64,000 nucleotides of DNA, taken from assembly GCA_963665975.1 (NCBI GenBank), contig OY762508.1, positions 3,357,456 through 3,421,455 of the forward strand, in the 5' to 3' direction. The notes beneath the pieces were generated by a model. That model saw only the letters and a list, made by a program, of their open reading frames with translations, was not told the origin of the DNA and made no database searches. This document shows, in pieces, positions 1-64,000 of this stretch (position 1 is the stretch's first letter; the number at the start of each line of letters is the position of its first letter). The DNA is from Rhodothermales bacterium (GTDB lineage Bacteria > Bacteroidota > Rhodothermia > Rhodothermales > Bin80). A program made the position numbers and the translations under genes.

Positions 1-1051
1 GAGTGGGTTAAGTTAAGCGGTTCAGGGGATTCGGTTTCGCCTTTCAGAGCGATGGTCAGGTCCTGCATGAGCGTAGCATCTATAGGCGTCAGTCGGGATT
101 CGTAGTGCAAGAAGATGGCGGCAAACCAACGGTGACGCTGATCGGAGGAGCTCCAGCGCTTTACGTTCCGTGTGCGGTGCGTGATGATGCTGTTGAGGTT
201 CTCGATAATGTTGGTCGTCTTCAGGCTGTCTCTGAGCTTCTTGCCTATCCCGAGTCGGTGCAGCGTAAGGGTTTCCTCCAGACCTTCAGACAGGCTTGCA
301 GCCGCCTTTGGACAAGAGTGTGTCAACTCTGCATGGATCGTGTGCAGTGCGGTATGGGCTTCTGTGTACGTTTCTTTCTCCCACGCGGCTTGTAGTCGCG
401 TTTTGAGCGGTTCGGCCTCATCTTTTCTTGAGGTGACCCACCACGTTCTCCCACTTGCGCCACTGGCACCGCTGCAATTCGATGTCGTTGCCAAACGTCT
501 CATATACGGCTTTACGCTGCCCCTTGGCACCGTCCAGAATCACCGACAGCTTGCCGTCATAGGAAAAACCTCGCCGCATGAGATCCTCCAGGAGCGCCTT
601 CACCTGGGCATGCCCTTCCGCCGCTTTCAACGACCGCCAACACCTCCTTCTTGCCCGTGACCGTAACCCCCATGGCCACAATCATCTGCACTCCCTGCAA
701 GCATTTGCCGTCGATAAACAGCACTGCGTACTTCTCCTTGTCCAGCCGACGCGTTTCAACCCGTTCGAGCGCGTTGGCGGAGGTCCCCACAAAGGCGCGC
801 CCTACCGTGCTGGCGCTCCGTCCTATGCTATCGCAAAACGTCTGGACCGCCCCCTTGTAATTGCGCTGGGACAGTCCAGCCAACAACTGCTCACACATCT
901 TCTCATCGTCCAGACCACGCTTTGCGTGTAACCTGCAGCACGTCTCCAGCGGACGTTCCTTGTTCGTTTTGATTTTGCGTACACGGCGCACACGCACCTT
1001 CACACGCTCATTGTTGTAGCGGATCGTGCCTGGATTCGTCCCCCACCGCAT
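1..1051 (-). pseudogene. IS256-family (mutator-type) transposase, broken into at least 3 frames; the element runs off the window start
   Basis: Minus-strand ORF pieces 557-1051 (GTIRYNNERVKVRVRRVR...YAVLFIDGKCLQGVQMIVAMGVTVTGKKEVLAVVESG) and 418-681 (DGKLSVILDGAKGQRKAVYETFGNDIELQRCQWRKWENV) carry IS256-type motifs. Bases 8-417 are homologous to the intact C-terminal ORF at 7433-7804 but have a 1-bp insertion near 309. The stop codon is at 8-10. Confidence 0.8.
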
Positions 1052-1059
1052 ACATACCG

Positions 1060-1425
1060 TGCATGACGCGCAACCCCCCGGTCTGTCTGCAACAGCTGTC
1101 CGGTGCGCTGGATCGTGAGGGTCTCTTGCAAGCCTTCCAGCAGCGCATTGGCTGCCGAACGATTGATGCGCTTCAACTCCGCGTGGATGTCAATGAGTGC
1201 GGCTTCGGCCTTGTTCGCGTCGGGAAGTTGCCAGACCTGCTGCAAACGGCTACGATAGTCGCCGCGCACCGGATCGGACAACCCACCGGTTACCTGCGCC
1301 AGTTTGGCGTTCAAACAGCGCTGAATAGCGATTCGAGGGCCAAACACGCGTCGTACGACTGTTTGCAGCCCTATGGGGCAAAATGCACAAAGGCCCTTCG
1401 TCCACGGACAACCCGCGTTCCACAA
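1060..1425 (-). pseudogene. C-terminal fragment of a second, divergent IS256-family transposase
   Basis: ORF 1000-1425 (-) reads IAIQRCLNAKLAQV...AEAALIDIHAELKRINRSAANALLEGLQETLTIQRTG. This matches the QRC...LEEGLEETLT region of IS256 transposases. Similarity is lost near 1060-1090, where the other copy begins. The N-terminal two thirds are absent. Confidence 0.6.
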
Positions 1426-1432
1426 GGCGTTG

Positions 1433-1494
1433 TAAGGTAATATGGTTCGGCGGTCTTATACGCTGCGTACAACCGTTTCCCCCATATTACCTTA
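1433..1494. repeat. Perfect 13-bp inverted repeat (taaggtaatatgg / ccatattacctta) with a 36-nt loop
   Basis: Read directly: arms at 1433-1445 and 1482-1494. It lies at the outer edge of the IS256 fragment, followed by an AT-rich stretch at 1500-1600. Confidence 0.8.
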
Positions 1495-1978
1495 CGAGTC
1501 TCTTGCAAAATCCTTTTGATCGAAGCTTCCTGGTCACAATAAATACACAGTAATAAAGTATTAATACACAGCATAGTTACAAACAATGTATTATTTTGCT
1601 TTCGGGGTTCTCTGAGTGTGTGGAAACGCAAGGGCCTACCCGGTCCTTGACCGCCGGAGCCAGCATTCCAGCTCCTCTCGTAATCCGCAACTGCCTTACC
1701 TCAGGTGGAAGCCAGAGCACCCAAGTTCGCCTCACAAGCAGAAAAACCCTTCAAATCACGGGTTTTGCAAGAGGCTCATTGGTGTAAGAAGGGGGTAACA
1801 AGGCCCGGAAAGTTGGACCGGATCTCCTGTTTTCGCCCTTCCCACCAAAGACGGATCCCAATTCTAAACGTGACGAAGTTGAATTCAGCGGGCCAGATGA
1901 CCCGTGGATTGCTTCGGTTCACTACGGTTGGGACCCTCCATGTAGTAGCATTCGGTCCACGTTGCCGACGGCAAGAAG

Positions 1979-4900
1979 ATGATTTTCTTCCGGCACACTC
2001 GCAAGCAGTTGCGGTGGCTCCGACGTCCTGGTGGCCTTTCGGTCCGCCTCGGCCTGGGCGCCGTGGCCTGTATGTTGTCCGTGCAGGTTGTCGCAGCCCA
2101 GGAGATTTCGGTTGTGTTCGAAGTCTTGAAAACCCTGTATGACGTAACGGACGGTGACAATTGGAATAACAACGCCAACTGGGACACGACCAGGGTACCC
2201 ACTGCTGCTGAATTGAGTACGTGGCACGGAGTAACCTACACCGACGGTTCATTGACCCAGTTTTTCCTGGTGAACAACAATCTCACTGGTCCGATTCCGC
2301 CCGAATTGGGCAAACTCACAGATCTCAAACACGTTTGTCTCGACAGTAATGCACTCAGCGGTTCGATTCCGTCCGAGTTGGGTGACCTCGTAAATCTCGA
2401 AACCCTTACTGCCAGCACGAATGCGCTAAGCGATCCGATTCCGTCCTCGCTGGGCAACCTCGCAAATCTCAAAGTCCTTTCTCTCGGCGGCAATTCACTA
2501 AGCGATCCGATTCCGTCCGAGTTGGGCAAACTCGCAAATCTCAAATTCCTTTTTCTCTCCGCCAATGAGCTCAGCGGTTCGATTCCGTCTTCGCTGGGCA
2601 ATCTCGAGAATCTCATAATCCTTTCTCTCACCGACAATTCACTCAGCGATCCGATTCCGTCCTCGCTGGGCAACCTCACGAATCTCAGAGAGCTTTATAT
2701 CGCTCACAATTCACTCAGCGGTTCGATTCCGTCCTCGCTGGGCAACCTTACAGAATTCAGACGGCTTGATCTAAGCCATAACAAGTTTACGAATCCGTTA
2801 CCGATGAGCATGACGCAGCTGGGCTTCATGTACGATTTCGACTGGCACGACAACAACGGTCTATGCGCCCCGTTGGACACAGATTTTCAGGACTGGCTTG
2901 CTGAGGTCGAGCGGCGCGGCTGGGCCAGGGGCCCCAACTGTACTGCGCAACAAGCGGCGACGCTCTCGGTGCATGGCGAATCGGTAAGCGAGAGCGCGAG
3001 TGAGGCGGTGGTATCTGCGCGTTTGACGCCATCCAGCACGGAGGAGGTTCGGGTGCATGTTTCCACGGCGGATGGTACCGCGACAGCGGGATCCGACTAC
3101 ACCGCAGGGGCATCGGATCTGGTCTTTGCGCCCGGCGAGACGGAGAAGAGCATCCGGATTGCGATTCTGGATGATGCCCTGGTCGAAGGAGACGAGACGT
3201 TTCAGGTGCAGCTGAGCGGGGCGCAGAACGCGGACATCTCGCGAGGCGCGGCGACGGTGACCATCGTTGACGACGATTTCACGGAAGTGTCGATCGACGA
3301 TGTCGTGGTGGCGGAGGATGAAGGGCGTGCGGTGTTCACGGTGCGTGTTAGTGCACCGTCTACCGGTCCGGTTACGGTGCCCTACACGAGCGTCAACGGT
3401 ACGGCGACGGCGGGAGCGGACTATGTTCCGGTCTCCGAGGAGCTTGTGATTCTTCCGGGGGAGTTGAGCGGGCAGGTGGAGGTGGTCGTGATTGATGATG
3501 AGCGTTTTGAAGAGGACGAGACGTTCACGGTCGTGTTAAACAATGCTGCGGGTGCGGTGCTCGGCGACCACACGGGCGAGGGCACGATTCGGGACAACGA
3601 CCGGTATGGGTTGCGTGTCGATGACGTGACGGTAGGGGAGGCGGATGGCGGGGTGCGCTTTACGGTATCGTTGGACCGGCCGAATCCGGTGCAGATCGTA
3701 CGGGTGACCTACGCCACGGCAAACGGTACGGCGACGGCGGGGTTGGACTACGAAGCGCGAAGCGGCACGCTGGAGTTTTCGTCTGGGGTGGTGAGCCGAA
3801 CCGTACGGGTGCCGATTACGGACGACACGGAATGGGAGGATAGCGAGACGTTGTCACTGGTGTTGAGTGCGCCTCGAAACGCGGAGATTGCAGATAGGGT
3901 CGGAGTGGGTACGATCGTGGATGACGATGCGGTGTATCTTCGGATTGCGGATGTGAGGGCGGAGGAGGGTTCCGAGCACATGGTGTTTGCGGTGCGTCTG
4001 AACAGGCCCAGTCCGGTAGCGGTAAGCGCGTTCTACGAGACGCGGGGAGCGTCGGCGTTGGAGGGGGTGGACTACGTTCGCATGGCAGGGAGCGTGCGGT
4101 TTGCGCCTGGAGAGACGGAGCAGACGATTGTGGTGTCTCTGTTGGATGACGCGCTTGACGAGCCGGACGAGACGTTTCAGGTGCTACTAAGCGGCGTGGA
4201 GCATGCGGAGGTTGCGGTGCCGGAGGCGACAGGTACGATTGTGGATGACGACCGTACACCGGTGCTGGATGTGGTGCAGGGCGTGCGGGTGTTTGAAGGG
4301 GCTGGTAGTGCGTTGTTTGCGGTCACACTGAGCGCACCGAGCGCGTACGAGGTGACGGCAGTCTATGCGACGGTGGACGGTACGGCGCAGGCGGGTTCAG
4401 ACTACGAGGGGGTATCGGGTACGCTGCGCATTGCACCCGGGGAGACGGCAGGCATGCTCCGAGTGTCTATTGTGGATGATGCGGTACGCGAGCCGGAAGA
4501 GACGTTTACGCTGGTGCTGAGCGGGGTGCAGCATGCGGATCTGGGAGCCGGTACAAGCACGGGTACGATTGTGGATGACGAGGCGCCGCTGCACATGCGC
4601 ATAGACGATGTGACGGTAGGAGAGGATGCGGGAAGCGCGGTCTTCACGGTGCGGTTGAGCGGTCAGAGTGCGATGGCGGTGCGGGCGAATTATGCGACCA
4701 CGGACGAGACGGCGACAGTGGGTGCGGACTACACCGAGACGAGTGGCGCCTTGCATTTTGCACCGGGCGAAGTGGAGAAGCGGATTGTGGTGCCGGTGTT
4801 GGAGGACGATGTGGACGAGCCGGACGAGACGTTTCTGGTGCGGTTGAGCGGAGCGGTGGGAGCGGAGATAGCAGGTGGCGCCGGTCGGGGCACGATTACG

Positions 4901-7165
4901 GACAATGACGAGCTGCTGACGGTCAGCATCTATGATGGTCGCGCCTCGGAGGATGCGGGGTTGCTGGTTCTTCCGGTGCGGCTGAGCCGGACGAGTTTGC
5001 GTGTGGTGCGTGTGTTGTATGCGACGTTGGACGAGACGGCGGAGGCGGGCGCCGACTACACCGAGACGAGCGGCAGGGTGGAGTTTGCACCGGGCGAAGT
5101 GGAGAAGGGGATTGTGGTGTCGGTGTTGGAGGACGATGTGGACGAGCCGGACGAGACGTTTTTGGTGCGGTTGAGCGGAGCGGTGAATGCGGAGATTGTA
5201 GAGGGTACAGGTCGGGGTACGATTACGGACAATGACGAGCCGCTGACGATCAGTATCTACGATGGTCGCGCCACGGAGGATGCGGGGTTGCTGCATCTTC
5301 CGGTGCGGCTGAGCCGGACGAGTTCGCGTGTGGTGAGTGTGTTTTTTGAATCTTCGGATCTGACGGCGGAAGCGGGGTTGGACTACGCGGCATCGCGGGG
5401 GATCGTGGTGTTTGAACGCGGCAGTACGGAGGGAGTGGTAGCCATCACGGTGGAGGAAGACGCGCTGGACGAGGATCACGAGACGTTTCAGGTGACGCTA
5501 TCGCGTCCGACGAACGCGGTGATTGCGCGGGGTGTGGCTACCGGAACGATTGGAGACAACGACGGGATGCCGCATTTGCGGATGGACGATATTCTGGTGC
5601 GTGAGGACGGTGAGGCGGCGGTCTTTACGGTGCGGCTTTCGATGCCGAGCACGCGATTGGTAACGGTCGGCTACCGGACTGTTGACGGCACGGCGACGGC
5701 GGGAGCGGACTATGAGGAGACCTCGGGCACGCTCACGTTTGCTCCGGGCACGATGCAAAAGGAGGTGGATGTACGGTTGATGCGCGGGGAGCGGGACTGG
5801 CGGGAGGAGACGTTTACGTTGGCGTTGGCGTCGGCATCGAACGCGTTGTTGGAGGATGCGGTGGCGCTGGCGACGATAGTGGAGGAGGAGCCGATAGAGA
5901 CGGGCGTGTTGGTGGCGTATCTTGCGCGGTTTGCGCGCACGTCGGCGGGGCATGTGACCGAGGCGCTGGGGGAGCGGTTGCGGGAGGTTGCTCCGGTGTG
6001 CGCACCGGTGGCTGGGGCGGGGTTGCAGCTGGTGCGGTACGCGAATCCGCACTGGAATCCGTCGGCGGGAGAGTTGTTGGCGGGTTGCGGTCTGTTGACC
6101 CGTTCGTCTGTCGGTGGTGGAGCGTTCAGCGTGTGGGGTCGTGGCGCATTCACGCGGTGGGGTGGTCGGGAGAGTGCGTTGTCGTTGCGCGCGGATGTGA
6201 CCACGGCGTCGTTTGGAGCGGACTACCGTTGGCGGAGCGGGCTGTTGGCGGGGCTTGTTCTGGCGTACAGCGATGGGGCGGGCACGTTCGAGGCGTATGC
6301 GGCGGACGGGAAGACGGGTGCGAGGCTTACGGGAGTGTATCCGTATGTGAGTTACCGTTTGTGGTCGAGCGACATCTGGGTGTTGGTGGGTCTGGGTCGG
6401 GGTACGGCGGAGGTGGAAGGCGCCAAGCGTGTAGAGGCGGAGCTTGCCGCGAGCCTGGTGGCGGCGGGAGCGACCGGTACGCTGGTACAAGGCGGAACGG
6501 CGCGGTTGTCGTACGAGGCGGATGCGTTTGTTGTCCGGGTAGATGCAGAGGAAGCGAGGCGGATCCTGGTGAGCCGTTTGCGGGCGGGTCTGGAAGGCAG
6601 CGTTCTAATGGGCAGGACGGTACGTCCGTATGTGGAGGTTGCGCTTCGTGGGGATGGTGGGGACGCGGAGACGGGGTTGGGGCTTGAGATGGGAGGAGGA
6701 GTGCGTCTGGCGCATCCGGGCAGCATCCTGCGTGCGGCAGTGGGTGCACGGGGGTTGGTGACGCATGCATCCGCAGGGTTTACGGAATGGGGAGTGGCGG
6801 CAACGCTGCGTTACGGCGCGGCGGGCGGTCTGGGTCCGACAGCGGAACTGCGTCCGGTATGGGGGGCAGGGCAGTCTGGCGGGATGCAGGCGCTGTGGCG
6901 TCACCCTTCGGTAGCGCAAGCGGCGATCAGCGCGTCCGGTCAACAACGCGTGGAGTTGTTGTTGGGGTATGGAGTGGCGCACCCGACAGGGGTGGCGCGT
7001 CCGGTCTTTGCGGTGACCATGCGGGAGGGTGGCCGGGAGTATCGACTTGGCTACGAGGTGAGGCTGCAAAACGGACTGGCGCTGTCCGCGTCCGGGACCG
7101 CACGAGGACATGTCGCAGAGCCTGTCGTGTACGGCATCAGCAGCCACGCGACGCTGCGGTGGTGA
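1979..7165 (+). CDS. Giant secreted protein: signal peptide, about 8 plant-type LRRs, 9 Calx-beta domains, C-terminal autotransporter-like beta-barrel
   Basis: 1,728-aa ORF.
- N-terminus is hydrophobic (GLGAVACMLSVQVVAAQE).
- 24-aa LRR units read LSGSIPSxLGNLxNLxxLxLxxNx.
- Nine ~109-aa units each have G(T)ATAGxDY...FAPGE...DDxxxExDETF...GTIxDDD (Calx-beta signature).
- The last ~420 aa have alternating beta-strand character (FSVWGRGAFTRWGG...FGADYRWRSGLLAGLVLAYSDG...) and a terminal aromatic residue (ATLRW), as in T5SS/OMP barrels. Confidence 0.8.
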   Translation: MIFFRHTRKQLRWLRRPGGLSVRLGLGAVACMLSVQVVAAQEISVVFEVLKTLYDVTDGDNWNNNANWDTTRVPTAAELSTWHGVTYTDGSLTQFFLVNNNLTGPIPPELGKLTDLKHVCLDSNALSGSIPSELGDLVNLETLTASTNALSDPIPSSLGNLANLKVLSLGGNSLSDPIPSELGKLANLKFLFLSANELSGSIPSSLGNLENLIILSLTDNSLSDPIPSSLGNLTNLRELYIAHNSLSGSIPSSLGNLTEFRRLDLSHNKFTNPLPMSMTQLGFMYDFDWHDNNGLCAPLDTDFQDWLAEVERRGWARGPNCTAQQAATLSVHGESVSESASEAVVSARLTPSSTEEVRVHVSTADGTATAGSDYTAGASDLVFAPGETEKSIRIAILDDALVEGDETFQVQLSGAQNADISRGAATVTIVDDDFTEVSIDDVVVAEDEGRAVFTVRVSAPSTGPVTVPYTSVNGTATAGADYVPVSEELVILPGELSGQVEVVVIDDERFEEDETFTVVLNNAAGAVLGDHTGEGTIRDNDRYGLRVDDVTVGEADGGVRFTVSLDRPNPVQIVRVTYATANGTATAGLDYEARSGTLEFSSGVVSRTVRVPITDDTEWEDSETLSLVLSAPRNAEIADRVGVGTIVDDDAVYLRIADVRAEEGSEHMVFAVRLNRPSPVAVSAFYETRGASALEGVDYVRMAGSVRFAPGETEQTIVVSLLDDALDEPDETFQVLLSGVEHAEVAVPEATGTIVDDDRTPVLDVVQGVRVFEGAGSALFAVTLSAPSAYEVTAVYATVDGTAQAGSDYEGVSGTLRIAPGETAGMLRVSIVDDAVREPEETFTLVLSGVQHADLGAGTSTGTIVDDEAPLHMRIDDVTVGEDAGSAVFTVRLSGQSAMAVRANYATTDETATVGADYTETSGALHFAPGEVEKRIVVPVLEDDVDEPDETFLVRLSGAVGAEIAGGAGRGTITDNDELLTVSIYDGRASEDAGLLVLPVRLSRTSLRVVRVLYATLDETAEAGADYTETSGRVEFAPGEVEKGIVVSVLEDDVDEPDETFLVRLSGAVNAEIVEGTGRGTITDNDEPLTISIYDGRATEDAGLLHLPVRLSRTSSRVVSVFFESSDLTAEAGLDYAASRGIVVFERGSTEGVVAITVEEDALDEDHETFQVTLSRPTNAVIARGVATGTIGDNDGMPHLRMDDILVREDGEAAVFTVRLSMPSTRLVTVGYRTVDGTATAGADYEETSGTLTFAPGTMQKEVDVRLMRGERDWREETFTLALASASNALLEDAVALATIVEEEPIETGVLVAYLARFARTSAGHVTEALGERLREVAPVCAPVAGAGLQLVRYANPHWNPSAGELLAGCGLLTRSSVGGGAFSVWGRGAFTRWGGRESALSLRADVTTASFGADYRWRSGLLAGLVLAYSDGAGTFEAYAADGKTGARLTGVYPYVSYRLWSSDIWVLVGLGRGTAEVEGAKRVEAELAASLVAAGATGTLVQGGTARLSYEADAFVVRVDAEEARRILVSRLRAGLEGSVLMGRTVRPYVEVALRGDGGDAETGLGLEMGGGVRLAHPGSILRAAVGARGLVTHASAGFTEWGVAATLRYGAAGGLGPTAELRPVWGAGQSGGMQALWRHPSVAQAAISASGQQRVELLLGYGVAHPTGVARPVFAVTMREGGREYRLGYEVRLQNGLALSASGTARGHVAEPVVYGISSHATLRW
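2282..2857 (+). repeat. 72-bp tandem repeat array (about 8 units) encoding the LRR block
   Basis: The strings cactcagcggttcgattccgtcc / cactaagcgatccgattccgtcc recur with a 72-nt period, and gggcaacctc..aatctc follows the same period. Confidence 0.85.
4724..5377 (+). repeat. 327-bp x 2 tandem duplication inside the Calx-beta array
   Basis: Units 4724-5050 and 5051-5377 both start g-c-[g/c]-gactacaccgagacgag. The encoded 109-aa units are about 80% identical by hand alignment, far above the other Calx-beta pairs. Confidence 0.85.
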
Positions 7166-7432
7166 CCCATGCAATGCAACGGAGACCGGAGCAGTTGTGA
7201 TCACCGTGACGGGCCCGCAAACAACCCCGGCAGGACACGGACCTGAACCCGTTCCAGCGGCCGATCACTCTGATCATGGGGTTGAAGCCGCACCGTTACG
7301 AAAGGCGGTACGTATGTCGGGGTTAGGGTGGATGTGGATGGAAGAAAAGTAGTGTCAGGGAAGGGAGTGGTATATCCTGTTATTATTTGGGATCGCCCCG
7401 TTATGAGTTGGGTGGGGCGTAGGTTGAATGGA

Positions 7433-7843
7433 TTATGTTAAGCGGTTCCGGGGTTTGGATTCGCCTTTCATAGCGATTGGCAGGTCCTGCATGAGCGTAG
7501 CATCTATAGGCGTCAGTCGGGACTCGTAGTGCAGGAAGATGGCGGCAAACCAACGGTGACGCTGATCGGAGGAGCTCCAGCGCTTTACGCGTGTGCGATG
7601 CGTGATGATGCTGTTGAGGTTCTCGATAATGTTGGTCGTCTTCAGGCTGTCTCTGAGCTTTTTGCCTATCCCGAGTCGGTGCAGCGTAAGGGTTTCCTCC
7701 AGACCTTCAGACAGGCTTGCAGCCGCCTTGGACAAGAGTGTGTCAACTCTGCATGGATCGTGTGCAGTGCGGTGCGGGCTTCCGTATAAGTTTCTATCTC
7801 CCACGCGGCTTGCAGTCGCACATTGAGCTGTACGGCCTCATCT
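7433..7843 (-). pseudogene. 3'-terminal fragment of an IS256-family transposase (direct repeat of 8-430)
   Basis: ORF 7433-7804 (-) reads ...LSEGLEETLTLHRLGIGKKLRDSLKTTNIIENLNSIITHRTRVKRWSS... (IS256 C-terminus). The nucleotide sequence is nearly identical to 8-430, and similarity ends at about 7843. Confidence 0.8.
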
Positions 7844-7979
7844 ATTTTGGCTCTTCCCCAATTAAATGGGTACTACGTCGGACTTGGTTGTAACCGACAT
7901 GAGATGAAGTCGCATTCTGCCCGTTTCTTGTCTGTCTCGAAGTCATTGTCCCGATGGCACGCACGTTGCTTCCATCCCA

Positions 7980-8546
7980 ACAACGATATGTCGCTTCGAA
8001 AGAAAGATATCGGCCGCCTCTTTGGCATTCATGCTCTTTGGGGAAGCAGCCGCTCGGGTGAGCGACGACGCCATTCTGTGGTTGCTGAAGGCCATACTCA
8101 AAGCGGGAGGTAAGAAGGGCTTGTGGAAGCGTCTGTTGGAGGAGTCTGCCAAGATCGAGGTTGCACTGAATGTGGAGGAGACGCGGTGCGTGGATCTCAC
8201 CCATGGGGAGAGTATCACGTCTAATGGATTCGAGATACGTCGCTATCAGACGAGACAAGCCCGGTGGGGAGTGCTGAAAGTGCCTCTCATGAAGGCGCGT
8301 ACGAAGCTTCTCCGCAGGCTCAATGAGGACTTCCAGCGTTTTCATTCGCAACCGATGGAACGGGTGATTGCTCGGATCAATCCCATGCTGCGGGGGTGGG
8401 TGCACTACGTTCGCATAGGGCGGTCGAGTCATTGCTTTGGTTTCGTGTGTACCTGGGTTTAGCGAAAGGTGCTGCGCCACATGATGCATGCCCGAGGACG
8501 AAGCGTGCATAGGTGGAAGAGGTCGAGTTGGCAAATACTAATATGA
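7980..8546 (+). pseudogene. Group II intron-encoded reverse transcriptase/maturase, C-terminal remnant with an in-frame stop
   Basis: ORF 8022-8462 reads ...LNVEETRCVDLTHGESITSNGFEIRRY...ERVIARINPMLRGWVHYVRIGRSSHCFGFVCTWV. After the TAG at 8460-8462 the same frame continues RKVLRHMMHARGRSVHRWKRSSWQ, the typical maturase C-terminus. No HNH domain follows. Confidence 0.65.
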
Positions 8547-8643
8547 CCGATTGGGACTGTATGACCAGTGGCAGGTGCGGAAACGCCAGCCGACAGCGCT
8601 CCTATGCCAACTGCGCATAGACTTTGAGAATCAGCCATCAGGT

Positions 8644-8676
8644 GAGCCCGGTGCGAAAAAATCGCACGCCGAGGTT
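8644..8676 (+). ncRNA. Group II intron domain V-like hairpin
   Basis: The sequence is gagcccggtgcgaaaaaatcgcacgccgaggtt. It has an AGC triad at the 5' base, a ugcg/cgca upper helix, a 2-nt bulge on the 3' strand and a lower helix closed by G-U/A-U pairs. There is one extra bulged A relative to the canonical fold. Confidence 0.5.
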
Positions 8677-8892
8677 AGACGAGGCGGAGACGGGAACCGT
8701 GATCTGTAATGGCGATTGAGGCACCGGCAACTATGGTGAATTCCGCCGGGTAACAGCAACTCCCTCCATGTTTGTCTCCGCACGCCTCGCGTCGAATCGA
8801 CCAATATGAAACACTGCCAAGTACTCAGTAACGTTACGTGGTCTTTCACTCACACGAACATCCATTCATAACCCGGCTCACAAGAAGAAATT

Positions 8893-10341
8893 ATGAGGCT
8901 CTTGACACGCCAGACGAAGATCGTCTCCACCGTGGGACCCGCTTCGACGAATCGCAAGACGATTGCCGCGCTTATTGCGGCGGGCACGGATGTGGTCCGC
9001 CTCAATTTTTCGCACGGCACGCACGATGACCATCGCCGCGCCGCCACTTTCGTGCGACAGGAGGCAGAGCGACAGGACAGACAGGTATCGTTACTGCAGG
9101 ATCTGCAGGGCCCACGCATCCGGGTGGGTAACATGGCGAACGATTGCGTAGAGCTTGCGGTTGGCAAGCAGGTCCTGCTCACCGCAGAAACCATGGAGAC
9201 ATGCACGGCAGAGCGCGTCTCTGTGAGCTACGACGCGCTAGCGCGGGATGTTACTCCGGGCGGCAGGATACTGGTGGACGACGGGCTGCTGGAGCTGAAG
9301 GCAGTAGAAACCCGCGGGGCCGATGTGCTGGCGGAAGTCATCGTGGGCGGTCCGCTGCGCTCGCGCAAGGGAGTGAACCTGCCACGCGTTCGCGCGACAG
9401 GGCCCGCGCTGACGGAAAAGGACCTGAAGGACCTGGCCGTGGGCGTCGAGATCGGCGTAGACTTTATCGCACTCTCCTTTGTTCGCGACGAGACCGATGT
9501 GGTGCACCTGCGCCGCAGGGTTGCCGAAACCGGCCATCGCGCGCATATCATCGCCAAGATCGAGAAGCCGGAAGCAGTAGCCTGCGTGGATGCCATACTG
9601 GCGGTCTCTGATGGCATCATGGTAGCCCGTGGGGATCTCGGTATCGAAATGCCGATGGCCGATGTGCCGGGGGCGCAGAAGACCATTATTCACAAGTGCC
9701 GCGAAGCGGGCAAGCCCGTCATTACCGCAACACAGATGCTCGAAAGCATGATCGAGAATATCGTGCCGACGAGAGCCGAGGCCAGCGATGTCGCCAATGC
9801 CGTACTCGACGGCACCGACGCCGTGATGCTCTCCGGAGAAACCGCCATAGGCAAGCACCCTGCGGCCGTAGTCGCGGCCATGTCGAGCATCGTCCTGTCG
9901 GCGGAGGAACACTGGGAGACGATGCCGCCCGCCAAGCGTCGCCTGTTGCGCCGCGGCGAGGACAGGGCCGAGCCGAATCATGTCACCGAAGCCGTAAGCT
10001 CTACGGCGTGCGAGCTCGCCGAGCAGGTAGGGGCCACGGCCATCGTATGCCTGACCAATTCCGGCACTACCGCCCGGATGATCGCGCGCCATCGCCCGCG
10101 CGTGCCGGTTTACGCGTTTACGGATGAACCGCGTGTAGTAGGACAAATGGGGGTTTTGTGGGGAACAACAGGGTTCAGTATTCCCTTTCAGCATGACACG
10201 GATGCAGGCGTGCGCGTGGTGCATCAAACACTGCTCGATCATGGGCTGGTGCGCCCCGGCGATACAATCGTAGTCACTGCCGGTATGCCGATTAGCGGCA
10301 AGGGCCGCACAAACATGGTGCACGTCAGCTGTGTGTCATAG
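8893..10341 (+). CDS. pyk: Pyruvate kinase
   Basis: 482 aa: MRLLTRQTKIVSTVGPAS...VVRLNFSHGTHDDH...IIAKIEKPEAV...IMVARGDLGIEMP...MLSGETA, the canonical PK motifs. Confidence 0.95.
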   Translation: MRLLTRQTKIVSTVGPASTNRKTIAALIAAGTDVVRLNFSHGTHDDHRRAATFVRQEAERQDRQVSLLQDLQGPRIRVGNMANDCVELAVGKQVLLTAETMETCTAERVSVSYDALARDVTPGGRILVDDGLLELKAVETRGADVLAEVIVGGPLRSRKGVNLPRVRATGPALTEKDLKDLAVGVEIGVDFIALSFVRDETDVVHLRRRVAETGHRAHIIAKIEKPEAVACVDAILAVSDGIMVARGDLGIEMPMADVPGAQKTIIHKCREAGKPVITATQMLESMIENIVPTRAEASDVANAVLDGTDAVMLSGETAIGKHPAAVVAAMSSIVLSAEEHWETMPPAKRRLLRRGEDRAEPNHVTEAVSSTACELAEQVGATAIVCLTNSGTTARMIARHRPRVPVYAFTDEPRVVGQMGVLWGTTGFSIPFQHDTDAGVRVVHQTLLDHGLVRPGDTIVVTAGMPISGKGRTNMVHVSCVS

Positions 10342-10353
10342 CCCGCCTGCCAA

Positions 10354-13300
10354 ATGAAGGGTTCCATGCGTCGTTTCCTGGTATTGGTCCTACTCGTCGT
10401 CTGTGGCTGCGGCCGCGGATCCTTTGTCGGCCAGCGCCTGGACAACTTTTCGGCCTACTACAATACGTTTTATAATGCGGAGAAGGCCTTGGAAACAGGT
10501 GTGGAGGCAATGCTCGAGAACCTCGATCGGCAGGAAATCGATCAGGACACCTATCTGTCACTGTTCGGCAGGAACAGCAGAGGGTCCACGCAGCGCAAGC
10601 CGTTCGAGGACGCGCTAAAGAAAAGCGCTGACGTGTTGCGCGAGCACCCCGACTCCAAGTGGGTCGACGATGCGATGATGACCATCGGCGAGGCGTGGTT
10701 CCACACGCAGAACTATGTCGGGGCGGAAGAGAAATTCAATGAACTTCTTGCCATCGAGTCGCCGCTGCACGACAAGGCGCGCTTCTGGCTCGCACGCACG
10801 CTGATCGCCAGCAAGCAGTATGACGAAGCTTTTAATTTCTTGGCGGCAACGTTGAATCGGGACGATATTTCGGCTCGCTGGGAGCCTCACCTCAGGCTTG
10901 CCCTGGCCGACCTGCACGTCCAGCGCGAGAATTGGGAACAGGCCGCGCAGGCATTGGAGACAGGCCTGGAAGCTGTCGATGACCGCTATCTCGCAGGCCG
11001 CGCTGAATTTCTTCTGGGACAGATTTACGAAACCCTGGAGCGGTATGATGACGCCGTACAGACCTATGATCGTGTACAAGACTACAAGCCGTTCTATGAG
11101 CTCTCCTATGCCGCACAGTACAGCGCGGTGCGCGTGCTAGCGGATTATGGGGATCCCGAGGAAGCTATGCGCAGGCTGCGGCGCATGGAGCGGGATGACA
11201 AGAATTATGACCATCGTGGAAAACTTGCGTACCTGCGGGGACGTGTCCTGCTGGCACTTGGGTACGACGGTGACACATTGGACATCTACGACGAATTGCT
11301 GTACGACCCACTGGCAGCCGGCGCGCAGGTCCGAGGACACATTCATTATGCGCTCGGCGAATACTACCGTGATGCCGTGATCGACTTTCCATACGCCGCA
11401 GCGCACTTCGATTCGGCGCGACAGACGCTTTCCGCCGGCCGCACAGTCTTTCGCCAGGGTGGATCGGAAGCGCCAATATATGCGCCATCCGCCATTACCG
11501 ATGCAGAAGATCAAGCGCGTGTATTTCTTTCCTATGCAGACGCGATGGACCGCGTTGCACTGTTGGATTCGCTCCTGTATCTGGGGAGCCTGGACGACAG
11601 CACGTACAATGCCCTGGTCCTTGAGTTACGGCAACAGAGGGCGGAGGAATTGGAAAGACAGCGCCGCGAATCGGCAAAGAACAGGGCGGAGGCGCAGTTC
11701 CGCAACAATCCCGGAAATAATTTCGATTCGGGCTTCGGCCGAACTCCGCAGGGCAAGGACTTGCAGGGTGGCCAAACGGATACGGGGAGTGATGCGGGAT
11801 TTCTGTTCCATCGCGACAATGTGCGCATGCAGCAGGCACAGGCCGATTTTGCTCTCCTGTGGGGAAACCGTCCGCTTGCACCGGACTGGCGCCGTAGCGC
11901 CGCCGTTCGAGCCATGGCGGAGGAGGGATATGAGGACGATGGTCTCCTGGAGGAGGAAGAGGACCCCGAGGATGCCCTGCCGGAAGTGGACATGTCGGCA
12001 GTGCCTCGGGATGAAGAGAGCCGTCAGCGGACGCTCGAGAATCGGGCGGCGGCACGCTACGCACTGGCCAACGTGCTCTTTCTGTCCATGCACCGGCCAG
12101 ACTCAGCGGCTGCATGGTATCGCATGGTGATTGAGGAGGACGAGGACTCCGACGTGGCGCCGCGGGCTTACTACGCGCTCGGCGAGGTGCAACGGTCACT
12201 CGGAGACACGCTGTCCGCGGAACGCATTTACCGCACCATTATTGATCGGTATCCGACATCGGATTTTTCCGTGCGTGTGTTTGAGCGGTTGGGTATTGAG
12301 CCGACGAGCGAACCGATGCCGGATTCGCTGACGAGAGCGGAGGCAGCCTATGATGCCGCGCTCGGGAGCTGGAGAGACGGGGCTTACGCCTCGACACTGG
12401 ATCACATGGTGCAGGTGGCGATCACCTATCCGACCACGCAGGTGGCGCCGCGTGCGCTGCTTGCGGCGGGTTCCGTATATATGGAGTGGGCGGCGCGTGA
12501 CAGCCTGGACGTGCTTGGCGAGCTGCCGTTGTCTGTGCCTGACTCGGTGCTGTATGCCAGCAAGATTTTCGATACATCGCAAAGAATGACGTCCATCAGC
12601 CAGGGTAAATCCGTTCGGACGGAGCGTGTCGAGAAGGGAGGGAATGCGCAGCAGACACAGGAGAACAGAGACTCAACGGCGACCGAGCCGCTAAGTCTCG
12701 TGACGCTGTACAAGCAACTGGCGGAGGCCTATCCGACCTCGCATCAGGCTACGATGGCCAACGCAACGCGGTCCGTCCTCACCGGAATAATCAACACCCG
12801 GGCTGCTGAATCCAGACGCCTTGCTGCGATAGCGGACTCGTTGGCGGCAGTTGATTCGCTGGTCGTCGCGGACTCGTTGGCGGCAGTTGATTCGCTGGTC
12901 ATCGCGGACTCTCTTGGCAAGGTCCTGCCGGATGCGCTTGTTGCAGCGGATTCCCTTGGCCAGGCCACCGGCGACTCGCTGGCGCTGGCGGATTCACCCG
13001 TCGGAGTCGCGACGGATTCGTTGGCCATGGCGGAGGAGACATTTGAGGCTTCCGCAATCGCTGCTGCGGAGCAGGATACAGTCCTGCCGGCGCCTGCCGG
13101 TCATCCGCCAGCCCCGGATCCTGGCGGCGAGGGAGATCAGTTGCAGCTGCCAGGCCTTGGTCTTATAGACTGGACGCTGGGTGGATACACCGTGCTCATC
13201 CGCACCGAAACACGTCATGAAAACGCCATCGGATTTGCCAACAACTTCGGACTGACATTGCCGGGCCTGAACCATCCTATCGATGTCTATGCCGCTGCGG

Positions 13301-13437
13301 TGAAAGATGGAATCGAATTCAGAATTGGCATCGGGCTCTTCCAGACGGTGCCACAGGCCGAAAGTGTGCTGGAAGCATACCGGGATCAACTCCCGTCGGA
13401 TGCGCGGGTGCAGCGCATTCCCAACACGCGCCAATAG
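10354..13437 (+). CDS. TPR-repeat lipoprotein with a C-terminal SPOR (peptidoglycan-binding) domain
   Basis: It has a lipobox-like N-terminus (LVLVLLVVCGCG), multiple TPR-like helices, and a C-terminus GYTVLIRTETRHENAIGFANNF...EFRIGIGLFQTVPQAESVLEAYRDQLP that resembles SPOR. Confidence 0.7.
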   Translation: MKGSMRRFLVLVLLVVCGCGRGSFVGQRLDNFSAYYNTFYNAEKALETGVEAMLENLDRQEIDQDTYLSLFGRNSRGSTQRKPFEDALKKSADVLREHPDSKWVDDAMMTIGEAWFHTQNYVGAEEKFNELLAIESPLHDKARFWLARTLIASKQYDEAFNFLAATLNRDDISARWEPHLRLALADLHVQRENWEQAAQALETGLEAVDDRYLAGRAEFLLGQIYETLERYDDAVQTYDRVQDYKPFYELSYAAQYSAVRVLADYGDPEEAMRRLRRMERDDKNYDHRGKLAYLRGRVLLALGYDGDTLDIYDELLYDPLAAGAQVRGHIHYALGEYYRDAVIDFPYAAAHFDSARQTLSAGRTVFRQGGSEAPIYAPSAITDAEDQARVFLSYADAMDRVALLDSLLYLGSLDDSTYNALVLELRQQRAEELERQRRESAKNRAEAQFRNNPGNNFDSGFGRTPQGKDLQGGQTDTGSDAGFLFHRDNVRMQQAQADFALLWGNRPLAPDWRRSAAVRAMAEEGYEDDGLLEEEEDPEDALPEVDMSAVPRDEESRQRTLENRAAARYALANVLFLSMHRPDSAAAWYRMVIEEDEDSDVAPRAYYALGEVQRSLGDTLSAERIYRTIIDRYPTSDFSVRVFERLGIEPTSEPMPDSLTRAEAAYDAALGSWRDGAYASTLDHMVQVAITYPTTQVAPRALLAAGSVYMEWAARDSLDVLGELPLSVPDSVLYASKIFDTSQRMTSISQGKSVRTERVEKGGNAQQTQENRDSTATEPLSLVTLYKQLAEAYPTSHQATMANATRSVLTGIINTRAAESRRLAAIADSLAAVDSLVVADSLAAVDSLVIADSLGKVLPDALVAADSLGQATGDSLALADSPVGVATDSLAMAEETFEASAIAAAEQDTVLPAPAGHPPAPDPGGEGDQLQLPGLGLIDWTLGGYTVLIRTETRHENAIGFANNFGLTLPGLNHPIDVYAAAVKDGIEFRIGIGLFQTVPQAESVLEAYRDQLPSDARVQRIPNTRQ
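12832..12903 (+). repeat. 36-bp tandem repeat (2 near-perfect units, with degenerate copies to about 13030) encoding ADSLAAVDSLVx
   Basis: gcggactcgttggcggcagttgattcgctggtc(g/a)tc occurs twice in tandem. Downstream are degenerate ADSL/GDSL/TDSL units. Confidence 0.85.
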
Positions 13438-13505
13438 GAGTCAGAAGCGGAACCTCCAGCGATGGCCAGAGGTTTGCGAGATTTTACATCAAGCGTGTGA
13501 TTTGC

Positions 13506-15614
13506 ATGTCTGAGAAGGAGCGCGCGGAGCAAAAGGAAGAGGAAGAGGGTCGGGACGCTCGGGAGGACCGAAGACGAGTGCCGGCGGAAGGGCGCCGTCC
13601 GAGGTTTCCCATGTGGATCTATGCGGTGATTTTCGTTGCGCTGCTAATCCAGATCGTGGTCTTCCTGCGCACCCCGGAAACCAATTCGATTGAGTACAGC
13701 ACGTTTCTGGAGTATGTTGAGCAGGGCTATGTAGCCAGCCTCAAGATAATCGACGATAGACGCATAGAGGGGGAGTATACCGACGAGGCTGTAAGCGATC
13801 GCCAGGTCGAGTTACCGGAGAACGAGAGTGATTTTCTGGGGGCAGGCGCGCAGCGAAACGTCTTCGTGACGACCAAGACGGCCAATCACGACCTGGTTGA
13901 GTTTCTTAGCGAGGTCAACAAGGGCGCGCCGGAGGAAGCGATTCGCTTCGAGGCGGTCTACAACGAAAAATGGTTTGGTGGTATCCTGGCCTGGGTCTTG
14001 CCGCTGGCGATTCTCGTCGCGATCTGGGTGTTCTTTCTGCGCCGCATGAACCCCGGCTCCCATGTGCTCAACATCGGCAAGAACAAGGCAGTGCTGTTTG
14101 ATGCCATGGGAGAGCAACTGGTCAACTTCAGTGACGTGGCCGGGCTTGACGAGGCGAAGGGCGAAGTGGCGGAAGTGGTAGAGTTCTTGCAGACCCCCAA
14201 GAAGTTCACCAAGCTTGGTGGAGCACTACCCAAGGGCGTCCTGCTGGTGGGGCCGCCAGGCACCGGTAAAACGCTGCTTGGAAAAGCCGTGGCAGGCGAG
14301 GCTGGTGTGCCATTCTTTTCCCTGTCGGGAAGCGACTTCGTGGAGATGTTTGTAGGCGTAGGCGCAGCCCGCGTGCGAGATCTCTTCAAGCAGGCCAAGG
14401 AGAAGGCGCCGTGCATCGTATTTATTGACGAAATTGATGCGATCGGCCGCAGCCGCGGCCGCGGCATGATGATGGGAGCGAACGACGAGCGCGAAAATAC
14501 GCTCAACCAGCTTCTCGTCGAAATGGATGGCTTCAACACCGACAAGGGCGTCATCATTATGGCGGCGACCAACCGCCCGGATGTGCTCGACACCGCCCTG
14601 TTGCGCCCCGGCCGTTTCGATCGTCAAATCCTGATCGACCGGCCGGACCGGCTCGAACGGGAGGCCATCTTTATCGTGCATACGCGGAAGCTGCTGCTCC
14701 ACGAGAGCGTCAATCACGCGGTCCTCGCAAGTCAGACGCCCGGCTTCGCCGGCGCCGAGATCGCCAACGTGTGCAACGAAGCGGCCCTGTTGGCGGCGCG
14801 GCTGGAAAAAGACTCCATCGAAATGATCGATTTCGAGAAAGCGATCGATCGCGTGATTGCAGGGCTGGAAAAGAAGAACAAGCTCATCAAGCCCGAGGAG
14901 AAGCGTATCGTTGCCTACCATGAAGCCGGGCATGCCATCACCGGATGGTATCTGAAGAATACCGATCCCGTTATCAAGGTCTCGATTGTGCCCCGCGGTC
15001 TGGCAGCGCTGGGATTTGCGCAATCGCTGCCGGACGAACGGTACATCACCACCAAGGAAGCCTTCATGGACCAGATGACCATGATGATCGGCGGTCGGGT
15101 GGCGGAGGAGATTATTTTCGGTCAACTGTCGACGGGGGCGCAGAATGACCTCGAGCGCATCACCAAGACGGCATATGCTATGGTGGTGGATTTCGGGATG
15201 AGCGAACGTGTGGGCCACGTAAGTTTCAACGTGTCTCGCGGACGCAAGGACACTCCCGTCTTCGACAAACCGTACTCGGAAACCCTGGCGCACATCATTG
15301 ACGAAGAGGTCAAGTTGTTGATCGATGACGTGCGGCAGCGGGCATACGCCATGCTGACCGAAAGACGTGACAAACTGGAGGAGCTGGCCCGCGCTCTCCT
15401 GGAGCGCGAAGTGCTTGGACCCAAGGAACTGGTGGATATCCTGGGTAAGCGGCCATACGGTGAATATGTATCCTACAATGGTTCGACAGCGCAGGGAGAC
15501 GATAGCCCGGCGATACCACTCGGAGAGGAGCAGGGAAATGGACACGTCACGAATGAAGCGACGCTGCCCGACGAAATCGTTCCGGAAGAACCGTCCGATG
15601 CAGCGTCAGCGTGA
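13506..15614 (+). CDS. ftsH: ATP-dependent zinc metalloprotease FtsH
   Basis: Walker A GPPGTGKT, Walker [33 protein letters not shown], zinc site HEAGHA. I chose the ATG at 13506; the ORF track starts at the GTG at 13497. Confidence 0.95.
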
Positions 15615-15814
15615 CAGCAGGTTGTACAATACTGATCAGATAGTATATAACAATAAATCAAACGATTTCGATTCAAACGGGGATAAATGCTACGCAGGTG
15701 CTGCAATTAACACGATCTTAAAGCACACCCTTGCGAGTATGCCGTAAGAAGCCCTATCTTGAAAAGCTGCAACGGAATTGGCAAGATTTCAGATTCCACA
15801 ATACGGAAAGCTAC

Positions 15815-16189
15815 GTGCCGACCATTCAACAACTGGTGCGCAAAGGCCGTCACCCTAAGGTGCGGAAAACAAAAGCGGCGGCGCTGCAGGGCAATCCCCA
15901 GCGGCGCGGCGTGTGCACACGCGTCTATACTACGACGCCAAAAAAACCAAACTCCGCGCTTCGAAAGGTCGCCAAGGTGCGGCTGACCAATGGCATTGAG
16001 GTGATCGCCTACATTCCAGGCGAAGGGCATAACCTGCAGGAGCACTCTATTGTGCTGGTGCGGGGTGGCCGCGTGAAGGACCTGCCTGGTGTGAAGTATC
16101 ACATCGTGCGTGGGGCCCTGGACACCTCAGGAGTGGAAGACCGCACGCAGTCGCGCTCCAAGTACGGAACCAAGCGACCCAGACAATAA
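15815..16189 (+). CDS. rpsL: 30S ribosomal protein S12
   Basis: From the GTG at 15815: [57 protein letters not shown]. The track start at 15731 is an upstream extension. Confidence 0.95.
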
Positions 16190-16274
16190 CCGTCATTGGC
16201 GGTGCATGCTGTGCCTCGGCACATAGAGACAGCATCTCGTAACCGCTCCGAACGCAGACCACGATCAGGGAGCT

Positions 16275-16742
16275 ATGCGTAGAAAGTCAGCCGAAAGGAG
16301 ACTAGCCTCGCCGGATCCGCGATACGATGACGCCCTCGTGTCGCGCTTTATTAACTATGTCATGCGGGACGGCAAGAAAAGCGTGGCGCAGGGAATCGTA
16401 TACAATGCCTTTGCCATCATCGAGCAGCGTACGGGTGAGGCGGGCATCGAGGTGTTTCGGAAGGCCGTTCAGAACGTGTCGCCGCTGGTGGAAGTGCGCA
16501 GCCGCCGCGTGGGCGGCGCCACCTACCAGGTGCCCATCGAGGTGCGTACGGATCGGCGCGTGGCGCTGGCCTTCCGCTGGATCATTCAGTACGCGAGAAA
16601 TCGGAATGACCGCGCGATGGCCAATCGCCTGGCCAATGAACTCATTGCCGCGGCGAAGGGTGAGGGCGGATCTATCAAGAAAAAAGACGACACGCACCGA
16701 ATGGCAGAGTCCAACAGGGCGTTTGCGCATTTCCGGTTCTAG
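16275..16742 (+). CDS. rpsG: 30S ribosomal protein S7
   Basis: 155 aa: ...[27 protein letters not shown]...YQVPIEVR...; position in the str operon. Confidence 0.97.
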
Positions 16743-16751
16743 ATAGCAACA

Positions 16752-18857
16752 ATGAGCAAACCGAGAGCCATACCGCTTCGTCGCATGCGCAATATTGGCA
16801 TCATGGCCCATATTGACGCAGGCAAGACGACCACCACCGAACGGGTCCTGTTCTACACGGGACGACTGCATCGGATGGGTGAGGTGCACGAAGGCGGTGC
16901 GACGATGGACTGGATGGAGCAGGAGAAGGAGCGCGGTATCACCATTACGAGTGCTGCGACGACCTGCTTCTGGGAGCGGAATTCGGAGGATTACCGCATC
17001 AATATCATTGATACTCCCGGCCACGTGGACTTTACCGTCGAGGTCGAACGCTCGCTGCGCGTTCTGGACGGAGCGATCGCGCTCTTTTGTGCGGTGGGCG
17101 GCGTGGAGCCCCAGTCCGAAACCGTCTGGCGACAGGCAAACAAGTACAAGGTGCCACGGATCGCCTTTGTGAACAAGATGGATCGGACAGGTGCCGACTT
17201 TACGGAGGCCGTCACGTCCATGGCAGAGCGCCTCAAGGCAAAGGCCGTGCCGGTACAGATTCCGATCGGCGCCGGCGCATTGTTTCGGGGCGTGATCGAC
17301 TTGATCACCAATAAAGCTATTATCTGGCACGATGCAACGCAGGGTGCGACGTGGGATGAAATCGACATCCCGGAAGATCTGAAAAACGAGACCAGGCACT
17401 GGCGCATCCTTCTTCTGGAAGCCATAGCCGAGTACAACGACGCCCTGCTCATGAAATATCTCGAAGGGGAGGATATCACCCCCGACGAGATTCGCGAGAC
17501 CGTCCGCAAGGCGACGCTGGACCTGGACATTACACCGGTGTTCTGCGGCACGGCATTCAAGAACAAGGGCATTCAGCGTCTGCTGGATGGCGTAATCGAC
17601 TATCTGCCCAGTCCGCTGGATGTGCCCTCAGTCGAAGGCATTGTCCCGCGCACCGAACGCGTCGTGGAGCGGCGCCCGGTAGTGTCTGAGCCGTTTAGCG
17701 CCATTGCCTTCAAGATTGCCACCGATCCGTATGTCGGAAAGCTGACATTCATGCGCGTCTATAGCGGCGCCCTGGACAAGGGCTCGCAGGTGTACAACGC
17801 GACCACGGACCGCAAGGAGCGTATCGGCCGCCTATTGTTCATGCACGCCAACCGCAGGGAAGATGTGTCGCGTGTCGAGGCGGGTGATATCGCAGCCGCC
17901 GTGGGCCTCAAGAAGGTGCGCACCGGAGAGACGCTCTCGGCTCCGGACGAGCCGGTAATCCTGGAAAAGATGGACTTCCCGGATCCCGTGATTCGGATCG
18001 CCATCGAGCCCCGGACCAAGGCGGATAGCGACAAGCTCACCACCGGCCTGCAGAAGCTGGCCGAGGAGGACCCGACCTTCAAAGTGTCGGTGGATCCGGA
18101 GACCGGGCAAACCCTGATTGCCGGGATGGGAGAGCTGTACCTCGAGATCATCGTAGACCGCCTCCGCCGGGAGTTCAAGGTTGAAGCGAACGTGGGCAAG
18201 CCACAGGTAGCCTACCGCGAAGCCATCAAGAAGACCGTGGACGAGCGGTATACGCACAAGAAGCAGACCGGTGGTCGGGGACAGTTTGCCGTCATCCATG
18301 TGGAGATCGGTCCCAATGAGAGTGGCGTCGGCTTTGAGTTCGTCAACGAAATCGTCGGAGGGGCCATCCCGAAGGAGTTTATTCCCTCTGTCCAGAAAGG
18401 CATCCAGGCGGCGCTGGACCAAGGCCCGCTGGCTGGCTATCCGATCGAAGGCGTCAAGGCGCGACTGTATGACGGCAAGCATCACGACGTGGATTCGGAC
18501 CAGCACGCCTTTGAAATCGCAGGTCAGATGGCCTTCCGCAGCGCAGCCCGCAAGGCGAGGCCTGTGCTCATGGAGCCCATCATGAACGTCGAAGTCGTGA
18601 CGCCCGAACAGTATATGGGAGATGTCATCGGCGACCTCAACAGCCGTCGGGGACGCATATCATCGATGAACCAGCGGCAAGATGCCCATGTCATCAATGC
18701 GCTGGTGCCGCTGTCCCACATGTTTGGGTACTCGACCGATATGCGGTCGATCACCCAGGGCCGCGCGATCTATTCGATGCAGTTCGAGACCTACGAAGAG
18801 GTCCCAAAGAGTATCGCGGAATCTATCGTCCTGACAACCAACGGGGCGGCGAGGTAA
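16752..18857 (+). CDS. fusA: Elongation factor G
   Basis: 701 aa with [17 protein letters not shown] and NKMD motifs. Confidence 0.97.
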
Positions 18858-18891
18858 TCCGCACGAGCAGACACACAAACCGCAACACGCC

Positions 18892-20082
18892 ATGGCTAAA
18901 GAACATTTTCAACGTACGAAGCCGCATGTCAACGTAGGAACGATAGGGCATGTGGACCACGGCAAGACGACCCTTACGGCGGCGATCACGAAGGTGCTGA
19001 ACGATAGGTATGGGGGTACGGAGGTGCGTTCGTTTGATTCGATTGACAACGCACCGGAGGAGCGTGAGCGCGGTATCACGATAGCGACGGCGCATGTGGA
19101 GTACGAGACGGGAGAGCGGCACTATGCGCATGTGGACTGTCCGGGTCACGCGGACTATGTGAAGAACATGGTGACGGGTGCGGCACAGATGGACGGAGCG
19201 ATATTGGTGGTTGATGCGTCGGATGGTCCGATGCCACAGACGCGGGAGCACATCTTGTTGGCCCGTCAGGTGGGAGTTCCGTACATCGTGGTGTTCATGA
19301 ACAAGGTGGATTTGGTGGATGACGAGGAGTTGTTGGAGTTGGTGGAGATGGAGGTACGGGAGTTGTTGGAGCAGTATGAGTTTCCGGGTGATGACATTCC
19401 GGTGGTGATGGGTTCGGCGTTGGGAGCGTTGAACGGGGAGTCGGACTGGGAGGACAAGATATTGGAGTTGATGGGTTCGGTGGACGGGTACATTCCGACT
19501 CCGGAGCGCGACAAGGACAAGCCGTTTTTGATGCCGGTGGAGGATGTATTTTCGATTACGGGTCGAGGTACGGTAGCGACGGGCCGGGTGGAGCGCGGAG
19601 TGGTGAAGACGGGTGAGAAGGTGGAGATTGTAGGGATACGAGAGGAGAAGCGTTCGACGGTGGTGACGGGAGTGGAGATGTTTCGGAAGATACTGGATGA
19701 GGGTCAGGCGGGAGACAACGTGGGGTTGTTGTTGCGTGGAGTGGGTAAGGACGAGGTGGAGCGCGGTCAGGTGGTAGTGCATCCGGATTCGATTACGCCG
19801 CACAAGGAGTTTTTGTGTGAGGTGTACGTATTGAGCAAAGAGGAGGGAGGTCGTCACACGCCGTTTTTCAAGGGGTATCGTCCGCAGTTTTACTTTCGGA
19901 CGACGGATGTGACGGGTGATATCGAGTTGCCGGAGGGAGTAGAGATGGTGATGCCTGGCGACAACACGCAGTTTGAGGTGAAGTTGATACAGCCGGTGGC
20001 GATGGAGCAGGGATTGCGTTTTGCGATCCGGGAAGGGGGCAAGACGGTAGGCGCAGGCGTCGTGTCCAAAATCCTGGACTAA
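18892..20082 (+). CDS. tuf: Elongation factor Tu
   Basis: 396 aa with [17 protein letters not shown] and NKVD motifs. Codon usage is atypical (see findings). Confidence 0.97.
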
Positions 20083-20110
20083 CCTCGCGACCGAAATCCG
20101 ACACGGACTT

Positions 20111-20419
20111 ATGACAAGCCAGAAGATTCGCATCAAGCTCAAGTCGTACGATCATACGCTGATCGACAAGAGCGCGGAAAAGATCATCAAGACCGTCAAG
20201 TCGACGGGTGCTGTGGTCAGCGGACCTATTCCGCTGCCTACGAAAAAGGCGATCTATACGGTGCTGCGAAGCCCGCATGTCAACAAGAAGAGTCGCGAGC
20301 AGTTTGAGAGCCGCAGCCACAAACGGCTGATCGACATTCTGTCAACCAGCAGCAAAACCGTGGATGCCCTGATGAAGCTCGAGCTTCCCAGTGGCGTTGA
20401 TGTTGAAATCAAGGTTTAA
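20111..20419 (+). CDS. rpsJ: 30S ribosomal protein S10
   Basis: 102 aa: [25 protein letters not shown]...[15 protein letters not shown]. Confidence 0.97.
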
Positions 20420-20454
20420 CCCGTGTAAAAAGCGGGAGTGAAACGAGTACTGCG

Positions 20455-21084
20455 ATGAGCGGCATGATCGGAAAGAAGGTTGGCATGACCAGCATCTTTG
20501 ATGCAGAGGGGAATAACATCCCGTGCACCATCCTGGAGCTTGGTCCCAACGTGGTCGTTCAGGTCAAGCGGTCCGAAGACAAGGACGGCTACGATGCCGT
20601 TCAGTTGGGATTTGGAGCCCGAAAGCCACGCCGAACCACGAGTGCGATGCGCGGCCATTTTGGCGCTGCCGGCGTGCTGCCACAGCGCGTACTGGTAGAA
20701 TTTGCATGGTCTGGCGAAGAGCTGGCGCAGGGGGACGAAGTGCGCGTTGAAGATGTCTTCGTGGAAGGAGAAATGGTCGACGTCGCCGGAACTTCCAAAG
20801 GCAAGGGATTCCAGGGTGTTGTCCGCCGCCACGGATTCCGTGGCGTCAACGATCGGACGCACGGCCAGCACAACCGCGAACGCGCCCCTGGCTCGATCGG
20901 CGCTTCATCGGACCCGTCGCGCGTGTTCAAGGGCATGCGCATGGGTGGACGCATGGGCGGTCGCAGAACGAAAGTCAAGAATCTGGACGTGGCACGCATT
21001 TTTCCGGAGCATAATCTGATCCTCGTACGCGGGGCCGTTCCCGGTCCTGCTAATGGCGTGGTGCAGGTATACAAGAAGCCGTGA
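20455..21084 (+). CDS. rplC: 50S ribosomal protein L3
   Basis: 209 aa: GMIGKKVGMTSIFD...TSKGKGFQGVVRRHGF. Confidence 0.97.
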   Translation: MSGMIGKKVGMTSIFDAEGNNIPCTILELGPNVVVQVKRSEDKDGYDAVQLGFGARKPRRTTSAMRGHFGAAGVLPQRVLVEFAWSGEELAQGDEVRVEDVFVEGEMVDVAGTSKGKGFQGVVRRHGFRGVNDRTHGQHNRERAPGSIGASSDPSRVFKGMRMGGRMGGRRTKVKNLDVARIFPEHNLILVRGAVPGPANGVVQVYKKP

Positions 21085-21088
21085 TCCC

Positions 21089-21754
21089 ATGGAATTAGCG
21101 GTATACCATGTAGACGGGAGCGAGACAGGCCGTACGGTGGTCCTGGATGTCGGCGTCTTTGGCGCGGAGCCCAATGACCATGTGCTGTGGCTAGACATAC
21201 GGCGCACCCAGGCGACCAGCCGCCAGGGAACGCACAAGACCAAGGAACGAAGCGAAATCACCGGCAGCACGCGGAAGCTGTATCGCCAGAAAGGCACCGG
21301 CATGGCGCGCTCCGGTAATATCAAATCTCCGATCAAGCGAAGCGGCGGGCGAGCGTTCGGTCCGCGTCCGCGGAGTTATGGTCTCCGGCTGAGCCGGAAG
21401 ACGCGCCGCCTTGCGCGCCGGTCAGCGCTGAGCTACAAGGCGGGGGAGGAGGCCATTCGCGTGGTCGAGCCCCTTGTGTTCGCCGAGCCGGACACGGCAC
21501 TGCTGGTGAACCTCATGGAGGCCCTCGCCCTAACGGAGAAACGTGCTCTCGTGGTAACGGCGGCGCATGCGCCGAACGTGTACCGTTCCAGTCGCAATCT
21601 GGCGAAGATCGCCGTGCGCGAAGCACGCTGCGTGTCTGCAGAAGATATTCTGCGGGCCGGTGTGCTGGTCTGCGAAGAAGGCGCCGTGGATGTGCTTGCG
21701 CACACGCTGGGCGGTGCTGCGAAGGAAACGGTCGCCGAAGAGGCGCACGCCTGA
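21089..21754 (+). CDS. rplD: 50S ribosomal protein L4
   Basis: From the ATG at 21089: MELAVYHVDGSETGRTV...RKLYRQKGTGMARSGNIKSP. The track start at 21053 overlaps rplC. Confidence 0.93.
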   Translation: MELAVYHVDGSETGRTVVLDVGVFGAEPNDHVLWLDIRRTQATSRQGTHKTKERSEITGSTRKLYRQKGTGMARSGNIKSPIKRSGGRAFGPRPRSYGLRLSRKTRRLARRSALSYKAGEEAIRVVEPLVFAEPDTALLVNLMEALALTEKRALVVTAAHAPNVYRSSRNLAKIAVREARCVSAEDILRAGVLVCEEGAVDVLAHTLGGAAKETVAEEAHA

Positions 21755-21773
21755 ATCTAGACGGATTAACGAA

Positions 21774-22073
21774 ATGAGCCGCGAAATACTGATCCGCCCC
21801 ATGGTGACCGAAAAGCTCACGCAGCTTATGGAAGCGGGGCACTACGGCTTCGAAGTGGATATCCACGCCAACAAGATCGAGATTCGCAAGGCCGTGGAAG
21901 AGCGGTTTCCCGGGTCGAAGATTCAGGAGGTCAGGACCATGATCGTGCGCGGAAAGCGTCGGCAGCAGTTTACTCGCCGGGGCGTGCGCCAGGGGCGAAC
22001 GGCGCGCATCAAGAAGGCCATTGTAACGCTCGCGCCGGATAGCGAACCGATTAACTTCTTCGAGGGGATCTAA
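21774..22073 (+). CDS. rplW: 50S ribosomal protein L23
   Basis: From the ATG at 21774: MSREILIRPMVTEKLTQLMEAGHYGFEVDIHANKIEIRKAVEERF. Confidence 0.93.
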   Translation: MSREILIRPMVTEKLTQLMEAGHYGFEVDIHANKIEIRKAVEERFPGSKIQEVRTMIVRGKRRQQFTRRGVRQGRTARIKKAIVTLAPDSEPINFFEGI

Positions 22074-22096
22074 GCGGCCTGTAAAGGCGAAACGCC

Positions 22097-22930
22097 ATGG
22101 GTATTCGAAAGCTCAAGCCGGTAACACCAGGGCAGCGTCATCGCTCCGTTTCGGATTTCGAAACGATCACGGAGGCGAAGCCGGAGAAGCGCCTGTTGGC
22201 GCCGCTCAAGAGAAAAGGTGGCCGCAACAGCACAGGCCGTATGACGGTGCGCAGTCAGGGGGGCGGCCACAAGCGCCGCTACCGCATCATCGACTTTAAG
22301 CGTGACAAGGACGGGCCGACCGCGCGCGTGGCGTCAATCGAATATGACCCGAACCGGTCGGCGAGAATCGCGCTCCTGGTCTACTCGGATGGCGACAAGC
22401 GCTATATCATTGCGCCGGACAAGTTGTCGGTGGGTGACCGCGTCGAGAATGGGCCAAACGCCGCGCCGGAGACCGGCAACTGCATGCCGCTGTCGAAAAT
22501 TCCGCTCGGCACATTCGTCCACGCTATTGAAATGAAGCCCGGCAAGGGTGCGCAGTTGGCGCGCTCGGCAGGCACCTATGCGCAGTTGACCGCAAAGGAG
22601 GGCCGCTATGTGACGCTCAAGCTGCCTTCTGGCGAAGTGCGGCAAATCCTCGCGCGCTGCCGCGCGACGATTGGTACGACGAGCAACCCCGATCACATGA
22701 ATGTCGATCTGGGAAAGGCCGGTCGTAACAGGTGGATGGGCAAACGGCCGAAAACGCGGGGTGTCGCCATGAACCCGGTGGACCATCCCATGGGCGGTGG
22801 AGAAGGCAAAGCTTCCGGTGGCCATCCACGCTCTCCGTGGGGACAGCCCGCCAAGGGATTCAAGACACGCAAACGAAAAAAACCGTCGGACAAATACATT
22901 GTCCACCGCCGAGGCACGAAACGCAGGTAG
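22097..22930 (+). CDS. rplB: 50S ribosomal protein L2
   Basis: 277 aa: [14 protein letters not shown]...[28 protein letters not shown]...HPMGGGEGK. Confidence 0.97.
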
Positions 22931-22936
22931 TCTCCT

Positions 22937-23218
22937 ATGGCACGTTCTCTAAAAAAGGGACCGTACGTCTACTATAAGCTGCAGCGCAAAGTAGACCAGC
23001 TCAATCAGAGCGACAAGAAAAAGGTGGTCAAGACCTGGAGCCGGTCCTCCATGATCACCCCCGATTTTGTAGGACACACCTTCGCCGTGCATAACGGAAG
23101 GCAGTTTATTCCGGTATATGTCACCGAAAACATGGTGGGCCACCGCCTGGGCGAATTTTCGCCGACACGAACGTTTCGCGGGCACGCCGGGAGCAAACGG
23201 GATAAACGGGGCAGATAA
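22937..23218 (+). CDS. rpsS: 30S ribosomal protein S19
   Basis: 93 aa: [11 protein letters not shown]...[42 protein letters not shown]. Confidence 0.97.
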
Positions 23219-23233
23219 CACACGCATCCGACC

Positions 23234-23602
23234 ATGGAAGCACGCGCCATCCGAAAATATATTCGCAGCTCACCGCGCAAGATGCGCCGCGTAATCAATG
23301 TGATTCGCGGTCGCAGCGTGGCCGGAGCGCTTGAGGCGTTGCATTTTTTGCCGCAGAGCGCCACGCGACCTGTAGAGCTGACCATTCGCTCCGCCGTCCA
23401 TAATCTGATGGACCAGCATCAGGGCGAGCGGTTTGATGAGAACGATCTGTTCATCTCCTCCATCCATGTGGATGAAGGCCCGACATTTCGCCGCTTCCGC
23501 CCGGCTCCCCGGGGACGCGCGCATCCGTATCGGAAGCGCTTGAGTCACCTTACGGTCGTGGTGCGGACTGGTAGCGACATCGAAGACACTAAAGACGCCT
23601 AA
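23234..23602 (+). CDS. rplV: 50S ribosomal protein L22
   Basis: 122 aa: MEARAIRKYIRSSPRKMRRVINVIRGRSV..ALEALHF. Confidence 0.96.
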   Translation: MEARAIRKYIRSSPRKMRRVINVIRGRSVAGALEALHFLPQSATRPVELTIRSAVHNLMDQHQGERFDENDLFISSIHVDEGPTFRRFRPAPRGRAHPYRKRLSHLTVVVRTGSDIEDTKDA

Positions 23603-23627
23603 CCAACCTCAGAACCTGTAGCGGCTC

Positions 23628-24413
23628 ATGGGTCAGAAAACGCACCCTATCGGCTTTCGCCTCGGCATCATTCGCGGCTGGGATTCCAACTGGTATGCCA
23701 GCAAGAAGGATATGCCCGCGAAGCTCGTAGAGGACGAAGAGATTCGTCGCTATATGGCAGCGCGTCTCAAACGGGCGGGAATGAGCCGCATCGTGATTGA
23801 GCGCACGCCGCGGAGGATTATCCTTACGCTGCACACCAGTCGGCCTGGCGTTGTTATCGGACGAGGCGGCGCCGAGGTTGAAAAGCTGCGCGAAGAGATC
23901 AAGAAGCTGACGAACAAGGATATCCAGATTAACATCAACGAAATCAAACGTCCGGAAGTTGACGCGAGTCTGGTTGCCCAGAACGTGGCGCAGCAACTGG
24001 AGGGACGCGTTTCGTTTCGTCGCGCGATGAAGCAGGCAATTACGGCAGCCATGCGGATGGGCGCACAGGGTATTCGGATCAAGGTCGGAGGGCGGCTCGG
24101 CGGCGCGGAAATGGGTCGTGTCGAGCAGTATCTGGAGGGCCGCGTCCCTCTCCACACCATTCGCGCCGATATCGACTATTCCGACGCCACGGCCTTTACG
24201 ATCTACGGCACGATCGGCGTCAAGGTCTGGATATACCGGGGGGAAATTCTCGGCAAGCCGGATCTCAGTCCCAACGTGCAGGCGCAGCGTCAGCAGATGC
24301 AGCAGATGCACACCGGGGGACGTCGCAGTGGAGAAAGCAAGGCGAAAGATCGCAGGCGCAGAGGGGGCGGCGGGGGCCGTCGGGGCCGTTCGGGCGGAGC
24401 GCAACGTAAGTAA
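23628..24413 (+). CDS. rpsC: 30S ribosomal protein S3 with a basic Arg/Gly-rich C-terminal tail
   Basis: 261 aa: [24 protein letters not shown]... with KH and S3-C domains, tail ...[26 protein letters not shown]. Confidence 0.96.
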
Positions 24414-24454
24414 TCGTTACACGAGAGGATTTCAACAGGCCTGTGGGGTAGATC

Positions 24455-24877
24455 ATGTTAATGCCCAAACGCACCAAGTACCGCAAGCAGCAAAAGGGCC
24501 GCATTCGCGGGAATTCGTCTCGTGGAACGAGAGTGGATTTTGGCGACTTCGGACTGAAAGCGCTCGAGCCAGGCAGAATCACGAGCCGGCAGATTGAGGC
24601 CGCCCGTATCGCCATGACGCGTCGCATGAAGCGTGCCGGAAAGGTGTATATCCGCGTTTTTCCCGACAAGCCGATTACCAAGAAGCCCGCAGAAGTCCGG
24701 ATGGGCAAGGGCAAGGGATCGATTGACCACTGGGCAGCGCAAATTCACCCCGGACGGATCTTGTTCGAAATAGGCGGTGGCGTGCCACTGGCTCTTGCTC
24801 GCGAGTCCTTGCGCCTCGCACAGCAGAAGCTGCCTATCAAGACTAAAATGGTTGTACGACCTGACTACACGCAGTAA
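24455..24877 (+). CDS. rplP: 50S ribosomal protein L16
   Basis: 140 aa: [19 protein letters not shown]... Confidence 0.97.
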
Positions 24878-24879
24878 CC

Positions 24880-25098
24880 ATGCTGAAGGCCAAAGAGGTG
24901 CACGCGTTAAGCGTGGAGGAAATACGGGAGCGGGTGCGCGAAGAAACGGAGCAACTCCGGGAGCTCAGCTTCCGGCATGCCATTGCGCAACTGGAGAACC
25001 CGATGATTTTGCGGGAAAAGCGCCGCTTCCTTGCCCGACTCAAGACCATCCTCAAGGAGATCGAGAACGCTCCTGCGGACCTGGAACAGACTTCCTGA
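24880..25098 (+). CDS. rpmC: 50S ribosomal protein L29
   Basis: 72 aa: [41 protein letters not shown]. Confidence 0.93.
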
Positions 25099-25102
25099 CA
25101 CT

Positions 25103-25366
25103 ATGGACTCAACTCCACGCTCGGCTCGCAAAGAGCGCATCGGCATTGTCGTAAGCAACAAGATGAACAAGAGCATCCTGGTCGGCATCCAGCGCCAGAT
25201 CAAACACCCGATGTACGGGAAGTTTATCAAGAAGACGACGAAGCTCATGGCTCATGACGAACACGACGATGCCAATGAGGGCGATACGGTGCGCGTGATC
25301 GAGACGCGGCCACTCAGCAAGAGAAAGCGTTGGCGTCTCGTCGAAGTCGTAGAGCGCGCCAAGTAA
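25103..25366 (+). CDS. rpsQ: 30S ribosomal protein S17
   Basis: From the ATG at 25103: [53 protein letters not shown]. Confidence 0.93.
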
Positions 25367-25395
25367 GCCGGATTCAACTCGTAACGGTACCGATC

Positions 25396-25764
25396 ATGAT
25401 TCAGCAAGAATCCAGACTCAACGTAGCGGACAACAGTGGCGCCAAGGAGGTGCTCTGTATCCGTGTTCTGGGAGGCAGCGGCCGGCGCTATGCTCGCGTG
25501 GGTGACAGGATCGTCGTCACCGTCAAGTCAGCAATTCCCGGTGGCAATGTGAAGAAGGGCGAGGTTTCAAGGGCGGTTGTGGTCCGGACCAGAAAGGAGG
25601 AACGCCGCAGGGATGGCTCCTACATTCGCTTTGATGAGAATGCGGCCGTGCTGCTCAATGCACAGGGCGAACCCAGAGGCACCCGCATTTTCGGGCCGGT
25701 GGCCCGCGAACTGCGTGAAAAGCGGTACATGCGTATCGTCTCCCTCGCTCCAGAAGTCATTTAG
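25396..25764 (+). CDS. rplN: 50S ribosomal protein L14
   Basis: From the ATG at 25396: [27 protein letters not shown]. Confidence 0.95.
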
Positions 25765-25781
25765 CAAACCAAAACAGAGCC

Positions 25782-26165
25782 ATGGCTCGCGCCAACAGAA
25801 AGCGCCGGAAACCGCACGTAAAGAAAGGGGACATGGTCATGTTGAACAAGACCATCACCGCGGGAGAGGTGAGTGATGCTCGCGATGCGGGCTATACGGG
25901 CAAGGTGCTCAAAGTCTTCCCGGATAAAGACCGCATCATTGTGGAAGGGGTCAACCTGCGCGTGCGGCACACCAAGCCTAATCAGCTACACCCTCAGGGC
26001 GGGCGCGTTCAGCGCGAAATGCCCATCCATATGTCGAACGTGCAACCAATCGACTCCGAGGGCAATGCCACACGCATCGGCCGCAAACGTATCGACAACC
26101 TGGATGCGGAAGGCGGACGCTGGATCAGGTACGCCAAGACGACCGGCGAGGAGCTGGACACCTAA
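25782..26165 (+). CDS. rplX: 50S ribosomal protein L24
   Basis: 127 aa with KKGDMVMLNK...GKVLKVFPDKDRIIVEGVNLRVRHTKP (KOW motif); position in the spc operon. Confidence 0.92.
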   Translation: MARANRKRRKPHVKKGDMVMLNKTITAGEVSDARDAGYTGKVLKVFPDKDRIIVEGVNLRVRHTKPNQLHPQGGRVQREMPIHMSNVQPIDSEGNATRIGRKRIDNLDAEGGRWIRYAKTTGEELDT

Positions 26166-26179
26166 GAAAGCGGTAGACA

Positions 26180-26752
26180 ATGAATTCGTATACACCACGT
26201 CTGAAGGTGCGTTATCAGGGCGAAATCATTCCCCTGTTGCGGAAGCAGTTCGCCTACCGCAATAACCTGCAGGTGCCGCGACTGGTCAAGATCGTGGTCA
26301 ACAAGGGGGTTGGTGAGGCTACGCAGAACCAGAAGCTGCTCAACGGCGCAGTCGAGGAGCTGCGGCTGATTACCGGTCAGCAGCCCACGGTACGCCGGGC
26401 ACGCAAGAGTGTGTCGAATTTCAAGCTCCGGGAAGGCATGGCCGTCGGTGCCAGCGTTTCGCTGCGTGGAGATCGCATGTGGGAATTCCTGGATCGGCTC
26501 ATTACGCTTGCCCTGCCGCGCGTTCGCGACTTTCGCGGAGTGCCGGACCGTAGCTTTGACGGACGGGGCAATTACTCGCTTGGCATCAAGGAGCAGATCA
26601 TCTTTCCCGAGATCAATGTCGACAAGATCGAACGGATAAGCGGGCTTGATGTGACGATCGTCACGACAGCCAACACTGACGAAGAAGCTATTGCCTTGCT
26701 CAAGAATTTGGGCATGCCCTTTGTGCGGCGGGAAGGCGCAGCAGCCGCCTGA
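26180..26752 (+). CDS. rplE: 50S ribosomal protein L5
   Basis: 190 aa: ...[15 protein letters not shown]...[18 protein letters not shown]. Confidence 0.96.
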
Positions 26753-26781
26753 GCATTTTTCTCTGTAACAACTGTAGAACT

Positions 26782-27051
26782 ATGGCAAAGAAAAGCTGGA
26801 CAGCACGCCAGAAGAAGCGCGAGCGGATGGTGGCCAAGTATGCGGAAAGGCGTCGGAAGCTCAAGGAGGCTGGCGACCATCAGGGGCTGCAGCAATTGCC
26901 ACGCAATGCAAGCCCCTCCCGTTTGCGCAACCGATGCCAGCTGACTGGCCGGGCGCGTGGCTATATTCGCGTGTTTGGGATTTCCAGAATTGTCTTTCGG
27001 GATATGGCCCGTGAAGGCAAGATTCCAGGCATACGCAAGGCGAGCTGGTAA
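26782..27051 (+). CDS. rpsN: 30S ribosomal protein S14 (long, non-zinc form)
   Basis: 89 aa: ...[43 protein letters not shown]. It has a single Cys, so no CxxC pairs. Confidence 0.95.
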
Positions 27052-27085
27052 TGCTCATCGAAACGGAACCTATAAGCCTCGACCT

Positions 27086-27487
27086 ATGAGTGGAATCACG
27101 GACCCTGTGGCGGATTATCTGACGCGTATCAGGAATGCCCAGATGGCGGCGCATCGCTTCACCGATGTGCCGGCGTCCAAAATAAAGCGTGCCATTACCC
27201 AGATCCTCCTGGAAAAGGGATATATCCGGCATTATCTCAACGTTGACGACGGCAAGCAGGGACTACTCCGAATTTACCTCAAGTACGACCGTAAGGGTCG
27301 GCCAGTAATCCAGGAGTTGACGCGCGTGTCCACCCCCGGCTTGCGCCAGTACGTGAACGCGAAGGATCTGCCTCGGGTGCGCAATGGCCTGGGGACTGCG
27401 ATTGTATCCACCTCGCGAGGGGTGATGACGGACAAGGAGGCACGCAAGATCAACGTGGGAGGCGAAGTGCTGGCGTACGTCTTTTAG
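27086..27487 (+). CDS. rpsH: 30S ribosomal protein S8
   Basis: From the ATG at 27086: [32 protein letters not shown]. Confidence 0.94.
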
Positions 27488-27531
27488 GCTGTAACCGGGT
27501 CCCGACGGCGGGGCCGAAGGCGAGAACTACT

Positions 27532-28089
27532 ATGTCCCGGATTGGAAAGCTGCCGATTGACTTCAGTGGAGACGTGAAAATCACGCTGGAGCCGAATAAC
27601 GTGGTGAAGGTCTCCGGACCCAAGGGAGAGTTGCATCTGCAGGTCGACCCCGAGATCACCGTTGAAGTAGAAGCAAGTCAAGTACATGTCAAGCGTCCCA
27701 CGGACCAGAAGCGGCACCGGTCGATGCACGGTCTGTACCGGTCACTCATCCAGAACATGGTGATCGGGGTGGCGACGGGGTACCGCAAGGAGCTGGAAGT
27801 GGTTGGCGTTGGGTCGAGGGCCGAGGTCAAGAACGGAATCCTGGAACTGGCCTTGGGTTTCTCGCATCCGATCTATTTCCTGCCTCCAGAGGGCATCAAG
27901 GTTTCGGCGGACCCCGGACGCCGGGGACAGAACCCGAAGATCACCATCGAGGGCATCGACAAGCAGATGGTCGGACAGGTAGCCGCCAAGATCCGCGCAT
28001 TGCGGCCACCCGAGCCGTATAAGGGCAAGGGAGTGCGCTATGTAGGCGAATACATACGCCGCAAGGCTGGCAAGACAGCAGCCCGCTAG
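27532..28089 (+). CDS. rplF: 50S ribosomal protein L6
   Basis: 185 aa: MSRIGKLPIDFSGDVKITLEPNNVVKVSGPKGEL. Confidence 0.96.
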   Translation: MSRIGKLPIDFSGDVKITLEPNNVVKVSGPKGELHLQVDPEITVEVEASQVHVKRPTDQKRHRSMHGLYRSLIQNMVIGVATGYRKELEVVGVGSRAEVKNGILELALGFSHPIYFLPPEGIKVSADPGRRGQNPKITIEGIDKQMVGQVAAKIRALRPPEPYKGKGVRYVGEYIRRKAGKTAAR

Positions 28090-28122
28090 TCATCCATCGG
28101 CGACGATAACGGAAACAATCAC

Positions 28123-28488
28123 ATGGCGACCAGGAAGCTCAGGACAGAAAAGGCGGCGCGGCGTTTTCGCGTAAAGCGCAGCGTGCGCAGAAAGGTGACC
28201 GGCACGACCGATCGACCCAGGCTATCGGTGTTTCGGTCCAACAAGCACATTTATGCCCAGCTTATCGATGATGTGGCTGGGCGGACCCTGGCTTCGGCAT
28301 CGAGTCTGGACAAGGGCATCGAGGCGGGTACGCCCGTTGAAATTGGTCACCAGGTTGGGGTGCGTCTAGCAGAGCGGGCCAAAGAGGCCAGCGTAGAGCA
28401 GACGGTGTTTGATCGCAACGGCTATCGATACCATGGCCGGATAAAGTCCCTCGCTGACGGTGCTCGCAGTGGCGGCCTGAAATTCTAG
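28123..28488 (+). CDS. rplR: 50S ribosomal protein L18
   Basis: 121 aa: ...[20 protein letters not shown]...[20 protein letters not shown]. Confidence 0.96.
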
Positions 28489-28507
28489 AAAACCTGACGT
28501 ATAGCAC

Positions 28508-29032
28508 ATGCCAAGACAACACAGGGGGCGCCGCGAAATTGCAGACCAGAAAGAATGGATTGAGCGTCTGGTGACGGTCAATCGCGTGGCGAAGGTGGTT
28601 AAGGGCGGTCGCCGGTTTTCGTTCAACGCCGTCGTCGTGGTCGGTGACGGGGAAGGTCTCGTAGGCGCTGGGCTCGGCAAGGCCAATGAAGTGGCTGACG
28701 CCATCCAGAAAGGCACCGAAGACGCCAAGAAACGAATGCTTCGGGTGCCGGTGACCAAGCATGGAACGATTCCGCATCGCGTGATCGGCAAGCAGGATGC
28801 GGGACGCGTGCTCTTGCAGCCGGCCTCGCCAGGAACGGGGGTCATCGCCGGTGGCGGCGTGCGCGCCGTTCTCGAATGCGCGGGTATCAAGGATATCCTG
28901 TCGAAATCGCTGGGGACCAGCAATCCGCACAACCAGGTCGGAGCAACACTGAACGCATTGGAACGCCTGGAGGACCCGATGGAAGTGGCGCGCCGCCGCG
29001 GCATTCCGCTGAGGAGAGTCTTCGAAGGATAG
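28508..29032 (+). CDS. rpsE: 30S ribosomal protein S5
   Basis: 174 aa: ...[39 protein letters not shown]. Confidence 0.96.
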
Positions 29033-29049
29033 TAACCCGACACGTCGTA

Positions 29050-29238
29050 ATGGAACTACGCATCACACAGACTCGCAGCCTCATACACAGCTCGGAGCGG
29101 CAGCGCCGCACCGTGGCCGCTCTTGGGCTGCGCCGTATCAGACACTCCGTCGTACACACGGACTCTCCGTCGCTGCGCGGTATGCTCAATCAGGTACGGC
29201 ACCTTGTAGAGGTTACGGAAGTAGAGCCTACGGCCTAG
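29050..29238 (+). CDS. rpmD: 50S ribosomal protein L30
   Basis: From the ATG at 29050: MELRITQTRSLIHSSERQRRTVAALGLRRIRHSVVHTDSPSLRGMLNQVRHLVEV. Confidence 0.9.
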   Translation: MELRITQTRSLIHSSERQRRTVAALGLRRIRHSVVHTDSPSLRGMLNQVRHLVEVTEVEPTA

Positions 29239-29271
29239 TCTTGGCCGAGTGGTCTAAACCTTGAAAAAGCA

Positions 29272-29745
29272 ATGGACTTGAGTAATCTAAAGCCCGCCGC
29301 AGGCTCCACCAGGAAGCGCAAGCGCCTCGGACGTGGTGTTGGAAGTGGCAAGGGAGGGCACAGCAGTACACGCGGCAACAAGGGTCAGAAGAGCCGTTCG
29401 GGACATCATGCGATGCCCGCGTGGTTCGAGGGTGGACAGATGCCCCTGCAGCGCAGGGTGCCGAAGTTCGGCTTCAAGAATCCATTTCGCAAAGAGTATC
29501 GGGCCATCAACCTCTCGAGGCTGCACGAGCTTATCGAGGCCGGGCGGCTGGATCCAGGCGAGCCCGTGACGCCGGAGACTCTTTGTGCGCTCGGGCAGAG
29601 CAACAAGCATGACATGATCAAGATTCTGGGCGGCGGCTCCATTGCCGATCCACTAACCATTCGGGCGCATGCCTTTACCAAATCGGCACGCGCAAAGATT
29701 GAGGCTGCCGGTGGACAGGCCGTAGCCGTTCCCGCAAATGCCTGA
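29272..29745 (+). CDS. rplO: 50S ribosomal protein L15
   Basis: 157 aa: MDLSNLKPAAGSTRKRKRLGRGVGSGKGGHSSTRGNKGQKSRSG...GGQMPLQRRVPKFGF. Confidence 0.96.
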   Translation: MDLSNLKPAAGSTRKRKRLGRGVGSGKGGHSSTRGNKGQKSRSGHHAMPAWFEGGQMPLQRRVPKFGFKNPFRKEYRAINLSRLHELIEAGRLDPGEPVTPETLCALGQSNKHDMIKILGGGSIADPLTIRAHAFTKSARAKIEAAGGQAVAVPANA

Positions 29746-29775
29746 TCCGGGATAACCGACAAGCCAGGACGCGAA

Positions 29776-31095
29776 ATGGCCAGTATCGTCGAAAGTCTGC
29801 GCAATATCTGGAAGATTGAAGAGCTCCGGAAGCGGATTTTGTATACCCTGGGCATTCTGGTCATTTATCGGGTGGGCGCCTACGTGACCTTGCCCGGTAT
29901 CGACGCAGTCGTGCTCAAGGACGCCTTTGCGTCCGGAGACCCGAACAACCTGTTCGGCTTCTTCAACCTGTTTGTGGGTGGGGCATTCCTGCAGGCGGGA
30001 GTCTTTGCGCTCGGCATCATGCCGTACATCACGGCATCGATTATCATTCAGCTGTTGGGAGCGGCGGTGCCGTACTACCAGAAGTTGCAGCGGGAAGGTG
30101 AGGAGGGACGGCGCAAAATCACGCAGCAGACGCGGTACGGGACTGCCGGCATCACGGCATTGCAGTCGATCGGGTATACAGTGTTCCTGTTGGGAACGGT
30201 GCCCAACGCCATCGTGATTCCCAGTACCTTTTTTATGATCACGACCGTCATCGTGCTCACCGCGGGCACCATGTTCGTCATGTGGCTTGGTGAGCGCATT
30301 ACGGAGAGCGGGATCGGGAACGGGATTTCGCTCATCATCACCATCGGGATTATTGCGTTTCTGCCGCAGGCCTTCGTGAATGAATGGCGCCAGGCGCCGA
30401 ATGCATTCCTGGTCCTGTTCGAGGTTGGCGTCCTGGTGCTGGTGACGGCTTTTGTGGTCCTCATGACACAGGGCACGCGCCGCATTCCAGTGCAGTACGC
30501 CAAGCGTGTAGTAGGACGAAAAGTGTACGGTGGCACGACGCAATACCTGCCCATCCGGGTCAACGCGGCGGGTGTCATGCCCATCATTTTTGCCCAGTCT
30601 ATCATGTTTGTGCCGGGCACAATCGCGCAGTTCTTCCCTGACAGTACGTTTATGCAGGAATTTGGAGCACTTTTCCTGGATTTCACGAGTTGGGGGTATT
30701 CTATTATTTTCTTTTTTGTCTGTGTTTTCTTTACCTATTTTTATACGGCTATAGCCGTGAATCCGAAGGAAATGGCGGACACGATGAAGCGTCAGGGCGG
30801 GTTTATTCCGGGTATTCGACCTGGCAGGCAGACCAGCGAATTCATCGACGACATCCTGACCCGCGTCACATTGCCCGGATCGCTGTTCATCGGCTTCGCT
30901 GCAATCCTTCCGGCCTTCGCGGTGCAGCTGGGTATTACGGAGACCCAGCAATTCGCCCAGTTCTTTGGCGGGACCAGCCTGCTCATCATGGTGGGTGTCA
31001 CGCTCGATACACTAAAGCAGGTGGAGAGCCATTTGCTTATGCGTCACTACGATGGCTTTATGAAGAGTGGCCGTGTACGCGGCCGGGGACGGTGA
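29776..31095 (+). CDS. secY: Preprotein translocase subunit SecY
   Basis: 439 aa, polytopic: ...LRKRILYTLGILVIYRVGAYVTLPGID...GIMPYITASIIIQLL. Confidence 0.96.
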   Translation: MASIVESLRNIWKIEELRKRILYTLGILVIYRVGAYVTLPGIDAVVLKDAFASGDPNNLFGFFNLFVGGAFLQAGVFALGIMPYITASIIIQLLGAAVPYYQKLQREGEEGRRKITQQTRYGTAGITALQSIGYTVFLLGTVPNAIVIPSTFFMITTVIVLTAGTMFVMWLGERITESGIGNGISLIITIGIIAFLPQAFVNEWRQAPNAFLVLFEVGVLVLVTAFVVLMTQGTRRIPVQYAKRVVGRKVYGGTTQYLPIRVNAAGVMPIIFAQSIMFVPGTIAQFFPDSTFMQEFGALFLDFTSWGYSIIFFFVCVFFTYFYTAIAVNPKEMADTMKRQGGFIPGIRPGRQTSEFIDDILTRVTLPGSLFIGFAAILPAFAVQLGITETQQFAQFFGGTSLLIMVGVTLDTLKQVESHLLMRHYDGFMKSGRVRGRGR

Positions 31096-31096
31096 C

Positions 31097-31915
31097 ATGA
31101 TGCACCTGAAGAGTCGGCGCGAAATTGATCGTTTGCGTGCGAGCGCAGACCTGGTCGGCCGCGTGCTTGCAGAGGTGGCGCGCCATGTCGAACCGGGCGT
31201 GAGCACGAGGGAGTTGGACAGGATAGCCGAGGACTATATTCGGAGAAGCGACGCCGAGCCGGCTTTTAAGGGGTATCAGGTGGGGTCTTCGAGTCCGTAT
31301 CCGGGCACGCTGTGCGTGTCGGTCAATGATGTCATTGTCCATGGCATACCTGGCGGGTACAGACTGAAGGCGGGCGATCTGATCGCTATCGACTGTGGCG
31401 TAAAGCTGGGTGGCTACTATGGTGATAGCGCCTACACGTTTGCGGTCGGAGATATTTCGGCCGAGCAGACGAGGCTTTGCCAGGTGACCTACGAAGCGTT
31501 GTACAAGGGCATCGCGCAAGCGATACATGGCCAGCAGGTCGGAGACATCTCCCATGCGGTCCAGTCCCACTGTGAAGCGCACGGCTTCGGCGTTGTGCGG
31601 GATCTTGTCGGGCATGGCATCGGGCGCGAATTGCACGAAGACCCGCAGGTGCCCAATGTAGGCAGGCCCAGGACGGGGCGAAGGCTTCGCACAGGCGCCA
31701 CGCTGTGCATTGAACCGATGATCAATATGGGCACTTTCGAGGTGACCGTTTCCAAGGATGGCTGGACGGTCCGAACCGCGGACGGCGCGCCGTCCGCGCA
31801 TTACGAACACATGGTGGCCGTGGGGCCCGAGGAGCCGGAAATCCTCACGACATTCCAGTACATAGAAGACGTAACACACCCCCCTTATCTCCAAGAAGCA
31901 CCGACATATGGCTAA
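31097..31915 (+). CDS. map: Type I methionine aminopeptidase
   Basis: From the ATG at 31097: [20 protein letters not shown]...[22 protein letters not shown]...[17 protein letters not shown]...EPMIN. Confidence 0.94.
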
Positions 31916-32126
31916 GCAGAAACCCATCGAGCAGGACGGCGAGGTAACTGAGGCTCTTCCCAATGCACAGTTCCGTGTGCGTTTGGAGAACGGTCATTCC
32001 ATCCTGGGACTCCTTTCCGGGAAGATGCGGATGTACTACATCAAGATTCTTCCCGGAGATCGCGTCAAGGTCGAGTTATCACCATTTGACCTGACGAAGG
32101 GACGCATCGTGTACCGCTATAAGTAG
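31908..32126 (+). CDS. infA: Translation initiation factor IF-1
   Basis: 72 aa: [72 protein letters not shown]. Confidence 0.97.
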
Positions 32127-32195
32127 CGAACAGGGAACGTTCTACGTAACAGTGCGTCACACATTGGCTTGACCTTACACAAAGACTACTGAGCC

Positions 32196-32312
32196 ATGAA
32201 AGTGCGCGCCAGCATCAAGAAGCGGAGCTCGGATGACAAGATTGTTCGTCGCAAGGGCCGCCTGTATGTCATCAACAAGAAGAATCCCAAACACAAACAG
32301 CGGCAGGGCTAG
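32196..32312 (+). CDS. rpmJ: 50S ribosomal protein L36 (Cys-free form)
   Basis: Not in the ORF track because it is shorter than 60 aa. My own translation is [38 protein letters not shown] followed by a stop. It lies between infA and rpsM as expected. Confidence 0.92.
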
Positions 32313-32330
32313 GCCCACGCTGAACGCAAT

Positions 32331-32711
32331 ATGCCTCGAATTGCCGGAGTAGACGTTCCGCCGAAAAAGCGCGGTGAAGTAGCGCTGACCGCCATATATG
32401 GTGTTGGCCGCTCGCGTGCGCGTGAGATACTCGATCGTGTAGGTATCGATCCCAACAGGCATCCGGACGAGTGGACGGATGACCAGACCAAGAAGGTCCG
32501 TCGGCTGGTCGAGGACCACTATATCGTGGAGGGGCAGTTACGCACGGAGGTTCAGATGAACATCAAGCGGCTGATGGACATCGGCTGCTACCGGGGACTG
32601 CGGCACCGCCGTGGGCTTCCGGTCAGGGGTCAGCGTACGCAGACGAATGCTCGCACCCGCAAGGGTCGCAAGAAGACCGTGGCCGGCAAGAAGAAGGCTC
32701 CGCGCAAATAA
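32331..32711 (+). CDS. rpsM: 30S ribosomal protein S13
   Basis: 126 aa: [30 protein letters not shown]...[17 protein letters not shown]. Confidence 0.97.
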
Positions 32712-32742
32712 GTAACCAACTTCAATCCCGTCAGGCATCGGA

Positions 32743-33150
32743 ATGGCAAAACGGCAACCAAAGAAAGGACGATCGCACCGCACGCGCAAAAAAAACGTCG
32801 TGGTGGAGGCCAATGGCATGGCTTTTATCCGGGCGACGTTCAACAACATCCTTGTTACGTTGACCGACCAGTACGGCAACTGTATTTCGTGGTCCAGCTC
32901 TGGTAAGGAGGGGTTCAAGGGAAGCCGCAAGAGCACGCCCTATGCGGCGCAGATTGCATCGTCTACTGCGGCGAGAGAGGCGCACGCCCTGGGATTGCGG
33001 CGCGTGGATGTCTACGTGAAGGGTCCTGGCTCCGGGCGGGAATCTGCTATTCGGGCCCTCTCCATGGCAGGCATCGAGATTGCAACCATTCGGGATGTGA
33101 CCCCGATTCCGCACAATGGCTGTCGTTCTCCGAAGCGTCGCCGCGTATAA
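32743..33150 (+). CDS. rpsK: 30S ribosomal protein S11
   Basis: 135 aa: ...[30 protein letters not shown]...[17 protein letters not shown]. Confidence 0.97.
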
Positions 33151-33185
33151 GGCTATCCAACTTGCACTGACAGACGAGAATTTCT

Positions 33186-33788
33186 ATGGCCCGGTACAAA
33201 GGCCCCAAACAGAAGATTGCCCGGCGATTCAAAGAGCCTCTGTTTGGTCCGAGCAAGGCGTTGGAGCGCAAGCCACACCCGCCCGGACAACATGGAAGCT
33301 CACGGCGGCGGCGTGAGAGCGAATACGCCGTCCAGTTGAAAGAAAAGCAGAAAGCCAAGTACACGTACGGCATCCTGGAGCGCCAATTCCGGAATCTGTT
33401 CAAGAAGGCGGCTCGCAAGAAGGGTGTTACGGGTGAAAACCTGCTTCGCTTTCTGGAAGCGAGGCTTGATAATACGGTATACCGTTTTGGGTTGGGCGCA
33501 ACGCGGAGGCAGGCTCGACAGCTAGTCACGCATGGTCACATTCTGGTCAACGGCAAGCTCGTCAGCATCCCGTCGTACCAGTTGCGGCCGGGTGACATTG
33601 TGGCGGTGCGACCGAAGAGTCGGTCCGTACCGGTCTTTCAGGAAAACCTCAAGCACCACCGGCGATCGTTTTCGTGGCTGGAGATTGATCGCAAGCTGTT
33701 ACAGGGCAAATTCTTGGATTTCCCGAGTCGAGAAGACATTCCGGAGAATATCCGCGAGCAACTCATCGTGGAACTGTACTCCAAGTAG
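33186..33788 (+). CDS. rpsD: 30S ribosomal protein S4
   Basis: 200 aa: MARYKGPKQKIARRF...SEYAVQLKEKQKAKYTYGILERQFRN...RLDNTVYRFG. Confidence 0.97.
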   Translation: MARYKGPKQKIARRFKEPLFGPSKALERKPHPPGQHGSSRRRRESEYAVQLKEKQKAKYTYGILERQFRNLFKKAARKKGVTGENLLRFLEARLDNTVYRFGLGATRRQARQLVTHGHILVNGKLVSIPSYQLRPGDIVAVRPKSRSVPVFQENLKHHRRSFSWLEIDRKLLQGKFLDFPSREDIPENIREQLIVELYSK

Positions 33789-33831
33789 GCAGCCGCGATG
33801 CGCTTCGTGACAATCGAATCACCAGGACTTA

Positions 33832-34824
33832 TTGGCTGACATGGGTAACTATGGAATTCAGATGCCGGAAGGCGTCGTTGTGAAACAAGCGAGTGCCTCG
33901 TACGGGCGTTTTGTCATCCAGCCGCTTGAGCGAGGGTTTGGCGTTACGATCGGCAATGCCTTGCGGCGAGTGTTGTTGTCCTCGCTGCAGGGTGTGGTGG
34001 TGACGGGTATCCGAATTGAAGGGGTGCAGCACGAGTTCTCCACGGTCAAGGGAGTGACCGAAGATGTGTCCGACATCATCTTGAACCTGAAGGGTGTTCG
34101 CTTTCGTGCGCAAGAATACGCTGGGGGCACGATTAGCCTATTGCTCAAGGGACCGTGCACGTGGACGGCGAAGGACCTTGCCGATGCGACCGGGGACTAC
34201 GAAGTATTGAATCCGGACCACTATATCGCGACGCTAAGCGACACGGCACAACTCGAAGTAGAGCTTCGGGTCGAGGCCGGGCGTGGTTATGTGCCTGCCC
34301 TGGAAAACAAGCGCACGGACGATGCCATCGGCGTGGTCGCCGTCGACGCCATCTTTACCCCGATACAGAGCGTTCGGTATACGGTCAAGCCCACGCGCGT
34401 CGGCCAGCGGATTGACTACGAGCGCCTGGAAATCGAGATCAACACCGATGGCTCTGTCGAGCCGGATGACGCCATGGCACAGGCGGCTACCATTCTCCGT
34501 GACCATGTCAATCTGTTCATCAAGATGGATGCGATGCCGGTGGCTGAGATGACCGAGCCGGAAGTTGACCTGGAAGCTCAGCACACGCGCAACATGCTGG
34601 CCCAGCCGGTGGATGAACTGGAGTTGTCAGTACGGGCGCACAACTGCCTCAAGGCAGCCAACATAAAGACGATCGGAGATCTTGTGCGGCGGGGAGAGTC
34701 GGAAATGCTCAAGTTCCGCAACTTTGGACGCAAGTCGCTCCTGGAGCTTGTTGCGGTGCTCGAAGATCGCGGGCTGAATTTCGGCATGGATGTCGTGCAG
34801 TATTTGGAAGACGAGCCCAACTAG
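33832..34824 (+). CDS. rpoA: DNA-directed RNA polymerase subunit alpha
   Basis: 330 aa: ...YGRFVIQPLERGFGVTIGNALRRVLLSSLQG... plus a C-terminal domain (ELSVRAHNCLKAANIKTIGDL). The track start is a TTG at 33832; an ATG at 33841 is an alternative. Confidence 0.95.
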   Translation: MADMGNYGIQMPEGVVVKQASASYGRFVIQPLERGFGVTIGNALRRVLLSSLQGVVVTGIRIEGVQHEFSTVKGVTEDVSDIILNLKGVRFRAQEYAGGTISLLLKGPCTWTAKDLADATGDYEVLNPDHYIATLSDTAQLEVELRVEAGRGYVPALENKRTDDAIGVVAVDAIFTPIQSVRYTVKPTRVGQRIDYERLEIEINTDGSVEPDDAMAQAATILRDHVNLFIKMDAMPVAEMTEPEVDLEAQHTRNMLAQPVDELELSVRAHNCLKAANIKTIGDLVRRGESEMLKFRNFGRKSLLELVAVLEDRGLNFGMDVVQYLEDEPN

Positions 34825-34854
34825 TCATATTACCGCGAAGCACGGCACGGACTC

Positions 34855-35520
34855 ATGCGACACGGCAGAAAGGGATTCAAGTTAGGTAGAACGCATTCGC
34901 ATAGGAAAGCCACGCTGGCTGCCCTGTCAACAGCTCTGATAAAGCACAAGAGCATCCGCACGACGCTGACCAAGGCTAAGGCTACGCGCCTGTTCGTTGA
35001 GCCGCTGATTACGCGTGGTCGCGAGGACACCACGCATAACCGGCGCATGGTTTTTCGCCACTTGCAGGACAAGCATGCGGTCACGGAACTGTTTGGTGAT
35101 ATTGCGGAGAAGGTTGGCGAGCGTCCCGGCGGTTATACGCGTGTCGTGAAATTAGGGCAGCGCAGTGGTGATGGCGCTGAAATGGCGGTCATTGAGCTTG
35201 TGGATTACAATACGACGGGCGATGAGACGACTGCCCCAACGCGTCGCAGAACGCGACGGGCGGGTCGGCGGCGGAGGCGGGGTTCGGAGGTTGCCGGCAT
35301 CGAGAAGAGTGCGGATGCCGCGACTGACGTAGAGGTTGGCGCAAGCGCCGATGCGGAAGGTGAGATGGACGAAGATGCGAGTGTGGAGGCAGCGGCCGAT
35401 GTGGGGGTTGAGGCAAGTGCAGATTCGCCAACCGTAGCGGAAGTGAGCGCCGACGCCGGCGACGAGAGCTCAGACGCTACACCAGACGCCGATGAGGACG
35501 AAGAAGTAAAGCCTGAATGA
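34855..35520 (+). CDS. rplQ: 50S ribosomal protein L17 with a long acidic C-terminal extension
   Basis: 221 aa. The core is MRHGRKGFKLGRTHSHRKATLAALSTALIKHKSIRTTLTKAKA.... It is followed by about 100 aa of basic then Asp/Glu/Ala-rich tail. Confidence 0.95.
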   Translation: MRHGRKGFKLGRTHSHRKATLAALSTALIKHKSIRTTLTKAKATRLFVEPLITRGREDTTHNRRMVFRHLQDKHAVTELFGDIAEKVGERPGGYTRVVKLGQRSGDGAEMAVIELVDYNTTGDETTAPTRRRTRRAGRRRRRGSEVAGIEKSADAATDVEVGASADAEGEMDEDASVEAAADVGVEASADSPTVAEVSADAGDESSDATPDADEDEEVKPE

Positions 35521-35551
35521 GGGCAGAAAATTTGTTATTGTGGGGGTTCTA

Positions 35552-35590
35552 CCCGGTGGGCTGCACGGCTCATCGGGTTTTTGTTTGTTT
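35552..35590 (+). terminator. Rho-independent terminator after rplQ
   Basis: cccggtgggc-tgcacg-gctcatcggg forms a 10-bp stem (two G-U pairs) followed by tttttgtttgttt. It starts 32 nt after the rplQ stop. Confidence 0.65.
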
Positions 35591-35662
35591 GGCGCGTCCA
35601 GAGATGGGAAACTGAATGACGTTGCTAGTGTAGGTTTCGTAACGGAATCCATGCCACCGTAA

Positions 35663-37894
35663 ATGCTCCAGGCGTCCACCATATTGCAGAGTACGAGTGT
35701 CACGATCGCTCCACCGTTCGATCGTAGACTGCGTGAGCTGCTTGACACCTGCAACGCGCATCTTCCGCAGGTCGACGAAGACATGATCCGCCGGGCATTC
35801 CGATTGGCGTATTGGGCGCACCGGAACGACCGGCGGGCTTCTGGAGAATTGTATTTCACGCACCCGGTTGCCGTGGCCATGATTGTGGCCCGAGATATTC
35901 GCTTTGATGACATCAGCGTGGGAGCCGCACTCTTGCACGACGTCGTAGAGGACACTGAATTGTCGCTTGAGCTCATACGGGCGGAATTCGGCGAGACGAT
36001 GGCAATGCTGATTGACGGACTGACCAAGATCAGCGGCGTGTTTGCGTCACAGGAGCTGGGACAAGCAGAAAACGTGCGCAAGCTCATGCTGTCCATGGCA
36101 CAGGATGTCCGAGTGATCCTCGTCAAGTTTGCCGACCGGCTCCACAACATGCAAACGATCGCGCCGCTGCCACGGGCCAAGCAGCTGAAGGCGGCTACCG
36201 AAACCCAGATGCTCTATGCTCCGCTGGCGCACCGCTTTGGACTACAGGCCATCAAGAATGAACTCGAAGATCTTTCGCTGCACGTATTGGAGGAGGAAAG
36301 CTACCGGTCTATTGTGCGCGGCCTGAAGGCAAGCAGGCAGGAAAGGGAGGCGTATATCCGACAGTTCATCGGACCGGTAAAGAAGCGCCTCACGGAAGCA
36401 GGATTTGCGTTTGATATTTATGGCAGATCGAAGAATGTGCGTTCGATCTTCCAAAAGATGAAAACGCAGAATAAGCCGCTCGAGGAGATCTACGATGTAT
36501 TCGCCATACGTGTCGTACTTAAGACGGGTGGACGAAAGGGAAAGGAGGAGTGCTGGCGGGTTTACTCCATCATCACGGATCTGTACAAGCCGCTGCCAGA
36601 GCGGTTCAGGGATTTCATTTCAGTCCCCAAGTCGAACGCGTATCAAAGTCTGCACACCACCGTGCTGGGAACGGATGGCCGGCGCATTGAAGTGCAAATC
36701 CGAACCCAGGAAATGCACGAGATAGCCGAGCGTGGTGTAGCGGCCCACTGGAAATACAAGGAGGGTGTCGCAACGTCGGATGCCAAGATGGATCAGTTCC
36801 TGACGTGGGTCCATGACCTGATGGACAATCCGAATCCGGAACAGGCTACCGAGTTCGTACAGGAATTCAACCTCAATCTGTATACGGAGGAAATCTACGT
36901 TTTCACTCCGAAAGGAGACCTGAAGACGTTGCCGCGAGGCGCGACGCCCATCGATTTTGCCTTCCAGATCCACACAGATGTCGGATATCAGTGCATCGGA
37001 GTCAAGGTCAACGGCAAGATGGTGCCCCTTTCGCACGAATTGAAGAGCGGAGATCAGGTCGAAATAATCACGTCCAAGAAAAAGACGCCGAATCCGGATT
37101 GGATAAAGTTCGTCGTCACACACAAGGCGCGTAGCTGCATACGGCACTGGATTAATGAGGAACGCCGCACGGCAATTCGACACGGGCGAAATTTATGGGA
37201 GAAGAAAGCCCGAAGAGCGAAACTTGATGTTAGTCAAAATGAGCTTGCACGCTATGCCTCAAAGCTAAAGTATAGTAATCCGCAGCAGATGTTCTACGAG
37301 ATTGCGTCCGGATTGCTGGACGTGAATGATCTCGTACAGCTTGTCAAGACCGGTGCGATGCGAGGCGAGGATGAAGCAGAACAGGGAACGCTAGGGCAAG
37401 ACTTCGACACCTATAAGGAAACGGCACAGTTGACAGGGCAGCAGTCGCTGCTCATCAATGGGCAGCGGATCGCGGGTGTGGCCGTGGCCTATGCGTCGTG
37501 CTGCAATCCCATTCCGGGCGATGCCGTATTTGGATATACCAGCAAGACGGGGGTCATAAACATCCACCGCACGGGATGCAGGAATGCGCCCTACCTTCTG
37601 GTCAACCATCCGGATCGCATCCAGCCATGCGAATGGAGTCGGCAGAAGGACGTGCACTTTATTGTCGGCTTGCGCGTGCTTGGCGAAGACCGCGTAGGCA
37701 TGGTGTACGACCTGACAACGGTCATTTCGCGTAATTTGAAAACTAATATCCGGTCCATCACGGTGGATTCCGAAGATGGCATTTTTGAAGGGACGATCGT
37801 GCTATACGTGAGTGACTTGCAACATTTGCGACGCCTCATTAATCGCCTGAAGCGTCTGGAAGGCATTCACGGCGTCTATAGATTTGAAGAATAG
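35663..37894 (+). CDS. rel: Bifunctional (p)ppGpp synthetase/hydrolase (RelA/SpoT family)
   Basis: 743 aa with an HD domain (HPVAVAMIV...LLHDVVEDT), a synthetase domain (RSKNVRSIFQKM...YQSLHTTV), TGS and a C-terminal ACT-like region. Confidence 0.93.
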   Translation: MLQASTILQSTSVTIAPPFDRRLRELLDTCNAHLPQVDEDMIRRAFRLAYWAHRNDRRASGELYFTHPVAVAMIVARDIRFDDISVGAALLHDVVEDTELSLELIRAEFGETMAMLIDGLTKISGVFASQELGQAENVRKLMLSMAQDVRVILVKFADRLHNMQTIAPLPRAKQLKAATETQMLYAPLAHRFGLQAIKNELEDLSLHVLEEESYRSIVRGLKASRQEREAYIRQFIGPVKKRLTEAGFAFDIYGRSKNVRSIFQKMKTQNKPLEEIYDVFAIRVVLKTGGRKGKEECWRVYSIITDLYKPLPERFRDFISVPKSNAYQSLHTTVLGTDGRRIEVQIRTQEMHEIAERGVAAHWKYKEGVATSDAKMDQFLTWVHDLMDNPNPEQATEFVQEFNLNLYTEEIYVFTPKGDLKTLPRGATPIDFAFQIHTDVGYQCIGVKVNGKMVPLSHELKSGDQVEIITSKKKTPNPDWIKFVVTHKARSCIRHWINEERRTAIRHGRNLWEKKARRAKLDVSQNELARYASKLKYSNPQQMFYEIASGLLDVNDLVQLVKTGAMRGEDEAEQGTLGQDFDTYKETAQLTGQQSLLINGQRIAGVAVAYASCCNPIPGDAVFGYTSKTGVINIHRTGCRNAPYLLVNHPDRIQPCEWSRQKDVHFIVGLRVLGEDRVGMVYDLTTVISRNLKTNIRSITVDSEDGIFEGTIVLYVSDLQHLRRLINRLKRLEGIHGVYRFEE

Positions 37895-38020
37895 ACTAAT
37901 TTGGAACGATCAGTCAGCATAGGTACTTTATAAAATATTACCTTATTTGAGTACAACTTCACGCACATGTCTCTTTCTCTGAGCTAACCGAACCTCCAAG
38001 TTCACCGAACCCTGGCCGCT

Positions 38021-38389
38021 ATGGCAAAATCCTCTACGACGCTCACAAGGAAGGACGTGGCACGGCGAGTGGCCAAGGTGATGGGAAAGCCTCTGTATCA
38101 GAGTGAACCCTGGGTAAAGGCGGTCATATGGGTGCTTGGTGACATGATGTTGGAGGCAGACCCAGAAGTGCGCATTGAATTGCGCGATTTTGGCGTGCTG
38201 GAAGTGAAAAAGACTCGGGCGAAACCGCAAGCGCGCAATCCAAAGACTAACGAAACGGTCTTTGTCCCAAGTCGGCGCAAGACGCATTTCAAGCCGAGTA
38301 AGCGGCTGAAGGCCGTGCTGCAGCAGCCGCTGAGCAGCATGGACTATTCTATTCCTGCTGGCAGTGCGGACGCGCCCAAAGACACGTGA
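38021..38389 (+). CDS. HU/IHF-family DNA-binding protein
   Basis: 122 aa: ...IELRDFGVLEVKKTRAKPQARNPKTNETVFVPSRRKTHFKPSKRLK, an IHF/HU beta-arm signature. Confidence 0.8.
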   Translation: MAKSSTTLTRKDVARRVAKVMGKPLYQSEPWVKAVIWVLGDMMLEADPEVRIELRDFGVLEVKKTRAKPQARNPKTNETVFVPSRRKTHFKPSKRLKAVLQQPLSSMDYSIPAGSADAPKDT

Positions 38390-38458
38390 TCCCACAGCGG
38401 CCACGAAGCGTATCCGGTGAGGAGTCACCGATACGCGGGCAGTGGACCCTCAGATTGC

Positions 38459-38887
38459 ATGTCCGCCCATTCACGCATTGTCGCGGTAGACTATGGGACG
38501 AAGCGCGTGGGCCTCGCCGTGGCCGATCCTATGCGCATATTCGCGCAGCCATTCGCCGTAAGTAGTCAGGACGAAGCGGTAGCGCGATTGCGGCAATTGC
38601 ATATTGAGGATGGTATCGATGTCATTGTTGTGGGATGGCCGCTCACGGAATCAGGGGAAGAGGGTCCGGCTACGCAGCGTGTCCAGGAATTCATCAACAG
38701 GTTACGCAACGTGCTGCCCACTGTAGAGTATGTTCGCTGGGATGAACGGTATACATCGGAAGAGGCGAAGGATCGCCTGCTACCGCTTGGCAAACGGCGC
38801 AAACGCTTGCCTGTGGACGACGTGGCGGCAGGCATAATCTTGCAGGAATACCTGGATGATATCCGGAGTAACCAAAACACCGGATAA
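38459..38887 (+). CDS. ruvX: Holliday junction resolvase-like putative pre-16S rRNA nuclease RuvX/YqgF
   Basis: From the ATG at 38459: MSAHSRIVAVDYGTKRVGLAVADP...VVGWPLTESGEEGPATQRVQEFINRL...WDERYTSEEA. Confidence 0.88.
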   Translation: MSAHSRIVAVDYGTKRVGLAVADPMRIFAQPFAVSSQDEAVARLRQLHIEDGIDVIVVGWPLTESGEEGPATQRVQEFINRLRNVLPTVEYVRWDERYTSEEAKDRLLPLGKRRKRLPVDDVAAGIILQEYLDDIRSNQNTG

Positions 38888-38931
38888 CCGTATGCTTCGG
38901 TGACGCTTTCACACACAAATTCTATGGACTC

Positions 38932-39534
38932 ATGAGAAACAGACGCGTATTGGTGCTATTGGCCATACTCTTGCTCGTCGCCTTTGCAGGGTGCGCTGGT
39001 TGCGGGACGTATAACACGCTAATCTTCTTGGAGGAGGGCGTGGAGGCTGCTTGGGGGAATGTCGAAACCACCTATCAGCGCAGGGCGGATCTCATCCCAA
39101 ATCTTGTCAGTACGGTGCAGGGCGCTGCCGATTTTGAGCAGGAAACCCTGGATGCGGTTACCTCTGCGCGAGCCCGGGCCACTTCAATCAATTTGTCCGG
39201 TGATGCTCTCAGCGACCCCGCCCAATTGGCGCAATTTCAGGAAGCCCAGGCCCAGTTAGGCGGCGCTCTTGGACGGCTTCTGCTCGTTAGTGAAAACTAC
39301 CCGCAGCTTCGCGCCACAGAGGCTTTCCGCGACCTCCAGGCGCAGTTAGAAGGCACGGAAAACCGCATAAGCGTTGCACGCACCCGATATAATGATGTAG
39401 TCCGCATCTACAATACAAAAATTCGTAGCTTCCCTGCAGCATTGTTCGCCGGTTTCTTCGGGCACGAACGCAGGCCTCCGTTTGAGGCTCAAAAAGGTGC
39501 GGATCAAGCCCCTATGGTTGAGTTCAATTCCTAA
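38932..39534 (+). CDS. lemA: LemA family protein
   Basis: 200 aa with an N-terminal TM segment: YNTLIFLEEGVEAAWGNVETTYQRRADLIPNLV...ENYPQLRATEAFRDLQAQLEGTENRISVARTRYN. Confidence 0.9.
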   Translation: MRNRRVLVLLAILLLVAFAGCAGCGTYNTLIFLEEGVEAAWGNVETTYQRRADLIPNLVSTVQGAADFEQETLDAVTSARARATSINLSGDALSDPAQLAQFQEAQAQLGGALGRLLLVSENYPQLRATEAFRDLQAQLEGTENRISVARTRYNDVVRIYNTKIRSFPAALFAGFFGHERRPPFEAQKGADQAPMVEFNS

Positions 39535-40328
39535 TGCATACGCGCGCTGCTCGATTTTTACTGCAAGTGACCCTGGTCGCATTATTGTGTGCGCCAGCGG
39601 TCTACGCACAGGACGTACTCCCTTCTACGGGGCGCATCGTGACTGACAACGCAGACATGCTCTCCGATACAGAGGAGAAGCAATTGACGCGCATGTTACG
39701 CTACTACGCGGACAGTACGTCCACTCAGATTGTAATTGTCACCCTGCCGGACCTGGGCGGGCAGGACATAGCTGCCTACGCCACAGAATTGGGCCAACAA
39801 TGGGGAGTGGGACAGCAGGGCAAGGACAACGGTGTGGTGATGCTGGTGTCGCGGGACGACCGCCAGGTATTCATTGCGACTGGCTTCGGTCTGGAGGGCG
39901 CCATTACGGATGCCGAGGCCAGTCGAATTATCCGCTATGTCGTGACGCCGAATTTCAGGAGCGGTGCGTTTTACGAAGGTCTGGCGGGAGCGGCCGATGC
40001 GCTAATTGCAGCAGCCGCAGGCGAGTTTACTGTTGAAGAGCAGAGGGCATCGCCACAAGGCCAGGATATAGTCGGAATGATTTTTTTTCTGCTGTTCATC
40101 ATCATTATTATTATTGCCGCGGTTCAGAATAGAAAGCGGGGCGGCGGTGGCCCGCGTCGGCGCGATGTGTTTCCCGTCCTTTTCCTGGGAATGGGACATC
40201 ACCTTGGTGGAAGTGGAGGCTTTGGCGGCGGTGGCGGGTTCAGCAGCGGCTTCGGGGGAGGAGGGTTTGGCGGAGGAGGATTTGGTGGAGGAGGGTTTGG
40301 CGGCGGCGGTGCTGGAGGCGGCTGGTAG
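39534..40328 (+). CDS. TPM-domain (YgcG-like) membrane protein with a Gly-rich tail
   Basis: 264 aa with a signal peptide, a TPM core (IVTDNADMLSDTEEKQL...QIVIVTLPDLGG...GVVMLVSRDDRQVFIATGFGLEGAITD), a TM segment and a GGGGF-repeat tail. Its start overlaps the lemA stop (TAATG). Confidence 0.85.
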   Translation: MHTRAARFLLQVTLVALLCAPAVYAQDVLPSTGRIVTDNADMLSDTEEKQLTRMLRYYADSTSTQIVIVTLPDLGGQDIAAYATELGQQWGVGQQGKDNGVVMLVSRDDRQVFIATGFGLEGAITDAEASRIIRYVVTPNFRSGAFYEGLAGAADALIAAAAGEFTVEEQRASPQGQDIVGMIFFLLFIIIIIIAAVQNRKRGGGGPRRRDVFPVLFLGMGHHLGGSGGFGGGGGFSSGFGGGGFGGGGFGGGGFGGGGAGGGW

Positions 40329-40346
40329 GCATGTCCACGGCAACAG

Positions 40347-40676
40347 GTGATCATGGCGCGCGACCGACTGGAGCAGCTTAGCATATTCCTGGCAGAAGAC
40401 CCGACGGATGCCTTCACGCTGTTCGCACTCGCCCAGGAACACACAAAGCGAGGCGATTTGGAGGTGGCGCGTGAAACTTATGAGCGGCTTGTTTCCGTAG
40501 CACCGGAGTACACCGGGACGTACTACCACCTGGGAATGCTGCACCGGAAATTGGGGCGCGAGGATGAGGCGGCAGCCGTCTTTGAGCGTGGTATTGCGGT
40601 GTCGCGAGCGCAGCGGGCATGGAAGGATCTCTCGGAGTTGCAAGATGCGCTCCTGGATGTGCAGGGGCTTGAATAG
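40347..40676 (+). CDS. Small TPR-repeat protein
   Basis: 109 aa; the helical TPR-like pairs read FALAQEHTKRGDLEVARETYERLVSVAPEYTGTYYHLGMLHRKLGREDEA. Confidence 0.65.
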   Translation: MIMARDRLEQLSIFLAEDPTDAFTLFALAQEHTKRGDLEVARETYERLVSVAPEYTGTYYHLGMLHRKLGREDEAAAVFERGIAVSRAQRAWKDLSELQDALLDVQGLE

Positions 40677-40685
40677 AGCATTAGG

Positions 40686-41429
40686 ATGATGGAAGGATTG
40701 TCGACAAGGCCTTGGCGCGCGTATCATGAAGTTTCGCGTACGGCAACGTATGGATTCCTCATGGCGTTGCCGCTCCTCATTGCCTACGAGGTACTTATCT
40801 GGCTCACCAACAGAGGGGAGGAATTCCCGATTCGTATCAGCGCAGAAGTGTGGATGAAGCGTGTCTTGCCCACCCTGGGCACTACGGGAACGCACATCCT
40901 GGCCGCTGTAGTGCTGATCGTGGGGGTGGCTATTTTTGTGTACGAGCGCAAGAAGAAAATCCCACTGCGTGTGCGCTACGCCGGGATTATGGTGATCGAG
41001 AGTGCGGTGTATGCTGTGTTACTGGCATTCCTGGTTATGTCTATCACCCAGCAAATCTTTGCTGTCGTGCCATCCGGGATCCAGATGCGGGAGGCCTCGC
41101 TCGCACAGCAGGTGGCGCTATCGATAGGGGCCGGACTGTACGAAGAGCTACTATTTCGCGTCCTCCTTGTTGGAGGCCTCTTCCTGGTGGCAAGACTCGT
41201 ATTCCAGAATAAACTCCTTGCCTACGGGCTGGCAGCTGTGGCAGGTGCGCTACTCTTCAGCACGGTTCACTATATCGGCGCATTGGGCGACCCGTTTACG
41301 TTGTCCTCGTTCACCTTTCGGGCAATATTCGGCCTTGCGCTAAACGTATTGTTTCTGGTGCGTGGATTTGCGATGGCCGCCTGGACACATGCTCTGTACG
41401 ACATCCTGGTCGTAACGCGCATGTTGTAA
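40686..41429 (+). CDS. CPBP-family intramembrane glutamic endopeptidase (CAAX protease-like)
   Basis: 247 aa, polytopic, with motif EELLFRVLL and downstream FSTVH / THALYD. Confidence 0.8.
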   Translation: MMEGLSTRPWRAYHEVSRTATYGFLMALPLLIAYEVLIWLTNRGEEFPIRISAEVWMKRVLPTLGTTGTHILAAVVLIVGVAIFVYERKKKIPLRVRYAGIMVIESAVYAVLLAFLVMSITQQIFAVVPSGIQMREASLAQQVALSIGAGLYEELLFRVLLVGGLFLVARLVFQNKLLAYGLAAVAGALLFSTVHYIGALGDPFTLSSFTFRAIFGLALNVLFLVRGFAMAAWTHALYDILVVTRML

Positions 41430-41518
41430 GCGCTGATCTCACGAGGCGGGCATTACCGTGACGCCAGCAGTAGAATAGAAGGGCACGGGACTTCTGTTCC
41501 CGCAGGTGCGTGGCGCGC

Positions 41519-42757
41519 TCAGCGCAGCGTGGCCGCGATATGCTGCACAGCTGCGAGGAGGCGCTCGACTTCCTCATCCGTAGCATAGCAGGCCAGGCCA
41601 ACGCGTAAGAGTCCCTCCACTCCCAGTCGTTCGACAATGGTCGCTGCGTAGAAGTCGCCGTGCGAAAGGAATAGTCCCCGGGTGGCCAGGCTGCGGCTTA
41701 CACTCTCGGCCAGGAAGCCGTCAATGGTAAAAGCTACTGTCGGAGTACGGTTAACCTCCGGTGGGGGTCCGTAGCGCGTCACGCGGCTGATTGCGCCGAG
41801 GCCGTCCCATAACTGCGCTATTTGTGCGGATGAGCGGGCGTGCAGCGCGTTATACGTGGCTTGCAGGCGGTCTCGGCGCGTAGTGCCCGTAGACAGGGAC
41901 GCCAGGAAATCTACTGCGGCGGCTGCGCCCACAATCCCCTCGTGGTTTTGGGTCCCGGTCTCCAAACGCTCAGGGGCGGTATTCGGCGCCGGGAGAAGTC
42001 TTGGCGTAGCCAGCATGTCGAGGAGAGCCCGCCTGCCGTATAATATGCCAGCGTGCGGCCCATAAAACTTGTAGGAAGAGCACGCCAGGAAATCGCATCC
42101 CATGACTTCTATATCCGGCAAAACATGCGGCGCATAGTGCACGGCGTCAACGAATGACAAGGCCCCGCAGGCATGCGCCAGCGTATGGGCTCGTGCGACA
42201 TCGTTAATCGTGCCGAGAGCATTGGAAGCCGCCCCGATGGCGACAAGCCGCGTGCGGTCGCCGAGGAGACTTTCAAAGTGGTCCCAGTCGAGTTGTCCGG
42301 ATCGCGCATCCATCCGGGCTGTGCGGACGATCAATCCGCGGTGCGCGGCGACATCCCGCCAGGGGTCGATATTGGCGTGATGGTCAAGTTCAGTGGTGAC
42401 GATTTCGTCTCCCTTGCTCCAGGAGCGACCTAGCGCACGGGCCAAGTGGAAAGTCAACGTTGTCATGTTGTTGCCAAAGACGACGCAGTCCCGGTCGGTG
42501 TTCAGAAAATCAGCGAACGCATCGCGGGAGGCGGCCAGCGCCTGATCCGTTTCCGCGCTGGTTGGGTAGGCCCAGTGTGTGTTGGCATTGTGGTGATACA
42601 GGTAGTTCGCCATCGCATCCACCACGGGTCGGGGCACCTGAGTGCCGCCAGGCCCATCGAAATAGGCTACCGGCTGTGATCCGCATATGCGCTGTAGCGC
42701 AGGAAACTGGGCTCGGATATCATTAACCGAGAGCGTGGATGGTGTGGCGCGTGGCAT
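41519..42757 (-). CDS. Class V aminotransferase, cysteine desulfurase-like protein
   Basis: 412 aa: ...VAYFDGPGGTQVPRPVVDAM...ELDHHANIDPW...FVDAVHYAPH...DFLACSSYKFYGPHAGILYG. Confidence 0.85.
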   Translation of the reverse strand: MPRATPSTLSVNDIRAQFPALQRICGSQPVAYFDGPGGTQVPRPVVDAMANYLYHHNANTHWAYPTSAETDQALAASRDAFADFLNTDRDCVVFGNNMTTLTFHLARALGRSWSKGDEIVTTELDHHANIDPWRDVAAHRGLIVRTARMDARSGQLDWDHFESLLGDRTRLVAIGAASNALGTINDVARAHTLAHACGALSFVDAVHYAPHVLPDIEVMGCDFLACSSYKFYGPHAGILYGRRALLDMLATPRLLPAPNTAPERLETGTQNHEGIVGAAAAVDFLASLSTGTTRRDRLQATYNALHARSSAQIAQLWDGLGAISRVTRYGPPPEVNRTPTVAFTIDGFLAESVSRSLATRGLFLSHGDFYAATIVERLGVEGLLRVGLACYATDEEVERLLAAVQHIAATLR

Positions 42758-43063
42758 CGGGTATGCGCATTAAGGCGGACGATTCAGGGAGACACCCGTA
42801 CGCGCGATAAGAAAAAGGTTTCTGGTCGTCACGCCACGTATGCGGACGCGAAATGCAGGACATCATCTCGCCACCAACAGGCGCAGCCTGCCTCCTGCGC
42901 GGAAATCCGCCCCAATGCGTAGATTCGTCTGTTCCCGTAACACGCATTACGCACGCCGGCCGGGTGGCGCGGAATTGCGCACAATAACCACGTCGCTACG
43001 AACCCGCTTCTTGACCAGAGTATCCCATTCAGGCTGTTTGGCGCCCAGCACGGCCTGATCATC

Positions 43064-43744
43064 GTGCTGACAATCCTTGTGTCAGTCCTGCTGCCGGTAT
43101 TGGCCAACCGCTATTTGACGATTCGTCAGCGGCTGCAGATGTCGCAGATATTCGCCGTAGCCATATCCTTGAGCGTCGTGGGTTGGGTTGCAATTGAGAT
43201 TGCCGTTGGTGAATTCGATTTGCAGCAGGATCTGCCGCTGGATATCTGCTACAGCGCAGCGTTGCTGGCGCCTGTGCTGATGTGGAAGCCAACGCTACGG
43301 ATGCATGAATTACTCTATTTTGCCGTGCTGGCAGGCACGCTGCAGGCCGTCTTGACGCCGGACCTGATGTACGGCTTTCCACACTACAGCTTTTTTCGAT
43401 ATTGGGTCGTTCATAGTGGTCTTGTAGCGTATGTGATCTATGTAACGTGGAGCTTGAAGCTCTTCCCGGATATACGGGGCCTGTTCCGCGCCTTTGGATG
43501 GTTGAATCTGTATGCCGCCGTCATGTTTGTGTTGAACCTGGTGATCGGTTCCAATTACATGTTCGTGATGCGCAAACCCGAAACGCCGTCGCTGTTGGAC
43601 TTGTTTGGTCCATGGCCATGGTATATTCTGGTTTGCGAATTCGCAGCTTTGGGCATCTTTGTTATTGTGTGGCTACCCGTTGCGCTACGTTCCCGATTAG
43701 CCGCTACCCGAGACTCATGCAACGTATCGGCAAGGGAGGCGTAG
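43064..43744 (+). CDS. Integral membrane protein, TIGR02206/YwaF-like
   Basis: 226 aa with about 7 TM segments: QDLPLDICYSAALLAP...GPWPWYILVCEF. I recognise the family from motif memory only. Confidence 0.55.
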   Translation: MLTILVSVLLPVLANRYLTIRQRLQMSQIFAVAISLSVVGWVAIEIAVGEFDLQQDLPLDICYSAALLAPVLMWKPTLRMHELLYFAVLAGTLQAVLTPDLMYGFPHYSFFRYWVVHSGLVAYVIYVTWSLKLFPDIRGLFRAFGWLNLYAAVMFVLNLVIGSNYMFVMRKPETPSLLDLFGPWPWYILVCEFAALGIFVIVWLPVALRSRLAATRDSCNVSAREA

Positions 43745-43850
43745 AGGACGGTTGGTCAGGGACTGCACGCGAAACAGGCGTCTTCTTTTCGTCTATATAC
43801 AACTGTTGGCCTTCTTGATCTGGAAATAGCGCAACTAATTCTGACGCGAT

Positions 43851-46055
43851 ATGACTTCACCATTACGCGTTCTTGGTCTTTTCATCTTTGGCGCAAGCAC
43901 CACTGCCGCTTTCGGCCAGTCCGAAGAAATGACGGCCATCTTCGTAACGGAGGCTCCAGACATTGACGGCAGCCTTGATGACGCGGTATGGAAGGCCATT
44001 GAACCAATAACCGACTTTATCCAGATCTGGCCTGAAGACGGCGCGTCTCCTACCGAACGGAGTGAGGTGCGCATCGCGTACGACCATGACAATCTGTATT
44101 TCGCATTCAAATTCTACGATTCCGAGCCTGCGCTCATCCGCGCCAAGAACCTGGAGCGAGGCGGACGCAATGACCGGGACGACCATGCCTACATAGCCCT
44201 GGACACCTACCAGGACAAGCGCAATGCCTACCTGTTCGAGATGAATGCGCTGGGAACGCAGGACGACGCAACCATTACGGATGAAGGACTAACTCTCGAC
44301 AGCTTCTCGTGGGATGCAGTCTTCCGCAGCGAAACGGTGATTGACGATGACGGGTGGTCCCTGGAGGTATCCATACCCTTTCGGCAATTGCGGTTTCCCA
44401 AGGGCGATGATCTAAGCTTTGGCCTCATGCTGTCGCGGATGATCAATCGCAAGAATGAGCGTGTCATGTGGCCACGTATCGGGTTGGAATTTGCGGGCAA
44501 TTTTGGCAGTTTCGGCGCGCTGTCTGCGGTTTCGCAGTATGGCACGCTGACGGGGCTCAAGAATATTCACCGCGGGAAGAATATTGAAATCAAGCCCTAT
44601 ATCATTACTGGCATTCAGGAAGATAATCCAGATCTGTCGACCAGCGAAACCGAATCAGACTTCACGCGCGACATAGGCGTAGACTTCAAGTATGGGATCA
44701 CCTCCAATCTGACCGTAGATCTCACGCTAAATACGGATTTCGCGCAGGTGGAGGCGGACAACGTGCAACTCAATCTGACACGCTTCAACCTGTTTTTTCC
44801 GGAAAAGCGCGAATTCTTCCTGGAGCGCTCCGGACTCTTTGAGCATGGTAATCCACGCTACACGCAGACTTTTTTTTCCCGTCGCATCGGGCTTACAGAT
44901 CAGATCCTTGCCGGCGCGCGCATGACCGGGCAGATTGGCAGGTTTTCGTTGGGACTATTGAATATAGAGACTGGTGGGAAAATGAGTGACCTGCTGGGCA
45001 AAAGGTCAACCAACAACACGGTGGCGCGCATCCGGACCACGCTGTTTCCGCGGGCCACGGCAGGGGCCATCTTTACCGGGTACGACACCGCGGATCGAAC
45101 GAACTATGCGTTTGGGGTGGATGCCCAATACCGGTTTCTCAGCGCTAGCGAGTTTAGCGCTTGGATCACACGCGTGCGGGATTCGCAACAGACTAACGAC
45201 GCTATGGCTGGTCACGCGCGTTTGCGAATCCAGAATGATTTGTACGGCGCAGAAGCTTCCTTCACGAGTGTGGGCACCGATTATAATCCGGCGCTGGGCT
45301 TCGTGCGGCGTCGTGACGCGCGCAGATATGCAGCCAGCGCCCAGTACACGCCATTGGTGGAGTTCGCGGCGCTTCCATTTATCCGGCGCCTGACACTGCA
45401 AGGCGACTATGATTATATAGAAGGGCAGGACGGTAACAAACAGTCGGTGGATCTTGGAATCGCAGGTGGCCTGGTCTTCAATCGCCGTGACGGCGTTGAG
45501 CTTACGTTTCAGCGCCAGTTCGAGCGTCTGGAGCGCCCCTTTCCCATTCGACCTGACGCTGTAATTGTCCCAGGGGATTACAACTACACCCAAGTTGGCA
45601 TTGCCGGTCAAACGGATTCCAGCCGTCGCATTTACGGAGAAATGGGTGTGTCGGCGGGAGGGTTCTTCCATGGCAACCAGATAGACATCATGGGAGGACT
45701 GGGCTATCGCCATTCGCAGTATCTGCAGTTGGAGGGGTCCCTAAACCATTCCATGATTGACCTGCCGATATCAGGCGGAGAATTCAGTGCCACCGTCTTG
45801 ACGGCGTCCGTGCTTGGTGCAGTAAGCAGGAAGCTATTTGCCAAGGCTCTGATTCAGTACGACAACTTCACGCGAGATCTGCAAGCCAACATTCGCATAG
45901 ATTGGATTCATACGCCAGGGAGCGATCTTTTCCTTGTTTTTAATACGTCGTATCACTTCACGGGTGAGCGGGATAATCTTTTTGATCCTCACCGGAATGT
46001 ATTGCTGAATAATCGTGTAGGCGTGGCAAAGCTAACCTATCTTGTGCTGTTGTAG
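43851..46055 (+). CDS. Outer-membrane-type protein with an N-terminal CBM9-like domain (DUF5916-like)
   Basis: 734 aa with a signal peptide: DIDGSLDDAVWKAIEPITDF...YDHDNLYFAFKFYD. It has long beta-rich repeats and a C-terminus ...GVAKLTYLVLL. Confidence 0.6.
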   Translation: MTSPLRVLGLFIFGASTTAAFGQSEEMTAIFVTEAPDIDGSLDDAVWKAIEPITDFIQIWPEDGASPTERSEVRIAYDHDNLYFAFKFYDSEPALIRAKNLERGGRNDRDDHAYIALDTYQDKRNAYLFEMNALGTQDDATITDEGLTLDSFSWDAVFRSETVIDDDGWSLEVSIPFRQLRFPKGDDLSFGLMLSRMINRKNERVMWPRIGLEFAGNFGSFGALSAVSQYGTLTGLKNIHRGKNIEIKPYIITGIQEDNPDLSTSETESDFTRDIGVDFKYGITSNLTVDLTLNTDFAQVEADNVQLNLTRFNLFFPEKREFFLERSGLFEHGNPRYTQTFFSRRIGLTDQILAGARMTGQIGRFSLGLLNIETGGKMSDLLGKRSTNNTVARIRTTLFPRATAGAIFTGYDTADRTNYAFGVDAQYRFLSASEFSAWITRVRDSQQTNDAMAGHARLRIQNDLYGAEASFTSVGTDYNPALGFVRRRDARRYAASAQYTPLVEFAALPFIRRLTLQGDYDYIEGQDGNKQSVDLGIAGGLVFNRRDGVELTFQRQFERLERPFPIRPDAVIVPGDYNYTQVGIAGQTDSSRRIYGEMGVSAGGFFHGNQIDIMGGLGYRHSQYLQLEGSLNHSMIDLPISGGEFSATVLTASVLGAVSRKLFAKALIQYDNFTRDLQANIRIDWIHTPGSDLFLVFNTSYHFTGERDNLFDPHRNVLLNNRVGVAKLTYLVLL

Positions 46056-46101
46056 GGGTGTAGGGTCAATCCCCGTTCTCTGTACAATTGCATGTAGGGC
46101 C

Positions 46102-47661
46102 ATGGACATGGATAAGAATTCCGTGGAATCGAAGCCAGGTTTCGTTTCCCGATGCCTAAACGGTATCGAGGTCGTCGGCAACAAGCTGCCGGATCCGGCG
46201 ATGCTGTTCCTGTTGTCGCTGGTTATTGTGTGGGTGCTGTCGGCGCTGTTGGCGCCGGTCTCCTTTGAGGTGCTGGATCCGCGAACGGATCAGCCATTGG
46301 CCATCAAGAATCTGCTCACCGGCAGTGCGCTAGCGGCATTCCTTGCGGACATGGTGGAAATCTTCACCAGTTTTGCCCCGCTGGGCGTGGTATTGGTGGC
46401 GATGTTGGGGGTTGGTGTTGCGGATGAGGCGGGGTATTTCAATACGGGCATCAAGCTGCTGTTGGGCAAGACGGCCAAGGGGCTGCTCACACCCATGGTG
46501 GTTTTCGTTGGCCTTGTCAGTCACAGCGCCATAGATGCGGGCTATGTGCTCGTCATCCCGCTGGGCGGGATCATCTTCTATGCGGTCGGACGGCACCCGC
46601 TGGCGGGCATTGCGGCCGCTTTTGCGGGAGTGTCAGGAGGGTTCAGCGCCAACCCGCTACCTTCGGCGCTCGACCCTCTCTTGCAGGGCTTTACGCAACC
46701 AGCGGCCCAGATCATTGCCGCGGACGTACTCGTAAACCCTTTGTGTAATTACTTTTTTACGGCAATATCGAGCGTATTAATCATAGCACTTGGCTGGTTC
46801 GTGACCGATAAGATTGTGGAGCCTCGCCTGGGCAGGCACACACCGGTGGACGATGATGCGGAAGAGGCCCCCGAAATGAGCACAATAGACGCTACGGAGC
46901 GTCGCGCCTTCTATTGGGCCACTGCGGTGATGTGCGCGGGGCTTGTCCTTCTGGTGCTGGTGCTGTTGCCGACAAATTCACCGTTTCGGGATGCCGAGGG
47001 ATCGTTGAATTCATTCCAGGCTCCGATCATGCAGTCGATTGTCCCGCTGATCTTTTTGCTCTTTCTGATTCCCGGAGTTGTCTATGGGTATATAGCCGGC
47101 GTCTTTCGCAAGTCGAAGGATATGGTCGATGCCATGACCAAGGCAATGGACGGAATGGCATATTACATTGTGATGGCATTCTTTTGTGCGCTGTTCGTGT
47201 ACGCCTTCGGCGACTCAAATATCGGTGCGCTACTGGCTGTCAAGGGGGCGAGTGTGCTAAAGGCGCTGGCAATGCCGGGATCTGTTACGATTGTTGGCAT
47301 CGTATTACTAACTGCGTTCGTCAACCTGTTTGTTGGCTCTGCTTCGGCCAAGTGGGCGCTTTTGGCTCCCATTTTTGTCCCTATGCTCATGCAGGTTGGG
47401 ATTTCGCCGGAGCTCACGCAGGCTGCGTATCGTGTGGGCGATTCCTCGTCAAACATCATTACGCCCCTGATGCCGTATTTCCCGCTTGTGGTCGTGTATT
47501 GCCAGCGCTATGTCAAGAAGACCGGCATCGGTACGCTGACGTCGATCATGATCCCGTATAGCGTCACATTCATCGTGTCGTGGGCGTTATTCCTGATTCT
47601 GTACTGGGTGCTGGGGATCCCGCTGGGACTCGGTGCATCGTACAGTTACCCGCCTATGTAG
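46102..47661 (+). CDS. abgT: AbgT-family transporter (p-aminobenzoyl-glutamate transporter-like)
   Basis: From the ATG at 46102: MDMDKNSVESKPGFVSRCLNGIEVVGNKLPDPAMLF..., polytopic, AbgT-type N-terminus. Confidence 0.85.
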   Translation: MDMDKNSVESKPGFVSRCLNGIEVVGNKLPDPAMLFLLSLVIVWVLSALLAPVSFEVLDPRTDQPLAIKNLLTGSALAAFLADMVEIFTSFAPLGVVLVAMLGVGVADEAGYFNTGIKLLLGKTAKGLLTPMVVFVGLVSHSAIDAGYVLVIPLGGIIFYAVGRHPLAGIAAAFAGVSGGFSANPLPSALDPLLQGFTQPAAQIIAADVLVNPLCNYFFTAISSVLIIALGWFVTDKIVEPRLGRHTPVDDDAEEAPEMSTIDATERRAFYWATAVMCAGLVLLVLVLLPTNSPFRDAEGSLNSFQAPIMQSIVPLIFLLFLIPGVVYGYIAGVFRKSKDMVDAMTKAMDGMAYYIVMAFFCALFVYAFGDSNIGALLAVKGASVLKALAMPGSVTIVGIVLLTAFVNLFVGSASAKWALLAPIFVPMLMQVGISPELTQAAYRVGDSSSNIITPLMPYFPLVVVYCQRYVKKTGIGTLTSIMIPYSVTFIVSWALFLILYWVLGIPLGLGASYSYPPM

Positions 47662-47684
47662 AACGCTGCGATCGTTTTCCAAAT

Positions 47685-47741
47685 AGCAGTGCTCGTGAGG
47701 GCGCCGAGTTTAGCTGGGGCAGTAACAAGGCCTCTTCGGTT
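47685..47741 (+). repeat. 57-nt dispersed repeat, copy 1
   Basis: agcagtgctcgtgagggcgccgagtttagctggggcagtaacaaggcctcttcggtt aligns position for position with 52876-52932, at about 75% identity by eye. Confidence 0.6.
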
Positions 47742-47755
47742 GTCATTGCTCAGCT
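47712..47755 (+). terminator. Imperfect long hairpin downstream of abgT (possible terminator)
   Basis: agctggggcagtaacaa ...loop... ttgtcattgctcagct forms about 15 pairs with one bulge and one mismatch, followed by tttaat. It lies 50 nt after the abgT stop. Confidence 0.4.
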
Positions 47756-48480
47756 TTAATATTGAGCGGCCCTAAAAGCGCACAGGGGTCGATTCGGGCC
47801 TCTTACGGCACTAAGCGTGACATCGGTTTCAGCCTGTCCTAATGGTAATGATCTGAGTGCCTGGCGACACTGAATCCAAATCCAACGCGCGGTAATGCTC
47901 CCGCTGACAGGGATTCGATTCGCTAGAAATGCGACTGTGCACCTCTCGTCCGTCTTGCTGCTTTTGACGGAACGTGGCCTGTGTCCGGGATGAAAGCCTG
48001 TTGCGAATGGTCGTCTAGCTCCATGTAATGCCCTGGTACCGTAAACGCGCCCGGAACAACTGCACCACCTGATAGGCAAGCACGGTGTTGAACCAATGCC
48101 TCGCCGTCCGGCGATCCTTCTGAGGCCAGATCGGTCGCAACCCAACTCGGCTTTCAGAGATCGGAACACTGATTCCAGATCTGACAACAGGATGAACCTG
48201 CATCACAAACGCTTCACTGTGGCGTCCATGATATTGGTGCGCAGACCATACACCCCCGGATAGGTCAAAATGGTGTTGGTCTTGAGCTCAAGGGTCCACT
48301 GCATCTGGACGGTTTTGCGCTCCTTCACCCGGCCGGCCAATCCGCTTCCAGACGAGATCTAGGCGCTTTTTCGTAGCGGCTTCGACAGATCCGCAATTAG
48401 CTTGTGCAACTGCGTCTCAAAGCGGCTTCTACGCCGACCTACGATAGCCGCGTCTTTCTTCACAAGCTGCGGCCCTGGCC
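47756..48480 (-). pseudogene. C-terminal remnant of an IS4/IS1634-type DDE transposase, multiply frameshifted
   Basis: Minus-strand pieces read ...GRVKERKTVQMQWTLELKTNTILTYPGVYGLRTN..., DLESVFRSLKAELG and LRPIWPQKDRRTARHWFNTVLAYQVVQLFRARL. They match the conserved YxLRTN / FRxLKSxLxLRPIxH / AHxxxxxLAY tail of this transposase group. The frames differ and stops are present. Confidence 0.6.
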
Positions 48481-48752
48481 AATTTCTAGCTCACGATTCC
48501 TTACTGGCTATCGGAGAATAGCTCTGCCCGGACGCCACGGGTAGGACATGCGGGGCATTCAAACCGCGCGTGACTGTCTGCAAACAGGCTCCACTCGATC
48601 TTCCACCAAGAGCTGGCGGGGCTTAGCCCGCCTGTTTTTGGACTTAGGGAGGGTACTGGGGAAAGACATCGAAAACGTGCCGACCGACTGGATGGCCAAC
48701 GAGTCGCGTCTCATGTTCTCGTCCGCAAACGTACATGAAAGCTCCTGGCGAG

Positions 48753-48783
48753 CCTCCTGTCCCACAGGGTACGCGACAGGAGG
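48753..48783 (-). terminator. Perfect 9-bp stem hairpin just downstream of the LVIVD/T9SS gene (no U-tract)
   Basis: cctcctgtc-(13 nt)-gacaggagg lies 13 nt beyond the stop at 48796 on the minus strand. There is no T-run, so terminator function is uncertain. Confidence 0.3.
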
Positions 48784-48795
48784 GCGCCGCAAGCG

Positions 48796-50352
48796 CTACT
48801 GTTTTAGCAGCGTCACGATCTGCGTCTGTAAATGAGAATCCCCAGAGGCTCTAATGAGGAAGCTGCCGCTTTGCAGGTGGTGTGCCGTAAAGCGCAGCGT
48901 GTGTTGTGGACCCGCCTCCAAGATGCCGTGGTGTAGCAGTGCGACCTCGCGCCCGAGCATATCGTACACGCGGACATCTACGGTCTGGGACACCGGAACG
49001 CGCAGCGTAATGGTGGTGACTGGATTGAACGGGTTGGGGTAAGCTGACGACAACACAAAGGCATCGGGAACTTCGGCATCCTGTTCACTGGCCGTGACAG
49101 TTCGCAGCCCTTCCGCGCGGATCACAAAAAGCCCCTCCGGATAGCTGTTGACGAGGATATGCCCGCTTGGAAGATACGGATACGCGGTCCAGGCACCGTC
49201 GAAATCAGTGGCATCGTCGACAGGATGTGTATCAAAGTAGGCTATTTCCACCGGGTTACTGATATCTCCGATATCCAGGATGCGCATGCCCTGCGCGTAA
49301 TTGGCCAAATAGACGTACTCGTCGAGGACGTACAGGTTGTGGTCAACCGCGTTGGTTGCCCCGATATACTCCCCGAACAGAACTGGGTCATCCAGCTGGG
49401 CGATATCCCAGATCAGCGTTGTGGTGCCGACGGTTGCACCAGATAACTCATCCAGTTCGTCATTCTGAATGTAGTACTTGTGGTCGGGGGTAACCCATCC
49501 CTGGTGCACATAGGCGGCGCCTGGATAGGTCGCGTACGCAACCGAGCTCGGCTGGCTTTTGTCGGTTACGTCAGCGATACTGATGCCATTTTCTCCCGCT
49601 GCCATGCAAATCTCCTTTCCTCTGTAATCCTCGTCAGGACCGTCGTACAGGAAGCACTGCGCATCATGGATATAACCCGCGAAACCACGGTTGCCGGTCT
49701 GTTGGTCGATGTAGCATCCAGCATACGTTGGAGCAGCAGGGTCGCGAATGTCCACGATGTGGATACCCCAAGGGCACATGTTGTTGTCACCGGGCGCACC
49801 CGTTACATACGCAAAGCCCGTGGCTTCATTGATGGCAACATTGTGAGCTTGGCCAAAGCCGTCATAGTGGTACGTCTCGTGGAACTCGCGCGCCATGGTC
49901 ATGGGCTCCAGTAGCTCCAGCAGGTTGAATACCTGCAGCCCGTTGGCATTGATGACGTCCACGGTTACGAACATATGGTCTTTGTAGACCTTGATGTCGC
50001 GCCACCAACTGGCGGACCCATCGTGCCCATGTGTCGCCATCCATCCCAGAAAGACTGGATTCTCCGGGTCTGTGACCTCTATGAAGGCAACGGCATTGCC
50101 CGTCCCGGCGAGAGCGAATTCGCGACCCGAGTCCTGGTGCGCCCAGCCCCAGACGTCATTAAGCTCGTCGGCGTTGGTGTACTCCTCCCGTGCAAGTTTA
50201 GACATCAGTGTGACGCTCTTGCAGGGGTAGCCGGCAGCCAATCCGTCAACGCACTCTACAGCGGAGTCGGTGATGGAATGGGATGCAAGCGGCTGCGATA
50301 TGGCTGGTGAAGCCGCAAGAAGGCAGATCAGGAATGGAAGGGAGCGTCGCAT
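48796..50352 (-). CDS. Secreted LVIVD-repeat (choice-of-anchor B-like) protein with a T9SS C-terminal sorting domain
   Basis: 518 aa with a signal peptide (LICLLAASPAISQP) and LVIVD-like repeats (GIHIVDIRDPAAP, GISIADVTDKSQP, GMRILDIGDISNP). The C-terminus SSAYPNPFNPVTTITLRVP...VRVYDMLGREVALL...GSFLIRASG is typical of Por/T9SS CTDs. Confidence 0.85.
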   Translation of the reverse strand: MRRSLPFLICLLAASPAISQPLASHSITDSAVECVDGLAAGYPCKSVTLMSKLAREEYTNADELNDVWGWAHQDSGREFALAGTGNAVAFIEVTDPENPVFLGWMATHGHDGSASWWRDIKVYKDHMFVTVDVINANGLQVFNLLELLEPMTMAREFHETYHYDGFGQAHNVAINEATGFAYVTGAPGDNNMCPWGIHIVDIRDPAAPTYAGCYIDQQTGNRGFAGYIHDAQCFLYDGPDEDYRGKEICMAAGENGISIADVTDKSQPSSVAYATYPGAAYVHQGWVTPDHKYYIQNDELDELSGATVGTTTLIWDIAQLDDPVLFGEYIGATNAVDHNLYVLDEYVYLANYAQGMRILDIGDISNPVEIAYFDTHPVDDATDFDGAWTAYPYLPSGHILVNSYPEGLFVIRAEGLRTVTASEQDAEVPDAFVLSSAYPNPFNPVTTITLRVPVSQTVDVRVYDMLGREVALLHHGILEAGPQHTLRFTAHHLQSGSFLIRASGDSHLQTQIVTLLKQ

Positions 50353-50532
50353 GGTGTGGTGGGCACCGCGAGCAATTGGAAATTAACCCAAAATATACAA
50401 GGAAAAATCATTTCTGAAAGCCTAGCATTAATAATACTGTATATTCATTTGGCCTTCTGTCAGTTTGCGCTCACTCGGTTGGTAGGCTCGCGGACAAGCC
50501 CCGAACGGGTGGTCTTGGGAGCCTGCGTTTGC

Positions 50533-50830
50533 TTAGAGCCCCGATACTCCTCCATGGCTACGTAGCGTTGCCCGCTGATTCATTTCTCGTGATACTCCAC
50601 CAGTTCTCAATAGACGCTCCGCCCAGACCTCGTTCGAAAAGATCCGGATTAGCCGCTCCCGACGACGAATCTCCTTGTTCAAGCACTCCACCACGGTTGT
50701 TGTGCTCAGACGCAGGCGATAGCAGTCAGGCAGCACCAACTTACTCAGCCACTAATCCCATTGATCAGAGCTTCCCTGACTCGAATGCACTGCTCGAGCT
50801 CTACGATCTCTCGGTCGACGAGTACGAAAA
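50533..50830 (-). pseudogene. C-terminal remnant of another IS256-family transposase
   Basis: ORF 50533-50739 (-) reads ...RLSTTTVVECLNKEIRRRERLIRIFSNEVWAERLL..., matching the TTNxIExLNxEIRRRTxVxxxFPNxxSxxRL tail of IS256 transposases. It is divergent from the copies at 1-1051 and 7433-7843. Confidence 0.55.
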
Positions 50831-50976
50831 CCACAACATGGCCGATTAGCACCCGAAGATTGTCGTGGAACTCGGCTCCGTGATGAAGGCGTCTCACAAT
50901 GTACGCCGGTATACCGATTCCATTGGGAGAAATAGGCTGGCAGAGCACGCACCATTCACGCACTGAAAAGGAACGT

Positions 50977-52380
50977 ATGAACCTGACTCGGAATCGGATT
51001 GCTGCTGTTTTGCCCCTGTGTCTGTTGCTTGTCGGCAGTGCTCACGAGGGTTCCATAACGGATAACCACGGCGATCCGGCAAAGCCCAACATCGTTTTGT
51101 TCTACATCGACGATCTTGGGTGGAAAGATGTTGGGTTCAATGGTAGTCTCTATTACGAAACGCCCAACATTGATCGGCTGGCAGACGAAGGGATTGTGTT
51201 TACCGATGCCTATGCCAATGCGCCGAACTGTGCGCCAAGCCGGGCCTCATTAATGACGGGGCAGTATACTCCGCGGCACAAAATCTATACAGTAGGTAGT
51301 TCGGCGCGAGGACGGGAAGAAAACCGCCGGATGATTCCAGTCCCGAATACGAAAACCCTGGCGCTCCACTACGTGACGCTTGCCGAGGCGCTGAGCAATG
51401 CGGGGTACACTACCGGGCACTTTGGCAAGTGGCACCTCGGCGACACCGGGTTTTCTCCCGAGGATCAGGGCTTCGACGTGAACATAGGCGGTTACCATAG
51501 TGGATCGCCGCGTGGTGGACACTTCTCGCCGTACAATAATCCCAAGCTCACTGACGGTCCGGACGGTGAATACCTTACAGATCGCCTGACAGATGAGGCC
51601 ATCAGGTTTCTTGATCAGAACAAAGAGAAGCCGTTCTTCTTGTATTTGGCGCACTACGCCGTACACACTCCGATCCAGGCCAAGGTGGACCTTAAGGCGA
51701 AGTACGATCACAAATCGCCAGATGGCGGACAGGACAACCCCACCTATGCTGCCATGATCGAGAGCACCGATCAGAGCGTGGGGCGCGTCCTGGATCGACT
51801 CGAGTCATTGGAAATGGCCCGCAATACGGTCGTGATCTTTTATTCCGACAACGGTGGCGCTGTCCAGGCTACCTCAAACGAGCCACTAAGGGGATACAAG
51901 GGGATGCTCTACGAGGGCGGTATCCGTGTGCCGTTGGCCATAAAATGGCCGGGAGAGATCATTCCAGGCCGCGTGAATGACACCCCGGTTATAGGCATCG
52001 ACCTGTATCCGACGCTGCTGGCGATAGCGGGCGCCGAGGCGCCCGCACACGTAATGGACGGAGTGAGCCTGATGCCGCTCCTTGCCGGAACGGGTGGGCT
52101 TACAGCACGAAATTTATACTGGCATTTTCCTGCATATCTGGAGGCGCCAAGGGGATTTCCCGGCCCGTGGCGCACTACTCCGGCGGGAGGAATACGGCGT
52201 GGAGAGTACAAACTGATCGAGTTTCTTGAGGATGGCATCCAGGAACTCTACGACCTGCGAAGCGACCCTGGAGAGGCAACCAATCTGGCCGACGAGATGC
52301 CGGATTTGGCGAAGGAATTGCACGGGATTCTGAGGAATTGGCGCGAAGAAGTCGGCGCCGATATGCCGACACCAAAATAA
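50977..52380 (+). CDS. Sulfatase (arylsulfatase family, formylglycine-dependent)
   Basis: From the ATG at 50977, with a signal peptide: PNIVLFYIDDLGWKD...APNCAPSRASLMTGQY (CxPxR motif)...GKWHLG. Confidence 0.92.
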   Translation: MNLTRNRIAAVLPLCLLLVGSAHEGSITDNHGDPAKPNIVLFYIDDLGWKDVGFNGSLYYETPNIDRLADEGIVFTDAYANAPNCAPSRASLMTGQYTPRHKIYTVGSSARGREENRRMIPVPNTKTLALHYVTLAEALSNAGYTTGHFGKWHLGDTGFSPEDQGFDVNIGGYHSGSPRGGHFSPYNNPKLTDGPDGEYLTDRLTDEAIRFLDQNKEKPFFLYLAHYAVHTPIQAKVDLKAKYDHKSPDGGQDNPTYAAMIESTDQSVGRVLDRLESLEMARNTVVIFYSDNGGAVQATSNEPLRGYKGMLYEGGIRVPLAIKWPGEIIPGRVNDTPVIGIDLYPTLLAIAGAEAPAHVMDGVSLMPLLAGTGGLTARNLYWHFPAYLEAPRGFPGPWRTTPAGGIRRGEYKLIEFLEDGIQELYDLRSDPGEATNLADEMPDLAKELHGILRNWREEVGADMPTPK

Positions 52381-52875
52381 AGTCTGCGGATAATTTGGGA
52401 CGCAACAGCACACGTGCCAACTTCATCAACGGTTTGCCACTGCAACACTGGTTTGGATCAGGCATGTTGTCCATGCTGTCAAATGCCACCCCAACACTGT
52501 TTCTTCGCGACCTTCATCGGCCCTCGCCATTTGTGCGTTAGAAGAGCTTGTTTCGGTTCACTTCGTCCAGATCCCTCATTGTCTCTCTCACCGGTACAGA
52601 GAAGACAACAAGAACCAAATCATTCACCATCAACCCCAAGAACTAAACGTCCGTGAAAACGGGGTAGCTTCATACAGACCAGACCGGCGGAGATAAGACA
52701 ACAATCGTTAGGTCCGCAGATCTTGAGGGCGGTTACGTCGGCGCCAGGCTCGGTTACTTCAAAACCGGCTGATTGGAAAGTCTACAGAGCCAGTTCGATT
52801 ACAAGTCTCCCGGACAGTCTGACCAGCCTGAGTCCCACATAGTCGCATCGAAAGACACGTTTGAGAATTTAGTCT

Positions 52876-52932
52876 AGCAGTGCTCACGCGGGTGCTAAAT
52901 TGAGCCAGGGCAGCAACAAGGCCACCCTGGTT
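52876..52932 (+). repeat. 57-nt dispersed repeat, copy 2
   Basis: agcagtgctcacgcgggtgctaaattgagccagggcagcaacaaggccaccctggtt is homologous to 47685-47741. A related core ggggtaacaaggcc also occurs at 1792-1805. Confidence 0.6.
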
Positions 52933-52955
52933 TCCGTAGGAGAACAGACCACACA

Positions 52956-54188
52956 ATGGTCACGATCATGAGAGGACGACGGACGCCATTCTGGGTTGGC
53001 GCAGGTCTGGTTGTCGTCGTGGTGGCTCTGTTCTCCAGGAGCGGAGGTATCGCCGTTAGCCGGATCGATGTTACGCGCACCGGATGGGACACACTCGCGG
53101 TAGAAGCATCATTTGTGAAGCAATCCATCATATTCGTGAGGCGCGATGTAGTCCCACGCGTGGTTTCAGTAACGGTGTACAGTGCTGGATTTGACGAACT
53201 CTATGTAGGTGATGGGCGCCGTATCGTAGTGCAGGACCAGGTGCTCGGCGATCTTGAACGACTGCTGATTGAAGTGTGCGCACACTACGATGGCGAGGAA
53301 GTCTGCGGGCAGGAAGCCGTGCTGGCATCTCCCAAGCGCATGCGTGTCGCGCACCGGATCTCCTATCCCGACAGCACCGACGTTGCACGCGGTCGCTATA
53401 GCTTGCGCTTCGTGTACGAGCGGCAGCGTTGGGAAGGGGAAACCTGGGAGCGGATACCACACCGGGGCCGGCTATATAGCCGCATGCGGGTGTATGTGCC
53501 GGGATACGATGAGGACGCTGTAGAGCTGGCAATCAATGGCGCTAGCGGACCTTTCAACCTGCGCAAGGCACCAGGATTCAACGATTTTCACTACCGGCTC
53601 GCAACCGCAATGCAGGACACCGTCCGTATAGCCGTGCAGTTTGATATATACGCTGGTTACAAGCCCGAAGCCACCCGCAGAGTTGCCTCCATCGCACATA
53701 GCGTAGAGGGTGTGTCAGGGGAAGCGCGCTGGCGCGAGGTTATCCGCCTGTCCGAACTGGCGGCGGCGACTCTTGTCGCCGCGCTAACGCCTGGTGGCGA
53801 GGTCGAAGTACAGCTCCCCGACACCATGCGCTGGGATTACAACCGCCTGACGAATACATACCGCATGGCGCTGATCCTCCGCTGGCGGGGGGCTCGATCG
53901 TCACGCATCAGGCACTATCTGATGGGCACGCTGCGTGTCGACGCAACGGATCACCATGCGCGGTTCACCCTGATGCGCGCCACGGGCGCGACCGCCAGGC
54001 TGTGGAATAGACGCATAGGGGAAAGCACGCTCGATCTTCCGTCGGTGCAATCCTATGGCCCGGCCGGCGAACAGGAGCAATTGCTGCGCTCGCGGTCGAA
54101 TCTATCGCGCCGTGGTCGAGCAACTGGAAGCGGACGGGCAGGCGCATCCGCACGCGTACAGGTTTCCCGCTCTGCTGGCCAGGAATAA
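52956..54188 (+). CDS. Hypothetical membrane-anchored protein, no recognisable domain
   Basis: 410-aa ORF with an N-terminal TM segment (FWVGAGLVVVVVALF) and balanced, protein-like composition until the last ~50 aa, which are Arg/Ser/Gly-rich. I recognise no motif. Confidence 0.55.
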   Translation: MVTIMRGRRTPFWVGAGLVVVVVALFSRSGGIAVSRIDVTRTGWDTLAVEASFVKQSIIFVRRDVVPRVVSVTVYSAGFDELYVGDGRRIVVQDQVLGDLERLLIEVCAHYDGEEVCGQEAVLASPKRMRVAHRISYPDSTDVARGRYSLRFVYERQRWEGETWERIPHRGRLYSRMRVYVPGYDEDAVELAINGASGPFNLRKAPGFNDFHYRLATAMQDTVRIAVQFDIYAGYKPEATRRVASIAHSVEGVSGEARWREVIRLSELAAATLVAALTPGGEVEVQLPDTMRWDYNRLTNTYRMALILRWRGARSSRIRHYLMGTLRVDATDHHARFTLMRATGATARLWNRRIGESTLDLPSVQSYGPAGEQEQLLRSRSNLSRRGRATGSGRAGASARVQVSRSAGQE

Positions 54189-54801
54189 AGGACGTGGCTC
54201 GCAGGGCCCTCACAGCTGCAGAGTCGCACAACGGATGCAGGGATTGCAAGACTTCAATTCTGCTGGTGGATCCGTCGGATTCCACGATGAAACCTAAGAT
54301 CAGCCGTCCTTCGATGCCTTCCAGCCGGGCTTTCTCCGGATATTCGATGTGTATGTAGTAGGCTCCAATGCCTCCCGCTATATCAGGCATGTGCTCGACA
54401 AAGTCCAGAACGGGAATACCCCTGAGATCCTCCGGGCGCTCTGCAGGGTCGAGAGTCGTCTTCGCGTCGTCCGGATCATCCTCGTGTTGCTGCTTTTCGT
54501 CTGCTGATTCGCCAATGTCTATCTGTACTGCCCCAGTGCTTTGCACGGTTACGGGGGCCCCGGCAACAGCAGCATGTCGGCGGATATCGAACAGACCCAC
54601 TGCAGGTTGATTGGAATGGTCATGGTGTCTCCACCCGGAGTATTCCTCGGGTGTGCTGAACGGCAGATGGATTAGCGCGCCAACCGTAAGGATGCTGCAT
54701 ATCAACGCCACCATCATCCGCACGGAATAGGAGGCCAAAACGCCGGTCTGTTGATAGGATGGACCCACGTGCACGCTGTGTTGTTCACAGGTTTCTATCA
54801 T
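53965..54801 (-). CDS. TonB-like energy transducer (C-terminal TonB domain)
   Basis: I chose the start at the ATG at 54801 (MIETCEQ...), which avoids overlap with the divergent gene. It has a TM segment (MMVALICSILTVGALIHL), an acidic linker and a TonB-C region: PEKARLEGIEGRLILGFIVESDGSTSRIEVLQS...AAVRALRATSFIPGQQSGKPVRVRMRLPVRF. Confidence 0.75.
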   Translation of the reverse strand: MIETCEQHSVHVGPSYQQTGVLASYSVRMMVALICSILTVGALIHLPFSTPEEYSGWRHHDHSNQPAVGLFDIRRHAAVAGAPVTVQSTGAVQIDIGESADEKQQHEDDPDDAKTTLDPAERPEDLRGIPVLDFVEHMPDIAGGIGAYYIHIEYPEKARLEGIEGRLILGFIVESDGSTSRIEVLQSLHPLCDSAAVRALRATSFIPGQQSGKPVRVRMRLPVRFQLLDHGAIDSTASAAIAPVRRPGHRIAPTEDRACFPLCVYSTAWRSRPWRASG

Positions 54802-54838
54802 AGACGGATTAACTGCATAAAGTTGCAAGTGCCTCGCC

Positions 54839-55849
54839 ATGATTGATGCCCTTGTCCTTGAGTCCACAGGTGAAACCGTGCAGGCGACTGTTCGCGCCCT
54901 GCGAATCGAGGATCTGCCACAGCAACCAGTGCGCATCCAGGTTCTCTACAGCAGTATCAACTACAAGGATGCGCTGGCCGTAACCGGACGCGGAAAGGTG
55001 ATCCGTGCGCCTTATCCGTTCGTGCCCGGTATTGATCTCGCAGGACGCGTGGTTGAGTCTCACACTCCTGATTTTGCACCGGGGGACCTGGTCATACAGA
55101 CCGGCGGAGGGCTCGGCGAGAAGGCCTGGGGCGGCTATTCTCAGGAACAGCGCGTGTCTCCGCAATGGCTGTTGCCGTTGCCGGAGGGACTTACACCGCT
55201 ACGCAGTATGGTGATAGGAACGGCCGGCCTTACAGCCATGCTTTCCGTTATTGCGCTGGAGGCGCAGGGTCTTACTCCAGACAGCGGGGAGGTGATCGTT
55301 ACCGGTGCCTCTGGAGGCGTGGGAAGTTTCGCCGTCGCCATCCTCGCATGTCAGGGCTATACGGTCGCCGCCTCCACCGGCAGCATCGCTGCTCACCAGT
55401 ACCTGCGTGATCTCGGCGCAGCGCAAATCAGAGACCGCGCTGAACTGGCTGGTGGGCCGACACGGCCCTTGGAAACCGGCCAATGGGCGGGTGCTATTGA
55501 TACAGTGGGCGGGGCGACACTCGCGGCCATCCTTACCAGGCTCGACCGGCGTGGCAGTGTGGCGGCCTGCGGAAACGCGGGTGGCATTCGCTTTGAAACG
55601 ACGGTATTTCCGTTCATATTGCGCGGGGTAAGTCTTCTGGGGATCGATTCAAATACCGCGCCCATGCCGCTGCGACAAAAAGCATGGGAACGATTGAGCG
55701 ACGAGCGCTTGCAGGATGTGACCGATCGCATCCTGTCTGGCATCCTGGCACTGGATGCCTTGCCCGGCGCGGCGCAACGCATGATGGCCGGCAGTGTGAC
55801 GGGGCGCCTCGTCGTCGATGTGCAGTCTGTGCGAGGAGCGGGCACGTAA
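54839..55849 (+). CDS. NADPH:quinone oxidoreductase, YhdH/AcuI-like MDR family
   Basis: 336 aa: ...VLYSSINYKDALAVTGRGKVIRAPYPFVPGIDLAGRVV...VTGASGGVGSFAVAIL. Confidence 0.88.
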   Translation: MIDALVLESTGETVQATVRALRIEDLPQQPVRIQVLYSSINYKDALAVTGRGKVIRAPYPFVPGIDLAGRVVESHTPDFAPGDLVIQTGGGLGEKAWGGYSQEQRVSPQWLLPLPEGLTPLRSMVIGTAGLTAMLSVIALEAQGLTPDSGEVIVTGASGGVGSFAVAILACQGYTVAASTGSIAAHQYLRDLGAAQIRDRAELAGGPTRPLETGQWAGAIDTVGGATLAAILTRLDRRGSVAACGNAGGIRFETTVFPFILRGVSLLGIDSNTAPMPLRQKAWERLSDERLQDVTDRILSGILALDALPGAAQRMMAGSVTGRLVVDVQSVRGAGT

Positions 55850-55901
55850 CTGTCGTCTGCCACGCCTGGAGCATGCCGGCAGCGCGCGGATCGACCCGTG
55901 A

Positions 55902-58709
55902 CTATTCGTTCTCCGGCAGCAGGGTGACCTGCACGTACTGGTCCCGGAGATACGTCCGGGCGGCATCCCGAAGGTCTTCTGCGGTCAGGGAGTCAATGAG
56001 TTCGGTATAGCGGAAGATGTCGTCCATGTCCTCCGTCGGATGCTCCAAATAGAAGCGCAGCGTTGAAAGCCAGAAGTTGTTCTGCTCCAGACTCGTTTCC
56101 CGTTGTCTGCGTTGCTGCTCCCGTATTTTGACTACGATATCGTCCAGGTCCAGGGTTGTCTTGATGGCGTGAATTTCATCGAAGACGGCGCGGGCCAGTT
56201 CAAGCGCGCGCTTTGGATCACATCCGAAGTACAACGATAGTGTGTAAATGGACGCTGGCCTGTCCGTGGCGCTGGATTGAACCGCCACATTGTAGACGCC
56301 GGCACGCTCCTCCCGCAGTGTTTCGCGCAGGTGCATCTCGAGCGCGGCCCGCAAAGAACGCAAGCGGTGCCGGTTGGCGCGATCGTATGCAAAGGGGCCA
56401 TGAAAGATGATGCCCACCTGGCTCTTTGGCTCCTGGCCCTTGCGTGCCACCTTTGTAACGGTGCCCGCAGGTGCCGCTGGCTCGGTATTTCGCCAGGATT
56501 CCTGGCGATCCGTGACGGGAAGAGTCCCGAGGTAAGTGGCTGCAAGAGTGCGCAACGTGTCCACATCGAAGTTGCCTACAAATACAAACGTGAAATCATC
56601 CGTGTCTGCGAACCGGTCCTGGTAAAGGGCGAGCAATTTCTGCAAGTCGAGACTGTCGATTTGGGCCACAGTCGGGGTCTGCCTCCGTAGCCAGTCACCG
56701 TAAAAGGCTGCGATCAGTGAATCCTGAAATGCACTCTCCGGAGTGTTCTCGCGGTTCAACAGCATAGATCGTTGATGATTCTTGAAGGAGGCCAGGGCGG
56801 CATCCTCCGCACGTGGCGCCGTGATATAGAGATGGATGAGTTGAAACAATTCCACCAGGTCGGAGGGAGATGCCCGTCCGCTAAGCCCTTCGCCCAGATC
56901 ATTGATATAGGGATACACCGAGACGACCTTGCCGGCAAGTTTCTTTGTCAGCGCAGTGCGGTCGAATGCTCCTACGCCGCTCTTGCTGATAACAATATTT
57001 GCGATAGTGGCCGGGAAATACTCTTCGTCGCCAACCAGTGAAGCGCCACCCGGGCTTGACGCCGAAAAAAGAACTTCGTCGTTCCTGAAATCCGTTGGCT
57101 TCATGAGAACCTGAATGCCATTGGCAAGCGTGATTGCGGTTGCTCCGACATGGGGCAGGAACTGCTCGTGGGTGACGTCTACGGGATCGGGAATCGTTGC
57201 CATGAGGGGGCTGTCTGTCACGGCGTCGACATACGGCGCGACGGACTTCATTGCAACCTGCTCAAGGATGTCTGCAAGCAGGTCATGTGATGGAGGCCTC
57301 AACCCTTCCTTATCCGGCATTGTCACGACGATATTGCGGCTTTCGTGTGCCAGAAGTTCCCGAGCGTGTTCGTTGATATCCTCAAGCGCAATGTCTGGAA
57401 GAAGCTTCGTTACGAGTGCAAAGGAATGCTCGATGCCGACAATCGGGGCTCCTGTAAAAAAGCTTGCGACATATGCACGGGCGAGTGCGGAAGATGGCCT
57501 GTTGTCTTTTTCGAGGATAAATTTTTCATATGCCCGTCGGGTCTGGAGTTTCTGTCTTTGCAACTCTGTGTCGGTGAATCCATGCCGCGCAGCCCGGATT
57601 GTCTCGGTGAGCATGGCGGCAAGGCCTGACTGAATGCTATCCTCTTCCACCTGGGCCACCAGCATGGTGTGCGCGGATGTTCTGGCGAGCGAGCCCCTGG
57701 AAATACGCGCCCACAAGAAGGGAGCGCTGTCGCCGTCACGGGCTATTTCCGCAAGACGCTTGTTGAGCATGCTCTGGAAGAGCTGTGCTACTAGCCGGTC
57801 GCGATAGTCGCCCACCGTGCTGGCCACCTGGACGGCTCTTCGGAGGTAAATCTCCAATTGCGTGTACGGGTACTCGGGATCCGTTGCGACGGTAAACCGT
57901 GTCTCCGGCGGATGCGCTACTTCGAACGCGGGCCGCGCCCGCGCAGCATCTGCCGCAGGAAGGTCAGCAAAGTGCGCTACAATCAGCGAATCGATGACGG
58001 CCACGTCGAAATCACCGACAGCGACGATGGCCATCAAGTCCGGGCGATACCAGTCGCGATAGAATCGTCGGAGTGTTTCGGGAGAGGCATTACGGATCGT
58101 GAGCGTGTCACCGATAGGCAGGCGATCCTCGTAGCGTGATCCACGAAGCAATTCAGGTAGGAGTTTGTCGCGCAGTCTGCCGCCAGCGCCAAGTCCCCTG
58201 CGCCATTCTTCGATGATGACTCCGCGCTCAGCGTCGACTGCCTCTTGAGACAGCGTTGCATAGGCAGCCCAGTCCTGCAGGACTTCAAAGCTCTTATGGA
58301 GAATCTCCGCGCTGTCGGTTGGGACCTCAAGCGTATAGACGGTCTCGTCGAATGATGTGTAGGCATTTATGTCCGGCCCAAAGTGCATGCCTGCCCGCTC
58401 AAAGAAGTTGACAAGCTCGCCTTCTTCGAACCGCCTGGTGCCGTTAAAGAGCATATGCTCAACAAAGTGCGCGATTCCGCGCTGGTCGTCATCTTCCAGC
58501 ACGGATCCAGCGTTTACGGCAAGGCGCAACTCTGCTCGGTTTGCGGGCTCGGAATTGCGCCGGATATAGTAGACCAGGCCGTTTTCGAGAGTGCCGCGAT
58601 GCACCGCGGTGTCTACCGGGAGGGGATCAGCGAGGGTCTGCGCTTGTGCGCGTGTGCCGGCAAACGCTCCGAGGAGGAGGATGGCAGTGATGATTCCTGG
58701 CCACTTCAT
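55902..58709 (-). CDS. M16-family zinc peptidase (tandem insulinase/PqqL-like)
   Basis: 935 aa with a signal peptide and the HxxEH motif (GIAHFVEHMLFNGT); its size is consistent with two M16 halves. Confidence 0.9.
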   Translation of the reverse strand: MKWPGIITAILLLGAFAGTRAQAQTLADPLPVDTAVHRGTLENGLVYYIRRNSEPANRAELRLAVNAGSVLEDDDQRGIAHFVEHMLFNGTRRFEEGELVNFFERAGMHFGPDINAYTSFDETVYTLEVPTDSAEILHKSFEVLQDWAAYATLSQEAVDAERGVIIEEWRRGLGAGGRLRDKLLPELLRGSRYEDRLPIGDTLTIRNASPETLRRFYRDWYRPDLMAIVAVGDFDVAVIDSLIVAHFADLPAADAARARPAFEVAHPPETRFTVATDPEYPYTQLEIYLRRAVQVASTVGDYRDRLVAQLFQSMLNKRLAEIARDGDSAPFLWARISRGSLARTSAHTMLVAQVEEDSIQSGLAAMLTETIRAARHGFTDTELQRQKLQTRRAYEKFILEKDNRPSSALARAYVASFFTGAPIVGIEHSFALVTKLLPDIALEDINEHARELLAHESRNIVVTMPDKEGLRPPSHDLLADILEQVAMKSVAPYVDAVTDSPLMATIPDPVDVTHEQFLPHVGATAITLANGIQVLMKPTDFRNDEVLFSASSPGGASLVGDEEYFPATIANIVISKSGVGAFDRTALTKKLAGKVVSVYPYINDLGEGLSGRASPSDLVELFQLIHLYITAPRAEDAALASFKNHQRSMLLNRENTPESAFQDSLIAAFYGDWLRRQTPTVAQIDSLDLQKLLALYQDRFADTDDFTFVFVGNFDVDTLRTLAATYLGTLPVTDRQESWRNTEPAAPAGTVTKVARKGQEPKSQVGIIFHGPFAYDRANRHRLRSLRAALEMHLRETLREERAGVYNVAVQSSATDRPASIYTLSLYFGCDPKRALELARAVFDEIHAIKTTLDLDDIVVKIREQQRRQRETSLEQNNFWLSTLRFYLEHPTEDMDDIFRYTELIDSLTAEDLRDAARTYLRDQYVQVTLLPENE

Positions 58710-58903
58710 GCGGAATTGGTCGCTCTGTTTGAGGGCAAAACAGATTGTCTGGCGTCCTGTTTCACGGATGCCAGGGATGAGCCGTACGGTGCCAGCGCAT
58801 GCTGGCTATTACGTGCTGATTCGTACTACATTGTTTAAGCAATCGATTTCCCGAGGCAGAGCCTCGTACGGTCTGGTCAAATAGCCTCACACCAAATCCA
58901 GCC

Positions 58904-60103
58904 ATGCCCGCCAATTCCAGGAAACTTTGGGCCTTCCTTTTGGGATACGCGTTCCTCGTTTCCGCGTGCTCTCCGTATACGCTGCATGTAGAAGCCGGCG
59001 ACTTTGACCGGCACAACACGGTTGTGGAATTTTCCTTGCCTGCCGGCGCAGGTGCGCAGTCCTGGCAATTGCGCGCCCCGAATGGCACTGTAATGCCCGT
59101 GCAACTGGATGGCACCGGGAGAGCCAGTTTTGTCCTTGACCATCTTGGCGCCGGGCACTCGCTGGAGCTGCGCCTGGAGCCTGCGGGGCGTCCGCACGCG
59201 CCGGGTGTGGAGGCTGACCTGTTGGAGGGGCTGGTGCATTTCGGGGTCAGCGGCCAGCCGATCGTGCGGTACCATGCCGACAAACGCCCCATGCCGCGTG
59301 CGGACATTGATTCCGTCTATCATCGCAACGGATACCTGCATCCGGTCTTTACCCCGTCCGGACGCATGGTCACCGATGACTACCCGCCCAACCACATCCA
59401 CCATCATGGTATCTGGGCGGCATGGACGCGTACGGAGTTTCAGGGACGGACGCCGGATTTCTGGAATATGGGCCAGGCTACCGGGCGGGTCGACGGCGTG
59501 GCGCTGGACACCCTGTGGAGCGGCCCTGTGCATGGTGGCCTCCAGGCCCGCCACCAATATGTAGACCTGACCGCTCCGGCGCCGGTCGTGGCGCTATTCG
59601 AGACATGGAGCATGCGCGTATACGTCACGTCTGGCGAGCGGTACAATGTTTTCGACCTTGCCCTGACCCAGACGACGGCGACCGACAGCACGCTGCATTT
59701 GCCGACCTACCGGTATGGGGGAGTGGGTTTTAGAGGGCATCGCGACTGGGATGGAGAAGCAAACACGGAATTCCTCACCTCCTCCGGCATGGACCGGTCC
59801 AACGGTCACGCCACCAGGGCCCGTTGGTGCCACATTGGCGGGATGGTGGAGGGTGAACTGGCAGGCGTTGCCATCTTGAGTCATCCGGACAATTTCGAAG
59901 CGCCCCAGCCCATGCGTATTCATCCCACCGAGCCGTTCTTCAATTATGCGCCCAGTCAGGCCGGCGATTTTTCCATCGTGGCCGGTATGCCGTATGAGGC
60001 GCGTTACCGGTTGGTCGTCTATGATGGCCCGCCGGACGCAGCAGAACTTGACCGGCTCTGGAACGACTACGCGCATCCGCCCGTCGTGCGCGTGGAGCCG
60101 TAG
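58904..60103 (+). CDS. PmoA-like/DUF6807 family protein
   Basis: 399 aa with a lipoprotein-like N-terminus (FLVSACS): YHRNGYLHPVFTPSGRMVTDDYPPNHIHHHGIWAAW...FWNMG... I recognise the family from motif memory only. Confidence 0.55.
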   Translation: MPANSRKLWAFLLGYAFLVSACSPYTLHVEAGDFDRHNTVVEFSLPAGAGAQSWQLRAPNGTVMPVQLDGTGRASFVLDHLGAGHSLELRLEPAGRPHAPGVEADLLEGLVHFGVSGQPIVRYHADKRPMPRADIDSVYHRNGYLHPVFTPSGRMVTDDYPPNHIHHHGIWAAWTRTEFQGRTPDFWNMGQATGRVDGVALDTLWSGPVHGGLQARHQYVDLTAPAPVVALFETWSMRVYVTSGERYNVFDLALTQTTATDSTLHLPTYRYGGVGFRGHRDWDGEANTEFLTSSGMDRSNGHATRARWCHIGGMVEGELAGVAILSHPDNFEAPQPMRIHPTEPFFNYAPSQAGDFSIVAGMPYEARYRLVVYDGPPDAAELDRLWNDYAHPPVVRVEP

Positions 60104-60165
60104 CGTCTGTCGCGAACTATCCCGCGTGCGATCATCGTGGTTCTTGCACCCTGCCGACGTACCCA

Positions 60166-60238
60166 ATCTAATGTCATTGACAAGATACAGGATCACCTTA
60201 CCGAGATACACTATCTAATGTCATTAACAAGATACAGG
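60166..60238. repeat. Two 26-bp direct repeats separated by 21 bp
   Basis: atctaatgtcatt(g/a)acaagatacagg occurs at 60166-60191 and 60213-60238 with 25/26 identity. It lies in the 141-bp gap between convergent genes. Confidence 0.9.
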
Positions 60239-60244
60239 GGCATA

Positions 60245-60895
60245 TCACGGCCCGAGTCTTCGCACGCGCTCTAGGGCGGCAAACAGTGCTGAGCCGGCCT
60301 CTTTCGCCGTTTGTCCGAACGCGACGAGACCGTCTTCATGGCCGCCCATGGAAAAAAGATGGCGCTCCCGCACGTCTGTGTCCGTGAAGAGCCGGCCTAC
60401 GTCTTGCGCCATTTCAGGGGAGCCGTAAGGAACGGCGGGGTGGGTGATGGGAATCTCCAGGATGCCGGCATGTCGCCACAAATCGGGCGCATGCACGTGC
60501 ATGACCCATCGCAAGGCGTCGTCTATGGCGTAAAGGGTGCCGTGCGTAAGACTTTCCGATGAGGGGTGGGTTGGACCTTCAGCGACAATCAGATTCTGGT
60601 CGGCATGGCACTCGCGCACCGTCGCATAGTGCACGCCAGTCAACAGTTCGATCCCACCGGTCTGCGATCCGGTGATCAAGAAAGGGCGGCTGTGTGGCGG
60701 CAAGCCGCGTGGTCCCGTGCGACGGCTGATATTGCCAAACCCGTAGCCATCGTATCTCGATGGATCCTGTCCGAGGAGATGGGCGCCTCGGAGTCGATTG
60801 CGCCATGCATTGATTTTGCGCAGATTAGCATCCGCTATTGGCGGAGCCTTACGAAACTTCAACTGGAATGTAATGACGCCTTCCTGTGGAGTCAT
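60245..60895 (-). CDS. Class II aldolase/adducin-family protein
   Basis: 216 aa: ...FLITGSQTG...THPSSESLTHGTLY...WVMHVHAP..., class II aldolase-like metal/phosphate motifs. Confidence 0.7.
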   Translation of the reverse strand: MTPQEGVITFQLKFRKAPPIADANLRKINAWRNRLRGAHLLGQDPSRYDGYGFGNISRRTGPRGLPPHSRPFLITGSQTGGIELLTGVHYATVRECHADQNLIVAEGPTHPSSESLTHGTLYAIDDALRWVMHVHAPDLWRHAGILEIPITHPAVPYGSPEMAQDVGRLFTDTDVRERHLFSMGGHEDGLVAFGQTAKEAGSALFAALERVRRLGP

Positions 60896-61162
60896 GAAAG
60901 GGCTTTACCGCTGGATGGAGTGTGGATAGGATTGCGCTGTTGCAGCCCGCCAGCATCCGTGCGCGGATGGTCAAGACACAGAGTGGCGACTCCGTTATGT
61001 GAGGGGTTTTGCGACAGTCTCTGCCCAAATTGTACGCAAGAACGGTGCATAATAGGCCCACCGCCGCGACGCACTGCCAATTGGGAAGGTTTCCGGGTTT
61101 CTACGAGCAGCACATAGCGGTGCGACGTACCGTACTCCAAGCCTCGGCAGAGATCAGGTTTA

Positions 61163-62503
61163 TTAGAGACTTCCCGGAGGGGTGTAGGCCACCTGTGGCC
61201 TGCGGCGCACCACGTTTCGGCGGTATCCTGAAGCACGGAACGAGGCTATGGGATCGATTGCTCCACTGTTTCGGCGTCGTGCTTCCGCCACAAGGGGGGT
61301 CACGTCCAGATGGAAGGCGGCCTGCAGGGTGCGCTCCGCCATCATCACGTCGTTGACCGTTTGATAGTGGGTCAACGCCTCGCGATCGACAAGCAGTGCC
61401 TGGGCATAGGCCCGCTGAAGGGCGTCAACACTCTGCAGCAACGCTTCGACAGGATCTTTGAGATTGTGACTCTGGTCAATCATGAACGCGGGTTGTCGTG
61501 CGTAATCTCCGCTGGTTGTGGCGTCCACCAATTCGTTGAATACCAGGAACAATTGATACGGATGTATGGAGCCTGTCGTGAGATCGTCATCTCCATACAT
61601 GCTGTCATTAAAGTGAAATCCGCCCAGCTTCCCGGCGTGGATCAGTCTGGCGACCACGAGTTCGACATTGGTATTGGGCAAGTGGTGCCCAAGGTCGACC
61701 AGGCACGCGGCGCGTGCCCCGAGTTCCTGGCAGAGCAGCAGCGATGATCCCCAGTCCTGCACCACGGTGGCATAAAACGCGGGTTCATACGGCTTGTGCT
61801 CGGTAAACAATTGCCACGCGGGGGGCAATTCCGCATAGATCGTGCGCAATCCGTCCAGTACTCGCTCGAAGCTCTTGCGCAGGTGCATCTGGCCCGGAAA
61901 ATTGCTCCCGTCTGCGAGCCATATTGTAAGGGCGTCGGAGCCGAGTTGCCGCCCGATGTCAATGGCGTGCACATTGTGGGCTATCGCCTGCTCCTGCACA
62001 GCCCGATCTGTGTGACAGAGGGAGCCGAACTTGTAGCTCAGCCCTCCAGGATCATAATCCTGAAACGTGTTCGAATTGACGGCATCAAATCCGAGTCCCA
62101 GATAGCTGGCGAATTCCCGTAATTCAGAGGCGTCCTCGGGTTCGTCCCATGGTATGTGCAGCGACACGCGCGGCGCCGCCGCTGTAAGCTGATGGACGAC
62201 GGCGATGTCTTCCAGCTTTTCAAAGATATGGCGGGGCTCGCCCGGTCCGGGAAAGCGACCGAATCGCGTGCCTCCCGTGCCCAGTGCCCACGATGGAATG
62301 GCCACGGAAAACGCCTCCAACCGGGTCAGTAGCGTTTCCAGAGCAGGGTGCGGCATCTTGCGCCGCCAGTAATCCATGTCGCGCTGATGCGTGGCAGCCA
62401 GGGCATTGTTTGCAGTCTCAAGTTGGTCGCGTGTGATCTGGAGGCGTACCCCAGCGTCTGTATTGAATGTTGCGGTCGGTGCGTGCGTGTCGGTTGGTGG
62501 CAT
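61163..62503 (-). CDS. rhaI: L-rhamnose isomerase (Pseudomonas stutzeri/actinobacterial TIM-barrel type)
   Basis: I chose the start at the ATG at 62503 (MPPTDTH...). IPSWALGTGGTRFGRFPGPGEPRHIFEKLEDIAVVHQLTAAAPRVSLHIPWD closely resembles the P. stutzeri L-RhI N-terminal region. The track start at 62701 overlaps the upstream gene. Confidence 0.75.
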   Translation of the reverse strand: MPPTDTHAPTATFNTDAGVRLQITRDQLETANNALAATHQRDMDYWRRKMPHPALETLLTRLEAFSVAIPSWALGTGGTRFGRFPGPGEPRHIFEKLEDIAVVHQLTAAAPRVSLHIPWDEPEDASELREFASYLGLGFDAVNSNTFQDYDPGGLSYKFGSLCHTDRAVQEQAIAHNVHAIDIGRQLGSDALTIWLADGSNFPGQMHLRKSFERVLDGLRTIYAELPPAWQLFTEHKPYEPAFYATVVQDWGSSLLLCQELGARAACLVDLGHHLPNTNVELVVARLIHAGKLGGFHFNDSMYGDDDLTTGSIHPYQLFLVFNELVDATTSGDYARQPAFMIDQSHNLKDPVEALLQSVDALQRAYAQALLVDREALTHYQTVNDVMMAERTLQAAFHLDVTPLVAEARRRNSGAIDPIASFRASGYRRNVVRRRPQVAYTPPGSL

Positions 62504-62544
62504 GCATTCACGGGATAACGTGCAGGCGTTGTCTGTCGCCGGAC

Positions 62545-63921
62545 TCAGGCAGATACGGTATAAAACGCGTGTGGTGACTCGCCATTTGCTGTGCGTTGAA
62601 GGTACAGGGCGAGTTCCCGGAGATGGTAGTCGCCCCACATCGTGGATTCGCCGCAGGCGACCGAGCGTCCCGGCGGCGCGTAGTCCCAGCGTCGAGGCCA
62701 ATGGTAGACGCTGTGGAGAAGCAATCCCTGATGGTCGGCGTCGCTACAAAGGTACGGTTCGCTTAGCAGGGTGTGCGCCGTCTTAAGGCCGGCGCGCCGG
62801 TACTGTTCGCCATTCTGTCCATGGGCATCCAGATAGCGCCCCAGGCGGAGCAAGGCCTGCGCGGCAATGGCGGCGGCAGAGCTGTCTACAGGCTCCTGGT
62901 CATTGTATGGATCAGCCGGACGTTGTAAGTAATCCTCGAGCACTTGCAGGCCCGGCGCTCCGGTATCCCAGTAAGGGACGCCACACGAGGGGGTATGCTG
63001 CAGGTAGAAGTCGCATGTCGCCTGCGCCGCGTTGAGAAAAACGTCGACGACCCTGCCTGAACCGCCGTACGGCTCCAGTTCGTCGGATTGTAGCGTGTCC
63101 AGGTATTCGAGTTGCTCGGCGAATCCGCACATCACCCAGGTGAGCCCTCGCGTCCACGTGCTGAATGGCGAATAGCCCTGCTGTGTGCCCGGACATCGGT
63201 ACTCGCCATTGAGAACATTGAAAAGGCTTTCGTGCGCTACGCGACCCCGTACGTCAAATCCGTCCCGGCCGTCACCGTAATAGACGGTATGCCGGGCTGT
63301 CGTCCGCGCATGCCGGATAAGGCGATCCAATAGCGAGATGTGTTCATCGGACTCCCCCTTCAAGGAGCCGCCCAGCCGGTGACCTGCGGCAAGCGACCGC
63401 AACGAGCGGATCGTGTCTGCGAAAAGGGAATGTGGTCCATTGAAAGAGTAAATATATCCGTCACCATCGGCAAGATTCGTCCAGCGGTACGCTTGTATGG
63501 CCCCACTGCACCGGAGGGCCATTTCGTAGTAGCGCCGTTGCCAGGGGTCCTCCGCAATTCTGCCCTCCGTCATGAGTCGCAGGAGCGTGCCGTACGTGCT
63601 GATTATGGTAAAGCCGTGATCGTGTACGCCGAAATGAGTGATATTTGGCGCCATGTGCGCAACTGTCTGCCGGCGACCCAATTCCAGGAAATGCTGCTCA
63701 CCTGTTGCATCGAATTGCAGAAGGGCGGAGCCAATCTGAAATCCCAGTGTCCATTCGGTCCAGGCTCGCGCCGTATACCGGCCCTCAACGGTATAGACGC
63801 GAGCCTGCGTTGCATCAAAATCCTCGGCAAGGGCGAGAATCTTCTTGCCAGACACCTTCCATAGCCGATCAAGCTTTTCCTTGAGGATGGCGTCCGACGG
63901 TATGGAGCTAAGATCGATCAC
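62545..63921 (-). CDS. GH88/GH105-like unsaturated glycuronyl hydrolase family protein
   Basis: 458 aa with WTEWTLGFQIGSALL, HDHGFTIISTYG and STWTRGLTWVMCGFAE, resembling (alpha/alpha)6 GH88/105 motifs. Confidence 0.5.
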   Translation of the reverse strand: MIDLSSIPSDAILKEKLDRLWKVSGKKILALAEDFDATQARVYTVEGRYTARAWTEWTLGFQIGSALLQFDATGEQHFLELGRRQTVAHMAPNITHFGVHDHGFTIISTYGTLLRLMTEGRIAEDPWQRRYYEMALRCSGAIQAYRWTNLADGDGYIYSFNGPHSLFADTIRSLRSLAAGHRLGGSLKGESDEHISLLDRLIRHARTTARHTVYYGDGRDGFDVRGRVAHESLFNVLNGEYRCPGTQQGYSPFSTWTRGLTWVMCGFAEQLEYLDTLQSDELEPYGGSGRVVDVFLNAAQATCDFYLQHTPSCGVPYWDTGAPGLQVLEDYLQRPADPYNDQEPVDSSAAAIAAQALLRLGRYLDAHGQNGEQYRRAGLKTAHTLLSEPYLCSDADHQGLLLHSVYHWPRRWDYAPPGRSVACGESTMWGDYHLRELALYLQRTANGESPHAFYTVSA

Positions 63922-64000
63922 AGGTAACGGGTAGTAGCGTTACAGGGTTACGGCACAAGCTATGCCAAACCACGAACATTCTCCAAAGATGTACCGGGAC

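Follow-up and report, generated by a model that had tools for sequence, protein, structure and literature searches.

The gene at positions 1979..7165 (+) of the 64,000-nucleotide stretch of DNA analyzed here (the window) raises the question of how a bacterium would hold LRR and Calx-beta domains at its surface, and what it would use them for. Its product is an outer-membrane surface protein with an LRR head, a nine-domain Calx-beta stalk and a C-terminal barrel, the placing at the membrane and the cell surface being predicted. The gene comprises 1,728 codons plus a stop, and in the ORF list and translation it starts with ATG and yields a protein of 1,728 aa, exactly as first described. P0061, likewise 1,728 aa long and 100% identical, is on record from a contig of 3,934,742 bp. 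The four-part layout proposed in the earlier note, namely a signal peptide, LRRs, nine Calx-beta modules and a barrel-like C-terminal region, was borne out by Pfam, the sequence and AF2 models.

The N-terminus carries a predicted Sec signal peptide (aa 1-40, 1979..2098 (+)). Inspection and hydropathy located all of the anticipated elements: a long basic n-region, a hydrophobic h-region and a cleavage site between VAA and QE. The hydrophobic stretch covers residues 19-40, with Kyte-Doolittle means of 1.4-2.2 in 12-residue windows starting at residues 19-28, and the signal peptide region is 89-92% conserved in both paralogues of the protein. A cap-like segment follows (aa 41-88, 2099..2242 (+); ...LYDVTDGDNWNNNANWDTT...LSTWHGVTY), which is recognized by its motif and had been described as LRRNT-like. 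While the WNNNANWDTT...WHGVTY segment is present, the product has no Pfam match to the plant-type cap LRRNT_2 (PF08263) even at E<=10, and the label therefore applies at the level of the motif (W...W...WxGV) only.

The cap is followed by eight 24-residue LRRs (aa 89-280, 2243..2818 (+)). The established consensus of the plant-specific (PS) class is LxxLxxLxLxxNxL(S/T)GxIPxxLGx, with 24 residues, and all eight repeats fit it in a 24-residue register. Seven keep an exact register (L..L..L.L..N.L) at residues 113-280, and one further repeat lies at 89-112. Pfam LRR_1 matches eight stretches (E 3e-25), LRR_14, LRR_4 and LRR_8 likewise score above their cut-offs, and the earlier count of about eight plant-specific-type repeats is confirmed by LRR_1 and the register together. 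In the DNA, the LRR block contains a 72-bp tandem array (2307-2756). The description of the head as eukaryote-like is correct for its class but not for its origin, since bacterial surface proteins commonly contain LRRs of this class, and many of these proteins carry T9SS tails. A recent derivation of the LRRs from a eukaryote was rejected, the best LRR matches being bacterial. The head ends in a C-terminal LRR cap (aa 281-335, 2819..2983 (+); ...NNGLCAPLDTDFQDWL...GPNC) with two Cys, C296 and C321, and 58-71% identity to the paralogues.

The stalk (aa ~336-1300, 2984..5878 (+)) contains the nine consecutive Calx-beta modules that had been read from the sequence, with PF03160 matching nine stretches at E 5e-163 and 533 bits (cut-off 27). 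An acidic DD..E..ETF-type motif is carried by seven of the nine. With a score above the Pfam cut-off and acidic Ca2+-site motifs, the modules have the marks of the Calx-beta family, and Ca2+ binding is predicted for them. The stalk DNA includes a 327-bp tandem duplication (4691-5494), of which the first two copies (4691-5343) are ~88% identical.

The C-terminal region, 427 aa in length, was modelled by AF2 (pLDDT 83.5, pTM 0.79) as 18 long strands that come after an N-terminal helix. The helix (aa 1306-1335, 5894..5983 (+); YLARFARTSAGHV...) corresponds to residues 5-34 of the C-terminal query, has mean pLDDT values of 84-94 over the first three 10-residue blocks and is conserved throughout the family with the consensus AWLARFGRTVAxQV. 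Between the helix and the first barrel strand lies a low-confidence linker of ~46 aa (5984..6121 (+)), which has two Cys residues, C1341 and C1370, as well as a short strand that is conserved (LLxGxxF). Here pLDDT falls below 50 at residues 38-67 of the query, and the short strand occupies residues 70-74. The remainder (aa 1382-1728, 6122..7162 (+)) is a predicted outer-membrane beta-barrel, as indicated by AF2, Foldseek and a sub-threshold PF03797 match. Thus the AF2 model agrees with the earlier proposal of a transmembrane beta-barrel preceded by a helix. It does not agree with the 12 strands expected, and P0014, a divergent member with 37% identity to this region, was likewise modelled as a helix and 18 long strands (pLDDT 79.9, pTM 0.72).

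An ordinary 12-stranded type Va autotransporter, in which the 18 strands are an AlphaFold/DSSP artefact and the extra residues form loops or an extra-membrane sheet, is an unlikely explanation for this region. The 18 strands were obtained with high confidence and independently in the two divergent members, and the extra strands are as amphipathic as the others, with the two-residue hydrophobic alternation being largest in strands 9-18 and hence including extra strands 13-18. The barrel of ~347 aa also exceeds the 255 positions of the PF03797 profile. Covariation, however, is too weak on barrel closure to count against the smaller barrel. In mean-field DCA of 306 barrels from the family (effective number 171), many hairpins between neighbouring strands emerged, but the signal between strands 1 and 18 was too noisy to speak for or against their pairing, with a best antiparallel ladder of 0.63 versus a parallel null of 0.57. 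The strand number of 18 is a prediction of the models, and closure of the barrel is presumed.

Comparison with known structures and profiles bears on the same question. Foldseek returned EstA, Hbp, EspP, BrkA and NalP with a probability of 1.0, along with larger barrels, and autotransporters were at or near the top, as a 12-stranded barrel would suggest. In contrast, the TM-scores normalised to the 12-stranded autotransporter barrels were only 0.49-0.55, and no solved structure in the Foldseek comparison matched the barrel globally. PF03797 (Autotransporter) matches within the family may be read either way. This protein scores 19.6-20.7 bits over residues 1387-1479, below the cut-off of 26, but 7 of 40 family members pass the gathering score, the best being P0002 (38.3 bits, E 1.7e-9), with 58% identity to the barrel of this protein. 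In P0034, profile positions 1-210 of 255 align with residues 242-444, and 172 residues remain. PF03797 therefore spans only about the first ten strands and ends at profile position ~210 with roughly 170 residues beyond, which argues against 12 strands. Because P0002 and six others pass while this protein fails, homology to the autotransporters is supported but formal PF03797 membership is not.

The proposed link of the barrel family to the autotransporters rests on PF03797. NCBIfam yielded no match for the barrel and no autotransporter-barrel model, and a phmmer search of the C-terminal domain against the PDB gave chance matches only. The profile of alignment A1 matched only Calx-beta structures in the PDB, via its passenger columns. 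In hhalign, the barrel family had a probability of <1% both against Ag43 of E. coli alone and against nine plasmid or chromosomal classical autotransporter beta-domains, two of which are cut short by frame problems. Since an hmmsearch of the 306-sequence family HMM against the same beta-domains found collinear fragments at chance level only, direct similarity to AIDA-type barrels is not demonstrable. Overall, homology with the beta-domain of autotransporters extends over about ten strands from the start of the barrel, which represents a distinct, enlarged variant with a predicted 18 strands. The earlier impression of a T5SS translocator is thus upheld by the PF03797 relationship in the family and by the structural matches, but not by the protein's own sub-threshold score or by its strand number.

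The protein shares much of its organization with the type Va autotransporters EstA, Hbp, EspP, NalP and BrkA. It has a signal peptide, a passenger, a helix and a C-terminal barrel with an aromatic end, the PF03797 relation over about the first ten strands, a place for these autotransporters among its top structural matches, and no accessory gene adjoining. The last residues, ...ATLRW, provide the aromatic C-terminal beta-signal, and W or F is the final residue in 145 of 150 representatives of the family. The differences are that the type Va barrels have 12 strands rather than the 18 predicted here, that PF03797 stays below its gathering score and NCBIfam has no autotransporter-barrel match, and that the passengers are beta-helical instead of being made of LRR and Calx-beta domains. 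Here the anchor also includes a conserved membrane-proximal Calx-beta domain and ARFGRT helix, and the ~46-residue linker separating helix and first strand is unlike classical autotransporters. Other type V classes were rejected. For an inverse autotransporter (type Ve), the barrel is C-terminal, at the wrong end, and no intimin-type Pfam match was found; for two-partner (Vb) and patatin-like (Vd) systems, which have POTRA domains and an Omp85 barrel of 16 strands, there was no POTRA or Omp85 Pfam match.

The structural matches also include TonB-dependent transporters (TBDTs) and LptD, which would fit a barrel serving as a membrane anchor or pore only, with the LRR/Calx-beta array remaining in the periplasm or being brought to the surface by another machine. 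Many outer membrane proteins, such as BamA, LptD and the TBDTs, have N-terminal periplasmic domains. To our knowledge, type Va systems do not typically export Ig-like or LRR passengers that have Cys pairs, and disulfide-capable Cys in Ig-like passengers would be awkward for classical hairpin export. A candidate for such a machine is the T9SS, whose cargo the genome encodes. The gene at 48796-50352 (-), which had been named as T9SS cargo, has matches to choice-of-anchor B (E 3e-120) and to Por_Secre_tail, TIGR04183 (25.1 bits versus a cut-off of 23). Despite this, the product of 1979..7165 has neither a T9SS C-terminal sorting domain (PF18962 / TIGR04183) nor an RTX or T1SS signal match, so that T9SS cargo and an RTX/T1SS adhesin were both rejected as classes, and it has no lipobox. 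The order of helix and then barrel, together with the PF03797 relationship, is an autotransporter trait, the passengers of the family are adhesion-type extracellular modules, and nine Calx-beta domains forming a rigid stalk with a binding tip would make little sense in the periplasm. For these reasons, a barrel that only anchors is considered very unlikely.

The gene neighbourhood likewise speaks against a barrel that only anchors, with no conserved partner gene adjoining the ORF. The upstream neighbour is a truncated IS256-family transposase ORF (557..1051 (-)), which matches NCBIfam NF033543 with E 1.6e-14 over 20-163 of 338 profile positions. At the orthologous locus L079, a DDE transposase is also found directly upstream. 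No BamA or TamA genes lie within the window, and Rfam, tRNA and promoter/terminator scans gave nothing relevant.

It is therefore probable that the product is an outer-membrane-anchored surface adhesin or receptor, Sec- and BAM-dependent and autotransporter-like, with a swappable head, for which the barrel size, export route and ligand are predictions. The Sec signal peptide would direct the precursor into the periplasm, where BAM would recognize the aromatic beta-signal and insert the C-terminal ~350 residues as a beta-barrel. The conserved upstream helix may join the passenger to the barrel as in type Va autotransporters, where an alpha-helical linker lies in the barrel lumen, leaving the N-terminal passenger outside the cell. 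In seawater calcium, the nine Ca2+-binding Calx-beta domains would form a rigid stalk of tens of nanometres that presents the eight-repeat LRR solenoid as a ligand-binding tip.

The notion of a swappable head draws on the paralogues in the source genome, where three copies of the protein occur (this protein, P0181 and P0182) with 8, 5 or 4 LRR repeats. Compared with this protein, P0181 and P0182 are 96-99% identical in the stalk and 96-97% in the barrel. The LRR block is variable, with ~62-70% identity where it can be aligned.

The barrel itself belongs to a very large family. Clustered at 50% identity, it comprises 10,510 clusters at E<=1e-3, 8,711 at E<=1e-10 and 5,848 at E<=1e-30. In all of the best 150, the barrel domain is C-terminal, and the proteins that carry it range from 500 to 5,500 aa. 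The passenger classes are Calx-beta, FN3, cadherin, SRCR and LRR; among 32 sampled representatives, Calx-beta was found in 29, fn3 in 14, SRCR in three and LRR in two. The membrane-proximal Calx-beta domain, ARFGRT helix and barrel make up an anchor cassette that stays constant while the 'eukaryotic-like' heads on it vary (LRR, FN3, cadherin, SRCR). The earlier note did not recognize the combination as a described family. A literature search found no paper describing the LRR, Calx-beta and barrel architecture, and the database names seen for family proteins are 'hypothetical' or none; the domain order, however, is not unique, being present in at least 11 proteins of related Rhodothermales MAGs.

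At least 521 confirmed copies are present in GTDB species representatives, with several per genome in some MAGs, and the taxa include Rhodothermales, Latescibacterota, Entotheonella, Binatia, Vicinamibacterales, Longimicrobiales, Alpha- and Gammaproteobacteria and Spirochaetia. Among the matches listed, the best genomes are MAGs of many phyla, several of which are documented sponge symbionts. The bin names APA_bin, SB06xx and jk18x correspond to Aplysina and Ircinia sponge MAG sets that are analyzed or cited in the accessible parts of two sponge-microbiome studies (PMC11706023; PMC9531527). A sponge origin of the source genome is suggested by these relatives. Bacteria of sponge microbiomes appear to use this unnamed barrel family to display animal-like binding domains. 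Given the matches to sponge-symbiont MAGs and the different LRR heads on three near-identical scaffolds, the protein most likely serves in the binding of ligands on the surface or matrix of the host (sponge) or of neighbouring cells, with head swapping varying the specificity.

The same architecture and export could serve a target other than an animal host, such as bacterial aggregation, biofilm formation or the binding of particles or prey, with the heads varying under phage or grazer pressure. Aggregation is known from autotransporters that associate with themselves, Ag43 for example, this analysis identified no host ligand, and PS-class LRR arrays are common on Bacteroidota surface proteins, many of which are T9SS-tailed. 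These Bacteroidota proteins are large surface proteins whose LRR arrays share 40-50% identity with the head, and many of the LRR relatives, including P0105, P0114 and P0119, carry the PF18962 sorting domain in the place that the autotransporter-like barrel takes here. The circumstantial evidence against a non-host target is that several of the best genome matches listed are MAGs from documented sponge sets, and that Calx-beta, SRCR, FN3, cadherin and LRR are classes enriched in sponge symbionts, according to the accessible text of PMC11706023 and PMC9531527. Similarly circumstantial are the sponge aggregation factors (MAFp4, AqAFs), which act in a Ca2+-dependent manner and contain tandem arrays of 2-15 Calx-beta domains in an extracellular adhesive scaffold (PMC5400394). 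They belong to the animal host and also have Wreath and VWA/VWD domains (PMC5400394), and the comparison made here is at the level of the domain class. On balance, a non-host target appears rather unlikely.

Among known systems, the protein also resembles LasAI and LasAII of 'Candidatus Liberibacter asiaticus', which combine an LRR passenger with a C-terminal autotransporter translocator and vary in repeat number between copies (PMC3708911). The LasA proteins differ in being prophage-encoded, in having longer repeats of another type, in lacking a signal peptide and a Calx-beta stalk, and in the predicted 10-12 strands of their translocators (PMC3708911). A broader proposal is that the cassette of Calx-beta, ARFGRT helix and 18-strand barrel constitutes an undescribed type V subclass, with an enlarged pore that allows export and anchoring of arrays of Ig-like and LRR 'eukaryotic-like' domains in folded or disulfide-containing form, and that it has spread horizontally among sponge symbionts of many phyla as a common display platform, the scaffolds with different LRR heads within one genome forming a host-recognition repertoire. 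This is possible but at present speculative.

The accessible parts of the sponge-microbiome studies catalogue 'eukaryotic-like' proteins (ELPs) with LRR, Calx-beta, FN3 and cadherin domains as hallmarks of symbiosis (PMC11706023; PMC9531527). LRR and Calx-beta are present in this protein, and the same four classes recur in its family. As far as that text extends, the studies give Pfam domain counts and do not describe how ELPs reach and stay on the bacterial surface, in contrast to the shared C-terminal barrel cassette found here (PMC11706023; PMC9531527). A shared C-terminal anchor in thousands of protein clusters would explain how the ELPs of sponge symbionts arrive at the surface and are retained there, and the barrel profile together with the DGGDAETG motif would provide a simple sequence handle for the surface-displayed subset. 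The near-identical scaffolds of the three paralogues, which bear different LRR heads, represent a natural experiment on head specificity. Known type V barrels are built from 8, 12 or 16 strands, or from 3x4 strands in the trimeric types. An autotransporter relative with a predicted 18 strands would widen this size range and would bear on the long-standing question of how passengers pass across the barrel.

The observation as a whole, a giant gene with a four-part architecture, is confirmed, and its ORF at 1979-7165 (+), encoding 1,728 amino acids, is present in the ORF list and translation as the earlier note stated. On inspection, the N-terminus resembles a Sec signal peptide, as proposed: its n-region is long and basic, and cleavage would fall between VAA and QE. 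The segment read as an LRRNT-like cap (...NWNNNANWDTT...STWHGVTY) is there, but it has no Pfam match to LRRNT_2. A Pfam scan of the whole protein placed four LRR models above cut-off, while the N-terminal third scanned alone gave eight LRR_1 stretches, the approximate number claimed. Their exact 24-residue period and fit to the consensus LxxLxxLxLxxNxLSGxIPxxLGx bear out assignment to the plant-specific type, and at the DNA level they form a 72-bp tandem array (2307-2756). The LRR C-cap contains two cysteines, residues 296 and 321 (window ~2864 and 2939). Elsewhere, the LRRs are matched best by surface proteins of bacteria, many of which have T9SS tails. This class of head is common to different export systems, and its origin need not be recently eukaryotic.

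The stalk comprises nine Calx-beta domains (Pfam, E 5e-163), as counted previously, and seven of them keep an acidic DD..E..ETF-type motif. A 327-bp tandem array (4691-5494) spans neighbouring Calx-beta units, and its first two copies (4691-5343) are ~88% identical in DNA, a duplication which indicates that the stalk has recently expanded from within. Extra N-terminal Calx-beta copies also occur in the paralogue P0181.

The stalk is followed by a C-terminal region of 427 residues (5882-7162, +). Its match to PF03797 (Autotransporter) scores 19.6-20.7 bits, under the gathering score of 26, and is limited to residues 1387-1479, corresponding to profile positions 3-94 of 255. The region had no match in NCBIfam and only chance matches to the PDB by phmmer, so that the sequence evidence for an autotransporter barrel from this protein alone is weak. 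A first search with the region returned 60 homologues, unnamed and nearly all from metagenome assemblies, with Calx-beta, PKD, FN3 or cadherin-like passengers; the majority terminate in ...RW. When 40 homologues were scanned singly, seven passed the PF03797 cut-off, the best being P0002 (38.3 bits, E 1.7e-9), which is 58% identical to the window protein's barrel, and eight others touched OMP_b-brl. The barrel domain is therefore related to the autotransporter beta-domain, though divergent from it. Comparing family profiles with Ag43/AIDA-type and other classical barrels gave no significant match.

Structure prediction points to a larger barrel than the 12-stranded one sought by the earlier note. 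The AlphaFold2 model of the C-terminal domain (40-sequence alignment; pLDDT 83.5, pTM 0.79) consists of a 30-residue helix, a low-confidence linker of ~46 residues, one short strand and 18 long strands, connected by turns of 2-6 residues with a single 26-residue loop between strands 13 and 14. A model of the relative P0014, only 37% identical (pLDDT 79.9, pTM 0.72), repeats the helix and the 18 long strands. In another relative, P0034, positions 1-210 of the 255 in PF03797 cover 203 residues and a further 172 remain to the C-terminus; thus, about ten autotransporter-like strands would be followed by about eight more, compared with two in a classical barrel. Across 306 sequences of the family, two-residue hydrophobic alternation is largest in strands 9-18, including the extra strands 13-18. 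The best Foldseek matches in the PDB include EstA, Hbp, EspP, BrkA, NalP and AaaA, interspersed with 22-stranded TonB-dependent transporters and LptD, with TM-scores of only 0.3-0.55 for autotransporters and larger barrels alike, as expected if the predicted barrel has neither 12 nor 22 strands. Pairing of the first and last strands was undetected by covariation analysis, which was too shallow. Overall, the earlier interpretation holds in that the barrel is autotransporter-related, but it is not canonical and, by prediction, not 12-stranded. The linker between helix and barrel contains two cysteines, residues 1341 and 1370 (window ~5999 and 6086), and a possible disulfide at this place, adjoining the translocator, would not be usual in a classical autotransporter. 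It may be speculated that Ig-like domains, or domains with cysteines, can be exported because the barrel is larger.

When 1.84 billion cluster representatives were searched with a profile built from 20 barrel-only members, 10,510 matched at E<=1e-3, 8,711 at E<=1e-10 and 5,848 at E<=1e-30. The barrel was C-terminal in all of the 150 best matches, in proteins of 500-5,500 amino acids, and 145 of the 150 ended in W or F. Among 32 randomly sampled representatives, none reached PF03797 at E<=1e-3 and 29 possessed Calx-beta, usually immediately preceding the helix; the other passengers were FN3 (14), SWM repeats (8), cadherin-like domains (4), SRCR (3) and LRR (2). The constant unit of the family is therefore Calx-beta, helix (consensus AWLARFGRTVAxQV) and barrel, with variable adhesion-type domains distal to it.

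The order LRR, Calx-beta, barrel was found in at least 11 proteins, including P0064 and P0080 from one 5.4-Mb Rhodothermales MAG and P0076, named only 'hypothetical protein [Rhodothermaceae bacterium]'. The architecture thus recurs and is not unique, but it has no name. The window protein is identical to P0061, recorded on a 3.93-Mb contig that also encodes P0181 (1,874 aa) and P0182 (1,632 aa), members of the same 90%-identity cluster. Compared with the window protein, these paralogues are 89-92% identical in the signal peptide and cap, 96-99% in Calx-beta 2-9, 95% in the helix and linker and 96-97% in the barrel. Identity is 58-71% in the LRR C-cap and ~62-70% where alignable in the LRR block, which has 8, 5 or 4 repeats in the three proteins. 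P0073, a fourth protein on the contig, has the Calx-beta stalk and a barrel (66% identical) without LRRs. The picture from these alignments is that the scaffold is conserved and the head exchangeable. The G+C content of the LRR-encoding part (2001-3000), ~54-54.5% against 62-67% for stalk and barrel (3001-7000), fits a history of the head differing from that of the scaffold; GC skew is strongly positive (~+0.3) over 3001-7000.

The window is core chromosome, with pyruvate kinase, a TPR protein, FtsH and RelA/SpoT; EF-G, EF-Tu, the S10/spc/alpha ribosomal-protein operons, SecY, methionine aminopeptidase and RpoA lie in the usual order at 16752-35520. Scans of the whole 64 kb for tRNAs and Rfam families found none, and the window contains no BamA/TamA or partner gene near the giant gene. 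About 0.9 kb upstream of it is a truncated IS256-family transposase ORF (557-1051, -; 164 aa, positions 20-163 of a 338-position profile), and the orthologue P0070, also LRR-Calx-barrel, has a DDE transposase directly upstream (locus L079, 6603-7550, -). These transposases may be relevant to gene mobility or head exchange. The T9SS cargo gene proposed previously (48796-50352, -) encodes a protein of the choice-of-anchor-B family (TIGR04312, E 3e-120) that has LVIVD repeats and a T9SS type A sorting domain (TIGR04183) just over the NCBIfam cut-off (25.1 bits against 23), so the genome uses T9SS besides the predicted barrel-anchored route. A CBM9 and DUF5916 protein is encoded at 43851-46055 (+), and a homologous pair of domains (L079, 17209-19515, -) lies ~5 kb away from the adhesin orthologue of that locus. 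This proximity is probably coincidence; both this protein and the adhesin are likely outer-membrane or surface proteins. A sulfatase-family enzyme (50899-52380, +; partial arylsulfatase and choline-sulfatase matches) belongs to a class often remarked in sponge-associated bacteria.

The motif D[GAL]GDAETGxG marks at least 521 confirmed family copies in species-representative genomes, and the best 78 of these loci are all from MAGs. The taxa with copies include Rhodothermales, Latescibacterota, Entotheonella, Binatia, Vicinamibacterales, Longimicrobiales, Alpha- and Gammaproteobacteria and Spirochaetia. Rhodothermales genomes have multiple copies each, 5 to 9 among the loci listed, and some of the related MAGs have two or three family genes that adjoin in tandem or divergently (L024, 965-12823; also L001, L038, L050 and L018), which indicates large paralogous repertoires. 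Bins named APA_bin, SB06xx and jk18x are from MAG sets of the sponges Aplysina aerophoba, Ircinia ramosa and Caribbean Ircinia, and the papers on these sets name LRR and/or Calx-beta as 'eukaryotic-like' domains in which sponge symbionts are enriched (PMC11706023, PMC9531527). A literature search found no paper tying proteins of this family to an autotransporter-type anchor; the nearest precedent is LasAI of Liberibacter, an LRR passenger borne by an autotransporter (PMC3708911).

In the proposed mechanism, the precursor would enter the periplasm via Sec, and BAM would recognize the aromatic beta-signal and insert the C-terminal barrel. The helix would join the barrel to the passenger, which would be displayed at the cell surface, with the Ca2+-loaded Calx-beta stalk projecting the LRR solenoid tens of nanometres from the cell to bind a protein or glycan ligand. 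The aggregation factors of sponges, too, depend on Ca2+ and consist of arrays of 2-15 Calx-beta domains (PMC5400394). Because of these arrays, the distribution of the family and the classes of domain displayed, all of them circumstantial, the targets of the LRR head are likely surface or matrix components of the host or of neighbouring cells.

Follow-up and report, generated by a model that had tools for sequence, protein, structure and literature searches.

The tuf gene in the str operon of this Rhodothermales bacterium (18892..20082, + strand; NCBIfam EF-Tu, E=7.5e-228) raises the question of why the 396 codons of EF-Tu should be chosen so differently from those of the genes on either side. 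This str-operon copy is the only tuf gene in the 64,000-nt stretch of DNA that we analyzed, which we refer to as the window. A sequence-only reading had described a foreign-looking codon signature from hand counts, and computation reproduced these counts exactly: TTG accounts for 22 of the 26 Leu codons and ACG for 24 of the 26 Thr codons. The Ile codons ATA, ATC and ATT are used 7, 7 and 6 times, giving ATA a 35% share, and Gly is encoded by GGT, GGA, GGG and GGC in 16, 12, 8 and 6 cases. Third positions comprise 222 G, 74 T, 60 C and 40 A (fractions of.56,.19,.15 and.10), corresponding to a third-position skew, (G−C)/(G+C), of +0.57. When codon usage and G3/C3 skew were calculated gene by gene across the window, the remaining called genes fell between −0.34 and +0.28, with the sole exception of a large gene at 1979-7165 (0.36). 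As a null model, the EF-Tu protein was recoded 5000 times with the background codon usage of the window. The recoded genes had a skew of 0.073 ± 0.051 with a maximum of 0.265, which places the observed value at z=9.8. They contained on average 4.0 TTG codons (maximum 11) and 11.3 ACG codons (maximum 20), compared with the 22 and 24 observed.

The signature had also been said to be confined almost exactly to the tuf CDS and to relax near its 3′ end, with flanking genes that follow a different pattern, and all of this held. The GC-skew profile along the window rises to 0.5 only at ~18900 to ~20000. In a two-change-point fit of (G3−C3) run over rpsL..rplB, the best segment was 18966..20046 (+ strand, codons 25-385), with a mean of 0.45 inside and 0.00 outside; the sliding skew across this G-ending, C-avoiding core is 0.4-1.0. 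Since the segment closes at codon 385, the 3′ relaxation is real. It occupies the last 12-18 codons (20026..20082, + strand), where ordinary C-containing codons (GGC, GCC, ACC, GTC, ATC and CTG) are used in the window and in both paralogs of every relative, so that the skew ends 36-55 bases ahead of the stop codon, within the transcribed unit. In a cross-phylum profile, the +0.5 offset of skewed tuf genes likewise vanishes only over the final ~18 codons, and the 5′ edge is not exempt. Ser is kept as TCG and Arg as CGN in tuf, with no move to C-free codons.

Third-position skew is ~0 in fusA and the ribosomal protein genes. Upstream, fusA (16752..18857, + strand) has ordinary, slightly C-preferring codons: its G3 skew is −0.02, TTG makes up 3 of 44 Leu codons and ACC 27 of 47 Thr codons (.57), GGC and ATC reach.53 and.67, and the start of the gene reads ...ACG ACC ACC ACC. 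Downstream, rpsJ (20111..20419, + strand) begins 28 bases past tuf and is also ordinary (G3 skew 0.07; TTG 0 of 9). No terminator-like sites were found at the tuf borders, including the interval between tuf and rpsJ, and the consensus used for a promoter scan there is not meaningful for the host phylum. The window contains no tRNA genes.

Several features that could accompany such a signature were considered and rejected. A codon-aligned open reading frame of 439 aa lies opposite tuf and in register with its codons (18823..20142, − strand). Because a sense NNG codon is an antisense CNN codon, which is never a stop, and because TTA, CTA and TCA are absent from tuf, this frame arises automatically; it has no Pfam match and was rejected as a gene. 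An Rfam search of 15000-24000 was empty, which left no known RNA element as the cause. A conserved 3′ hairpin behind the relaxed tail was also rejected (consensus fold of −10 kcal/mol, covariation term of +0.42, one compensatory pair only). Lastly, a 4-mer test against shuffles of the gene's own codons revealed nothing strong in tuf that would indicate avoidance of motifs such as restriction sites.

The one other place in the window with the same signature is part of a large surface-protein gene, as the earlier reading had also noted. The portion at 2951..7165 (+ strand) encodes nine Calx-beta domains and an autotransporter-like barrel with a weak Autotransporter match; the skew is 0.4-0.8 over ~2900 to ~7050, and the final ~35 codons relax. 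Its third-position composition (G.53, C.19, T.18, A.09 for 2951-7162) is nearly identical to that of tuf, the codon-shift vectors of the two are correlated (r=0.62), and, as in tuf, CC is found at 0.41 times and YC at 0.54 times the level in recoded versions. The signal peptide and LRR part of the same reading frame (1979..2950, + strand) has the opposite composition, with a skew of −0.05 to −0.36 and C exceeding G in 73% of 78-base windows. A process linked to repeats was rejected: similarity among the Calx-beta repeats is only 60-80%, the LRR repeats are skewed the opposite way and the non-repeated barrel is skewed. In two relatives, homologues of the large gene had weak or absent skew (0.21 and −0.10).

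We compared tuf with its relatives. The nearest EF-Tu proteins are from Rhodothermales/Rhodothermaceae (86-92% identity), followed by ~77-79% for the next best retrieved, and the relatives rank by EF-Tu identity in the same order as by fusA, ftsH and rplB, a test of kinship by identity ranking rather than by a tree. These identities indicate that tuf is a native Rhodothermales gene, not a foreign one. The skew is 0.37-0.48 in both tuf copies of all relatives, with flanks of ~0. Four-fold sites are saturated among these genomes (K4 of at least 0.8 in the flanking genes), and the fraction of tuf four-fold sites that differ, 0.42-0.48, is near the ceiling imposed by the gene's own bias. Since the signature is present in both copies of every relative despite saturated synonymous sites, it must be actively maintained. 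A similar shift of tuf relative to its own neighbours occurs at six loci from other taxa, among them several Proteobacteria and one Gemmatimonadaceae genome. The proteins group by taxonomy, and judged by this grouping the signature is convergent, having been reached independently in several phyla. Two comparisons of close strains, made to tell selection from mutation, gave opposite results: third-position divergence was 0.055 in tuf and 0.15-0.23 in the flanks of one pair, and 0.136 in tuf and 0.045-0.105 in the flanks of the other. Conversion between diverged paralogs probably confounds both.

Rhodothermales relatives carry tuf in two contexts, fusA-tuf-rpsJ and tRNAs-tuf-tRNA-Trp-secE-nusG. 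The earlier remark that many Bacteroidota keep tuf near secE-nusG is right in part: every class-Bacteroidia locus retrieved has this arrangement, but both positions are conserved in the Rhodothermales clade. On one 4.6 Mb contig the two coding sequences (L089 and L090) are identical at 1191 of 1191 positions with unrelated flanks; on one 3.55 Mb contig the two copies (L082 and L085) are 94% identical (74 of 1191 positions differ) and 81-83% identical to the window; and a third pair (L087 and L088) differs at 3 of 1191 positions, all at the very end. Window tuf is 81-85% identical in DNA to the tuf genes of its relatives, which is below the identity of paralogs within a genome. Window-wise identity between tuf loci falls from 0.8-0.98 to 0.2-0.4 at both CDS borders, and the two loci of one relative share only 2 bases upstream and 1 base downstream beyond the CDS (2+1191+1). 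A contig of 1194 bases from sample ERR3887496 ends exactly at window positions 18890-20083 and has 8 synonymous differences; it looks like a collapsed repeat from a near-identical strain. These ends and the shared bases suggest that the unit homogenised between the copies is 18890..20083 (+ strand), i.e. the CDS with 2 upstream bases and 1 downstream base. For a second tuf copy of the window's own species, there were 0 exact matches among metagenome contigs, and a search of genome contigs gave one Rhodothermales locus among the matches listed.

Gene conversion from a second tuf copy had been offered as one explanation of the signature. With two loci homogenised by conversion and identity ending at the CDS, the borders of the signature are gene-exact, and conversion is supported as the reason for these borders, by direct comparison in the relatives and indirectly in the window's species. 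Conversion does not account for the origin of the signature, because both copies carry it. Judged from these alignments, the concerted evolution of tuf extends to Rhodothermales.

We consider the best explanation, at a probability of roughly 0.6, to be a native paralog pair evolving in concert together with a gene-specific transcript-composition state. The two paralogs, one in the str operon and the other in a tRNA-tuf-tRNA-Trp-secE-nusG cluster elsewhere in the genome, would evolve together by conversion, and because the two loci cease to be homologous where the CDS begins and ends, whatever distinguishes tuf would start and stop there. The codon usage would then be a compositional state at equilibrium in both copies throughout the clade rather than the mark of a donor. 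This state consists of a G-rich, C-poor mRNA strand in which C is lost chiefly from CC, CT and TC. It reaches the amino acids, is confined to the translated part and lapses over the last 12-18 codons. We infer that its cause is selection on the transcript rather than tRNA matching or mutation.

The nature of the shift bears on this choice. Relative to background recoding, tuf has CC at 0.41 times, CT at 0.3-0.6 times and TC at 0.7 times expectation, whereas AC (0.97), CG (1.0) and GC (0.77-0.98) are left near expectation; TT is enriched. Skewed tuf genes of other phyla behave similarly (CC at 0.51-0.59 times expectation, AC and GC near 1). NAC codons are unshifted, with NAC/NAT at the background ratio, while TTC changes to TTT. 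In four-fold boxes the main change is from pyrimidine to G, and NCT and GTT are depleted as well. Purines make up 61% of the tuf mRNA strand. At codon positions 1 and 2, the GC skew of the window EF-Tu gene is the highest of 84 sequences (0.27), and Val is up (49) and Ala down (20) in the protein. At codon junctions, YC is not avoided beyond what codon choice alone produces. The tuf shift is compositional rather than tRNA-like.

Translational selection for a special set of optimal codons is an unlikely account of this shift. EF-Tu exceeds every ribosomal protein and EF-G several-fold in abundance, and in a slow grower selection for tRNA-matched codons would overcome drift in tuf alone, or in tuf and perhaps a single highly abundant surface protein. 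In many lineages tuf does depart from its translation-gene neighbours, in both directions (−0.37 to +0.38), and CGT, GGT, AAC and, in two-fold purine boxes, NNG could plausibly be optimal; rare A/T-ending codons are shunned by tuf as they are by fusA and the ribosomal protein genes. However, the tuf shift is uncorrelated with the ribosomal protein shift (r=0.10, slope 0.025) and with that of fusA (r=0.05), which goes the opposite way, toward ACC, GGC, ATC and CTG. The preference for TTT over TTC and the high share of ATA are contrary to the usual rules, and the amino acid composition moves as well. The final 12-18 codons of tuf are spared, and the N-terminal third of the large open reading frame lacks the signature although it is translated equally.

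A strand-specific mutational process, also raised by the earlier reading, is disfavoured. Under heavy transcription, C on the coding strand would be deaminated or UV damage at C-containing dipyrimidines left unrepaired by transcription-coupled repair, and conversion would then spread the result. The direction of the skew is classical (G>C and T≥A on the coding strand), the depletion is specific to CC, CT and TC with TT enriched, the replacement of CTG by TTG and of TTC by TTT amounts to C-to-T change, and an effect on amino acids suits any force acting on nucleotides. Yet the co-transcribed, non-coding spacers of seven tRNA-tuf-tRNA loci (2243 bases) have a GC skew of only +0.07, and NAC has not been turned into NAT. 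The main four-fold change is to G, and because NCT and GTT are depleted too, the process would require transversions. Moreover, the skew halts ahead of the stop codon, inside the transcribed unit, and fusA and rpsJ are unaffected in the same operon with no terminator between. The spacers, together with the exempt 3′ tail across phyla and in the large gene, indicate that the shift is not unit-wide mutation, and we regard transcription-associated mutation as decidedly improbable.

That the signature is itself a by-product of conversion is very improbable. Heteroduplex repair biased to coding-strand G and strongest in the middle of the tract would keep the signature within the homologous tract and weaken it at the 3′ edge, as seen, and positive tuf offsets of >0.2 were seen only in lineages with two tuf contexts. 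Against this, the cross-phylum profile has no exemption at the 5′ edge, many two-copy lineages have no positive offset, the barrel of the large gene is skewed but has no internal repeat, and the LRR repeats are skewed the opposite way. We know of no repair bias that tells G from C by strand. GC-biased conversion was also rejected, as GC3 of tuf is not consistently above that of its neighbours.

Xenologous replacement, in which tuf from a donor with G-ending codons recombined exactly at the gene borders, would fit codon usage so sharply unlike that of the flanks and limited to the CDS, but it is barely credible given an EF-Tu protein nested among Rhodothermales, skewed tuf genes of other phyla that are not mutual closest relatives, and a signature that every relative carries at both of its loci, with DNA identity of 81-85% and synonymous sites saturated, so that any transfer would have to be old enough to have been ameliorated by now. 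For annotation, an abrupt change of composition at the exact borders of tuf should not be taken as horizontal transfer, because two tuf copies with conversion give just such borders.

If the transcript-composition state of tuf is under selection, avoidance of Rho loading is possibly what drives it. Rho binds 5′-YC dimers with a footprint of 60-80 nt, and the discriminators of Rho-dependent termination include %C, %G, %CA, %CT, %YC, %GT, %GG, %GTG and %GGT (PMC6144790). Among 78-base windows, C exceeds G in 0% of those in tuf and 2951-7165, compared with 18-29% in other genes, and the number of YC dimers per 78 bases is 4.3-4.8, compared with 8.7-10.6; YC in tuf is at 0.55 times expectation. 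Relative to recoded versions, predicted folding is weaker for tuf (z=+3.0) and stronger for fusA (z=−4.7). A tuf RNA with no C>G, YC-rich stretch and with weaker folding would offer no loading place for the termination factor Rho, and EF-Tu mRNA would reach completion even with ribosomes trailing RNA polymerase. Under this proposal the tail is exempt, since C-rich RNA within the last ~55 bases could cause termination only past the stop codon. Counted against the proposal, C>G windows are tolerated in fusA and the ribosomal protein genes, which share the operon with tuf, and C strongly exceeds G over the first 920 bases of the large gene, whose homologues in relatives have little or no skew. 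Further points against it are that Ser and Arg in tuf stay with TCG and CGN, that YC at codon junctions is no rarer than codon choice alone would make it, and that in class Bacteroidia tRNA-tuf operons are present yet tuf favours C-ending codons. A broader form, which we consider doubtful, is a previously undescribed selective regime in which a few critical transcripts are recoded at the level of RNA composition, with G raised and C taken out of pyrimidine dinucleotides even where some amino acids change, to be unloadable by Rho or to resist another binder of pyrimidine- or C-rich RNA, with the last ~55 bases exempt. Rhodothermales, several Proteobacteria and one Gemmatimonadaceae genome would have arrived at it independently in their tuf genes, with conversion copying it between paralogs.

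These observations bear on codon-usage theory, as the most abundant protein is encoded with codon choices orthogonal to those of the ribosomal protein genes in the same operon. The tuf codon state outlasts saturation of synonymous sites, and reference sets of "optimal codons" that pool tuf with ribosomal protein genes would mislead in such genomes. If selection on transcript composition is the true cause, tuf would be a concrete, testable case of selection at the RNA level over selection at the tRNA level.

Concerted evolution of tufA and tufB by gene conversion was described in Salmonella and E. coli and then in 6 phyla and 29 orders (PMC5485169; PMC6053082; Lathe and Bork 2001, as cited in PMC6053082). 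The Rhodothermales loci resemble these systems in their classical contexts, in the complete or near identity of paralogs within a genome, and in identity that ends at the CDS; Bacteroidota/Rhodothermales are absent from the six phyla listed in the survey (PMC6053082). Earlier tufA/tufB work concerned protein and DNA identity, whereas here there is a tuf-specific codon regime. Our literature search found no description of a G-skewed tuf.

In Salmonella, tuf reportedly has the strong codon-usage bias of a very highly expressed gene. As there, no gene nearby is as biased as tuf, which in many lineages differs from the adjacent ribosomal protein genes. Here, in contrast, the preferred set is unrelated, and partly opposite, to the fusA/ribosomal protein set, it includes TTT and ATA, amino acids are affected and the bias lapses at the 3′ end.

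In composition, tuf and the large gene are the reverse of rut sites, which are marked by C>G bubbles and by 5′-YC dimers across 60-80 nt (PMC6144790): C>G windows are absent, YC dimers are halved, and GG, GT, GTG and GGT are enriched. Neighbouring essential genes are not recoded here, and the link to Rho is one of composition. We are aware of no described gene whose entire length has been recoded to escape Rho. Szybalski's rule describes purine loading and strand skews of mRNA-synonymous strands that are genome-wide and modest. The mRNA strand of tuf is likewise richer in G than in C and richer in purines than in pyrimidines, whereas here the effect is limited to two genes of the 64-kb window and the third-position skew is as high as 0.57.

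The tuf gene, which encodes EF-Tu (NCBIfam, E=7.5e-228), occupies positions 18892-20082 on the + strand, in the order pyk, porW/sprE, ftsH, rpsL, rpsG, fusA, tuf, rpsJ and rplC. The hand codon counts of the sequence-only reading were reproduced exactly: TTG accounted for 22 of 26 Leu codons and ACG for 24 of 26 Thr codons. Ile codons ATA/ATC/ATT numbered 7/7/6, Gly codons GGT/GGA/GGG/GGC numbered 16/12/8/6, and third positions comprised 222 G, 74 T, 60 C and 40 A. The third-position skew, (G-C)/(G+C), was 0.57, compared with -0.34 to +0.28 for the other called genes of the window, except for a large gene at 1979-7165 (0.36 overall). Recoding the EF-Tu protein 5000 times with background codons (window usage) gave a skew of 0.073 ± 0.051, placing the observed value at z=9.8, and no recoding exceeded 11 TTG or 20 ACG codons. 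As had been claimed, the anomaly is confined to tuf: the local GC-skew profile leaps to 0.5 only within the gene, and flanking fusA favors C-ending codons, opposite to tuf. A change-point fit delimited the anomaly to codons 25-385 (18966-20046). We conclude that the codon anomaly is real and strong.

The leaders of tuf (18858-18891) and rpsJ (20083-20110) are A/C-rich, G-poor and without a Shine-Dalgarno-like sequence, and the 78-base windows of the local region with the greatest excess of C over G are those across both tuf borders (C/G 1.3-1.5). The str operon directly adjoins the S10 operon, and no terminator-like site was found in the 28-base spacer between them (20083-20110). The 64-kb window contained no tRNA genes.

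The large gene (1979-7165) specifies a surface protein that has, besides a signal peptide and LRRs, 9 Calx-beta domains and an autotransporter-like barrel whose sequence ends in TLRW. The same signature had been reported in its Calx-beta/barrel part, and between about 2900 and about 7050 we found a skew of 0.4-0.8. The gene is a compositional mosaic, which may reflect module exchange: its first 920 bases lack the signature and have negative skew, with C exceeding G in 73% of windows, and the remainder is G-skewed like tuf. GGCC occurs 3 times in 2951-7162, versus 15.3 expected from codon-usage-preserving shuffles of the gene (z=-3.8); restriction-site avoidance may be responsible.

The codon-shift vectors of tuf and segment 2951-7162, each relative to background genes, correlate (r=0.62). 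In both, G replaces C, T and A in the NCN and GTN boxes, C is replaced mainly by T in the GGN and CGN boxes, TTG is used in place of CTG/CTC, TTT in place of TTC and ATA in place of ATC, and the G-ending codon takes over from GAA, AAA and CAA; the NAY codons (Asp, Asn, His and Tyr) are unshifted. The NCG fraction is.87 in tuf versus.44 in ribosomal-protein genes. Relative to background recoding, dinucleotide ratios for tuf and the large-gene segment were x0.41 for CC, x0.3-0.6 for CT, x0.7 for TC, x0.8 for CA, x0.97 for AC, x1.0 for CG, x0.77-0.98 for GC and x1.2-1.5 for GG, GT, TG and TT. Ribosomal-protein genes and fusA share a weak shift of their own (r=0.51), to which the tuf shift is unrelated (r=0.10, slope 0.025, against ribosomal-protein genes; r=0.05 against fusA). 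The compositional force extends to the amino acids of EF-Tu: among the matches listed (84 EF-Tu genes), the window gene ranks first for GC skew at codon positions 1+2 (0.27; relatives follow at 0.21-0.23), and its product is the richest in valine (49) and the poorest in alanine (20).

A foreign origin of tuf, one of the explanations first proposed, is contradicted: among the matches listed, the nearest EF-Tu proteins (86-92% identity) are annotated as Rhodothermales, Rhodothermaceae or Bacteroidota, all others reaching at most 77-79%, three relatives rank in the same order of protein identity for tuf, fusA, ftsH and rplB, and the relatives carry the signature themselves. In their tuf genes, whose skews are 0.37-0.48 next to flanking genes near zero, 11-19 of the 24-25 Leu codons are TTG and 23-26 of the 25-32 Thr codons are ACG. 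Four-fold sites are saturated between these genomes and the window: K4 is at least 0.8 in flanking genes, and tuf differs at a fraction of 0.42-0.48, near the ceiling set by its own bias. Because the signature of a donor would have been lost across such distances, this one is upheld independently in each lineage.

Relatives carry two tuf loci. The first has the window's synteny (TPR/porW, ftsH, rpsL, rpsG, fusA, tuf, rpsJ); in the second, tuf follows queA, ispD, ispF and tRNA-Thr, tRNA-Tyr, tRNA-Gly and tRNA-Thr, and precedes tRNA-Trp, secE, nusG, rplKAJL and rpoB. Gene conversion from a second copy, also suggested from the sequence, accounts for the gene-exact borders of the anomaly: on one 4.6 Mb contig the paralogous coding sequences are identical at 1191/1191 bases, and their flanks share just 2 bases upstream and 1 downstream. 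Pairs in other genomes differ at 3 and 74 positions. The window contains one tuf copy. A 1194-base contig of the same species from an independent sample equals 18890-20083 with 8 synonymous differences, its two ends lying precisely 2 bases upstream of the ATG and 1 base past the stop codon. Since this is the product expected of an assembler at a two-copy repeat, we infer a second copy in the window's own genome. That tufA and tufB evolve in concert is well established, with reports covering six phyla, Bacteroidota not being listed among them (PMC6053082).

Several other features of these loci were observed. A sponge-metagenome contig (L083:2-3834) reads fusA-tuf-secE-nusG, joining the str upstream side to the secE downstream side, either as an assembly chimera over the tuf repeat or as a real recombinant of both copies. 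In two genomes (L082/L085 and L089/L090) the loci lie about 330-360 kb apart, inverted on one chromosome and direct on the other, which suggests an inversion with end-points at the tuf copies. At secE-type loci (L082:5903-7276, L088:5511-6947, L090:5901-7271) tuf is wedged between tRNAs, with 25-36 bases from the end of tRNA-Thr(GGU) to the ATG and 6-62 bases from the stop codon to tRNA-Trp; once the tRNAs are processed, this mRNA would be almost without untranslated ends. P0001, a 625-aa protein encoded on a contig of 2218 bases, matched as a relative of EF-Tu (82% identity, 1090 bits) and probably results from an assembly or gene-calling error at a tuf repeat.

Among the matches listed (70 loci, many phyla), the offset between tuf skew and that of its neighbors ranged from -0.37 to +0.38, and the window tuf was the most extreme at about +0.55. 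Offsets of at least +0.2 occurred in Wenzhouxiangella, Steroidobacteraceae, Dokdonella, Thiogranum, two betaproteobacteria, a Gemmatimonadaceae genome, an Acidobacteriaceae genome and one unclassified genome. These genes have the same fine pattern, with more ACG/NCG and TTG, less TTC, and NAC retained or increased (CC x0.51-0.59, AC and GC near 1). Their EF-Tu proteins cluster with their own taxonomic neighbors, indicating that the skewed state is convergent. In the small sample of matches listed as L001-L080, offsets above +0.2 occurred only where tuf sits in both str and secE contexts, and single-context groups (class Bacteroidia, Firmicutes and most Actinobacteria) never exceeded +0.09.

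The relaxation noticed at the 3′ end of tuf is real. The last 12-18 codons are ordinary, C-containing codons in the window, all relatives, both paralogs and other skewed lineages, and the fitted segment stops at 20046. In an aligned profile, skewed tuf genes run about 0.5 above unskewed ones throughout, from about codon 6, and coincide with them over the last ~18 codons (-0.36 to -0.53). The large gene likewise relaxes in its last ~35 codons. We looked for a conserved hairpin that might explain the tuf tail and found none.

Two explanations of the signature are disfavored. A strand-specific mutation bias across the transcription unit, as originally offered, is contradicted by 2243 bases of co-transcribed spacer with a skew of just +0.07, by NAC not being turned into NAT, by the transversions required for the chief change in four-fold boxes, by the exempt tail, and by unaffected fusA and rpsJ with no terminator intervening. 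Translational selection at the tRNA level conflicts with a tuf shift uncorrelated with those of ribosomal-protein genes and fusA, the favoring of TTT and ATA, the shifted amino-acid composition, the exempt tail and the discontinuity inside the large ORF. With both disfavored, what is left is selection acting on the base composition of translated RNA, possibly to avoid Rho loading or structure. No 78-base window in tuf or 2951-7165 has C>G, versus 18-29% in other genes, and YC dimers are half as numerous there. Compared with recoded versions, tuf folds more weakly (z=+3.0) and fusA more strongly (z=-4.7). Rho avoidance predicts an exempt 3′ end but not an exempt 5′ end, and both features of this pattern are observed. 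However, fusA and ribosomal-protein genes tolerate windows with C>G, the large gene is rich in C over its 5′ third, TCG and CGN codons are retained, YC at codon junctions is not additionally avoided, tRNA-tuf operons of class Bacteroidia lack skew, and large-gene homologues in relatives are weakly skewed or unskewed. Between close strains, tuf diverged more slowly than its flanks in one pair and faster in another; conversion between diverged tuf copies probably confounds both comparisons.

The signature represents a compositional regime that is specific to tuf, maintained and in part convergent. That tuf is native, two-copy and under such a regime is probable; that a transcript-level mechanism, Rho or structure, lies behind the signature is doubtful. 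Taken together, they form the best explanation, with a probability of roughly 0.6. Rho binds 5′-YC dimers, its footprint spanning 60-80 nt (PMC6144790), and the published discriminators of Rho-dependent termination (PMC6144790) coincide with the depleted and enriched dinucleotides of the signature.
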